DNA from: a virus
Taxonomy: Duplodnaviria > Caudoviricetes
IMG/VR virus record: IMGVR_UViG_3300023246_000127
Location: 1-37,476 of that record
Strand: one strand, 5' to 3'
DNA: 37,476 nucleotides
Part shown: piece by piece, positions 1 to 37,476 of the stretch
Layout: each line of letters begins with the position of its first letter
Position numbering within the stretch: position 1 is the first letter of the stretch
Program-made: the position numbers and the translations under genes
The notes under the pieces: generated by a model
The model's database searches: none
Told to the model about the DNA's origin: nothing
What the model saw: the letters and a program-made list of their open reading frames with translations, nothing else

Positions 1-2
1 TG

Positions 3-209
3 ATCGGTGGCGAAACACAGATAGCGGGATATGAGTCATTATCGCTTAATTTTGGTGCGGTATCTTCGTTTCTAGGCAAGGGAACGCCATATATGAGCGT
101 AGACCGCCTTGTAAGCAAAACAGGGTATCGTATGGGCTTGTGGGTGGGGCGTGACTTCAATCTAGGCGTATACAGGGCAGGTATTAAAGCAAGTGTACCT
201 CTCTGGTAA
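3..209 (+). CDS. 3' end of a gene running in from the left edge; possible outer-membrane beta-barrel protein
   Basis: Manual translation of frame 3: IGGETQIAGYESLSLNFGAV...GYRMGLWVGRDFNLGVYRAGIKASVPLW*. Alternating hydrophobic/polar strands and a terminal aromatic residue. Start lies outside the window. Confidence 0.5.
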   Translation: MGGETQIAGYESLSLNFGAVSSFLGKGTPYMSVDRLVSKTGYRMGLWVGRDFNLGVYRAGIKASVPLW

Positions 210-326
210 TAATAGGTTATATATATAAGACGGTTCTATGAGTGACAAGTCAAAGCGTTTCATTCGTAAGATAGTTCATTATATTAAGATGCTTATATGG
301 CGTCTATTGGAGTGGATAGAATGGGA

Positions 327-722
327 ATGAAAATGAAACTCAAGCGTACCTACTTTGGAAAGACTTACACAATCGGTAAGCTATACTTGCATAATATCTA
401 TTTTTGTGATACAATTGAGGATGTGGTCAGAGACTTATCAAAAGAGGAAAAGGTCTATGGTAAAACTGCAATTCCGTTTGGTACATATAAAATCACAATC
501 TGTTATTCGGAAAGATTTAAAAGGCAACTCCCTTTATTAAAGGATGTGCCTTTTTTTACGTCTATAAGAATACACTCAGGCAACACAGATAAGGACACGG
601 AAGGATGTTTGCTCGTCGGAGAAAACAAAGTTAGCGGAATGGTAATAAACTCACGCAAGACTTTAGACGACTTGATGTTTATACTTTCCCGCTTTGAAGA
701 TATTAGTATAGAAATTTGCTAA
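327..722 (+). CDS. DUF5675-family protein (putative peptidoglycan-active/lysis-associated)
   Basis: Motifs LKR...TIGKL...CDTIED, TAIPxGTY, IRIHSGNTxxDTEGCLLVG. Likely start is ATG 327 or 333 within the 297..722 ORF. Confidence 0.8.
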   Translation: MKMKLKRTYFGKTYTIGKLYLHNIYFCDTIEDVVRDLSKEEKVYGKTAIPFGTYKITICYSERFKRQLPLLKDVPFFTSIRIHSGNTDKDTEGCLLVGENKVSGMVINSRKTLDDLMFILSRFEDISIEIC

Positions 723-732
723 TAGGAGGTTT

Positions 733-1584
733 ATGAAATGTTATAATTTTAGAATACCTTGCGAAGGCAGAGGAGACGTATTCTCTATTATCCCTATGGG
801 GTGCGTTCATTTAGGTAACGATAACTGCGAGAAAGAGAAGTTTAAGAACATGGTTGATTACATAAAGAATAAAGAGAAAACGTATTGGGTCGGAATGGGC
901 GATTATTGCGACTTTATAAATTACAAAGACAAACGGTTTGACCCCGGCACAATAGATCAAAAATACTCCATAAAATCATTAAAGACATTGCACCAAGAAG
1001 AAACTAAAGAAATGGCGGAGATTTTAAAACCGATAGCAAACAAATGTATCGGACTAGTAGAAGGAAACCACGAACAGACCATAGACAGAGACTACCTATT
1101 TAACCCCGTTGACTACCTTGCAACCGAATTAAACACCGTAAACCTTTCCTATATTTCGATAGTATCATTACTCTTTGATAGGGGTAGCCATAGCACAAGA
1201 GGTGTAGATATATTTCTATGGCATGGCGACGGTTCGGTAGCTAACGATGGTGGTGCGTTAAATAAGGTAATGAGACTTGAAAGTAAGTTCGATGCAGACA
1301 TATATCTAATGGCTCATGTTCATAGAAAGGTTTGTGGAACTAGAATAAAACATTTCAAAACAAGAAGTAAGGTTCCCTTGCTTTTGCAGAAGAAAAAGCT
1401 TTTTGGCGTAACAGGGACATTTCTTTCAACATACCAACAAGACAAGAAAAGCTATGGAGAGAAACCAGCTTATGACCCAACACCTATCGGAGTTTTAAAA
1501 ATAACCATAGAGCCATTTGTAAAGCAAAGAATAGGAAATAGAAAATCAATCGAACTTCCACCGAATATGCACATATCAGAATAA
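733..1584 (+). CDS. Calcineurin-like metallophosphoesterase
   Basis: (G)CVHLG (DxH variant), GMGD, GNHE, WHG and AHVH metal-binding motifs; GGAGG RBS. Confidence 0.85.
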   Translation: MKCYNFRIPCEGRGDVFSIIPMGCVHLGNDNCEKEKFKNMVDYIKNKEKTYWVGMGDYCDFINYKDKRFDPGTIDQKYSIKSLKTLHQEETKEMAEILKPIANKCIGLVEGNHEQTIDRDYLFNPVDYLATELNTVNLSYISIVSLLFDRGSHSTRGVDIFLWHGDGSVANDGGALNKVMRLESKFDADIYLMAHVHRKVCGTRIKHFKTRSKVPLLLQKKKLFGVTGTFLSTYQQDKKSYGEKPAYDPTPIGVLKITIEPFVKQRIGNRKSIELPPNMHISE

Positions 1585-1633
1585 TATAATCTACCGTCGA
1601 TGAAATAAATTTAAAAGTATTTATTCAAAGGTA

Positions 1634-1662
1634 TTGACTTTTGTTTAATAACTTTGTACAAT
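1634..1662 (+). promoter_or_regulatory. Sigma70-type early promoter
   Basis: TTGACT (1634-1639), 17-nt spacer, TACAAT (1657-1662), with an AT-rich upstream region, in the intergenic gap before the early genes. Confidence 0.8.
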
Positions 1663-1716
1663 ATAGAAGCAACGAAAGAAAGAGAAATAAAGAACGGACA
1701 ACTAAATGACACAATC

Positions 1717-1813
1717 GGGTTTGGGTGAGCAAATTCTAAATAATAGGACAATCGGTGAGGATTGTTTTTTCATTTGCCCCTGTATATCGAACTCACCTTC
1801 GGTTGCAGGGGTA
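1717..1813 (+). ncRNA. Structured early leader: three hairpins with complementary 6-nt loops
   Basis: Hairpins 1717-1736 (loop GGUGAG), 1745-1768 (loop GGUGAG, followed by a U-run) and 1775-1813 (loop CUCACC). Several G-U pairs favour + strand RNA. Confidence 0.65.
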
Positions 1814-1832
1814 TTTAATTTAAGGAGGAATC

Positions 1833-1970
1833 ATGGTAAACTTTGATTATGTAAGTGATGATGCGTTGGCTCAAGAAGCGGACAGGATTAGCGATGAACA
1901 CATTGCTGAGAAGGCACGGAGTGAGTATGAGAACGAGTTTTTATCTTGCGGAGAGGAGGAAGGGGAATGA
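1833..1970 (+). CDS. Small, very acidic protein (45 aa), first early gene
   Basis: AAGGAGG RBS; MVNFDYVSDDALAQEADRISDEHIAEKARSEYENEFLSCGEEEGE; ATGA-coupled to the next ORF. Below the ORF-track cutoff. Confidence 0.75.
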   Translation: MVNFDYVSDDALAQEADRISDEHIAEKARSEYENEFLSCGEEEGE

Positions 1971-2110
1971 GGGTACTTAAATATGTAATCGATGTAATAT
2001 TTGTTAGTATACTATTTGATGTGATAAGGCATTTTAGTGGATTTGAGGGTATGGTTAAGGTTGGTTTAGTTATTATTGTTTCACTTGTCGGATTCAAGGA
2101 GGAAAAATGA
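1967..2110 (+). CDS. Small membrane protein (47 aa)
   Basis: MRVLKYVIDVIFVSILFDVIRHFSGFEGMVKVGLVIIVSLVGFKEEK; two hydrophobic segments; ATGA overlaps at both ends. Confidence 0.65.
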   Translation: MRVLKYVIDVIFVSILFDVIRHFSGFEGMVKVGLVIIVSLVGFKEEK

Positions 2111-2403
2111 GAGTATACTGTAAGCATTGCGGAGAAACGATTAGAGAGGACATAGAGGGAGACGGAAAAACTGTTCAGTCGTACCACGACCAATGTATAA
2201 GGAAGGGAGTTATAGAGAAAATTCAAGGGTTGAACGGTAGGTACACAAGGGCTTTAAATGACGTTAAGGCAAGTATGGCTATCGTAAGCGATCGGATTCA
2301 GCAGTTACAGCACGAGTTAGGGGAAGCGAAGAAGGAAACTCTAAACGCAATTACTAACCTAGAGGTAATACAAAACGCAGTGAAGGAGAAAGTCGATGGA
2401 TAA
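2107..2403 (+). CDS. Hypothetical protein, N-terminal Zn-binding motif plus coiled coil
   Basis: CKHC...HDQC; AAGGAGG RBS. Confidence 0.7.
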   Translation: MRVYCKHCGETIREDIEGDGKTVQSYHDQCIRKGVIEKIQGLNGRYTRALNDVKASMAIVSDRIQQLQHELGEAKKETLNAITNLEVIQNAVKEKVDG

Positions 2404-2605
2404 GCACCTAAAGGGTTTGACCGAACCGCAGAAAGACTTATTGGTTTACATGAAAGATGACAATAGAAGTGTCCGTGCCGAAACATATAAAGAAGACAGG
2501 AATGTATTGATTTCTAAAGGGTTGGCTAAAAAATATGGGAAAAATTATGAATGCACACCCGACGGTGAGAAGTGTGCTAAAATAATAAAGGGGGAACGAT
2601 TATGA
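2396..2605 (+). CDS. Hypothetical protein, possible winged helix
   Basis: LTEPQKDLL...LISKGLA...TPDGEK pattern; AAGGAG RBS. Confidence 0.6.
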   Translation: MDKHLKGLTEPQKDLLVYMKDDNRSVRAETYKEDRNVLISKGLAKKYGKNYECTPDGEKCAKIIKGERL

Positions 2606-2705
2606 CAAAGGAAACGCAAGAAATAGTTCGGTTGATATGGGTAGACATAGTAAAGATGCAGGAAGGGAAGATGAAGTCAAATAATGTAGTGAAGGGGTGC
2701 AAATA

Positions 2706-3671
2706 ATGTGTCAATTTATAAGTTTTTTCCATAACCCATTAAATGGGGATATCGCAGTAAATGACTTAAATTCTCATGGCAATACAGAAACGGAGTTGAA
2801 ATTGAATAAAAACATCTGGAGAGAAGGTCATTATCTTCCTAATGGTGGGGTAGAGTTGCGTTTTAATCCCGACGACATTACACCAGAAAACTATGAAGAA
2901 CATTTTAAAAATAGATTTCCCACGTTCATTGATTTCTTTAATTATTGCATTATGTCAACGAATTCAAAAGAAACATTTGGTGGTTACCTCGACTTGGACG
3001 GGCTTACGAGTGCAAAGGGATTGGTGCTACCGAAGAGTGTTGGTGGTTCCATCGACTTGAGCGGGCTTACGAGTGCAAAGGGATTGGTGCTACCGAAGAG
3101 TGTAGGTGGTTACCTCGACTTGGACGGGCTTACGAGTGCAAAGGGATTGGTGCTACCGAAGAGTGTTGGTGGTTCCCTCTACTTGAGAGGGCTTACGAGT
3201 GCAAAGGGATTGGTGCTACCGAAGAGTGTAGGTCGTTCCCTCGACTTGAGCGGGCTTACGAGTGCAAAGGGATTGGTGCTACCGAAGAGTGTAGGTGGTT
3301 CCCTCGACTTGGACGGGCTTACGAGTGCAAAGGGATTGGTGCTACCGAAGAGTGTAGGTCGTTCCCTCGACTTGAGCGGGCTTACGAGTGCAAAGGTATT
3401 GGTGCTACCGAAGAGTGTAGGTGGTTACCTCGACTTGAGCGGGCTTACGAGTGCAAAGGGATTGGTGCTACCGAAGAGTGTAGGTGGTTACCTCGACTTG
3501 AGAGGGCTTACGAGTGCAAAGGGATTGGTGCTACCGAAGAGTGTTGGTGGTTCCCTCGACTTGAGCGGGCTTACGAGTGCAAAGGGATTGGTGCTACCGA
3601 AGAGTGTAGGTCGTTCCCTCGACTTGAACTATAATGTAAGAGCGGAGTATGAAAAACTTAAGGAGGTATAA
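2706..3671 (+). CDS. LRR-like repeat protein with ten 21-aa repeats
   Basis: Repeat GG[YS]LDL[DSR]GLTSAKGLVLPKSV; likely start ATG 2706 (MCQFISFF) inside the 2697 ORF. Confidence 0.85.
   Translation: MCQFISFFHNPLNGDIAVNDLNSHGNTETELKLNKNIWREGHYLPNGGVELRFNPDDITPENYEEHFKNRFPTFIDFFNYCIMSTNSKETFGGYLDLDGLTSAKGLVLPKSVGGSIDLSGLTSAKGLVLPKSVGGYLDLDGLTSAKGLVLPKSVGGSLYLRGLTSAKGLVLPKSVGRSLDLSGLTSAKGLVLPKSVGGSLDLDGLTSAKGLVLPKSVGRSLDLSGLTSAKVLVLPKSVGGYLDLSGLTSAKGLVLPKSVGGYLDLRGLTSAKGLVLPKSVGGSLDLSGLTSAKGLVLPKSVGRSLDLNYNVRAEYEKLKEV
2979..3626 (+). repeat. 63-bp tandem repeat, 10 full copies plus a partial copy
   Basis: Near-identical unit ggtggttccctcgacttgagcgggcttacgagtgcaaagggattggtgctaccgaagagtgt[at]. 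Confidence 0.97.
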
Positions 3672-3844
3672 TGTTTAAACACGGAGAGGGCGAAGCAAAA
3701 CAAGCTAGACTAAACTATAAGGGCGACAAGAAGCTGATTGTAGAGTCATTTAAAGAGGGGTTAGAGGAAAGAAGCGGTGCTTTACCGTATATCCTTGTAA
3801 TAGTCTTTATTATTGGTGGGATAGTTTACGGGTCTATGAAGTAA
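3671..3844 (+). CDS. Small protein with C-terminal transmembrane segment (57 aa)
   Basis: AGGAGG RBS; ends LPYILVIVFIIGGIVYGSMK; TAATG coupling to the previous gene. Confidence 0.65.
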   Translation: MFKHGEGEAKQARLNYKGDKKLIVESFKEGLEERSGALPYILVIVFIIGGIVYGSMK

Positions 3845-3872
3845 GGAAAACTAAACTTAAAAGGAGAGTGTA

Positions 3873-4649
3873 ATGGAAGACCAGATTATAGCAGTAGGCG
3901 GAGATCACGAAGAAAGTAGCATAATGAACATGGAAGAAAACGTAGACATTATTGTAGCGAGGGCAGAGAAACAAGTTGAAGCACTAAGGAAAGTTTTAAA
4001 AATAGCCGTATCAAGGACAAACTCAAGCGATTGGTTAAATCAGCAAGGTAAACCATACTTGGGTGCTTCGGGGTGTGAAAAGATAATGCCTGTATTCGGT
4101 GTATGCTTCAAGGATCTAAAATACGAAAAGAAGGTTGATAGTGATGACGGTGGTATCTATTATATCTACATTTACACATCGACAGCATATTGGGGTGGTG
4201 GTAGTATCGTTGCTTTAGGTAACTGTTCAAGTAGAGATAAATTCTTTGCATGGGACAGTAGCGCACAAACATACAAGCCCCTTTCGATAGTTGACGAGTG
4301 TTCTGTTATGAAAGCCGCATATTCAAATATGACGATGAATGGAACTACTAGACTACTTGGTATTCGTAACTTAAAATGGGAACAGTTGGCAGAATTTAAT
4401 ATCTTCCCAGAAAAGTCGGCAAGGGTAGATTATGCAAAAGGTGGTGCTGGTGGTGGTTTAATTAGTGAAGCACAGAGAAAAAGACTTTTTGCCATATACA
4501 CAAAAGCAGGGAAGACCGACGACGAAGTAAAGAGTTACATATTAGAAACACACGGATATAAGTCTTCAAAGGAAATAGAAAAAACAAAGTATGAGGAAGT
4601 ATGTAATTGGGTAGAAACAAAGTCTCCTGATTTCGGAAGTGAAAAATGA
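3873..4649 (+). CDS. Putative single-strand annealing protein (phage recombinase)
   Basis: GKPYLxxxGCEK motif; Gly linker and C-terminal ISEAQRKRLFAI helix typical of ERF/Sak-type tails; coupled to a nuclease gene. Confidence 0.6.
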   Translation: MEDQIIAVGGDHEESSIMNMEENVDIIVARAEKQVEALRKVLKIAVSRTNSSDWLNQQGKPYLGASGCEKIMPVFGVCFKDLKYEKKVDSDDGGIYYIYIYTSTAYWGGGSIVALGNCSSRDKFFAWDSSAQTYKPLSIVDECSVMKAAYSNMTMNGTTRLLGIRNLKWEQLAEFNIFPEKSARVDYAKGGAGGGLISEAQRKRLFAIYTKAGKTDDEVKSYILETHGYKSSKEIEKTKYEEVCNWVETKSPDFGSEK

Positions 4650-5623
4650 GTCTTGAGATAGCTGAAAAGCTTGTTGACGAGATAGTGTCTAAAAGAAAGG
4701 CACATCTACAATCCAAAATTCAGAGGTTTCCGGCTAACAACTTTAGGGCATCTAATATACATGAGTGTGATCGCCACATGGTTTACTCTGTTGTGAATTG
4801 GAAAGAGCAATCATTATACGATGTAGGATTACAAGCGATATTCGATGCTGGGAACAAGGAAGAAAAGAATGTAAAGCTTACACTCCTTGAGTTGGGATAT
4901 GAAACAATAGAGGCACAGACAGCTTTTGAGATACCAAATAGAAAGGGCGAGGTTATGTGTAGGGGTCATATTGACGGTAAGATAGTTAAAGACGGCGAAG
5001 CTATCCCCGTTGAAATTAAGAGTATGGATCCGAACATCTTTAGAACGATAAACTCTATTGACGACTTTCAAAAGAAACCGCATTTACGAAAGTATCTTCG
5101 GCAGATGCAAATGTATCTATACGGTAACAACGAGGAAGCGGGATTTTTCCTTATCTCAAACTTTAGGGAACATAAGCTATTTGTAGTTACTTTAGACTAT
5201 GGAGAATGTGAGTTTATACTTAAAAGACTTGAGCGTAATTGGGAAATGGTAAAGAAGAAAGAATACCCCGATAGAATAGAATACAACGAGAAGCTATGTA
5301 GTCGGTGTAACTTTAAGCATATCTGTTTGCAAGAAGTAAAGAACGAAGGAACTAAGATGATTGACAACAAGGAACTTGAGGAACGGCTTGAGAGAAGGGA
5401 AGAACTGAAAGAGTACGTTTCGGAATACAAGTCTTTAGACGAAGAAGTAAAAGCACCGTTTAAGCTTAAAAAGATACCACTTGCATTTGTGGGTGATAGT
5501 TGGCAGATCGCAACGAAGGTACGAACAGATGAAAAGTTAGACACAAAGGCATTGCCTGATGATATTAAGAAACAATATTCAAAAGATGTAGAAGTAGTTA
5601 CAACGACGATATTAAAGCTTTAG
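4646..5623 (+). CDS. Cas4-like PD-(D/E)XK exonuclease
   Basis: ASNIxxCxR, GHIDG, VEIKS, QMQMY and CxxCxxxxxC (four-Cys Fe-S arrangement). Confidence 0.85.
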   Translation: MSLEIAEKLVDEIVSKRKAHLQSKIQRFPANNFRASNIHECDRHMVYSVVNWKEQSLYDVGLQAIFDAGNKEEKNVKLTLLELGYETIEAQTAFEIPNRKGEVMCRGHIDGKIVKDGEAIPVEIKSMDPNIFRTINSIDDFQKKPHLRKYLRQMQMYLYGNNEEAGFFLISNFREHKLFVVTLDYGECEFILKRLERNWEMVKKKEYPDRIEYNEKLCSRCNFKHICLQEVKNEGTKMIDNKELEERLERREELKEYVSEYKSLDEEVKAPFKLKKIPLAFVGDSWQIATKVRTDEKLDTKALPDDIKKQYSKDVEVVTTTILKL

Positions 5624-5629
5624 AAAACC

Positions 5630-5653
5630 GCCCCGGCTCCCCCCGGTCGGGGC
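5630..5653 (+). terminator. GC-rich hairpin after the recombination genes
   Basis: gccccggc / gtcggggc stem with a C-rich loop, followed by ttaattt (weak U-tract). Confidence 0.5.
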
Positions 5654-5678
5654 TTAATTTAACAAAAGGAGAAATGTA

Positions 5679-5843
5679 ATGGAAGGTGAAATAAGGGATT
5701 GGAAACAAGCAAGAGAAGATGCACAGAATGACTATAAAGATGAGTTCTCGTATGAAAACGACTACGATTACAACAATCATTGGGAAAATTCAGCAAGAGC
5801 AAAAAGATATGAGCGTAGATTGTCAGGTGAGTCAGAAAAGTAA
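5679..5843 (+). CDS. Small hypothetical protein (54 aa)
   Basis: AAGGAG RBS; MEGEIRDWKQAREDAQNDYKDEFSYENDYDYNNHWENSARAKRYERRLSGESEK. Confidence 0.55.
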   Translation: MEGEIRDWKQAREDAQNDYKDEFSYENDYDYNNHWENSARAKRYERRLSGESEK

Positions 5844-5848
5844 ATAAG

Positions 5849-6005
5849 CTCTTTGGCGTAGTGTCGTGATAGACTGATATATCAAGTTCGGTGTCAAGAT
5901 TGTTGACATTTAACGACACGAGGGATATGTACTTGCGTAATGAGACTTATGTGAGTGATAAAAGTGTATCCTTATATTGCATTAATCAAGTGCCTACGCC
6001 GAGAG
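5849..6005 (+). ncRNA. Candidate multi-stem structured RNA (~155 nt)
   Basis: Nested stems: 5852-5861/5994-6003, 5862-5867/5913-5918, 5892-5897/5903-5908, 5921-5928/5966-5973, 5931-5940/5947-5956 (GAGA in loop), 5979-5983/5989-5993. Confidence 0.6.
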
Positions 6006-6023
6006 TATTTTTAAGGAGAGAGT

Positions 6024-6290
6024 ATGAAATGTAAAGATTTGATACTAGGTAGATTGGGAGAAGCAGAAGAACCGTTGGCAGTACACGAAATGAAGATAGA
6101 GGGCTACTCCGAGAATAACGTGGCTACTAGGTTGAGTGAGTTGGCTCCCTTAAGAGTGTATGGCGGTTACTGTAATAATAACGGTAAAAAGGAAAGGTTT
6201 AAGCGGTGGGTAACGATAGACAAAAAGCACTTGATTGAAGCGATGCAAAGGGTAAGGCACGACAGTAACGGACAGGGTGTGTTTCTGTGA
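6024..6290 (+). CDS. Hypothetical protein, possible HTH
   Basis: YSENNVATRLSEL recognition-helix-like segment; AAGGAG RBS. Confidence 0.65.
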   Translation: MKCKDLILGRLGEAEEPLAVHEMKIEGYSENNVATRLSELAPLRVYGGYCNNNGKKERFKRWVTIDKKHLIEAMQRVRHDSNGQGVFL

Positions 6291-6375
6291 ACGCACTAGC
6301 CGAGTTTGTTTTAATACTACTCGCACTAAGTCCAGCTATATGTCTTGTATGGGCTATAACGAAAACGTGGGGGAA

Positions 6376-6804
6376 ATGATGAAAAGCGAAAGACAGAAAC
6401 TAATCAAGAAGCTGGATACGATATTTTCAAGGTTTATAAGACAGAGGGATAAAGGGGTTTGTATCACTTGTGGTCGTTCTCAAGAATGGAAGCTAACAGA
6501 TTGCGGACACTACATAAGAAGGGGGGTGTATCAGTTTCGGTGGAACGAAAAGAACTGTAACTGTCAATGCAAGAAGTGTAACGGTTGGAATGAGGGCGAG
6601 AAAGACATATACAGACGTAAGCTAGTAGAAATGTATGGCAAGGACATAATAGAGATTATGGAAGCTGACAGGCATAAACCTTGTAAGATTTCAATAGGAG
6701 ATATAAGAGTTTTGATCGCACACTACACTAAAAAACTAGGAGGAACAAATGGCAAGGTGATAATCAAAAGGAGAAGACATGAAAGACCTAATCGCAAGAG
6801 GTGA
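6376..6804 (+). CDS. ninG: NinG/Rap-family recombination endonuclease
   Basis: KKLDxIFSRFIRxRD, CITCG, DCGHY, RWNEKNCNCQCKKCN; likely start ATG 6376/6379. Confidence 0.85.
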   Translation: MMKSERQKLIKKLDTIFSRFIRQRDKGVCITCGRSQEWKLTDCGHYIRRGVYQFRWNEKNCNCQCKKCNGWNEGEKDIYRRKLVEMYGKDIIEIMEADRHKPCKISIGDIRVLIAHYTKKLGGTNGKVIIKRRRHERPNRKR

Positions 6805-7069
6805 TGTTTTGAAGGTTGTAAAAAAGATAAAAAAGACTGATTATTTTTATGCCTTAAACCAAAAATGTGTAGAAATAATAGTAATAGAAAAAGCAATAAA
6901 CGCAATACCCTCTACCGAGAGGAAGGTGGATAGGTGCAAATTTACTCAAGTAGCTGGGAACCATGTATTCGACACAGGGTGTGGACATAGAGTGCAAGGC
7001 CACAATTTTAGTCATTGTCCTTACTGTGGGAAAGAAATAGCCGAAGCTATTGAGGGGGATAAATGTTAA
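6779..7069 (+). CDS. Phage hypothetical protein with C-terminal Zn ribbon
   Basis: DLIxRxDV N-terminus; CGH...FSHCPYCG; AGGAG RBS. Confidence 0.7.
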   Translation: MKDLIARGDVLKVVKKIKKTDYFYALNQKCVEIIVIEKAINAIPSTERKVDRCKFTQVAGNHVFDTGCGHRVQGHNFSHCPYCGKEIAEAIEGDKC

Positions 7070-7779
7070 GAACAATAACAAAAGATGAGTTAAAGATTAT
7101 TTTGGACAATCACACTTTGTGGTTGAATAATAAAGGTGGGAGTAAAGCTAACCTACGCTTTGCTAACCTAAGCTCTGCTAACCTACGCTCTGCTAACCTA
7201 AGCTATGCTAACCTACGCTCTGCTAACCTAAGCTTTGCTAACCTAAGCTTTGCTAACCTAAGCTCTGCTGACCTACTCTCTGCTAACCTAAGCTATGCTA
7301 ACCTACGCTTTGCTAACCTAAGCTCTGCTAACCTACGCTCTGCTAACCTACGCTCTGCTGACCTAAGCTTTGCTAACCTACGCTATGCTGACCTAAGCTC
7401 TGCTAACCTAAGCTTTGCTAACCTAAGCTCTGCTGACCTAAGCTCTGCTAACCTAAGCTATGCTAACCTACGCTTTGCTGACCTAAGCTCTGCTAACCTA
7501 CGCTATGCTGACCTAAGCTCTGCTAACCTAAGCTTTGCTAACCTAAGCTCTGCTGACCTAAGCTCTGCTGACCTTGATAAAAAATATGTTCAAATATCTT
7601 GTATAGGAAGTAGAAAAGGAATAACTACTTATTGCATAGACGATGATTTTATATGGTGTGCGTGTTGGACTGGCAACATAAAAGACTTTGAGAAAAGAGT
7701 AAGGGAAACACACAAAGAAAATAAACAATATCTTAAAGAGTATCTAGGTGCTATAAAGTATTTTAAGTCGTTAAAATAA
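7063..7779 (+). CDS. Pentapeptide-repeat protein
   Basis: ELKIILDNHxLWL...GxKANL N-cap, 28 A[ND]L[SRL][SFY] repeats, C-terminal IGSR...CACWTG..F domain. Confidence 0.92.
   Translation: MLRTITKDELKIILDNHTLWLNNKGGSKANLRFANLSSANLRSANLSYANLRSANLSFANLSFANLSSADLLSANLSYANLRFANLSSANLRSANLRSADLSFANLRYADLSSANLSFANLSSADLSSANLSYANLRFADLSSANLRYADLSSANLSFANLSSADLSSADLDKKYVQISCIGSRKGITTYCIDDDFIWCACWTGNIKDFEKRVRETHKENKQYLKEYLGAIKYFKSLK
7147..7575 (+). repeat. 15-bp tandem repeat, 28 copies plus a partial copy
   Basis: Unit gct[ag]accta[ac]gct[cta]t. Confidence 0.95.
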
Positions 7780-7866
7780 ACCACAAAGATATAATGCTCG
7801 GATTGGTTAAAGGAGCGGATATAGTCGAGTTATAAGACCCACCAAGTGCATAAAGGAGAATGGTAA

Positions 7867-8178
7867 ATGAAATGTTTTAAAGCGTTGTTATTAGTTGTAA
7901 TAATTAGTTCAGTATCATATGCAGGATTAATTAAATGTCCTAACTGTGGTTCGTCTATTGGATATATTAGAGATAATGAATCTATTCATTACAGTAAAGA
8001 GGCAAAAAAGATATTAAAAGCAAGGGACGCAAAGGATAGTAGTAGATTTGAAGAAGCAGCCAAAAGGGCAGCAATGGAAACAGACTATAGCTTTTGGGGA
8101 AAAGAACTTGAAGTAAGATTAAAAGAGATGCTAAATGAGATTGAAGTTTTGTTGTGGGATTGGGAAAGAATAAAATAA
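7867..8178 (+). CDS. Hypothetical protein with signal peptide and CxxC
   Basis: MKCFKALLLVVIISSVSYA|G followed by CPNCG; AAGGAG RBS. Confidence 0.65.
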   Translation: MKCFKALLLVVIISSVSYAGLIKCPNCGSSIGYIRDNESIHYSKEAKKILKARDAKDSSRFEEAAKRAAMETDYSFWGKELEVRLKEMLNEIEVLLWDWERIK

Positions 8179-8334
8179 CCGCCTACTTGTTGAAAAACAA
8201 AGGGCAGAGGAGTGGTGGTATGATATCTGGACAGTATGCTTATGTTTGGAATAGTTGTGGATATGGTATTATAGGAATTTATTTATATGGTGAAGCTGGT
8301 TGGTATATTGAATATTTTAAATAGAGGAGAAGTC

Positions 8335-8679
8335 ATGACAAAAACTAAGCAAGTGCTTGACCTTATCAAGATTAGGGCAGGGGTGGATGATGCGTGGATG
8401 TGGAGATGGATTGGAATTAATTTTAAGGCCATTTATAATTTCTATGATAAGGACGATAGCTATTCATTAAATATTTATGATTGCTTCGATGAAAATAAAG
8501 CATTGATATGGCAGTTGGTGATTGATTTGGCTCCGAGATTGTGGAAGTGTGAGAATACTGGAGAGAAATGCTATAAGCCAAATTGTACTAGTTTTTGTGG
8601 GTACAAAGATATTTTATGTGATTTCCTACAAACAAAAGAATCAGACCGCCTCGATTGGCTCATTGAGAATCTAGTTTGA
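8335..8679 (+). CDS. Hypothetical protein
   Basis: GAGGAG RBS before ATG 8335 within the 8287 ORF. Confidence 0.6.
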   Translation: MTKTKQVLDLIKIRAGVDDAWMWRWIGINFKAIYNFYDKDDSYSLNIYDCFDENKALIWQLVIDLAPRLWKCENTGEKCYKPNCTSFCGYKDILCDFLQTKESDRLDWLIENLV

Positions 8680-8726
8680 CAAAGGCAAGGGGAGAGTTAT
8701 GGAACTAAAAGAGATTGCACTACCTA

Positions 8727-8755
8727 TTGACACAGAGCCAATAATATGCTATCCT
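8727..8755 (+). promoter_or_regulatory. Sigma70-type promoter upstream of the HNH gene
   Basis: TTGACA (8727-8732), 17-nt spacer, TATCCT (8750-8755) preceded by TGn (extended -10). Confidence 0.65.
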
Positions 8756-8784
8756 ATAATCACTTTCAATTATAGGAGGCATAC

Positions 8785-9336
8785 ATGATAGAGTTAAAGT
8801 GTAAAATATGTGGATGTAAATATAAGGTTAATCCGTATAGGAAAGCAACATCTAAAACGTGTTCTAAAAGTTGTTCTGCAAAATATACGTACTCTAAAAA
8901 TTTAGCGAATATAGATCGTTCCTACTTGAATGGGAATAAATTTAGAAAGGGATTAAAACCTTCAAACCCATTTAAAAAAGGAAATAATCCCTGGAATAAA
9001 AATATAAAAGGAATTCATCTGTCACCTAAAACAGAATTCAAAAAAGGTCAAAAGGGGATAAATTGGAAACCCATAAAAAGCGTGGCAATTCGCAAGGTTA
9101 AGGGGGAAAAGTATAGAAGATTTATAAAAATTAATGAGCCGAATGATTGGCTAGAATATGCTAAATATGTTTGGGTAAAAAACAATGGAAATATACCCAA
9201 AGGAAAATTAATTCATCATAAAGACAGAGATCCATTAAATGATGTTATAGAAAATCTATCTTTAGAAACAAGGTCAACGCACATAAACATACACAGAAAA
9301 TATATAAACTCATTTAAGAAATGTAAAAGAGGATAA
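8785..9336 (+). CDS. HNH endonuclease (homing-type)
   Basis: CxxC...CSxxC N-terminus, FKKG..PWNK repeats, IHHKDRDPLNDVIENL...H..IH; AT-rich; AGGAGG RBS. Confidence 0.88.
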   Translation: MIELKCKICGCKYKVNPYRKATSKTCSKSCSAKYTYSKNLANIDRSYLNGNKFRKGLKPSNPFKKGNNPWNKNIKGIHLSPKTEFKKGQKGINWKPIKSVAIRKVKGEKYRRFIKINEPNDWLEYAKYVWVKNNGNIPKGKLIHHKDRDPLNDVIENLSLETRSTHINIHRKYINSFKKCKRG

Positions 9337-9339
9337 AAT

Positions 9340-9510
9340 ATGAATCAAGTCAAGGGAAGTTTGAGTTTACGAAAGATCGAGAAGCTACTAATAAAGAAGT
9401 TCAAGACGAAACGCTTTTATCGGGTAGCATGGGAAAGCCGAGGTGCTATTAGGGTTGAGGTGATCGAGATGGCGGAGTTTATAAAAGAGATTATGGAAAG
9501 GGAGATATGA
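9340..9510 (+). CDS. Small hypothetical protein (56 aa)
   Basis: Manual translation MNQVKGSLSLRKIEK...MEREI; ATGA-coupled to the replication gene. Confidence 0.5.
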   Translation: MNQVKGSLSLRKIEKLLIKKFKTKRFYRVAWESRGAIRVEVIEMAEFIKEIMEREI

Positions 9511-10229
9511 TGAAACAGTTTTTGCACATTAAGAATTTGGACAAGTACCACCCCGGATATAAGGACAGGAAGGACTTGAAGTGGGGAAAGCTTTATTTTA
9601 CCATACTTCACGGCGACCCTGAATTTGAAATGATAACCGAAGAAACGGACAAATGGAGATACATAGCTTTTATCATTTTAGAACTCCAAATTAAGAAACC
9701 CGTACCACTTGACGATGATTATTTGACAAGAAAGGGGTTTAATCTTAAAAAACGCAAAATCGCATTGACTTTACAACTGTTACAGAACTTCGTTGAGGTT
9801 GTTACAGAAGATTTAATACCCTGTATCCTAGATAAAGATAAAGATAAAGAAGAAGAAGAAGATAAAGATAAGAGAGCTTCCTTCCGGAAGCCGACCATTC
9901 AAGATATTTTTTCTTTCTGCAAAGAGAAGGGTATAAGGAACTTCGATCCCGATAAGTTCTGGAACTATTACGAAAGCAAGGGTTGGCTAATAGGCAAGAC
10001 TCCTATGAAGTCGTGGCAATCGGCAATAGCAACATGGATGAAAAATAGCTTTGGCAATGACGGTTTCATTAAAGAGAAGAAAGAAGCGGAAAAGCTAATA
10101 ACCCACAACGTAATCTGCACCGTAGACAAATGCAAGTGGGAAGGAAAGGTAAGTCTAAAAGTAGGCGACACTATTGAAAAGACTAAATGCCCTATATGTG
10201 GGTTGTTTAGCTTGAAGGAGAGTAAATGA
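9507..10229 (+). CDS. Phage replication initiator/replisome organizer
   Basis: IKNxDKYxP..KDR..KWxKLY N-domain, DKDKDKEEEE linker, FxKPT...FWNYYESKGW.IGK.PMKSWQSA..TW domain, C-terminal Zn ribbon. Confidence 0.8.
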   Translation: MMKQFLHIKNLDKYHPGYKDRKDLKWGKLYFTILHGDPEFEMITEETDKWRYIAFIILELQIKKPVPLDDDYLTRKGFNLKKRKIALTLQLLQNFVEVVTEDLIPCILDKDKDKEEEEDKDKRASFRKPTIQDIFSFCKEKGIRNFDPDKFWNYYESKGWLIGKTPMKSWQSAIATWMKNSFGNDGFIKEKKEAEKLITHNVICTVDKCKWEGKVSLKVGDTIEKTKCPICGLFSLKESK

Positions 10230-10492
10230 GCCGATGCAAGTATTGTTCAACAGGAATAGCACCGTGGAATAAAGACCTAGGATATGTGCCTTTAGACGAG
10301 CATATTAAAAGAGATAACGGTCAATGGGAGAAGACGGGGTACACATTTTCACTACTCTGCACTTGTGAGGAAGGTAGCAGACAGGCAATTAGCAGACCCG
10401 AAATGAGGAGATGGAACGGAAGGTCAGAGCAGATCGTAAGCGGCCACAAGATGTTCACTCTAAACGACACTTTAAAGGATAGGTTGAAATGA
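10226..10492 (+). CDS. Zn-binding hypothetical protein
   Basis: CKYCxxG...CTCxxG; ATGA-coupled to the initiator. Confidence 0.65.
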   Translation: MSRCKYCSTGIAPWNKDLGYVPLDEHIKRDNGQWEKTGYTFSLLCTCEEGSRQAISRPEMRRWNGRSEQIVSGHKMFTLNDTLKDRLK

Positions 10493-10662
10493 GCAAACTA
10501 GACAGATTCAAGGTCAAGTACACAAACAGGGTGTGTCCTGTATGCGGTTTATCAATGGGGGTTCCTGATTGGTACAAATACCCGCCGAAATGTAAAGGAA
10601 GCGACATTAAACCTCATGTGCCAACCACAATGGTGGAAGAAAAAGACTTACCCAAGCCGTAG
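10489..10662 (+). CDS. Small Zn-ribbon protein (57 aa)
   Basis: Manual translation MSKLDRFKVKYTNRVCPVCG...; ATGA overlap. Confidence 0.55.
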   Translation: MSKLDRFKVKYTNRVCPVCGLSMGVPDWYKYPPKCKGSDIKPHVPTTMVEEKDLPKP

Positions 10663-10771
10663 TGTCGGAATTTGGAAGGCACGATAAGGCACAGGAATGG
10701 ATTATTATTGAATTTAGGTAGATTGGTGTGTAAGCGGTCAAAATGGAGTTAAAACTAAAATAGGGGGTTGT

Positions 10772-11182
10772 ATGGTAACTAGAAAAGAATTGGAAGATGC
10801 GTTAAAGTCTTATGGTAAGTTGGAGTCAGGTATTAAAGATTTAGTACACGCACTTAGAAATATGGGTTTAAATACGGTTGTTTCTTGTGAAGGTCACAAT
10901 GTAAATAAGTTCCCAAGTTCGCATAGTTCTCTATATCCATTTGTGGGTATTGAATTGCAAAAACCAACCGATTTTCAATCTATACTAAAGTCTGTTTTTG
11001 AGTTTAATAAAAATAGGAATTGGAACGCCAAAATAATGTTTAACTTTAAGTCGTTTGTAAGGGTTGATATGGTTTTCGTAAGTACGTTTTTACCAGCATC
11101 TCAATTTGTTGCCGATATGTTTGCTAAATTTTTAGAAAGAAAACGTAAAAAAGCTATAAAAATAAAAAAGGGGTCAAAATGA
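10772..11182 (+). CDS. Hypothetical protein with a TxxSCEGH motif
   Basis: GIKDLVxALxxMGLNTVVSCEGH, a pattern I recall from phage proteins and reminiscent of the Tyw3 TxSSCxGR motif; function unclear. Confidence 0.6.
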   Translation: MVTRKELEDALKSYGKLESGIKDLVHALRNMGLNTVVSCEGHNVNKFPSSHSSLYPFVGIELQKPTDFQSILKSVFEFNKNRNWNAKIMFNFKSFVRVDMVFVSTFLPASQFVADMFAKFLERKRKKAIKIKKGSK

Positions 11183-11502
11183 ATTATCCAAAGTGCTTTA
11201 CAAATGAAGGTCAGTATAAGAAGTGGGCGGAGATGCTAAATAGCAATAAGCACGATTACAAGTTAGCCGGAGTTCCTGACTATTGTTACGATTGCACAAA
11301 GGAGTACAGGGAAGAAATGCTTGAAGCTGGGCGTTGCAAGTGTTCTGACAAAGATTTTAGGTGGGCTATGACTTCGGGAAAGGTCGACAGGAACTATAAG
11401 ACACCGAAATGCGTTGTAGACATGATGAAGAAGCACGGTGGCAAAAGCTATAAGATCAGCGACAACGTGGTTAATGCAGGAAAGGTAAGGGAGGTAAGGT
11501 GA
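11179..11502 (+). CDS. Cys-containing hypothetical protein
   Basis: PKCF...YCYDCT..Y..EM...GRC; ATGA coupling. Confidence 0.65.
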   Translation: MNYPKCFTNEGQYKKWAEMLNSNKHDYKLAGVPDYCYDCTKEYREEMLEAGRCKCSDKDFRWAMTSGKVDRNYKTPKCVVDMMKKHGGKSYKISDNVVNAGKVREVR

Positions 11503-11705
11503 GAGGCAAAGATTGGATACATAAAAGCTATTCAGTAAGCATAAACATAGATGAACCGTTGCTTCAAACTTTCTGGCATAGATATGGCAAGAACAGACGA
11601 ACAAGAATCACGGTATTATGGAGTGAGTATATTCAACAGATGCAATATTCAATAAACTACACAAAGGAAATGTTGTGTATAGGATTTTTGAAGGAGGGAT
11701 ATTGA
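11499..11705 (+). CDS. Hypothetical protein
   Basis: GGAGG RBS, GTGA start/stop overlap. Confidence 0.5.
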   Translation: MRGKDWIHKSYSVSINIDEPLLQTFWHRYGKNRRTRITVLWSEYIQQMQYSINYTKEMLCIGFLKEGY

Positions 11706-11980
11706 AACCAATAATAGTTGAGGCGTGGGGTGATGATGAGTTCGGAAAGGATATTATAGATAACTTTGACCGGATAGTAAGCATAAGGGAAAAGGCAGAA
11801 CGATCGCTATTCGTATCTATGTACATACCAAACCAAAAGAGAAACGAGCTTATATGTAAATTCCACAAAGTAGCGGTAAACAAGTACAATTTGTCTACCT
11901 ATTACGTTGCAAAGATGATGAGTTTATTCTTTCCAATAACACTTGATGGGGTGATAAGAATAATAAAAAGAAACAATTAA
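11702..11980 (+). CDS. Putative Mor/C-like late transcription activator
   Basis: MYIP...KRNELI...VAK...ITLDGVIRIIKR resembles the Mor YIP/RN..I/HTH pattern; last early gene before the late control region; likely TTG start 11702 with GGAGG RBS. Confidence 0.5.
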   Translation: MKPIIVEAWGDDEFGKDIIDNFDRIVSIREKAERSLFVSMYIPNQKRNELICKFHKVAVNKYNLSTYYVAKMMSLFFPITLDGVIRIIKRNN

Positions 11981-12053
11981 TCTATTATTTGTCTATTACT
12001 TTAAACGTATGATAGAGTATGGGCTATATATATTCCATTAAATTTAACAGCAC

Positions 12054-12110
12054 ACTTCCCACGCCTCTGCAGATGCCAAGCAACTGTAAGCGTAATTTGG
12101 GGAGTTTTTT
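12054..12110 (+). terminator. Long hairpin with U6 tail
   Basis: acttccca/tggggagt, acgc/gcgt and tgcag/ctgta stems, followed by tttttt. Confidence 0.55.
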
Positions 12111-12156
12111 AAGCGGGCAGATTTCAACCAATTATAGGTTGGCACTCGCTTTTTTT
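12111..12156 (+). terminator. Second tandem terminator-like hairpin
   Basis: aagcggg/ctcgctt and caacc/ggttg stems, running into a T7 tract. Confidence 0.55.
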
Positions 12157-12757
12157 CATTCGCTATACCTCGGAGTGTTCGCTATGGCAATTCTACCGAT
12201 GCCGGGTATCATGCGGTGAAAATATATCTTAATGGCACGTTTGTACGTCATGTATAGTGAGCCGAAGTTATACACTACCATATTGAATGGCGAACCTGTT
12301 TCGGTGAAAAAATTGCCTATGGGATTTGACGGAGTGCCTTAATTAACGTAGTTTGGTAGCGGAGTTAGACTTATTTCTCTAGTTGATTGGGATTTAGGAT
12401 TAAGCTTACTACTCTTTAATCAGCAAACTATTAGGAGTAACAATGAAAGACAGTAAGGGTTGGCCATCAGCTATAAAAGACAAGGGTTACGATCCGAAGC
12501 GAAAAGAAAAAGGTCAAGATGCAAGGTAAATGTCCTCTCACCAAGAGGCAGAAGGTAAAAATGCGTAAAAGCATTGATAAGTTATGTAGTTTGATGTGTT
12601 GCTTTAACCTTGTAAGGAAGGTGTGTGGATAATGAACAAATTAAGTAAGAAAGATATAAAACTAGTTCGTGAAGCCATTAAAAGAATAGTTAAGGAATAT
12701 GGTGGGATATTAATTAGACTTGGAAGGGAATAATGCGTAAAATAGGAATAGAATCAA

Positions 12758-13135
12758 ATGGAAATTAAAAGAACGGTTATTTTACCCAACCCATCATGGT
12801 GTAACGGTTGTAAGTTTTTAGACAACTACCCAAAGAACCAGAGACCCGTAAATGCTCGGTGTGTATTAGGGTATTGGAATCAGCTCGGTAACGTAGTGCC
12901 TCAAATGCAGAAGCTAATGGACTGGAAGATCTCAAGACCTTCAAAATGTTGGGAAGAGAACGGGCAGTCTCCTTTTGAGAATAAGGTTAAAAACAAGGTT
13001 GAGATGTCAGAGGAATACCACCCGCCCGAAGGGTCTTTAATGGCAACACTCCCACACAAGACATACACCCGTGAAGACTACAAGAAGTCAAAGAAGAAAA
13101 AGGTTGTAAAATCAAAGAGAAAGAAGAAAAAATAG
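12758..13135 (+). CDS. Hypothetical protein with a basic C-terminal tail
   Basis: CNGC...C...C motif; Lys-rich end. Confidence 0.65.
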   Translation: MEIKRTVILPNPSWCNGCKFLDNYPKNQRPVNARCVLGYWNQLGNVVPQMQKLMDWKISRPSKCWEENGQSPFENKVKNKVEMSEEYHPPEGSLMATLPHKTYTREDYKKSKKKKVVKSKRKKKK

Positions 13136-13149
13136 GAGTTTGTAAAACA

Positions 13150-13431
13150 ATGGTAAACAAAGGTGGGTGCAGACCAGGACATACCAATAACCCAAATGGC
13201 AGACCAAGGGCAGGCAGTGCTTTTTTAGACCAGCTAAAGGAAGCCCTTAAAAAGGTAGAAAAAGAAAAGGGGAAAACCTTAATGCGACACATGGTAGAAA
13301 GAGCTTTCCTTGAAGATACTGTAATGGTTGCTCTAGCCAAGAAGCTATTGCCTGACCTTAAAGAGGTTGACAATAAAGGCATGGTAAGGTTTGACCATTT
13401 CGCACATCAGATAAATGATTACAAAAAGTAA
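13150..13431 (+). CDS. terS: Terminase small subunit (DUF5681-like N-terminus)
   Basis: PGxxxNPNGRP motif; ends KLLPDLK; directly upstream of the terminase ATPase gene. Confidence 0.7.
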   Translation: MVNKGGCRPGHTNNPNGRPRAGSAFLDQLKEALKKVEKEKGKTLMRHMVERAFLEDTVMVALAKKLLPDLKEVDNKGMVRFDHFAHQINDYKK

Positions 13432-14302
13432 GGTAGAATTTAACCCTAATACGTTTGACTACTCTAGGTTTATGGGTGACAACTTCGAGATTGTAGATAA
13501 GACAGGCGTAAGCGTACCACTTAAAGCCAATTCAGTACAGGCAGAGTTTGAGAAAGATAAAGGTAACGATGCTATAATCTTAAAGGCAAGACAGCAGGGG
13601 TTCTCAAGTTGGATAGATGGGATATTTACATCAGACTTTATACTTAGGTCAAACAGTTACGGTGCGATCGTAGCAGATATAGAAGACAACGCAGTAGGTC
13701 TATTAGACAGGATTAAGTATTATCTCGGCAGTTACGAAGAGAAGAACAAGACCAAGTTACAGATGAAAGAGACGTATATAAAAGGCAACGTAGTTGATTT
13801 GAAGTACGATAGTCGGTTTGAATTGTATCATGAGTTCATGAACAGTCGATTGGTTATAGGAACGGCAAAGAATGTAGAGTTTGGTAGGTCAAAGACTATA
13901 ACGAACCTTCATTTATCGGAGATAGCGTTTTATCCTAACATAGAGAAGATTCTAGCCGGTGCGGGTCAAGCAGTAGTGCAAGGTGGCAGAAAGTGGCTAG
14001 AGACTACGGCTAACGGGTTTAACGAGTTCAAAGAGTTGTGGGACGATTCTTCTAACAAGTTCAACAACTACAAGGCCTTGTTTTACGGTGCTTCTAAGTT
14101 CTATTCAAAAGAGTTCTTAGAAATGAAGAAGAGAGAGTTTACAAAGCGTGGCAAGGTAGCGTTGAAATACTATCAAGAGTACCCGGATAACCCAATAGAA
14201 GCTTTTATTAGTTCGGGCGACTGTTACTTCGATCAAGACAGTTTAAGGTTTTACTTAGAGAAGTGGATGTCAAAGCCGATGGTAGCGGGATATATATACT
14301 AA
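13415..14302 (+). CDS. terL: Terminase large subunit, N-terminal ATPase part
   Basis: IILKARQQGFS (Walker A), GRSKTITNLHLSEIAF (Walker B), ETTANG (motif III), QEYP...EAFISSG. Confidence 0.9.
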   Translation: MITKSKVEFNPNTFDYSRFMGDNFEIVDKTGVSVPLKANSVQAEFEKDKGNDAIILKARQQGFSSWIDGIFTSDFILRSNSYGAIVADIEDNAVGLLDRIKYYLGSYEEKNKTKLQMKETYIKGNVVDLKYDSRFELYHEFMNSRLVIGTAKNVEFGRSKTITNLHLSEIAFYPNIEKILAGAGQAVVQGGRKWLETTANGFNEFKELWDDSSNKFNNYKALFYGASKFYSKEFLEMKKREFTKRGKVALKYYQEYPDNPIEAFISSGDCYFDQDSLRFYLEKWMSKPMVAGYIY

Positions 14303-14312
14303 GGAGAAAAGC

Positions 14313-14492
14313 ATGAAAATCACACAGAATGGCAAGGGAATCAGAATCACGAGAAGTAATGGCGCGGAGTTATGCCTTGAAGCAGATGAAGCGAAAGAGC
14401 TTAAAGTAGCGGTTGACAAGTTCTTTGAGGTAGAGAAGAAGAAAGAAGTTGTAATTAAGCCTAAAATAGATGACAAGACTAGTGACAAGTAG
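14313..14492 (+). CDS. 59-aa ORF between the two terminase halves
   Basis: AAGGAG RBS; MKITQNGKGIRITRSNGAELCLEADEAKELKVAVDKFFEVEKKKEVVIKPKIDDKTSDK*; its TAG overlaps the next GTG (TAGTG). Confidence 0.7.
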   Translation: MKITQNGKGIRITRSNGAELCLEADEAKELKVAVDKFFEVEKKKEVVIKPKIDDKTSDK

Positions 14493-15187
14493 TGAGTTTC
14501 TACCAGTTCCGCACCATCAAGCGCGGTGAGTTCTTTGTAATAGCAGGCGATACAAGCACGGGAGCTGGGGATTGGAGTACAACACAGTTTCTTAGCAAGA
14601 ACGGGAAAGACGTGCCTTTAGTGTATCGCACAAAGTCTACTGCTACGGAGATGACGAACGAGATACACCCGATAATAGAGAAGTTATTTGACGTTACGGG
14701 TATTAAACCGGTAGTAGCGTATGAGCGAAACAACGGTGGAAGCTTTGAGATGGACAGGCTAGGAACATTGAATAGGTTGGGTAAGTACACGCTCTTTGAG
14801 ATGAACGAGAATAGGGGTAACATAGAAGATAAAGAGTCGAGAATGTATGGGTGGGATACGAACACGGCCACAAGGCCTAAGATGCTCGGCGACCTTCAAG
14901 AAGTCATTAATAAGCGACTTTTAAAGATTTACGATGAAGTTACCATTAATGAAATGTTTAGCTTCATTAAGGTAAGAACAAGCACTCTGTACAAGGCACA
15001 AGCGGACAAAGGCGCACACGATGACCATGTAATGAGCTTGGCGATAGCGTGGCAGTTGTACTTATACACACCGACATTGAATCAGGTACAGGCGTACAGG
15101 ACAGGCGGAAGGGGTCAGTTCCCCGGTGTAGATCGGACAAAGAGAGAATCAAAGACAGTTGGAAGGTTTGGACACGTATATAAATAA
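14492..15187 (+). CDS. terL: Terminase large subunit, C-terminal RNase H-like nuclease part
   Basis: VIAGDTSTGxGD, AYERNNGG, GWxTNxxTRPKML, GAHDDHVMSLAIA. Confidence 0.9.
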   Translation: MSFYQFRTIKRGEFFVIAGDTSTGAGDWSTTQFLSKNGKDVPLVYRTKSTATEMTNEIHPIIEKLFDVTGIKPVVAYERNNGGSFEMDRLGTLNRLGKYTLFEMNENRGNIEDKESRMYGWDTNTATRPKMLGDLQEVINKRLLKIYDEVTINEMFSFIKVRTSTLYKAQADKGAHDDHVMSLAIAWQLYLYTPTLNQVQAYRTGGRGQFPGVDRTKRESKTVGRFGHVYK

Positions 15188-15198
15188 AGGGAGGTTTC

Positions 15199-15483
15199 AT
15201 GGCGAATCAGGTGGACAGCAAAGTAGCTGAACCAAAAGAAGTTGAAGAAACTAATAAGTATGCAACGATCGTGATTAAGATGAAAGAGAACTTTGCAGTA
15301 GAGGTTGGAGTACAGAACATGGTATCGGTGACACAGAGCGAGATAATGCTTAAAGACGCGGAAAAGCTTATAGGTAAGATGTTCTATGAGAAGGCGATGG
15401 AGAAGGAAGTAACAAGACAAGCGTTGGCAGGTGGCAATGGTTTTATACCCGGCCTTAACAAATTTCTAGGTAAAAAGCATTAA
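15199..15483 (+). CDS. Hypothetical protein
   Basis: GGGAGG RBS; 94-aa ORF in the late operon. Confidence 0.7.
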   Translation: MANQVDSKVAEPKEVEETNKYATIVIKMKENFAVEVGVQNMVSVTQSEIMLKDAEKLIGKMFYEKAMEKEVTRQALAGGNGFIPGLNKFLGKKH

Positions 15484-15492
15484 GGAGCCGAT

Positions 15493-15678
15493 ATGAAACC
15501 GATAGTCAAAGGTAATAAGATATATAACTGGGTACAGATTGAAAGTATTGAGCCGGACATACAAGGAAAACAGTTGATAATCAAGATGAATAGCGGAACA
15601 CTTAAAAAGATGGGGTTTGCAGATAATAAGGAGATGCAGTCTTACATAGACAATCTAATAAAGGAGTTGAGTCAATGA
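15493..15678 (+). CDS. Hypothetical protein
   Basis: AAGGAG RBS; ATGA coupling to the next gene. Confidence 0.65.
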   Translation: MKPIVKGNKIYNWVQIESIEPDIQGKQLIIKMNSGTLKKMGFADNKEMQSYIDNLIKELSQ

Positions 15679-15968
15679 GCCAGATAAAACCCGTAAACGG
15701 GTATATCTTAGTAAAGACTTTGGCGTTTAAGGAAGAGAGCAAAAGTGGTATCATACTAAAGAATACGGTCAAGAAGGGTGATTTATACAGAGGCGAGATA
15801 ATTGGTAGAAGCGATGGTTCGGACGAAGCGATATACAGCGTAAGAATAGGCGAAGTGGTCTACTTTGACGTATACAATGGCAAGAAATGCCCTAGCAACG
15901 ATACCGAGAGCGATTTTATCCTACTTAAAGAAGAGGATATATGCGGGGTTGAAGAAAAGCTGCAATGA
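15675..15968 (+). CDS. groES: GroES/Cpn10-like co-chaperonin
   Basis: IKPVNGYILVK, ESKSGIIL mobile loop, VRIGEVVYFxxYxG, ILLKEEDICG. Confidence 0.85.
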   Translation: MSQIKPVNGYILVKTLAFKEESKSGIILKNTVKKGDLYRGEIIGRSDGSDEAIYSVRIGEVVYFDVYNGKKCPSNDTESDFILLKEEDICGVEEKLQ

Positions 15969-16138
15969 AGATACGCAAGTCCGAGATAGAATTAAGCAAG
16001 GTAGTTGACTATACCGTAACTAAAAATGCAATACATATATACATGAAAGACTATACTAAGGTCTATATGAAGTACGAAATATCTAACGAATTTGACAGTA
16101 TAGTTAAAGCATTAAAAGGACGAAATGGAAGCGATTGA
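15965..16138 (+). CDS. Small hypothetical protein (57 aa)
   Basis: Manual translation MKIRKSEIELSKVVDY...; ATGA overlap. Confidence 0.55.
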   Translation: MKIRKSEIELSKVVDYTVTKNAIHIYMKDYTKVYMKYEISNEFDSIVKALKGRNGSD

Positions 16139-16292
16139 ACTGTTTAACAAACTCAAGAACAAGTGGATACTCGAAGAGATAGTAAAGTTTGAGGAAGTGG
16201 GTAATCCGGGTATGATAGAGATACACTACGGTTTAGGTGGCAATGCGACTACTATCAAGCCGAAACCCGAAATAAGGCGTAAGAAAGACTAA
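16125..16292 (+). CDS. Small hypothetical protein (55 aa)
   Basis: AAGGA RBS; MEAIELFNKLKNKW...GMIEIHYG... Confidence 0.55.
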   Translation: MEAIELFNKLKNKWILEEIVKFEEVGNPGMIEIHYGLGGNATTIKPKPEIRRKKD

Positions 16293-16323
16293 CAACTTAA
16301 TAGACGAGCAATCTTAACAAAAG

Positions 16324-16393
16324 AAGCTCATAGCAGAGGAAGCGGGAACGTGAAAGAACACCGCAATATACCTCTATTATGGGCTTTTTATTT
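16324..16393 (+). promoter_or_regulatory. Long interrupted stem-loop with U-rich tail just upstream of the portal RBS
   Basis: aagctcatag/ttatgggctt, agagg/cctct and gcgg/ccgc nested stems, then tttattt. Confidence 0.6.
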
Positions 16394-16402
16394 GAGGTAA
16401 AA

Positions 16403-18535
16403 ATGGCAAACAAGAATTTTAATGACACAACGCTTAAACAACCAGAAACTAAAGACGATGAAGACAAGGTACTTAAGCTTGATTTAGGCACTGGTATTGT
16501 TGAAAGCAACGCAGTAGAGAACATTTACGATCAAGATTATCTTAATGTCATTGATTTAAGCAAGAAAATGGCTTCTGATGGCAAGAGAACCAAAGAGGAA
16601 GAGCTTTTAGACTTGGTTTATGATGATATAACGAAGTCAATTAGCGCGAGTGCTGGTATGCGTAACAAACTAAGAAAGTATGAGATGATAGCTAACTGTG
16701 AACCTGACCCCAAAAACAATAATATGTACTGGTCGGGGTCAAGTAACGTAAGAAGTCCGTTAGGCGCGAAGATACTAGAAGGAAAGTTTTGTAGATGGAT
16801 TACATCGATGTTCGGAGTAAATCCTATATGTTTAATAGATATACTCGATTATGACGGCAAGAAGAAAGACAAAGATGGGAACATTGTTAATAGCAGAGAA
16901 GAGAAGAGTAATAGAGCTACCGCAGTTGAAGCATACTTCCATTATATATTCACAAGGATAATCAAAGGCGTTGATACATATAGGGACATACTGACCAATA
17001 CAGGCACACATAACACGGGTCTTGCCCTTCTATGGTTTGACTGTGAGTATAAGAAGAAACAGCTACATAATGTATCGTATAAGCAGACAATAGAGTTTAA
17101 GTCAGATTTCAAAGATGCGAAAGAAGCGGGAATACCCGAAGAAGAGTATAACTCATTAATAGCTAAGTTAGATGCAGGAGAAGAAGTCGTTATACCTAAG
17201 ATTACCAAACTTGAGAAGGCGAAGGAAATACCTAAACTTGAGAGTATTAATAGAGACGACTTTATTATTCTACCTGACAATGCTAAGAACCTTGAGATTG
17301 CTAGAGGACACGGATACAAGTTTGAACTGTCGTGGGATGGCCTAAAGAAAGGTGAAGCTGAAAAGAGATACAAGAATGTTGATAAGTTAAAGAACAATTT
17401 TAAGCCAAGTGATACAGGCGAAGTAAACCAGCAAAAGAACTTAAATGAAGGTAAAGACGGGGAGGATACGGAAGAGTACAGAAAGCGTATGCACAACGTA
17501 TATAAGCTCATTTATAAGTATCAAGTAGACGATGAAGGTATAGCCGACACACTTATATTGACTTTTAGCTATGATTGTAAGCAGTTTATCAGAACAGAGG
17601 TATGGGATGAGAACCTTTATATTATACCACATAGAATAAGGAAGAAACCCGGTAGATTTGACGGTATAGGAACAATTAAGATGGTTGAGCCTATGAACGA
17701 TCAAACGGACACTATTTATAACCTTAGAAACAATGCGGCCAAGATAGTATGTAGTCCAAGTTTCAAGGCCAAGAATAACACGTCATTCGACCCCTACGAA
17801 CAGGAGTGGATGCCAGGTGCGATATTCTGGCTTGACAATATGGGCGATGTCGACCAATTCCAAGTAACTAACAATTTCCCAGAACTGTTTCAAGAAGAGG
17901 TATTACAAGATAGATACGCACAAGAGAAGACTGGTATCACCTCGGCTAGTGGTGGCCGTGAGTCTCCTAACGATCCTAACGCACCCGGTAACAAGACTAT
18001 CGCACTTATCCAAGAAGGGAACATTATAACCAATGAGGATATAGCGTGTCTTAGAACGAGTGTGGAAGAGGTATTTTACTACATATTACAGATGTGTGCT
18101 AAGTATCTTCCGGACAACGATAAGTACCTTAAAAAGTTCGGATTGACTAAGGAAGACCTTAAAATCAGTCTTGAAGAGGTGTCTTTACATGGTATAGATA
18201 TAACATTCAACAAAGAAGTAAGAAAGCAACAGGAAATGCTATTTTATAACATATACGGACAGGATCCTATCATAAGAGAGAACTTAAACTCTGCTACTGA
18301 TATGTTAAAGAGTGGGTTTAGGGCATGGGGTAGAGATAAGCTTGAACTACTACCTACAACTGAAGAAGTAAAGGAAATACAGATACAAATACAAATGGAA
18401 GCTATGCGACGACTTGAAAGGGAAAACATAGCTAAGATGGAAGAGCAGAACGTGGCGGAATCGCAGAGACAAGTAGATAAAGGTGTGAAACCACCGCCAC
18501 CACCTCCACCACCAGCGGAGTTAATAGAAGAATGA
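16403..18535 (+). CDS. Portal protein (podovirus/P22-like size class)
   Basis: Position after terminase; ~710 aa; W.GSSNV, PGRFDGIG, PGAIFW, TGITSAS.G and TIALIQEG motifs; GAGG RBS before ATG 16403. Confidence 0.85.
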   Translation: MANKNFNDTTLKQPETKDDEDKVLKLDLGTGIVESNAVENIYDQDYLNVIDLSKKMASDGKRTKEEELLDLVYDDITKSISASAGMRNKLRKYEMIANCEPDPKNNNMYWSGSSNVRSPLGAKILEGKFCRWITSMFGVNPICLIDILDYDGKKKDKDGNIVNSREEKSNRATAVEAYFHYIFTRIIKGVDTYRDILTNTGTHNTGLALLWFDCEYKKKQLHNVSYKQTIEFKSDFKDAKEAGIPEEEYNSLIAKLDAGEEVVIPKITKLEKAKEIPKLESINRDDFIILPDNAKNLEIARGHGYKFELSWDGLKKGEAEKRYKNVDKLKNNFKPSDTGEVNQQKNLNEGKDGEDTEEYRKRMHNVYKLIYKYQVDDEGIADTLILTFSYDCKQFIRTEVWDENLYIIPHRIRKKPGRFDGIGTIKMVEPMNDQTDTIYNLRNNAAKIVCSPSFKAKNNTSFDPYEQEWMPGAIFWLDNMGDVDQFQVTNNFPELFQEEVLQDRYAQEKTGITSASGGRESPNDPNAPGNKTIALIQEGNIITNEDIACLRTSVEEVFYYILQMCAKYLPDNDKYLKKFGLTKEDLKISLEEVSLHGIDITFNKEVRKQQEMLFYNIYGQDPIIRENLNSATDMLKSGFRAWGRDKLELLPTTEEVKEIQIQIQMEAMRRLERENIAKMEEQNVAESQRQVDKGVKPPPPPPPPAELIEE

Positions 18536-19206
18536 ACTATCTAGTAGCAAAGTACAATAATTTAATAAATAAAAAGAATATGGTTAATGCTAACGCAGAC
18601 GATTGGTTCAATCCACCAAATAGCACACCGCGACAACCAGCGCGTATGCCTACGCCTGACTTTCCGAGTGGAATAAAGAAAAATCAACCTCCACGCGAAA
18701 AAAATGCAGACGATTGGTTCAATCCACCACAACCACTACCACCAACACAGCAAAAACCTAATTATGAGGAAGAACTTATACGTCAACTAAAAGAGAAGGG
18801 ACAGGACGTTACACAAGAAGAGTACGACAAACTACTAAAAGAATATATAAGTGCAAAAGAAAGTGGTTATGAACCACCACAATCTACGAATCCAATTGAC
18901 GAGAGACAATGGCACTCAAATCCACACCCCATCAACCCTGTTCATCAACCAGTTAAGTTACCAGTTACACAAGAAAAATCAATAGCACTATCGGGCAATA
19001 GTAGATTATTAGAAAATAGAGCTAGTATGCCTAATTATGGCGCAAATCGAGGATATCAAATACCGTTTAACCCATTTTCAGCACAATACTCACAACAGAA
19101 ACCACAGTCAATGACGGTGAATAGTACACGTAATTTACTAGGAAAGAAATATAATAATAAAAATCTAGGAAGTAAGTTTGCCAATAAAAAGAATTATAAT
19201 TTTTAA
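18532..19206 (+). CDS. Pro/Gln/Asn-rich, probably disordered protein
   Basis: 224-aa ORF; NADDWFNPP occurs twice; ATGA-coupled to the portal gene. Confidence 0.65.
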   Translation: MNYLVAKYNNLINKKNMVNANADDWFNPPNSTPRQPARMPTPDFPSGIKKNQPPREKNADDWFNPPQPLPPTQQKPNYEEELIRQLKEKGQDVTQEEYDKLLKEYISAKESGYEPPQSTNPIDERQWHSNPHPINPVHQPVKLPVTQEKSIALSGNSRLLENRASMPNYGANRGYQIPFNPFSAQYSQQKPQSMTVNSTRNLLGKKYNNKNLGSKFANKKNYNF

Positions 19207-19230
19207 TCGAAACAATCGGAAGGAGAATAA

Positions 19231-19548
19231 ATGGATAACAAAGATAAAATTGGAAGTTTGCAGTCTAAAATAGATAAGTCAGCAAGGTTTGATCGGTTGA
19301 AAGAAAACCCGGACTTCAAACTGTTTTTAGATGAGGTTAAGAGTAAAAGAGACGTTTATTACGCGGAGTTGAACGATTTCGGAAAAGGAAAAGAGTTAAG
19401 CATGGAGCAGAACTATATAAGATTGATTGAAGCACAGCTAAGAATGGAGAGCTTTAACATGGTTTTAATATTGTGTGACAGCTTTAAGAACATAGCCAAA
19501 CACGCAAAATCACAGATAGACAAGATAAAAGCACAAGAAGTTGAGTAA
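19231..19548 (+). CDS. Helical hypothetical protein between portal and scaffold
   Basis: LKENPDFKLF pattern; AAGGAG RBS. Confidence 0.7.
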   Translation: MDNKDKIGSLQSKIDKSARFDRLKENPDFKLFLDEVKSKRDVYYAELNDFGKGKELSMEQNYIRLIEAQLRMESFNMVLILCDSFKNIAKHAKSQIDKIKAQEVE

Positions 19549-19563
19549 AACTCACTTTATTAA

Positions 19564-19587
19564 GCCGAACCTGCGGCGTAAATCAGG
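19564..19587 (+). promoter_or_regulatory. H-type RNA pseudoknot candidate upstream of the scaffold gene
   Basis: Stem 1 gccg/cggc (19564-67/19574-77); stem 2 cctg/cagg (19570-73/19584-87). Confidence 0.5.
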
Positions 19588-19607
19588 GTAGAATAAAGGA
19601 GAGTACG

Positions 19608-20513
19608 ATGGTAGAAGCAAAGGAAGTTAAAGAAGTCAAAGAACCTGAAGTCAAGGAAGTTAAGACTAAGGAAGATGTGATCGAAAACGGGTCAAATCTT
19701 ATCAAAGAAACACTTGGTAAGATTAAAGAATCCGAAGAAGAGGTCGTTAAAGAAGATGACACAAAAGGAAAACCGACCGAAGCCAAGAAGGAAGAAGTAG
19801 AAGAGGGTGACGATAAGGTAAAAGAGGTTACTAAAAAGGAAACTGAACCTATCCCGTATCACAGATTTGCTGAAGTAAACGAGGAAAAGAAGGCGTTAAA
19901 ACAGCAAATGAACGCTATGCAAGGTCAAATGCGTATGATGCAAGAGCTTATTATTCAGAAAGGCGATAAAGTCTCAAAGAGTGATAGGCAAGACACAAAC
20001 GAAAAATACGCTAAAGAAATTGCAGAAGAACAGGATATGGACATTGAATCTGCTCGTAAGCTTACAAAAAAGATGTCTGCTATGGTTAGAGAAGGTGCTA
20101 CCGAGCTTGTATCTAAAGAGTTAAGTGCATTGAAGAACCAAACGTCGGGATTGCTTGTAAATCAGGCAATAACCGAAGCTCTTGAAAAGTATCCGCGCGG
20201 TAAAACGTACAAGAAAGACGTGTACGACGTTGTTATGGGACTTAAAATAGACCTTAGAACGAACCCTGACGTGATTATAGATGCGGCGAAATTAGTGGTA
20301 GCTGACAAAGTAGACGAGATAGAGAAACAAGCAGAGGAAAGAGCCTTAAAAAAACACTCTGAACAGAAGAAAATCGTTATTTCTGGTGTTGAATCTCCCG
20401 GTGGTTCCCCCGCAAAGAGCGTTGAGGAATTAACCGATGCACAGAAGGCTATGGCGAGAAAATATGGCGTATCGGAAGAAAAGTACGCCGCCAATATGAG
20501 GAAGGTATCTTGA
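19608..20513 (+). CDS. Capsid scaffolding protein
   Basis: Acidic disordered N-terminus, IPYHRFAEVNEEKK, coiled coil, C-terminal LTDAQKAMARKYGVSEEKY helix pair. Confidence 0.8.
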   Translation: MVEAKEVKEVKEPEVKEVKTKEDVIENGSNLIKETLGKIKESEEEVVKEDDTKGKPTEAKKEEVEEGDDKVKEVTKKETEPIPYHRFAEVNEEKKALKQQMNAMQGQMRMMQELIIQKGDKVSKSDRQDTNEKYAKEIAEEQDMDIESARKLTKKMSAMVREGATELVSKELSALKNQTSGLLVNQAITEALEKYPRGKTYKKDVYDVVMGLKIDLRTNPDVIIDAAKLVVADKVDEIEKQAEERALKKHSEQKKIVISGVESPGGSPAKSVEELTDAQKAMARKYGVSEEKYAANMRKVS

Positions 20514-20710
20514 AAGATTTAAGCAGAAGTCCCACGTCAAGAGGAGTTGGTGTAAAACTCGAAATAACTGGAGTTGAATCGGTTGAATCTACACGACAAT
20601 CGGATAAGGTGTTTGTACGGTGTAAACGGTGCGGAACTCCCGTAAACCAAGCCAAACATTCGAGGTGTCCGTATTGTGAAATAGAGAACTATTGGAAGGT
20701 AAACAACTAA
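20510..20710 (+). CDS. Small Zn-finger protein
   Basis: RCKRCG...CPYC; TTGA overlap. Confidence 0.65.
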   Translation: MKDLSRSPTSRGVGVKLEITGVESVESTRQSDKVFVRCKRCGTPVNQAKHSRCPYCEIENYWKVNN

Positions 20711-20979
20711 TGCTGATAAAAGCACATAACAGCAATTACGATAAACGTAGTGGAAGGGGTTTTAAGTGTAGTCAATGTGGAGCAATAAAAGATGATATAC
20801 AGTTCATTGAAAAGGTTTATGGTGGTATGTTCTCAAGGTGGCGATGTGCAAAATGCGGAAACACGTGGAGATATGACGAAACACCACCTATGAGTGCGGA
20901 AGAATTGAAGCACGATAAGAGAGCGAGAGAAATATCAGACCCCATGAAATCTTTTACAAGAGGACTGAAGAAAATATAG
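20710..20979 (+). CDS. Small Zn-ribbon protein
   Basis: CSQCG...CAKCG; TAATG coupling at 20710. Confidence 0.65.
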   Translation: MLIKAHNSNYDKRSGRGFKCSQCGAIKDDIQFIEKVYGGMFSRWRCAKCGNTWRYDETPPMSAEELKHDKRAREISDPMKSFTRGLKKI

Positions 20980-20988
20980 GAGGAAACA

Positions 20989-21729
20989 ATGAGATTTCAT
21001 TATGATTTAACACAAGCAGAGGAAATATATAGGGATGTACCAGTATATGATGCTGCTTCTATGGAAAATGGTGAGCTGGTAATGTTGGGAACGACTGCTG
21101 ATGACAGCAATGCTGATCAGGGTGTATCTTTTATAACGGCTTACACCGGTGGCGCTGCCGAAGCGGTTGATGCGTTAGGTACAATATGTGAAGATTTTTC
21201 AACAGCAGCCGATATAGACAATACGCCCGTACAGGACTGTAAATATTTAAAATGTATTGTGAATCCATTTGCTGTTTATTTAGCAGAATATTCGCAAGGC
21301 ACGTCAGATGACGTTGCGGTAACAACCGGAAGTACCGGAACCACGCTTACTATTGGTTCTTTAGAAGATAACTGGGATGCTGGTTGGGTATATTTAATAG
21401 CATCTTCGGGTTCTTTACGTCAGAATGTTGCTTGCGCTTCTGGATCTCTAACTATGGATAGTGCCCTAACGGTCACTACTTCAAGTCGGATAATCAAGAT
21501 ACGTCCAGTAAACTCAAGGTTAACGAACTTGAACACGGCGGCGACAATGCTAACAAGTGCAGCGGCAGTACCCGATGGAATATCTTTGCACGTTGTTAAA
21601 AACTGGATGACACACGACGGTCAGATACTTTTACCTTTAAGGTATGCGAATAGAGGTACGGACGGGCTAACGAATGTGAAGTTATATTCAGATTTAGCTA
21701 TGCTTGACCATGTTTACAACAATGCGTAA
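20989..21729 (+). CDS. Putative capsid decoration/cement protein
   Basis: Beta-rich, Ala/Thr/Gly-rich; directly before the capsid gene; AGGAGG RBS. Confidence 0.6.
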   Translation: MRFHYDLTQAEEIYRDVPVYDAASMENGELVMLGTTADDSNADQGVSFITAYTGGAAEAVDALGTICEDFSTAADIDNTPVQDCKYLKCIVNPFAVYLAEYSQGTSDDVAVTTGSTGTTLTIGSLEDNWDAGWVYLIASSGSLRQNVACASGSLTMDSALTVTTSSRIIKIRPVNSRLTNLNTAATMLTSAAAVPDGISLHVVKNWMTHDGQILLPLRYANRGTDGLTNVKLYSDLAMLDHVYNNA

Positions 21730-21768
21730 GTTAGTATTTCAAAATTAAAAGATTAATAGGAGGATATA

Positions 21769-22680
21769 ATGCATACTAGTGAGAAATGGCCAGATTTATT
21801 GGAGCCAAATGTAAAAGTGTTGTCCGATGAGGCAACGAGGTTTGACAGCAAGTCGTCTATGCTTTCAAAAATATTTGACATGAAAAAATCAGGTAAATCG
21901 TACGAGAAGTTTAGTTCTGCTTCAACGGTTGACGATTTTGAGTCATTTACAGGAACAGTTGGATATTCAGACACCTTTCAAGGATTCGATACACGTATTG
22001 AGTTCCCTGAATTTGTCAAAGGTATAAAGATAGAGCGTAAACTAAAAGACGATGACGAAACTAACATCATAGCAAGTCGTTCGGCTTCTATTGGTCATTC
22101 GTATGTTCGGTCGCGCGAAAAGGTTGGTGCGCAGGTATGGAATGAAGCGTTTACTACTGATTCAAACGATAATGTAACACATTCAGAAGGTGGCGAACTA
22201 TGCGCCTCTGACCATGCGTACACTAACGGTTCAACCGCAACACAGTCAAACGAAGGCACAACTGCTTTTAGTGCGACTTCTGTTGAAGCTACACGCCAGT
22301 TAATGTGTGCTTTTAGAGGAGATAACCAAGAGATTATATCAATCAATCCCGATACACTCCTTGTCCCTATTGGGCTTGAAGAAACTGGGTTTGAGATAAT
22401 CAATTCTAAAGGAAAAATCAATACCGACGCTAATAACGTCAACTTCCATGAAGGTAAGTACAAACTTATGGTATGGAAGAACTTTCTAACCGATGCTAAT
22501 AACTGGTTTATGATAGATTATAACCTCATGAAACAGTTTTTAAAATGGTATGATCGTATTCCTTTGGAAGTCAACCAAGACAGCGATTCCGATACACTTG
22601 TTGCTAAGTATATTGGTTATTGTCGTTTCTGGCGTTGGTGGATCAACTGGAGATTTTGTTTTGGTCATTTAGTAGGCTAA
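21769..22680 (+). CDS. Major capsid protein (Mu gpT-like HK97 fold)
   Basis: LLEP...IF, IERKLxDDD, G..LCASDH, INPDTLLVP..LE..G.EI, LTDANNWFMID, NWRF.FG; followed by a strong hairpin. Confidence 0.9.
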   Translation: MHTSEKWPDLLEPNVKVLSDEATRFDSKSSMLSKIFDMKKSGKSYEKFSSASTVDDFESFTGTVGYSDTFQGFDTRIEFPEFVKGIKIERKLKDDDETNIIASRSASIGHSYVRSREKVGAQVWNEAFTTDSNDNVTHSEGGELCASDHAYTNGSTATQSNEGTTAFSATSVEATRQLMCAFRGDNQEIISINPDTLLVPIGLEETGFEIINSKGKINTDANNVNFHEGKYKLMVWKNFLTDANNWFMIDYNLMKQFLKWYDRIPLEVNQDSDSDTLVAKYIGYCRFWRWWINWRFCFGHLVG

Positions 22681-22687
22681 TTTAAAA

Positions 22688-22721
22688 GGGGAGGGGTAGG
22701 GTATCCTATCTCTCCCTATTT
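22688..22721 (+). terminator. Hairpin after the capsid gene
   Basis: gggaggggtagg-gtat-cctatctctccc followed by tattt. Confidence 0.7.
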
Positions 22722-22740
22722 AACCTTAACAGGAGGAAAA

Positions 22741-23244
22741 ATGGGAAGGCAGATGAGTATTCAGGAACAAGTAAGAAAGCATAAAGGTTATTTGACAACG
22801 AATGAGGAACAGGAAAGGCGACAGCGAATATCTAACAACGAGGGATGGCTTAAAACTCACAAAAGTTCAGAGTATAGGCGTGTTCGGAATATGGACGAGT
22901 CTTATGTAATTAAGCAGTTATCTACCGACAAAAAGACCTTAAACGAACGAGCTGCGCCAAGAGACTTAAAGGGTACTGAACGAACGAAATTGTATACGAG
23001 AGTAAAGTACCTTGAGGGTAAAATTCGTGATGGTATGCCTACTAGAGACGAGATGATGGGGAAACGACACAGTAACCCCGGAAACCCTAATAGTAAGTAC
23101 CAAGAAGCAAGACCCGGCGATGTCAAAAAACACATGAAATGGCTTTCTGCAACTCAAAAGTATCAAGACGAATGGAAGAAGATAATGAGAATACTTGAGC
23201 CTGACGATCCTGAAGCTGCTAATGTTGAAAGGTTAAGGAAATAA
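22741..23244 (+). CDS. Basic hypothetical protein in the structural module
   Basis: AGGAGG RBS; 167 aa; no signal peptide. Confidence 0.75.
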   Translation: MGRQMSIQEQVRKHKGYLTTNEEQERRQRISNNEGWLKTHKSSEYRRVRNMDESYVIKQLSTDKKTLNERAAPRDLKGTERTKLYTRVKYLEGKIRDGMPTRDEMMGKRHSNPGNPNSKYQEARPGDVKKHMKWLSATQKYQDEWKKIMRILEPDDPEAANVERLRK

Positions 23245-23259
23245 AATGAGGAGGAAAAA

Positions 23260-24120
23260 ATGAAAAATATATTAATAAGCATAGCGTTAGTAGCTTTTGT
23301 ACTTGTTCCAAGCTATGCTGTTGGCGGTCACAATGGAACGTACGCCATAGAAGTAACTGGAACTCCAGACACGATAACGCCCGACGTAACAGTTGGTGCG
23401 GGGTGTGCTTATGTTGAAAACACACTTGAGGTAGATGGTGCGACTAGATTTGACGGTGCGGTGACGTTTAATGGTGCGATTGTGTCTTCTGATAGTTTCG
23501 TAAACATAGTGTACCCACTAACTGACCTAGCTGCTTCTGATGGAAACATCTACGTATCGTCAACTGGTGCGAGTGTTGGAAGTTTCGGTGTTGATAGATC
23601 GATGAATATAAGTTTACTACAAGCGGGTGGTACTACGTGGACACTAGCAAAGGCAGACTATACCGATGCTATTCATGCACGGAATATATCCGCCGTTATG
23701 AGGTCAACGTCTACTGCGTCAGATGCAATTTTGGAATCTAGTGCTACACTAACCATTTTAGGGTATACGGCACGTGGAGAACTAGAATCTGATACAATCT
23801 CGATGATAGACCATACGGTAAGGTACAGCAATAAGGCGTTTCTGTCTGTTGTTAGCTTTACTGTAAGCGATGCAACGGCCACGTGGAGTTCCGTAGGTTA
23901 TGCGGCACGTAAAGTTGGATTTGAGATAGGTACAAGCAATAAGATAGGACTACCTATTGATATCGACACTACTGCCGATATTTTCAAGGTTATTGTAGCC
24001 GGAGCTACTGAATCGTCTTCTGATTATACGGCAAATCACGTATATAATACGATAGACTTTTCAAGTGACGGCGATGCTTCAAGGGACTACGAGGTATACA
24101 TAAAAGTAAAGCAAAGATAA
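23260..24120 (+). CDS. Putative virion structural protein with signal peptide
   Basis: MKNILISIALVAFVLVPSYA|; beta-rich, ARNI...TILG...G...D motif; GAGGAGG RBS; followed by a strong hairpin. Confidence 0.75.
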   Translation: MKNILISIALVAFVLVPSYAVGGHNGTYAIEVTGTPDTITPDVTVGAGCAYVENTLEVDGATRFDGAVTFNGAIVSSDSFVNIVYPLTDLAASDGNIYVSSTGASVGSFGVDRSMNISLLQAGGTTWTLAKADYTDAIHARNISAVMRSTSTASDAILESSATLTILGYTARGELESDTISMIDHTVRYSNKAFLSVVSFTVSDATATWSSVGYAARKVGFEIGTSNKIGLPIDIDTTADIFKVIVAGATESSSDYTANHVYNTIDFSSDGDASRDYEVYIKVKQR

Positions 24121-24127
24121 ACGAAAC

Positions 24128-24161
24128 GGTGAGGAGTATCTATAAAAGGGTACTCTTCACC
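24128..24161 (+). terminator. 14-bp stem-loop (terminator or mRNA stabiliser)
   Basis: ggtgaggagtatct / gggtactcttcacc. Confidence 0.65.
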
Positions 24162-24188
24162 AATTTGTTGACAAGGGAGGTGTTTTAA

Positions 24189-24563
24189 GTGAACAGAAAT
24201 ATTATACATTCAGAATCATTACAAGATACCGACGGTACGAAATGGGAATCAAAGGCAATGACAACCTCTGCCGCAACGTATTATAGTGACAAAATACCGG
24301 TTAAGTTTAGTACAGGAAATTCTTCGTTACTTGTTAAGACTAGCGCAGGTTCTTTAGCTATTACAGTTGAGTTATCGTTAAACGGTGATGATTGGTACAC
24401 GCCATACGATACAGACGGAAACGACCTCGGTGCTTTAGTTTCGGCATTAACAGCAGATAGATGGATTGTTTATAACCCACAAATAACATTATACAAACGG
24501 TTCAAATTCGTTTTGACAGTTGCAAATTCAACCGTATCAGCTAGATATATTCAACAAGAATAA
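24189..24563 (+). CDS. Small beta-sandwich structural protein (no signal peptide)
   Basis: ITVELSLNGDDWY...YKRFKF pattern; GGGAGG RBS with GTG start. Confidence 0.65.
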   Translation: MNRNIIHSESLQDTDGTKWESKAMTTSAATYYSDKIPVKFSTGNSSLLVKTSAGSLAITVELSLNGDDWYTPYDTDGNDLGALVSALTADRWIVYNPQITLYKRFKFVLTVANSTVSARYIQQE

Positions 24564-24574
24564 AGGAGAGTGAA

Positions 24575-24976
24575 ATGAAGCGGTATTTTTTATTTACAAT
24601 GTTTATTTTTTTTGCGGTATCAGCACACGCAGGTATGTTTGGTGTTAAACTTCAAAAGATAAACAAAGGGCCAGATAGGAGAGACTTTAACCTAACAATA
24701 ACGTCAGGCACAGCAATCGGTGGTGTTGATCAAGGTTCTACAATTCTAAGTACAACCGAAGCATCTATTTGTAATGACGTAGACTTCATAGTAAGAACAA
24801 GCACGCTCTATACCTCATATTTTTCTAGTTTTTCAACTACTGGCTCGGACTGTCGTATGTGGGTTCCCGGTGAGGCATATAGCTTTGGAGGTAGAAACAA
24901 TAAACCAGTCTATGGTAAGACCGCAGATGAAACTTCTAACTCGGCAAGAATAGATGGTGCTATATTTAAAGACTAA
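24575..24976 (+). CDS. Putative virion protein with signal peptide
   Basis: MKRYFLFTMFIFFAVSAHA|; AAGGAG RBS. Confidence 0.7.
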   Translation: MKRYFLFTMFIFFAVSAHAGMFGVKLQKINKGPDRRDFNLTITSGTAIGGVDQGSTILSTTEASICNDVDFIVRTSTLYTSYFSSFSTTGSDCRMWVPGEAYSFGGRNNKPVYGKTADETSNSARIDGAIFKD

Positions 24977-24984
24977 GAGGTTAA

Positions 24985-26055
24985 ATGAAAAAACTATTTT
25001 TAGCCATATTATTACTTGGTATATCCATTCCTTGTTTTGGTGGAGAATTGACTCAATACATTGATACTGATGTTGTTGGTGGAACTGGTGATGGTTCTTC
25101 TTGGGTTAATGCCTACTCTGCAACTGGTTTGTGGGAAGCACAGAACTTAAACCTAACCGACAATGGTGGAGATTCTCTAACTGTAAATTGTAGAGGAATA
25201 TTAGCAGATACAACTGGATTTAATCTTGATGGGTGGACTTGCAATGCAACAAACTATCCTACTCTTGTTGGCGATTGGACACCACCTGCTTCTGGTGATA
25301 TGTATGATACAACTAAATTTAGACTTGAATTGGTTGGCGCACACAAACTAAAAGCATACAGGACAGTTAAGCTTGAGAACATACAAATTAAGTTTACTGC
25401 TAGTGGTAATGGTCAGAATGTGTGTACTCTTTGGAATCTTAATGCAGGTAAAATAGTTTTAGAAAACTGTATTTTAAAAGCCGTCCTTGGTGCGTACACT
25501 GAAATGAAGAGTCTTATGGCAAATAATAGTGGGACAGGAACCCCAACTTATTTTATAAACTGTTTATTCTATGATTGGACTGGTGCGTGGAGCAGACCGA
25601 TAACAACCGACATAGGTGGGAATACCGTAAACATATATAACTGTACATTTTATAATTGTGAAAGAATCGCTGAAAATAGAGGTGGTGGAACAATAATAGC
25701 AACAAACAATATTTTCCATACTGTAAACACAGTAGATATTTATCAAGGTGGAGGTATGGGAACTATCACGCTTTTAACAAACGACACATCCAACGGAGAT
25801 TATTTTGTTGATGCGAGTGGTAGTGACTTTCATGTAAATTCAGATACCGCAGTAGTTGTTGGTGCAGGTACAGATTTAGCGACTATATTTACAACCGATA
25901 TGGCAGGTGTTACTCGTAGTAGTCCATGGACTATTGGTGCTTTTGAATTCTTTGTTGCTACACCGACTCCGACACCATCTACATCGTCAAGCTCAAGACT
26001 AGAACAAAATAATCTCGAACTATTTTTTAAGAGAAGGGGTAAGAGGGTTAAATGA
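24985..26055 (+). CDS. Pectin-lyase-like beta-helix protein with signal peptide (tail spike/adhesin candidate)
   Basis: MKKLFLAILLLGISIPCFG|; YID...G.GDGSSWxNAY, NCLFY/NCTFYN/NNIF repeats, DFH...GAG...TDMAGxxR..PWxIGAFEF. Confidence 0.75.
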   Translation: MKKLFLAILLLGISIPCFGGELTQYIDTDVVGGTGDGSSWVNAYSATGLWEAQNLNLTDNGGDSLTVNCRGILADTTGFNLDGWTCNATNYPTLVGDWTPPASGDMYDTTKFRLELVGAHKLKAYRTVKLENIQIKFTASGNGQNVCTLWNLNAGKIVLENCILKAVLGAYTEMKSLMANNSGTGTPTYFINCLFYDWTGAWSRPITTDIGGNTVNIYNCTFYNCERIAENRGGGTIIATNNIFHTVNTVDIYQGGGMGTITLLTNDTSNGDYFVDASGSDFHVNSDTAVVVGAGTDLATIFTTDMAGVTRSSPWTIGAFEFFVATPTPTPSTSSSSRLEQNNLELFFKRRGKRVK

Positions 26056-26792
26056 AAAAACTGATAATAGCAATCTTGTTAGGAGTTAGTTTCTGTTCGG
26101 TATCTTATGCGTGGAATTTAGAACAACTTAGGGATCAGGCACGATTGACATTAAGGGACTCTGATTCAAGTAACCCACGATGGGAAGACTACCAGTACGA
26201 TATTAGGTTCGCTATGGCGGAAGAGGAGTTTTGCAGACGCACAAGAGCGGTTAAAACGCAGAACTATATAGTCACTATTGCCAGTCAAACCGAGTATTCG
26301 CTTCCTGATGGGTGGATAGGTACTGACAGGGTTTCAAGAGCAATAATACCGCTTATAACAGCTACTACGAGATACTTAGAGATAGACCGAGTTACTTTAA
26401 CGTGGCTAGACTCCGATAAGGGTAGACCGTTTTTTGAAGACTCATCACCCGACGTTCCTAACAGATTTTACATCAATCTAAACACACAGAAAATAGGCCT
26501 AGACCCACCTCCTAACGTAACCTATACCGGGACAAACCTCATAAAACATGAGTATACAATTATATCCTCTACCATGAGTGCGGATTCTGATGAACCGTTT
26601 GATAGTATAGGATACCTTTCTTCTTACCACAAGGCTTTAATACCTTACGTTATTTCAATGTGTGAGAAAGATCAAGGGAACGATAACGCCTCTGTGGGTT
26701 GGATGCAAGTCTTTGACGCTTATGTCGAAAGGGCTATATCTGAACTAAACGTAATGATTACTAACAAGAAAGCAAGTATGACTGCCAGATAA
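26052..26792 (+). CDS. Head-tail adaptor / tail tubular protein A-like, with signal peptide
   Basis: MKKLIIAILLGVSFCSVSYA| then LEQLRDQAR, AEEEFCRRT, QTEYSLPD, PNRFY, IGLDPPP, YHKALIPY. Confidence 0.75.
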   Translation: MKKLIIAILLGVSFCSVSYAWNLEQLRDQARLTLRDSDSSNPRWEDYQYDIRFAMAEEEFCRRTRAVKTQNYIVTIASQTEYSLPDGWIGTDRVSRAIIPLITATTRYLEIDRVTLTWLDSDKGRPFFEDSSPDVPNRFYINLNTQKIGLDPPPNVTYTGTNLIKHEYTIISSTMSADSDEPFDSIGYLSSYHKALIPYVISMCEKDQGNDNASVGWMQVFDAYVERAISELNVMITNKKASMTAR

Positions 26793-26800
26793 GGGGATAA

Positions 26801-29173
26801 ATGAGAAAAGCTATTGTTTTATTGTTGTCAACTATTTGTATTGCTTCGGTAACTTTTAGCGAAGAAACAACTAACGCAAAAGAGTTTCCCCACTATGGCC
26901 TACAAGGGTGGGTTACAGTTGTACGCCCTGATATGCTTTCTGACTTACTTTCCCCTGACGTATTAAATATAGAAACCGCGCGGTATACGGGACTGATTAC
27001 CCGAAGGTTAGGAAGTTCGCTGTACCTAACTACTCCCCTTGAAGGTGCTAAATTTATACGAAACTCTTACGTTTATAGGCAAGTAGACAATGACGAGTAC
27101 ATACTTTTACAATCTTCTACTTCGATGTTCTACTCAACCGGCGATGGAAACAGTACGAAAATACGAAGCGATCTAAATTCTACCTCGGTTGCGAATATTA
27201 CAACCGCAAGAGATACGGCGTACATAGTTGACGGTACTACGTGGGCGTGGAGTTTTAACGGCACGACTACGACGATACTTGACAATAAAGTACATGGTTC
27301 GGTTACTATATCGACAAACGTACCCTCATACCCCTATTTCGTTAAATGGTGGCACAACAGACTTTGGTATTTTAGGACAGATACATACCCTTCTACGGTG
27401 TGGTACAGCAACTACAATGACCCCGAAGTTATAGGGGATAACAGTACAAAGAATATCAATGTTTCAGATGGTGACTATATTACAGGCGCATTTTTATACC
27501 AAAATAGGTTGTTCGTAACGAAAAGGAACTCAACGTGGGAAATAACGGAGATAATAGACGATTCTTCCGATCCGTTCTTTATAATTAACAGCATTTCACA
27601 AGTTATAGGTTGTTTGTACCAAAACACTATGCGAGAGCATCAAGGGTTCCCCACGTGGTTAAGCCACAGAGGTGTTGAGATATACAACGGTCAATTTAAC
27701 CTAGCTAGTGAGCCAATAGACCCCTACGTTAAAGTATTAAACCAGTTGACCTCTGCTTCGAGATTAAGTCTAATCCAAGACACCGCTTCTGATTGGGGAA
27801 AGGGGTCAGGAATAAACATAGATACTACTACGACTTTAGGTAGTGTGGGTATTAAAGCAAAAGACTCTTCTAGAGACCAATCTCAACGAATGTATATACA
27901 CCAAGGATCATTGGAAAATGGGTATTCAAGAAGACAGTCTTTTAAACCGAGCTACACGGGCTATGTTGATAAGGTTAATATAAACATAAGAACATACACA
28001 GGGGGTGATGGTACATTTAATGTTTATATAGCAAATAATAATATGAATATTATGGAATCATACACCCTTACTGTGTCTTCTGTAATAGGAGATAATACAG
28101 ATATTAATTTTAATCATTTAAAATTAACCAAAGATTATACTTATTATATAGTGTTGTCTTCGGTTAGTGGTGCTGGCCAAGTACTTGTAGGTTATTATGA
28201 GGAGCGGTATAATCGTGGTAATACGGCATCAAAAATATATGATGGTGCATGGACAGAACACCCGGCGTATGACTTAACATTTGCAGTATATATGTCAACT
28301 ATGAATCCATTAAATGGGACATACACCTCACAAACCCTCAACGCAGGTACTTCATGGGGGAGTTGGGGTAACTTTAGCGCAGACGAAACTAAGCCATCGG
28401 GTGGGACGATTGTATATTACGGTCAAGGTGGCGGGTCAACAACTACCGCATCAGTTGCCGTTAAGACTGTTTTAACTAACGGTAGCCCGATAAACATATC
28501 GACTGGCCCGTACATAGTCGTCACTTCGTCATTAAGTCGTACTAGCTCTACCGTAAATCCTTTGGTAAACTCAATAGGTATTTCATATAACACAAGCTCT
28601 GCATTAAAGCAACCGTTTGCTATTGATTACAACGATAACTACATGATAGCCGTATCAACGAACACAAGTAACAACGATAATAATGTAGTTTTAGTGCTAC
28701 AAAGTAACGGCGAGTGGACACGGTTTAACGGTAGTGGTATGAATTGGGGGAGCACGTTTGTTTATAAAAATAACCTCTATTCTTGCGACTCGAAGGACAC
28801 GGGGAAAGTTTATCGCCAAGACGTTGAAAATTCGTACAGCGACGACGGAACGGGGTATGAGTCTTATTACTGTTCTAAAATATTCAATTTCGGAAGTATA
28901 AGGGAAACCACAATACTTGATATAGCACCTCTTTTTAATGATGCAGGGGACTGGAATGTAAATATAGACTATCGTATGCACGGTTCAGGGGGTTCGTGGA
29001 CGACTAAAACACTCAATTTATCAGACGACACTTTCGGTTTAATAACAAAAGTAATGCCTTTGCAGTTTCCTAAAAGCTACTTTTTCCAGTACAGAATAAG
29101 TGAAACCGATATTGACCAATCTTTTGAGTATAGGGGAATGACGATAAGATACTTAATAGAGTCTTTAAAATGA
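26801..29173 (+). CDS. Tail nozzle / tubular protein B-like (P22 gp10-like) with signal peptide and an inserted domain
   Basis: MRKAIVLLLSTICIASVTFS|; ITRRLGS, HNRLW, VWYSxxNDPE, DGDYITG, IGCL, SEPIDP, SKIFNFG beta-propeller-type motifs. Confidence 0.8.
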   Translation: MRKAIVLLLSTICIASVTFSEETTNAKEFPHYGLQGWVTVVRPDMLSDLLSPDVLNIETARYTGLITRRLGSSLYLTTPLEGAKFIRNSYVYRQVDNDEYILLQSSTSMFYSTGDGNSTKIRSDLNSTSVANITTARDTAYIVDGTTWAWSFNGTTTTILDNKVHGSVTISTNVPSYPYFVKWWHNRLWYFRTDTYPSTVWYSNYNDPEVIGDNSTKNINVSDGDYITGAFLYQNRLFVTKRNSTWEITEIIDDSSDPFFIINSISQVIGCLYQNTMREHQGFPTWLSHRGVEIYNGQFNLASEPIDPYVKVLNQLTSASRLSLIQDTASDWGKGSGINIDTTTTLGSVGIKAKDSSRDQSQRMYIHQGSLENGYSRRQSFKPSYTGYVDKVNINIRTYTGGDGTFNVYIANNNMNIMESYTLTVSSVIGDNTDINFNHLKLTKDYTYYIVLSSVSGAGQVLVGYYEERYNRGNTASKIYDGAWTEHPAYDLTFAVYMSTMNPLNGTYTSQTLNAGTSWGSWGNFSADETKPSGGTIVYYGQGGGSTTTASVAVKTVLTNGSPINISTGPYIVVTSSLSRTSSTVNPLVNSIGISYNTSSALKQPFAIDYNDNYMIAVSTNTSNNDNNVVLVLQSNGEWTRFNGSGMNWGSTFVYKNNLYSCDSKDTGKVYRQDVENSYSDDGTGYESYYCSKIFNFGSIRETTILDIAPLFNDAGDWNVNIDYRMHGSGGSWTTKTLNLSDDTFGLITKVMPLQFPKSYFFQYRISETDIDQSFEYRGMTIRYLIESLK

Positions 29174-30060
29174 GGAAACTCTTAATATTAGTTATTATCT
29201 CAATGTTTTCAATACCGTTGTTTGCAGAAACCGCACCTTACACGTTTACTCAAAAGGAGTGGCGGAATATTGATCTAAGTTATTTAAACTCGACAATCTT
29301 CTACATTCTAAACAAGAAACAAAATATAGACTTTAAGCAAGTTTCATCTGTTCCAAGTGCAACGAGATTATACAATAAACAGTTAATTCTTTACAATTCA
29401 GGAGCATCTTATAGGTTGTACTCAAAGATAAACGACAACTTGAAGTATATAACATTTAATATCGAAGACATAGCAAACACGTGGAGTGGTGAGAACACGT
29501 TTAGTAATACCGTTACCGTTACGACTATTACAGCTACGACATTAAATGTATCTGGTGTAGTTAATTTTTTACCAGCAGGGACTATAACAATGTATGGTGG
29601 TTCTACTGCACCGACGGGGTGGTTTGTTTGCGACGGTTCAACTGTTTCAAGAACAACATATGCAACTTTATACGCAATTATAGGTGAAACCTATGGTGCG
29701 GGTGATAGTTCTACGAATTTCAGTCTACCTGATTTTCGTGGAGTATTTGCGGTTGGTTCTGGGACAACAACACGTGTATCAGGCGTAGATGCAAGTGGAA
29801 GCCAATATGCGAGTACGTTAGGTGATTACGAACAAGACCATTTTCAAGGGCATAGGCATTTAATTAGAGATAGTAATGGAAGTCAATATAGTTCCGGGCT
29901 TATTCAGTCGGGAAGTGATGCATCTGTTCTATTATATCCTTCGGGTGTTACTACGGGATATGCAGCCGAACCGGTTGACGATGGAACTCACGGAACACCA
30001 AGGACAGGGCACGCAACAGAACCGCAGTCTTTAAGCGTTAATTATATTATAAGATATTAA
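29170..30060 (+). CDS. Tail collar-domain fibre protein with signal peptide
   Basis: MRKLLILVIISMFSIPLFA|; PAGTITMYGGSTAPTGWFVCDGSTVSRTTYATLYAIIG.TYGAGD..TNF.LPDFRG; FQGHRH; VNYIIRY. Confidence 0.9.
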   Translation: MRKLLILVIISMFSIPLFAETAPYTFTQKEWRNIDLSYLNSTIFYILNKKQNIDFKQVSSVPSATRLYNKQLILYNSGASYRLYSKINDNLKYITFNIEDIANTWSGENTFSNTVTVTTITATTLNVSGVVNFLPAGTITMYGGSTAPTGWFVCDGSTVSRTTYATLYAIIGETYGAGDSSTNFSLPDFRGVFAVGSGTTTRVSGVDASGSQYASTLGDYEQDHFQGHRHLIRDSNGSQYSSGLIQSGSDASVLLYPSGVTTGYAAEPVDDGTHGTPRTGHATEPQSLSVNYIIRY

Positions 30061-30071
30061 TAGGAGGATTT

Positions 30072-31616
30072 ATGAATACAAATATGATAAGATTTATGAA
30101 TACAAACATTAGTTTAATAATAAGGGATGGTAATGCTCTTCTTGATTTGTTGAAAAGTAACCCAACTGAATTTAATAAGTTGCGTACTGAAACACACAAT
30201 AGGGCTAACTCCACAAAAGATGCGGGAGATTGGCAAGATGCGGGATATTTAAGGTACATACAAGAGGCGTACGATAACGACCTTCCAATGGTAACTCGTG
30301 CCAAATTCGACAGTAATGTAAATATAAAAGAAGAAGGTAGTTACGGTGACTTTTTCTCTGGTGTTGTAGCTAAAAAGGAAAAACTAGAAAGTGATACCAA
30401 CTCTCAATTAAACCAAGTAAATGTTTTTATCGCACAGAAAGACTACGCTTCGGCTCAAGCTATATTAGATAATATAAAGGTAGATAACCCCAGTTATGAT
30501 ACTAGTGAGTATCAAGGTAGAGTAGACACAGGGAAAGGCGAAGTCGTAACACCTGAAGGAGAATTACAAGGTCAGTTAGATAAGTCTTTAGAACATGGAT
30601 TAATTACTCAAGAGGTTTACGATAAGGCGAAAAAGTATCTTGATTCTGGGTTGACCGACCAAGCAAGTGAGTATTTTAATGCCGAGGTAAACATTGACAG
30701 AACCGAGGACATACCTACTTATGACTATAGCAAAGACCCGGGAAAGGAAACAATCGACCAGTTAAAAGCTGGGTATCAAGAAACAGCAGCCCAAGAGTTA
30801 GGCGATTTTGTCGAACCCGAAATGACCGATAAGTACGAAGCACCGACTTTGACACCTGAAATGGTTCAGAATTGGGATTTAACCGTTCAAGACTGGGATA
30901 AGGTAGCCGACACTAAGGAAGAGGAAAGACTACTAAGGACTCTTGACGCTCAAGATCCATACGGTGCGGGTTCAGGAGATAGGGCGACCAAGTTAAGCGC
31001 ATTGATAGCCGACAGGGCAGAAGCGCGGAAAGGAAGGTCTTTTACTTTGGCTCAAGACGAGTTATCAGCCAAGACAGATACCGCTCAAGTAGAATACCAA
31101 CAGAAACTAACCGAATGGGAAAAACAGTACGGAACGGCGTGGTCACAGTACAACTACAAACAACAGCAAATTGAAAACTCAAAGTTAAAGTTACAGGAAA
31201 TAGCTGAATTTGAGAGTAACGCTTTTAGGTTTACTAACGCACAAGAACGTGAGGCTGCGTGGGCTTCGCTTGAAAGGGCGTGGACACAGAGAGATCAGTC
31301 AATGTCAGATAAACAAGAACTTGAAATGCAAGGTAGAAATATAGCGGCAGGTACTTCTTCACAGATTTTAGGAAACATACAATCTACAAGGGAAGCAGAT
31401 ACCTCATTTTATCAGAACAAGGAATTAATGAGAATACAGAACGCCAACGAAAGAGAGGTCGCTGGTATGTACGCAGACGCTAATAAGAAGAGTGCGTTTG
31501 ATTATGTCGCACCAGTTCTTTCTACGGTAGCGAGTGGCTATTTTCAAGGATTTGGATATGGTAAAGGTAGCCCACTACTTTCAAGTAAATATGGCGCAAC
31601 AGATAAAACAAAATAA
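30072..31616 (+). CDS. Putative ejection (internal virion) protein
   Basis: Helical, Gln/Glu-rich, amphipathic Gly-rich C-terminus; position after the tail genes; AGGAGG RBS. Confidence 0.6.
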   Translation: MNTNMIRFMNTNISLIIRDGNALLDLLKSNPTEFNKLRTETHNRANSTKDAGDWQDAGYLRYIQEAYDNDLPMVTRAKFDSNVNIKEEGSYGDFFSGVVAKKEKLESDTNSQLNQVNVFIAQKDYASAQAILDNIKVDNPSYDTSEYQGRVDTGKGEVVTPEGELQGQLDKSLEHGLITQEVYDKAKKYLDSGLTDQASEYFNAEVNIDRTEDIPTYDYSKDPGKETIDQLKAGYQETAAQELGDFVEPEMTDKYEAPTLTPEMVQNWDLTVQDWDKVADTKEEERLLRTLDAQDPYGAGSGDRATKLSALIADRAEARKGRSFTLAQDELSAKTDTAQVEYQQKLTEWEKQYGTAWSQYNYKQQQIENSKLKLQEIAEFESNAFRFTNAQEREAAWASLERAWTQRDQSMSDKQELEMQGRNIAAGTSSQILGNIQSTREADTSFYQNKELMRIQNANEREVAGMYADANKKSAFDYVAPVLSTVASGYFQGFGYGKGSPLLSSKYGATDKTK

Positions 31617-31627
31617 GGAGAATTATC

Positions 31628-32206
31628 ATGGGAAGCGGATACATTGAAGCGGCGAAGTATAAAGCTGAACAGGACAATAGAAACCCTTTAGCAGAGGGTT
31701 TGAGTAACATAGCCGAGAGTGCGGCGAGTGGTTACTTTAAAGGTAAGAATACTGCTATTTCCGAAGATAAAGAATTTAAAAGAGACCTTTTTAAAGAGTA
31801 CATTAAAAACGGTGTTCTAACGAGCAAGTCAAGTGGTCAACCTCTTAATATCGCACAGATTTTACACACATACAAAGAGTTTTACGCTACTGGTAAAATA
31901 CCCGACAACGTCGTATACACGTCAAGAAAATCAATACCAGAGACACCAGAGCAAAAGAGTGAACGTGGATTGAAGGATTATAAGGCAAAGAGGGGAGCTG
32001 ACACTGAACTTGGTCTTGACCCATACGGTAGATCGAAAGCAACGGCGTTAGGTAAAAAAGATGCGAAAGGTACATATGCAGACCTTTTTGATGAGACCGA
32101 AGATACTGCGGTTACTGGAAAACCCAAAGTAGGAGATATTGTAGATGGCTATAAGTTTTTAGGTGGCGACCCATCTTCTCAAAGTAGTTGGAAGAAAGTT
32201 AAATAA
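31628..32206 (+). CDS. Putative ejection protein
   Basis: GL..IA...ASGY..G N-region; C-terminal PKVGDIVDGYKFLGGDP....W motif. Confidence 0.6.
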   Translation: MGSGYIEAAKYKAEQDNRNPLAEGLSNIAESAASGYFKGKNTAISEDKEFKRDLFKEYIKNGVLTSKSSGQPLNIAQILHTYKEFYATGKIPDNVVYTSRKSIPETPEQKSERGLKDYKAKRGADTELGLDPYGRSKATALGKKDAKGTYADLFDETEDTAVTGKPKVGDIVDGYKFLGGDPSSQSSWKKVK

Positions 32207-32218
32207 AGGATATTAATA

Positions 32219-35200
32219 ATGCCTAAACCGTGGGAACTTTATACACCACAAGAAACATCTACACCACCGTGGGAAAAGTTTAGTGAAGAAAAAACTAAAC
32301 CGTGGGATAGCTTTAAAGAATCTTTTGGCTCTGCCAAAAAGACTTTAGGCAGTATGATAGGCAAGGTGAGAAAACCTATTGACTTACTTGCTGATACGAG
32401 TACAGAACTAGCCACTACTGGTGGTCTTGATTTTTCCAACCAACAACCCGCAGACTTACAAAACCAACCCTCTTTAATTCCGTTTAAAGAACAAGGGCAA
32501 ATAACACCAGAAGAACAAAAAATACAATCCGAAGTGAACCTCGATGTAGACCTTTTCCAATTAGCCGATAATATAGCTACCGTGGGTTTTGATAGTAAAG
32601 ACGAGGCGATGAAGGTAAAGAAACGTCAAGACTTCATTATGTCACGTGCGCCGTTGATAGCTTCGGGAATGGCAAGTCCTATTGCCGTTATGGGGTTTGA
32701 AATATTTAACCAGTTAAAAGGGTTATCGGTTTCAAGCAATACGGGACAGAAATACGATCCGTTACAGACCAAGCAGTTGACCGATTTACTACCAGACGAC
32801 ACACCTCAACCGCTAAGACTTGGCCTTTCAGTAGGCGAAATGGTGGGCGACGTAGCTCTTTTAGGTACTTTACTTAATATGGCAAATAAGGGCATTTTAG
32901 ACTCTACCTTAAAAGAAGTAGAAAGTAAGATGACTAATCGGGGATACTCAAAAGAAGACGTTAAATCCGTCTCTGAAGTGCTTAAAAACGTGGTTAAAGG
33001 CAGTACGGAGAAGAACATAAAGGCATCTTTTGGCGTTGAGAAATGGGAACCTATGGTACAAGTCAAGCCTAGCCCTAAGTTACCCGGTGTAAAAGGCGTC
33101 GTAAAAGGCGGTGTAAAAGGTACGGAAATAGTAAAACCTAAATCAATCCCCGAAATAACCCCCAAGATACCCAAAAGCGCGGTGATGTTGCCTAAATCAG
33201 GTAAAGAAATTTACCAACCAACCCCCACAACCCCACCAGACGCACAGAAATTAGGCGTAGTCAGCGAAGTCCCACCAAAGGTAGAAATACCCCAAGGCGA
33301 GGTTAAGCCCGTAGAAACGCCTAAATCAAGCCCTTTAGTTGAAGAAGCTAGGAAGTATAAGTCTGCTGAGGAGTGGGTTTCAACATATAGAGGTAGTGCT
33401 ACTCAATATAGTGGATATAATCCTAATATACGAAAATTTGGAACAACAGAGGGAAGTGAAAGAATTAGCGATTTAGGTGTTGACCCAGAATTAGATGTTA
33501 CTATTTATCGTGGTGTATCTGATGGTAATAAAAAACTCATTAATGCTAAGATTGTAGATGGTGATTTTGTAACAACAGATAGTATGTCTGCCGAATCTTA
33601 TGCGGGTAAAAATAATGTTGTTAGTATGAAAGTTAAAGCTAAAGATTTAATACACGATTTTCCTGATGAATTTGATTCTAATAAACCTTTTGGGGTAGGT
33701 GCAGAATTTATTTATTCTGACAACAAAAATAAACTCATAAAATACACAGACAAGCAACTAACCGAGATATGGAACAAAGCCAATAAGGTAGATGAGACTT
33801 CTGTAAAGCAAACCATAGAAAAGTCAGGTGGTCAGTTTATAGGCATACAAGAAGGTTTTGATGATGTAAAGTCAATGGCTATGTTCAATGACCCTAAGAC
33901 TGGAAGTACCTTGTCATTGCCTATTGACGGGGTTACTAGTGAGGCGGTGAGTGAAAAACTAGGTAAGACCGAGAAGGTTTTTAAGGAAAAGAAGGTGTTT
34001 GGTAAGGCAGATAAGAAGTTTACCGAGGAATCAGGTGTGGTTGCTAATCCTTTAGAGGTAACCCAAAAGACAAAAGAGTATGTGAACAAAAACTGGACGA
34101 CTTTAAGAGAAAAGATAGAGGACGATTGGATAAGGGTTAAAAAGCTTACCCAAAAAGAAGGTGTTAAGCTAACCGAAGCTAATAATCCTTACGAGGCAGA
34201 GACTAGGTATTGGGGTCGTGTCGGCACTCGCATGGAAGATACTTTAGACCAAATTAGCGATATTGACAAGGAAATAGCAAAAGTTGAAAAGAAGTATAAA
34301 TCCCCTGAAATAAACAAGGATATTGACAGGTATTTAATAGCTAAACACGCACCCGAACGGAACGTCGTACATGGCGAAGAATCGGCGGGAATAACTAGCG
34401 AACAAGCAAGTAAAAATATTAAAGAGATAGAAGGGAAGTCTTATGGTAAAGAAGTAAAGCAAATAGCTAAAGATATAAAAAAGTTAAACGAAAAAACTCT
34501 CGATGTCTTACTTGAAGGCGAAGTAATATCTCAGGGCGATTACGATAAATTAAGAAAGTTGTACCCTAATCATATACCATTAAACAGAGTAATGAGTGAA
34601 TCCGAGGACTTTGTACAGATATTGACTTCTAGGGGTTTCAATGTCCAAGGTACGGGAATTAAGAGAGCTTTTGGGAGTAAAAAGGAAGTAGCTGATATTT
34701 TGGGTAATGTAACGGCTAATTTACGATCGGCTATTGCAAGGTCAGAAAAGAATATTGTTGATAACCACACTTTAAATTTTGCTAGAGATAACGATTATTT
34801 TGACGGACTTTTTGAAGAAATAAAACCCAAAACGATAGGTAAGACTTTTGAAGGTGGGTTTATACAAGAACACATAAATGACCCCTCTGTTTTACCGGTA
34901 AGAGAAAAAGGCAAACAAGTTTATTTGAAGATAAACGACCCACAGATAGCAGTTGCGTTTCGTGGTGTAAACAGAATTAAGGTAGACGATTTAACGAGAA
35001 TGGTGGCTGCGTTTACAAGGTTCTATGCCGGTCTTATGACTAGGTTTAACCCCGAATTTGCCGTACCGAACAAAGTAAGAGATTTACAGGAAACAATGGT
35101 GTATATGGCCAGTAAGAAAGATATAGGTTTTTCGGGTGCGGCGAAGACTGCTATAAAAGACCCCGTAAGTATTAAGGCAGTAGTTGACTATATGGGTGGA

Positions 35201-36733
35201 AAGGATACGGAAGGTGCGAGACTTTACCAGCAAATGAAAGAAGACGGCGGAACGACTGGTGGGCTTGGACTTTCTACTAAAAAACAAACAGAAATAGACA
35301 TAGATAAAATACGGAGAATTAATAGAAATAAACCCAGAAAAGTCGCTGAAATTGCCTTGCGGGTAGTTGATAACTGGAACGCCATATTTGAGGATTCTAC
35401 AAGACTTTCGGTTTATAGGCAGTCGTTATCTCAAGGACTTAGTAGAAAAAAGTCGGCAGTATACGCGAAAGAAGCTTCAATTAATTTTAACAAAATGGGC
35501 GCTTTGTCTCCCATGACTAACGGTATATGGATGTTCTCTAACGCTTCAGTACAGGGTTCGGCTAAGATGTTACGGGCAATGAGAGACCCTAAGGTTGCGG
35601 GAATGGTTTTAGCTACTATCGGTGGTTCGATATACGCTATCAACGAATATAACGATAAGATAGACCCCGAATGGAGAAGTAAAGTAAGCGAGTGGGATAG
35701 ACTTAACGGAATAACTATTATGCTACCTTCTAATAAGGGTGTGCGTTATATTACAATCCCTGTATCGTGGGGACTGAAACCAATTAAAGTTGGTATGGAT
35801 TATTTCATAGATTACACACAAGGCCATGAAACAGATATAAAAACTGCCATGAGTAAGGTTTTGGCGGCAATATGGGAAGGATATAACCCCGTAGGCGGTA
35901 CGGACATAGTTTCTGCGGTAACACCCACAATCCTTGACCTACGCATAGACATATCAAGAAACCGATCGTGGACTGGTGGAAAGATTAGACCTGACTGGAA
36001 CCAATCGGCTCCCGATTCTATAAAGTATTTCGATAGCTTAAAAGATAAATTAATGGGAAAAAAGTTTATTGGTTGGACGCGCAAACTCGGAGAAAAGGGA
36101 ATAGAAATATCCCCAGCGGATATGAACTACGCATTTCAACAGCTTGTAGGTGGTACGGGCAGATTTACACAAAAAGTGTTTGAAACTATAAGCGGAGTGA
36201 AAAAGGGTAAGATAGAAGCAAAAGAAATACCGTTTATAAGTAGATTTTACCGAGACATACCCGAAGACAGAATACGTGGCGAGTCAAAAGAGTTTGAGAG
36301 TTTAAAAGATGCGTTAAAGAAACAAGATAAAGAACGGTTTTATTTTAACCAAGAAGCGGAGTTAGTTTACGAAGGAATGAAACAGATACCCGCAAAAGAA
36401 ATGAATGAAAATTACAACAAAATGGAGGAAAACAATCCGCGCCTTGCGAAAAAGATAAAACATTTAAGAGAAAACGAAAAGTATAAATTGACCTATATCG
36501 AAAGGTTGACTAAGCAGTTAGGTGATACAAATGGAGAGCGGTTTAAATATATATGGTCTAAAGTAAGTGAACTTAAAACAGGGAAAGAGAAAAATACATA
36601 TTTAAAAGACTTGATAAAGAAAAAAATAATATCAGATAACGTATGGGAAGAGTTAGTGTCAATGAGCAAGAAGAAAGGTAAAAAGACTCTTGGCTCAAAA
36701 ATAGGGAAGGACTTATTAAATGAAAATAAATAA
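32219..36733 (+). CDS. Large polyvalent/ejection protein with ADP-ribosyltransferase-like cassette and LPD38-like domain
   Basis: N-terminal PW[ED] repeats; VTIYRG...GDFVT...A.SYA...EFIY; T.FNPEF...N.VRD, FEDSTRL..Y, NFNK.G, FSNASVQG, IP..WG, NP.GG, N.SWTG..I, IPFISRF. Confidence 0.8.
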   Translation: MPKPWELYTPQETSTPPWEKFSEEKTKPWDSFKESFGSAKKTLGSMIGKVRKPIDLLADTSTELATTGGLDFSNQQPADLQNQPSLIPFKEQGQITPEEQKIQSEVNLDVDLFQLADNIATVGFDSKDEAMKVKKRQDFIMSRAPLIASGMASPIAVMGFEIFNQLKGLSVSSNTGQKYDPLQTKQLTDLLPDDTPQPLRLGLSVGEMVGDVALLGTLLNMANKGILDSTLKEVESKMTNRGYSKEDVKSVSEVLKNVVKGSTEKNIKASFGVEKWEPMVQVKPSPKLPGVKGVVKGGVKGTEIVKPKSIPEITPKIPKSAVMLPKSGKEIYQPTPTTPPDAQKLGVVSEVPPKVEIPQGEVKPVETPKSSPLVEEARKYKSAEEWVSTYRGSATQYSGYNPNIRKFGTTEGSERISDLGVDPELDVTIYRGVSDGNKKLINAKIVDGDFVTTDSMSAESYAGKNNVVSMKVKAKDLIHDFPDEFDSNKPFGVGAEFIYSDNKNKLIKYTDKQLTEIWNKANKVDETSVKQTIEKSGGQFIGIQEGFDDVKSMAMFNDPKTGSTLSLPIDGVTSEAVSEKLGKTEKVFKEKKVFGKADKKFTEESGVVANPLEVTQKTKEYVNKNWTTLREKIEDDWIRVKKLTQKEGVKLTEANNPYEAETRYWGRVGTRMEDTLDQISDIDKEIAKVEKKYKSPEINKDIDRYLIAKHAPERNVVHGEESAGITSEQASKNIKEIEGKSYGKEVKQIAKDIKKLNEKTLDVLLEGEVISQGDYDKLRKLYPNHIPLNRVMSESEDFVQILTSRGFNVQGTGIKRAFGSKKEVADILGNVTANLRSAIARSEKNIVDNHTLNFARDNDYFDGLFEEIKPKTIGKTFEGGFIQEHINDPSVLPVREKGKQVYLKINDPQIAVAFRGVNRIKVDDLTRMVAAFTRFYAGLMTRFNPEFAVPNKVRDLQETMVYMASKKDIGFSGAAKTAIKDPVSIKAVVDYMGGKDTEGARLYQQMKEDGGTTGGLGLSTKKQTEIDIDKIRRINRNKPRKVAEIALRVVDNWNAIFEDSTRLSVYRQSLSQGLSRKKSAVYAKEASINFNKMGALSPMTNGIWMFSNASVQGSAKMLRAMRDPKVAGMVLATIGGSIYAINEYNDKIDPEWRSKVSEWDRLNGITIMLPSNKGVRYITIPVSWGLKPIKVGMDYFIDYTQGHETDIKTAMSKVLAAIWEGYNPVGGTDIVSAVTPTILDLRIDISRNRSWTGGKIRPDWNQSAPDSIKYFDSLKDKLMGKKFIGWTRKLGEKGIEISPADMNYAFQQLVGGTGRFTQKVFETISGVKKGKIEAKEIPFISRFYRDIPEDRIRGESKEFESLKDALKKQDKERFYFNQEAELVYEGMKQIPAKEMNENYNKMEENNPRLAKKIKHLRENEKYKLTYIERLTKQLGDTNGERFKYIWSKVSELKTGKEKNTYLKDLIKKKIISDNVWEELVSMSKKKGKKTLGSKIGKDLLNENK

Positions 36734-36734
36734 T

Positions 36735-36869
36735 ATGAGAACAATCTCAGCTTGTATTTTATCGGTTTATTACACTCACTTAAATGCCGACGTTAGCACA
36801 TTTATTTTAGTCGTCAACCTTTGGGTTATAGCACTTTTAATTAAAGAAAAACTAGACAGGAGGAGGTAA
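36735..36869 (+). CDS. Possible small hydrophobic protein (44 aa)
   Basis: MRTISACILSVYYTHLNADVSTFILVVNLWVIALLIKEKLDRRR; no clear RBS. Confidence 0.35.
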   Translation: MRTISACILSVYYTHLNADVSTFILVVNLWVIALLIKEKLDRRR

Positions 36870-36871
36870 CT

Positions 36872-37102
36872 GTGGGAAACAAGACATTTTGGCAAGACGG
36901 CAGACCCCAATCATCAAGAATAGATCCCTCAAACTCTAACGCAATATATGAGGGTTGGTGTCAAATTGGCAAGTACGCTGATACCGATAAAGGCGTGTGG
37001 AGAATATCAAAAACCGATTCAAACGGTGATAGAACGTGAGCGGAAGGAACTTATAAAGATACAAAAATATGGAACAATAGAGCTACTTATGCTTATTCGT
37101 AA
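36872..37102 (+). pseudogene. 76-codon small virion-type gene interrupted by an in-frame TGA (pseudogene, read-through or sequence error)
   Basis: AGGAGG RBS, GTG start; ...YEGW...VWRISK...DRT*AEGTYKDTKIWNNRATYAYS; TGA at 37037-37039. Confidence 0.6.
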
Positions 37103-37476
37103 ACTACTTCTTATATTATTCTTGATCGTACCTTCATATTGTTACGCCGAATTACCGACGGTTGTGTTCGGAAGCACGACATATAGATTTAATCCATTTA
37201 TGAACCCAGCTAAAAGACAACAATGGGACGACGTATCTGCGGAGAATCTAGGTGGCTACACTTCGGGTCAATTTCTATTGTTAGGGGGAAGTCAAACCGT
37301 TTCAGGTCAACCCGTATTTAACAATATAATTCTAGGCACAGCTACCTATGTTCTTGACTCTGCTCTTTTAAATGGTTACACTTCGTCTGAAATAGTAGCA
37401 ATATCTACAAATCTTGTACCTTCTCCTGATTTATCAGCTTATGCAATTAAATTAGATGTATCAAATTCAACAGATG
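37089..37476 (+). CDS. 5' part of a signal-peptide-bearing protein (tail fibre candidate), truncated by the window end
   Basis: MLIRKLLLILFLIVPSYCYA|ELPTVVFGSTTYRFNPF...; frame open to the window end. Confidence 0.75.
   Translation, partial: MLIRKLLLILFLIVPSYCYAELPTVVFGSTTYRFNPFMNPAKRQQWDDVSAENLGGYTSGQFLLLGGSQTVSGQPVFNNIILGTATYVLDSALLNGYTSSEIVAISTNLVPSPDLSAYAIKLDVSNSTD

Follow-up and report, generated by a model that had tools for sequence, protein, structure and literature searches.

A conserved three-hairpin RNA with covarying, complementary loops ahead of the early genes of a tailed phage: a candidate transcription attenuator

Introduction

The antisense attenuator and incompatibility RNAs of plasmids such as pT181 and ColE1 act by loop-loop recognition, being encoded on the opposite strand and complementary throughout, and the C4 RNA of phages P1 and P7 is grouped with the CI RNA of phage P4 as phage antisense immunity RNA. 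According to PMC4825925, transcription is terminated when the P4 CI RNA pairs with two sites (seqA and seqC) in its own leader. For the guanidine-IV riboswitch, the accessible part of PMC7736828 presents a steric model, in which the linker is so short that a kissing contact keeps the outer pairs of the terminator from forming, and smFRET data in the portion of PMC11611296 available support that model, with growth of the terminator stem shortening the linker and hindering the kiss. Steering of termination by kissing geometry has so far been described for this one riboswitch class. The ANTAR target motif, in the available text of PMC8934654, carries A at position 1 and G at position 4 of the loop in both of its hexaloops, with the second hairpin overlapping the terminator stem.

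Here we analyse a stretch of 37,476 nt of phage DNA (the window), in which an earlier note had pointed to a leader with three hairpins ahead of the early genes and had proposed an RNA-based switch.

Results

Location of the element in the phage genome

The window comprises most of the genome of a tailed phage, with the main genes all on one strand. A second locus (L213) overlaps the last 280 nt of the window with one mismatch and then enters its start, giving a circle of ~39,324 bp (~39.3 kb). The three-hairpin element sits between a metallophosphoesterase gene, the last gene on the late side (ending at position 1584), and small early ORFs, the first of which (1833..1970, + strand) starts with the ATG at 1833, encodes 45 aa without a family match and is preceded by the ribosome-binding site AAGGAGG (1822..1828, + strand). 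Further small ORFs follow in the early operon, and after them come genes for a 258-aa protein without a family, a Cas4-like exonuclease, and NinG. One early ORF (2697-3671) contains about ten tandem copies of a 63-nt repeat, each unit coding for 21 aa, and a pentapeptide-repeat ORF lies at 7063-7779.

The 24 sequencing runs listed as containing the stretch are all labelled salt lake metagenome, and none of them is an RNA dataset. The hairpin stretch was covered by each of the four runs examined, with no alternative letter and no strain variation in the leader seen in these four, and L213 is identical to the window over the same stretch; because of this agreement, the three hairpins are no artefact of assembly.

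Three hairpins with complementary loops

All features of the element lie on the + strand. H1 (1717-1736) has 7 bp closing the loop GGUGAG at 1724-1729 and an energy of -4.1 kcal/mol, and H2 (1745-1768) has 9 bp, the same loop at 1754-1759 and an energy of -7.7 kcal/mol. H3 (1776-1812; -20.1 kcal/mol), the predicted intrinsic terminator, consists of a GC-rich base stem (GCCC/GGG) and an apical stem bearing the complementary loop CUCACC at 1792-1797. The 16-bp stem with one bulge previously ascribed to H3 is correct as to the bulged A, and folding gives 15 bp, the sixteenth being reached only when the pair U1775-A1813 is counted. An A-rich and largely unpaired segment (1668..1712) makes up the 5' part of the leader, and two short boxes form the 5' feet of H1 (AAUCGG, 1713..1718) and H2 (AAUAGGA, 1742..1748). 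The linker between H2 and H3 (1765..1775) includes a U6 run (1765-1770) that overlaps H2 and may be a pause site or weak terminator, and H3 is followed by the U-rich tail AUUUAAUUU (1813..1821), in which six of the nine letters are U.

Folding of 1660-1840 as a whole is not unusual (z -1.45). The individual pair probabilities in the window are 0.95-1.0 for H2 and 0.99 for H3, with H1 being marginal (0.13-0.78, depending on transcript length). The + strand of the window holds 12 copies of GGTGAG and two of CTCACC, of which only the three hairpin copies are closed by a stem of more than 1 bp, and a trio of two identical and one complementary hairpin loops was present in none of 2059 block-shuffled windows (stems of at least 4 bp, either strand). 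The only other CTCACC lies outside any hairpin loop, within a stretch of 538 nt without a long ORF (12220-12757) between the early and packaging genes.

In the window the H3 loop pairs with the upstream loop at all six positions (-8.0 kcal/mol, computed as a plain duplex) and, by inspection, the pairing extends into the stems by at most one G-U. Since it cannot enter the stems any further, it is a kissing contact and not the nucleation site of a long duplex. Each of the three stems includes G-U pairing when read as + strand RNA, and folding is less favourable for the - strand (-21.5 as compared with -35.8). The three-hairpin structure and the pairing between its loops are almost certainly real: the two GGUGAG hairpins, the complementary CUCACC hairpin, and their position ahead of the first early ribosome-binding site, as described in the earlier note, were all confirmed by sequence and folding, and its premise that any switch acts as RNA rather than DNA is backed by the + strand G-U pairs, the U-runs, and the varying arms.

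The three loops change in step in two homologous phages

Homologs were sought in 50 whole records of phages related by the 258-aa protein, the terminase, and the major capsid protein, using a covariance model (R1) built from the window sequence alone and holding no loop-loop term. Four matches with E ≤ 1 were obtained, two of them true members from distantly related uncultured phages (G001 and G040) and the other two covering flanks or one hairpin only. G001 (E 4e-8) has the capsid (68%), portal, and other virion genes in common with the window phage; G040 (E 0.2) has the 258-aa protein and the exonuclease in common with it and a different virion module.

The loops of H1, H2, and H3 are GGUGAG, GGUGAG, and CUCACC in the window, UGGUAG, UGGUAG, and CUACCA in G001, and GUGUGG, GUGUGG, and CCACAC in G040. 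The H1 loop equals the H2 loop and the H3 loop is their reverse complement in all three members, which differ pairwise at 3, 4, and 3 loop positions with every change matched in all three loops. As R1 held no term linking the loops, this covariation provides independent support, from three members, a number too small for statistics at the level of R-scape. The earlier note had put forward that H3 can kiss H1 or H2, to be judged from an alignment of homologous leaders, and in that alignment (n = 3) the loops do covary three ways. That they change in step suggests that selection maintains the ability of H1 and H2 alike to pair with a single terminator tip.

The stems covary as well, the closing pair of H2 being C-G, U-A, or A-U and its pairing being kept with different stem letters, while the apical stems of H3 have no sequence in common. 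Fixed in 3/3 members are the AAUCGG and AAUAGGA boxes, a UUYG-N6-CRAA core in H1, the six U after H2, GCCC at the base of H3, and a U-rich tail, with seven U in nine letters in both homologs; the 5' leader segment is also A-rich in both. The loops are spaced by 26-31 and 35-38 nt, and the distance from the core of H2 to the GCCC of H3 is 9-10 nt in all members. H3 has energies of -18.9 to -22.4 kcal/mol, and H1 is unstable in two of the three members and stable in G040. Loop duplexes amount to -6.4 to -8.0 kcal/mol within a phage and to -1.7 to -4.6 kcal/mol across phages. Between H3 and the first ribosome-binding site, G001 has a second hairpin that is branched and whose loops are rich in C (L452 1443-1490, minus strand).

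No integrase or repressor was recognised using PHROGs on 58 + 104 ORFs and Pfam on 29 + 101, most ORFs having no family, and no partition gene was recognised in the three phage genomes (window phage, G001, and G040). The absence of a repressor gene, previously remarked on for the window, thus extends to the closed genome and two relatives, with the exception of a weak 21-residue match to a transcriptional-regulator family (L213:921-1208, E 6.6e-4). A 124-aa protein (L213 1963-2337) with relatives in both homolog phages was the only one found in all three, and its G040 copy has a weak outer-membrane beta-barrel match.

Extent of the family

Pattern scans of viral contigs using the exact loops were empty because the loops vary among phages: none of 119 loci (48 of 64 parts) and none of 97 loci had all loops closed by stems of at least 5 bp. 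Searches with blastn, in which the window leader was compared with phages and plasmids and that of G001 with phages, returned short chance matches or none. R1 gave a meaningful score for the window only among 100 sequence sources, and a model of all three members (R2) gave one weak match in each of two sets of 50 records, neither of them a member; the R2 records are partly the same as those searched with R1, making 102 distinct viral records in all. Patterns based on the conserved boxes matched 2/78 and 2/91 loci, both times the same two homologs, and one of 29 loci in genome contigs. This locus, L636, has the same sequence as G001 (100% identity) and is a contig of 39,965 bp that was binned with Sulfurimonas, which is not taken as evidence of a host. 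A descriptor scan of 659 loci (3.3 Mb) yielded the three members and one unrelated repeat array only. In these searches the family therefore consists of three distinct sequences and is carried by 2 of the 102 related viral records, many of which are fragments.

Other structured sequences were encountered on the way. An unrelated viral contig (L070 1501-1583) contains a 33-nt sequence three times in direct orientation, each copy being a perfect inverted repeat, and a terminator-like hairpin with internal TGGTAG and CTACCA stands ahead of a replication-type gene at L538 1536-1590, which is not a three-loop member. A replication gene of a related phage is preceded by an intergenic stretch (L123 5464-5620) that looks structured, has arms like those of a tRNA, and matches no Rfam family.

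The Rfam 15 covariance models had no match at gathering score in the window, and positions 1585-1860 gave only three chance eukaryotic matches (E 1.6-7.1). Both homolog loci were without a match at E ≤ 1, so that the Infernal/Rfam search named in the earlier note as a check places neither the window nor its homologs in a family. No description of such a three-loop element was found in the literature, with nothing relevant in the accessible part of PMC8704770. The IMG/VR catalogue of 10,006 viral RNA candidates (PMC10690425) gave no match in three of its six supplementary files, its alignment archives being outside that search and a listing there being possible. This suggests that the element is uncatalogued, its distinctive feature being the duplicated and covarying upstream loop. 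Anti-Shine-Dalgarno mimicry by CUCACC and CsrA-type GGA loops were dropped as explanations because the loops change in the homologs.

H3 is the probable terminator

The earlier note had assigned the role of switched terminator to H2. This assignment is not supported, as the polymerase has already passed the U-run of H2 by the time H3 is transcribed, which leaves H3 no chance to act on it in cis, and the conserved GC base and U-rich tail are on H3. H2 is weak, yet six U follow it in all members. The base and tail of H3 read GCCC..GGG(U/C) followed by 6-7 U in 9 nt in 3/3 members, the tails beginning with A, AA, or UAA and that of the window being interrupted. A simple terminator scan called neither H2 nor H3 in the window, did not call H3 in G001, and in G040 called H2, on both strands, and not H3. 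Since the scan called H3 in no member, its role as a terminator is only inferred; judged by the conserved sequence features, H3 rather than H2 is probably the regulated intrinsic terminator. The next start codon follows H3 at 20, 89, and 31 nt in the window, G001, and G040, respectively, and with a distance so variable, control of transcription fits better than control of translation.

Strong GC hairpins with interrupted U-rich tails, followed directly by a ribosome-binding site in a layout like that of H3, are also found in the window at 5630-5653 (with a C6 loop), 22687-22717, and 24128-24160. A similar hairpin with a C-rich loop occurs in G040 (L537 19807-19836), with a G-run between it and the next start codon.

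Promoter and upstream sequence

A sigma-70-like promoter, TTGACT-17-TACAAT (1634..1662, + strand), has a predicted start at about 1668-1669, and the motif lies 50 nt downstream. The promoter previously described at this place is thus present in sequence, and as a match it is weak by itself because shuffled sequences give nearly as many promoter-like sites (15.1, as compared with 20 in 6 kb). G001 has TTGACA-17-AATAAT, accompanied by TG, and this site lies 52 nt before the motif. G040 has only a weak TTGAAA-17-AACTAT 47 nt before it and strong promoter-like sites ~550 nt upstream, and there a 176-aa ORF terminates at the foot of H1, which indicates that the element need not be a simple 5' leader in every phage.

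An AT-rich inverted repeat (1601-1627) just 5' of the -35 box is a possible operator or UP element and is weak as RNA (-1.8 kcal/mol). A 46-aa open frame (1706-1846) spans the whole motif in the window; its counterpart in G001 has 64 aa and ends by overlapping the first gene at an ATGA, and the G040 frame is open without a start. A leader peptide across the motif was set aside as a loose lead, with Shine-Dalgarno sites that are weak (-3.2 and -5.4, against a median of -8.8) and a frame expected in 23-39% of shuffles.

Discussion

A model for attenuation in cis

The conserved three-hairpin RNA may be a cotranscriptional attenuator, in which H2 would act as antiterminator and H1 would compete with it for the H3 loop; this is the explanation that we favour, and it seems to us about evenly poised between right and wrong. 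H1 and H2 would fold first, with the U6 run possibly pausing the polymerase, and the apical part of H3 would fold before the 3' arm of its base stem emerges. If the near hairpin, H2, kisses H3, the 9-10-nt linker would be too short for the base to close, the terminator could not zip up, and the early genes would be transcribed. If instead the far hairpin, H1, kisses H3, the tether would be long enough, the base stem would close, and an RNA of ~150 nt would be released. The choice between H1 and H2 would be a kinetic decision made while the base of H3 is transcribed. H1, as the least stable hairpin, would be the likeliest point of input, through a protein on the AAUCGG and AAUAGGA boxes, a ribosome, or leader RNA in trans.

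The geometry was assessed using a crude tether calculation (0.28 nm per pair, 0.63 nm per nucleotide, and 120-180 degrees at the kiss) that assumes near-coaxial stacking and a stiff H3, which bulges or internal loops could bend. Under these assumptions, the H2:H3 kiss with the base closed needs 6.7-8.1 nm and the linker provides 5.7-6.3 nm, whereas an open base permits the H2:H3 kiss and a closed base still permits that of H1:H3. The outcome is the same in all three members because the H2-H3 linker stays at 9-10 nt. Taken with the steric model of guanidine-IV, the calculation is what leads us to read H2 as the antiterminator and H1 as its competitor, although the two may have the opposite roles, or both may promote read-through. 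The energies count against attenuation in cis, the 6-bp loop duplex (-6.4 to -8.0 kcal/mol) being weaker than the whole of H3 (-19 to -22 kcal/mol), and as a consequence antitermination would have to be kinetic.

The element offers a small, fully specified natural test of how intrinsic termination is steered purely through the geometry of kissing loops, and of whether RNA is enough for a phage to control its early operon. Its three natural sets of hexamers are ready-made controls for compensation and orthogonality and useful parts for synthetic transcription switches.

Alternative explanations

The two-to-one ratio of the loops would be explained directly by RNA-only autorepression or immunity in trans, which could add to the input in cis or replace it and which we regard as a serious if rather unlikely possibility. 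A terminated RNA with two upstream loops and one complementary loop has one upstream loop to spare; with H1 holding its own H3, H2 would stay free to form a kiss with the tip of H3 on transcripts being made from other genome copies, or from a superinfecting sibling, and block their antiterminator. The product of termination would then promote termination, making a timer, a copy counter, or an immunity group defined by the hexamer. The near-orthogonality of the three hexamers, the lack of a recognised repressor in three genomes, and the precedent of the P4 CI RNA, which pairs with two sites of its own leader (PMC4825925, accessible part), favour this explanation, but random hexamers are mostly orthogonal anyway, so that their divergence need not mean selection, and no integrase or partition gene that would point to lysogeny was recognised in the three genomes. 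Moreover, the effective concentration in cis, ~1-2 mM in a crude model, would be difficult for an RNA in trans to exceed in the short time that transcription allows. A protein-free circuit along these lines, in which the RNA released at H3 forces termination on its own phage type, counts copies or co-infections, and excludes siblings, is similarly doubtful; if true, the terminator tip would carry, in its hexamer, a programmable immunity code. As no integrase or other sign of lysogeny was found, a timer or a copy counter in lytic growth is as plausible as immunity. The layout is also that of an ANTAR target, with two hexaloop hairpins ahead of a terminator (PMC8934654, accessible part), and a phage or host protein could bind the two hexaloops or the AAUCGG and AAUAGGA boxes, with the H3 tip masking the loops until it arrives. 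The invariance of both boxes beside varying loops agrees with such protein-controlled antitermination, which we nevertheless judge improbable: the only fixed loop letter is G at position 6, contrary to the ANTAR rule of A1 and G4, H2 does not overlap the terminator stem, and the only protein common to the three phages is small and has a weak outer-membrane beta-barrel match.

The promoter, the fixed spacing, and the two U-runs define short transcripts, so that the locus might instead produce an abundant stand-alone RNA of 100-150 nt ending at H2 or H3, with tips forming dimers or branched assemblies (as two-plus-one sticky ends can) or protecting it from decay, and with read-through set only by terminator leakiness. 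The variable distance from H3 to the start codon, which implies no fixed tie to translation, suits this explanation, but free assembly would need neither a linker kept at 9-10 nt nor a complementary loop on a terminator-like hairpin in all members, and no target of the loops occurs elsewhere in the genomes; we think it quite improbable. A translational switch, in which H1 opens and its arms pair with the ribosome-binding site, start, and first codons unless an H3 kiss keeps H1 closed and the site free, draws on an alternative fold that lies within 0-3.5 kcal/mol of the three-hairpin fold in the window and dominates at some lengths. The complementarity behind it is weak, being equalled in 2-5% of shuffles and 11-17% of other genome windows, and it is not kept in the homologs, where the alternative partner of H1 is the 5' end of the leader (G001) or H1 is stable (G040), making this switch very unlikely. 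Finally, the two direct and one inverted hexamer copies could be DNA-level sites, either operators or hairpin promoters, or a product of chance, and the short Watson-Crick cores do close on the - strand too. Arms that vary around centres held within each phage are, however, the opposite of an operator, the G-U pairs and U-runs favour + strand RNA, and the absence of the trio from all shuffled windows argues against chance, leaving these explanations hardly credible.

Comparison with known systems

The attenuator proposed here is like the guanidine-IV riboswitch (GGAM-1), as far as the accessible sources describe it, in that an upstream loop kisses the tip of the terminator hairpin across a short linker with no overlapping antiterminator sequence. 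It differs in having two identical upstream loops, in standing ahead of early genes, and in matching no Rfam model. The conserved kissing nucleotides and ligand pocket described in those sources are absent, the phage loops differing at 3-4 of 6 positions, and the genes downstream are small phage ORFs without a family rather than of the sugE type.

Like the P4 CI RNA, the element places one antisense sequence and two sites that match it in the same leader transcript. It does so in a phage for which no protein repressor was recognised, and the outcome proposed for it is again premature termination. The P4 analogy drawn in the earlier note therefore holds for this count of one antisense and two targets and not for the layout, since the P4 targets flank CI and here both sites are upstream of H3. 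CI is cut out of its transcript, whereas the antisense loop of the phage element sits on the predicted terminator itself, and all three partners here are 6-nt hairpin loops with pairing that stops at the stems; no further hairpin-loop copy was found downstream of H3 in the leaders. The likeness to ANTAR targets (on the accessible text) lies in two hexaloop hairpins ahead of an intrinsic terminator; in the phage element, A1 occurs in 0/3 members and G4 in 1/3, H2 and H3 fold together without overlap, the loops are complementary to the terminator tip, and the phages have no ANTAR protein. As in plasmids such as pT181 and ColE1, the loops vary in sequence from one element to another and might set specificity groups, but the phage element matches in its loops only, all on one strand. 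It belongs neither to the guanidine-IV class nor to the P4 CI RNAs nor to the ANTAR motif, and it resembles guanidine-IV in its geometry and P4 CI in its count.

Follow-up and report, generated by a model that had tools for sequence, protein, structure and literature searches.

Predicted Sec leaders on the tail proteins of a podophage suggest virion building divided between two compartments

The window analysed here, a single stretch of 37,476 nucleotides, covers all but 1.85 kb of a circular podophage genome of ~39.3 kb. Locus L004 bridges the end of the window to its start, and near-identical sequence is present in several independent contigs. All genes described below lie on the + strand. 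They follow a podophage-type order, with a portal (PF23899), an adaptor (PF24175), a nozzle fold, a collar fibre, and genes at the position of ejection proteins. Among the late genes scanned, several of which have no family, none matched a tape measure, sheath, or tube gene. Recoding of TGA was considered and ruled out: TGA serves as the stop codon of 15 of 45 genes, and at the one place where it occurs inside a gene, a 97% relative has TGG.

The head genes have no leaders. The large terminase occupies two ORFs (13415..15187, comprising 13415–14302 and 14492–15187) and matches phrog_2 and phrog_24361. It is followed by a portal of the SU10 type (16379..18535; PF23899, E 4.3e-18) and by a region (19608..22680) that contains a scaffold-like gene at 19608, a decoration-like gene at 20989, and the major capsid protein at 21769 (phrog_371 and PF10124). 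Beyond the main tail block lie two proteins to which an ejection role is given by position (30072..31616 and 31628..32206) and an ejection-type protein of 1504 amino acids with an LPD38 match (32219..36733). The earlier note had called the head, terminase, and ejection genes leaderless, and this held, with the scaffold and decoration identities and two of the three ejection identities being assignments from position and composition.

Seven genes of the tail region, by contrast, open with a predicted leader that has a basic n-region and an uncharged hydrophobic h-region (7/7 by our own heuristic) and no lipobox cysteine at +1 (0/7); the positions, leaders, and cut sites proposed earlier for these ORFs were all found. 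The first encodes an accessory protein of 286 amino acids (23260..24120; leader 23260–23319, cut after SYA) with no family match, whose homologues in L011, L012, L015, and L024 also have leaders. The second, a small protein of 133 amino acids (24575..24976; leader 24575–24631, cut after AHA), belongs to a family that recurs near the adaptor in relatives, and its homologues in L011, L016, and L024 are all leader-bearing. A spike or appendage candidate of 356 amino acids (24985..26055; leader 24985–25041, cut after CFG) has a weak match to Chondroitinase B, below the cut-off, and a leader-bearing homologue in L011. After the adaptor and nozzle comes a short fibre with a collar domain (29170..30060; leader 29170–29226, cut after LFA), matched by PF07484 (E 1.4e-23) and PHROG tail-fibre families. 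The last is a fibre-type protein (37089..37476; leader 37089–37148, cut after CYA) whose homologues in L013, L024, and L029 are leader-bearing. Its leader was as described, and its ORF runs off the window; the protein has 343 amino acids in L004 and L005.

The idea that leaders extend across the tail region stood in general, but not for every gene. A 124-amino acid protein inside the tail block (24189..24563) is leaderless, with no family match and no homologue among the compared loci. A small gene preceding the last fibre (36872..37102) is likewise leaderless; in this lineage an early TGA (37037–37039) stops it, and in the 97% relative the frame runs on to 37102. Leaderless genes that resemble it by eye precede leader-bearing fibres in L011, L013, and L024. 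In addition, an early gene outside the tail block (7867..8178) has a leader of the same style (cut after VSYA), and its weak homologue L015_9340 is leader-bearing.

The head-tail adaptor, of the SU10 type (26052..26792), has a predicted leader at 26052–26111, cut between SYA and W. Its PF24175 match (E 7.9e-18, 66 bits against a cut-off of 27) covers residues 22–228 on profile positions 2–181 and thus begins right after the leader; a match to phrog_399 also begins at residue 22. Solved structures gave weak matches only in a sequence search (26fb_T, E 4.6e-4; 8jov, E 0.011). The adaptor identity was borne out. The proposal that the leader was appended to a normal adaptor start was supported: 12 leaderless homologues among those listed begin exactly at the cut, with Met on the predicted +1 position. 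No start codon occurs in codons 10–31.

A set of 159 adaptor homologues was compared. The adaptor search covered the best 150 of 274 matches and, because its profile contained the leader, leans to leader-bearing ones. Among those listed, 139/159 have a hydrophobic extension of 15–43 amino acids, with a hydrophobic core in 139/139 and a lipobox in 0/139. These extensions have A, G, S, or C at -1 in 123/139 and A, V, S, G, L, C, T, or I at -3 in 131/139, and 14/139 have Met at +1. The mature parts of the 139 share a mean identity of 29%. Leaders diverge faster than mature parts: in the two closest adaptors listed, leader identity is 7/20 and 3/20 versus 69% and 65% for the mature regions.

The gene at 26801..29173 encodes a β-propeller tail nozzle with the fold of P22 gp10, T7 gp12, and SU10 gp17, a predicted leader (26801–26860, cut between TFS and E), and an inserted module at about residues 305–600. 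A sequence search against solved structures gave no match to the nozzle, and its assignment to the podophage nozzle fold, as the earlier note had it, is based on an AlphaFold2 model (pLDDT 64 from a 10-row alignment; 34 from the single sequence). The model matched chain 9nwi_Y by VIA (Z 26.0, rmsd 3.5, 433 residues aligned), and Z was 26 to Pa223 and 24.5 to P22 gp10 (Foldseek was also run). The top 16 rows of the VIA ranking were all phage tail chains (Z 20.6–26.0), and unrelated propellers scored Z 20.5 or less. The alignments with solved nozzles begin at residue 2 of the latter and residues 35–37 of the model, and codons 10–44 contain no start codon. A leader stands at the start of 13/13 nozzle homologues read by eye, and the closest distinct nozzle has 5/19 identity in the leader versus 60% in the mature part. 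Modules similar to the insert occur in cellular proteins, and one of these proteins has a leader and an F5/8 domain. The insert was tried as a phylum marker and rejected, nozzle-profile matches being found in 16/401 genomes (G001 phylum), 3/151 (G403), 0/151 (G406), and 9/151 (G405).

Leaders were scored by a heuristic, written after the sequences had been seen, that requires a hydrophobic 8-mer, a basic n-region, and small residues at -1 and -3. It flags 8 of 46 curated + strand genes, namely the seven and early gene 7867. This amounts to 7/8 tail-region genes versus 1/38 others (Fisher p = 1.2e-6, with the grouping made post hoc), and 0/1995 internal windows of mature tail proteins were flagged as a control. 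Translation from the leader start is favoured by motifs that resemble ribosome-binding sites or by overlap with the preceding stop: purine runs like a Shine-Dalgarno (SD) sequence stand at the starts of 23260, 24575, 24985, 26052, and 26801, while 26052 and 29170 overlap the preceding stop as ATGA, and 37089 starts within the final codons of the small gene before it, going by the reading of that gene in the 97% relative. Downstream initiation had been named as what would undo the leaders. In codons 2–45 of the seven genes, no in-frame ATG, GTG, or TTG is equipped with an SD sequence; in-frame starts that have none do exist, such as an ATG in 24575 (codon 21) and a TTG in 24985 (codon 22). Each of the seven proteins has one hydrophobic 19-mer, the leader (for 37089, up to the window end). 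Taken together, the sequences support these leaders as genuine-looking Sec/signal peptidase I signals, appended to what look like normal adaptor and nozzle folds.

Motifs of the mature nozzle yielded 11 distinct loci of relatives; a 60-row alignment of adaptors offered no segment with which loci could be scanned for. Leaders are present on the nozzle in 11/11 and on the adaptor in 10/11, which answers the earlier note's proposal to look for their co-occurrence in homologous phages. Ejection-position genes are unflagged in L011, L013, L016, L024, and L029. Among the head-region ORFs of relatives, the heuristic also flags three: two in L016 and, in L029, one mis-started capsid gene. At the level of sequence, a head/tail split in leaders is supported throughout a deeply diverged group of relatives. 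The boundary itself varies. Here it falls between portal and adaptor; in L009 a leaderless adaptor is combined with a leader-bearing nozzle, which places the export boundary between these two; and L029 has leaderless and leader-bearing adaptors in tandem. Variants with the boundary at portal/adaptor, at adaptor/nozzle, or absent provide ready natural comparisons. No record among 50,697 GenBank phages matched the adaptor or nozzle by tblastn. In GTDB, a first scan gave no match, and a motif scan gave seven loci with one true nozzle.

The window opens with the C-terminal part (3..209) of a leader-bearing small protein that resembles an outer-membrane barrel and starts in the missing 1.85 kb; Atlas look-alikes of its counterpart in L005 are PagL and Phage_OMP, which we regard as a lead only. 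It is followed by a leaderless DUF5675 protein (297..722; PF18925, E 2.2e-32), a candidate endolysin closing a putative lysis cassette on the circle. DUF5675 has been classed as a C82-like candidate lysin (bioRxiv 10.64898/2026.04.11.717860). Relatives have leaderless lysin candidates (Amidase_2, NlpC/P60, and a PHROG endolysin) with small membrane genes nearby, and L004 and L005 have a 78-amino acid gene with a single hydrophobic segment that is holin-like and has no family match. The holes that canonical holins open for cytoplasmic endolysins are of micron scale (PMC6116005). With roles assigned by likeness, the leaderless lysin candidates and holin-like genes suggest ordinary lysis.

Given that they open with predicted Sec signal peptides, the leader-bearing tail proteins are likely exported. 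We consider it probable that, in a widespread group of uncultured tailed phages, virion building is split between compartments, with heads made in the cytoplasm, the entire tail from the adaptor onwards passing through Sec, and the two joined at lysis or by direct docking. For the particular order of export, cleavage, periplasmic storage, and assembly onto filled heads once a holin breaches the inner membrane, we put the chances at about even. In this scheme, Sec would read the leaders, signal peptidase I would cleave them, and tail subunits would be stored in the periplasm. A pre-built periplasmic tail is doubtful, because T7 gp11 stays a monomer in the absence of the portal ring (PMC6702177), and stored subunits are the safer supposition. 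Procapsids with ejection proteins would be built and filled in the cytoplasm, a closed portal holding the DNA, as was proposed for T7 before tail addition (PMC6702177). The T7 valve may not suit an SU10-type portal, since that of SU10 is reported to have the same structure before release as after it (PMC9509320). A large-hole holin, expected because the leaderless lysin needs one, would then mix the head and tail pools inside a still-intact outer membrane. Adaptor, nozzle, and fibres would add onto filled heads in the usual order, and the inner membrane would be the gate that keeps particles unfinished until lysis.

Heads might instead dock through their portal, with the inner membrane still intact, on a tail ring that sits on its periplasmic side, and particles would be finished or released without ordinary lysis. 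With such docking, unplugged heads would not have to wait long, and the shifted boundary of L009 and the tandem adaptors of L029 would be accommodated. On the other hand, these proteins have no membrane-spanning segment besides the leader, and the genes scanned include no candidate translocation machine. Since this genome and its relatives have holin-like genes and leaderless lysin candidates, joining at lysis is more likely than the earlier note's suggestion that heads join the tail at or across the membrane; we regard the latter as unlikely.

Export may also be real and reflect an unusual host cell plan, such as a large periplasm or an internal membrane, or a folding or modification step in the periplasm that leaves no known motif, the joining being incidental to lysis. 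A trait tied to the host would be expected to span a deep group, as this one does, and L009 has a cluster of sugar-synthesis and glycosyltransferase genes just ahead of the adaptor. The motifs tested argue against modification. N-x-S/T is not in excess in the window (34 observed versus 33.7 expected), in 139 adaptors (243 versus 259), or in 21 nozzles (238 versus 234). The D-S/T-hydrophobic motif is not in excess in the window (13 versus 12.7) and is more raised in leaderless adaptors (23 versus 12.8) than in leader-bearing ones (171 versus 145). No export-specific disulfide was found, an adaptor Cys pair occurring in 9/11 leaderless versus 67/137 leader-bearing proteins, and early mature charge is flat except over the first three residues (p 0.019 there, one of seven lengths, uncorrected). 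The host lead is to Elusimicrobiota, through a single 5-kb contig in a bin, which carries an adaptor and a nozzle with leaders and was scaffolded across an N gap; in prophages of that phylum, however, adaptors are leaderless in 5/5 cases. A spacer-type search of window positions 17477–37476 in 401 genomes gave no spacer-like match; what it gave was short and imperfect, and several of these matches were gene starts of the AGGAG..ATGAAAAAA type. This reading, whether by host cell plan or by periplasmic step, seems to us improbable.

Uncleaved leaders could tether tail proteins assembling on the cytoplasmic face of the inner membrane, since hydrophobic cores bind membrane and head and tail would share one compartment; T4 prohead assembly is reportedly membrane-associated. 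This is rather improbable, as the -1/-3 pattern is kept in most of the listed adaptor leaders directly before the ancestral start, a basic n-region with a short h-region favours an N-in, C-out topology, and signal peptidase I acts on the outer face. It is very unlikely that the exported block is not, or not only, the tail but a surface or periplasmic device (a decoy or exclusion factor), or that leaderless isoforms make the tail: the SD-less starts near the cut in 24575 and 24985 and the adaptors with Met at +1 would allow isoforms, but a single adaptor and a single nozzle are recognisable in the genome, neither with a start codon around the cut. Chance or mis-called starts, which a heuristic written after the fact might invite, are hardly credible given near-identical sequence in several contigs, leaders in over 130 homologues, coupled starts, and clean controls.

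Tailed phages are taught as building head and tail in the cytoplasm, whereas in this phage even the portal-sealing ring appears to be exported. If two-compartment building with joining at lysis is true, filled heads must hold their DNA without an adaptor until lysis, lysis becomes an assembly step, and a tailed virion has Sec and signal peptidase among its host factors. No tailed phage whose tail parts are exported and then joined to heads was described in the literature searched. Late steps elsewhere need no cytoplasm, as with the P22 tailspike, head-tail joining in T4 and lambda extracts, and extracellular tail growth in the archaeal virus ATV; these parts come from the cytoplasm or are carried within the particle, and none is known to pass through Sec. 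The M13 virion proteins pVIII and pIII do have leaders cut by signal peptidase I. They stay in the inner membrane, though, and the virion, which has no HK97-type head, portal, or terminase, is extruded without lysis through a phage-coded machine. The present genome has the portal, adaptor, and nozzle set of SU10 (gp6, gp11, and gp17), and the main text of the SU10 paper uses "signal peptide" 0 times (PMC9509320), whereas leaders are predicted here. The tail plan is also shared with T7 (gp8, gp11, and gp12; PMC6702177), P22 (gp1, gp4, and gp10), and Pa223; across these podophage tails the nozzle fold matches at Z 22–26, and solved nozzles begin at the place of model residues 35–37. In fOg44 Lys44 and the SAR endolysins, late proteins use a host signal peptide, wait outside the cytoplasm, and are activated by the holin (PMC6116005). 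Those proteins are enzymes and no part of the virion; in this phage leaders are borne by the structural core and not by the lysin candidate.

Seven late genes of the window (23260, 24575, 24985, 26052, 26801, 29170, and 37089, named by start coordinate) begin with a predicted Sec signal peptide, or leader, and the earlier note's description of all seven is confirmed. A heuristic of our own (hydrophobic 8-mer, basic n-region, small residues at -1/-3), which differs from SignalP and was devised after the leaders had been seen, picked out 8 of 46 window genes, adding early gene 7867 to these seven, and none of 1995 internal control windows. SD-like runs precede five of the seven starts, and those of 26052, 29170, and 37089 overlap the upstream gene. 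As to translation from a downstream start, no SD-backed start was found in codons 2–45 of the seven genes. Two tail-region genes, 24189 and 36872, have no leader. The latter (36872–37102), upstream of the fibre gene, is ended by a TGA at 37037–37039 in the window lineage (contigs L004, L005, and L021) and reads open in a 97% relative (L008); similar genes lie ahead of fibres in L011, L013, and L024. Early gene 7867 (7867–8178) has a CxxC motif after its leader, and a weak homologue in L015 adjoins a lysin-like gene.

The proposed identities of 26052 as adaptor and 26801 as nozzle are supported by a family match and a predicted fold, respectively. Residues 22–228 of 26052 match PF24175 (SU10-type adaptor) from profile position 2. 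The nozzle had no Pfam or PHROG match, and its AlphaFold2 model (10-sequence alignment, mean pLDDT 64) ranked podophage tail chains top in both Foldseek and VIA (VIA: Pa223, Z 26.0, rmsd 3.5, 433 aligned; P22 gp10, Z 24.5; crAss001 muzzle, Z 23.8; SU10, Z 22.8). Residue 2 of known nozzle chains aligns to model residue 35–37. Because alignment starts only after the leader in both proteins, the leaders appear to be additions to normal folds. A module inserted in the nozzle (residues ~305–600) is similar to segments of cellular proteins that carry FlgD-Ig or F5/8 domains, most strongly in the Elusimicrobia phylum and also in two control phyla. Cellular proteins L072, L073, and L074 share its flanking module, which in L073 wraps an F5/8 carbohydrate-binding-type domain; L076 has tandem copies.

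The recognised genes, all on the + strand, include a large terminase in two ORFs (13415–15187; likewise split in L011, single in L012), a GroES homologue (15675–15968) between terminase and portal, and, by family matching, an SU10-type portal, major capsid protein, collar fibre (29170), LPD38 protein, and recombination genes. Of two early-region repeat proteins (2697–3671 and 7063–7779), one has leucine-rich repeats of ~22 residues and the other pentapeptide repeats. No integrase was found among the genes scanned. Adaptor and nozzle had no match in any GenBank phage searched, and the terminase's C-terminal part matched GenBank phages weakly (best 28% identity). Since contig L004 bridges the window end to base 1 through 1849 further bases, the genome is circularly joined at ~39.3 kb; further contigs cover the late region at 97–100% identity, so that region is not an assembly artefact.

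The tail leaders co-occur in related phages, as the earlier note's reading called for. Read by eye, all 13 nozzle homologues, one of them with 97% identity to the query, open with a leader. Related loci were sought by mature-region nozzle motifs, and thus without selection for leaders. Among 11 distinct loci showing both starts (L009, L011, L012, L013, L015, L016, L022, L024, L025, L029, and L037; duplicates merged, truncated L023 and L030 and adaptor-less L028 omitted), the nozzle has a leader in 11 and the adaptor in 10, with that of L024, whose start was mis-called, taken by eye. Ejection-position genes were unflagged in 5/5 loci showing the whole set. Three flagged head-region ORFs, two decoration-like (L016) and one capsid gene with an upstream mis-start (L029), were counted as heuristic errors. 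Scaffold/capsid N-termini at L012:4919, L013:1209, and L016:2304 end in an F-F-A or H-F-A-like motif and may resemble the head-protein extensions that the Prp protease cleaves in Firmicutes phages.

A 3-sequence adaptor profile, which contained the leader and so favoured leader-bearing matches, matched 274 cluster representatives with E no higher than 0.001, of which the best 150 were examined. In sets built on these 150 of 274, the heuristic flagged 130/152 adaptors, and 139 of 159 aligned adaptors (10 added from loci; a 2372-aa spurious match, a fragment, and a duplicate removed) have a 15–43 residue N-terminal extension; the other 20 comprise 12 without one and 8 that are truncated or odd. 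Again within this best-150 sample, a hydrophobic core is present in each of the 139 extensions and A/G/S/C occupies -1 in 123, with a lipobox in none; in the 12 leaderless adaptors, Met falls on the +1 position of the leader-bearing forms. Leaders diverge faster than mature parts.

The leader boundary shifts between relatives. In L009 the nozzle bears a leader and the adaptor does not, and L029 (6160–7568) has two tandem adaptor-family genes, the first leaderless and the second leader-bearing. Immediately ahead of the L009 adaptor (30–6007) lie a GDP-mannose dehydratase, a methyltransferase, and four glycosyltransferases. In an unrooted tree built with FastTree from 152 mature adaptors, 3 changes of the leader label are needed. 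Eight leaderless adaptors, that of L009 among them, cluster together (support 99) within leader-bearing ones (enclosing support 90). This fits secondary loss in the group of eight, and on this unrooted tree the leader may have a single origin. PF24175 matches in 301 genomes of the phylum with the host lead (that of G001) were leaderless in 5/5 cases. One of the five, an integrated prophage in G240 (C127, ~59000–94200) with integrase, repressor-like gene, and an SU10-type tail whose adaptor and nozzle are both leaderless, is a natural control. Nozzles of prophage type also lack leaders in three cases from the phylum of G405.

The 1.85 kb missing from the window opens with the remainder of 37089. 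Three genes follow, of 95, 78, and 165 aa: the first and third bear leaders, the third also having a second hydrophobic segment, and the second is holin-like. A leader-bearing outer-membrane-barrel-like gene then ends at window 209, ahead of a DUF5675 gene, a family described as a candidate lysin (bioRxiv 10.64898/2026.04.11.717860). At L005:11577–12454 (outside the window, ending at window 209), a protein with leader, coiled-coil-like part, and hydrophobic segment adjoins a small protein resembling an outer-membrane barrel. The two lie between the holin-like gene and the lysin candidate, with no lipoprotein there, and are a possible non-lipoprotein spanin analogue. A similar pair follows an NlpC/P60 gene in L029 (18366–19865), and the barrel-like gene is not alike in L004 and L005. 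The barrel-like gene, a lead only, suggests a host with two membranes, and the lysin candidates suggest peptidoglycan. L037 gives the only named host link: this 5-kb contig was assigned to an Elusimicrobia genome by binning, and an N gap precedes its phage genes.

Signal peptidase I cleaves at the inner membrane's outer face, and the conserved -1/-3 site directly precedes the ancestral start, so that export with cleavage is the best reading of the tail leaders and, from sequence, probably correct. Heads, terminase, and ejection proteins would remain in the cytoplasm, and exported tail subunits would be stored in the periplasm and added to filled heads at lysis. Canonical holins form micron-scale holes for cytoplasmic endolysins, with the outer membrane last to fail (PMC6116005). 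The lysin candidates of the window, L009, L016, L025, and L029 are leaderless and therefore imply such holes, which favours joining at lysis, a step we give about an even chance. Of the earlier claim of an exported tail joined to heads at or across the membrane, export is probable, and docking across the membrane is less favoured given the large holes, and unlikely. Just as unlikely is a folding or cell-plan reason peculiar to the host; as selective reasons for export, neither an excess of glycosylation motifs nor an export-specific Cys pair was found. Uncleaved tethers, set against the conserved cleavage site, are less likely again, and a non-virion role for the exported proteins is improbable. 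Chance is a very poor explanation. Joining of stored subunits at lysis is favoured over all of these, and the assembly site is what we infer from it.

The component parts are already known, and the export route for tail proteins appears to be new: full-text searches of PMC open-access papers and bioRxiv turned up none that describes signal peptides on tail proteins. The window is a case with the leader on the adaptor itself, and in the adaptor survey the predicted cut coincides with the ancestral start. Without portal, gp11 of T7 is monomeric, and it has been proposed that a closed portal retains DNA until tail addition (PMC6702177). For the SU10 portal, in contrast, the authors note no such change (PMC9509320), and the portal of the window is of the SU10 type.
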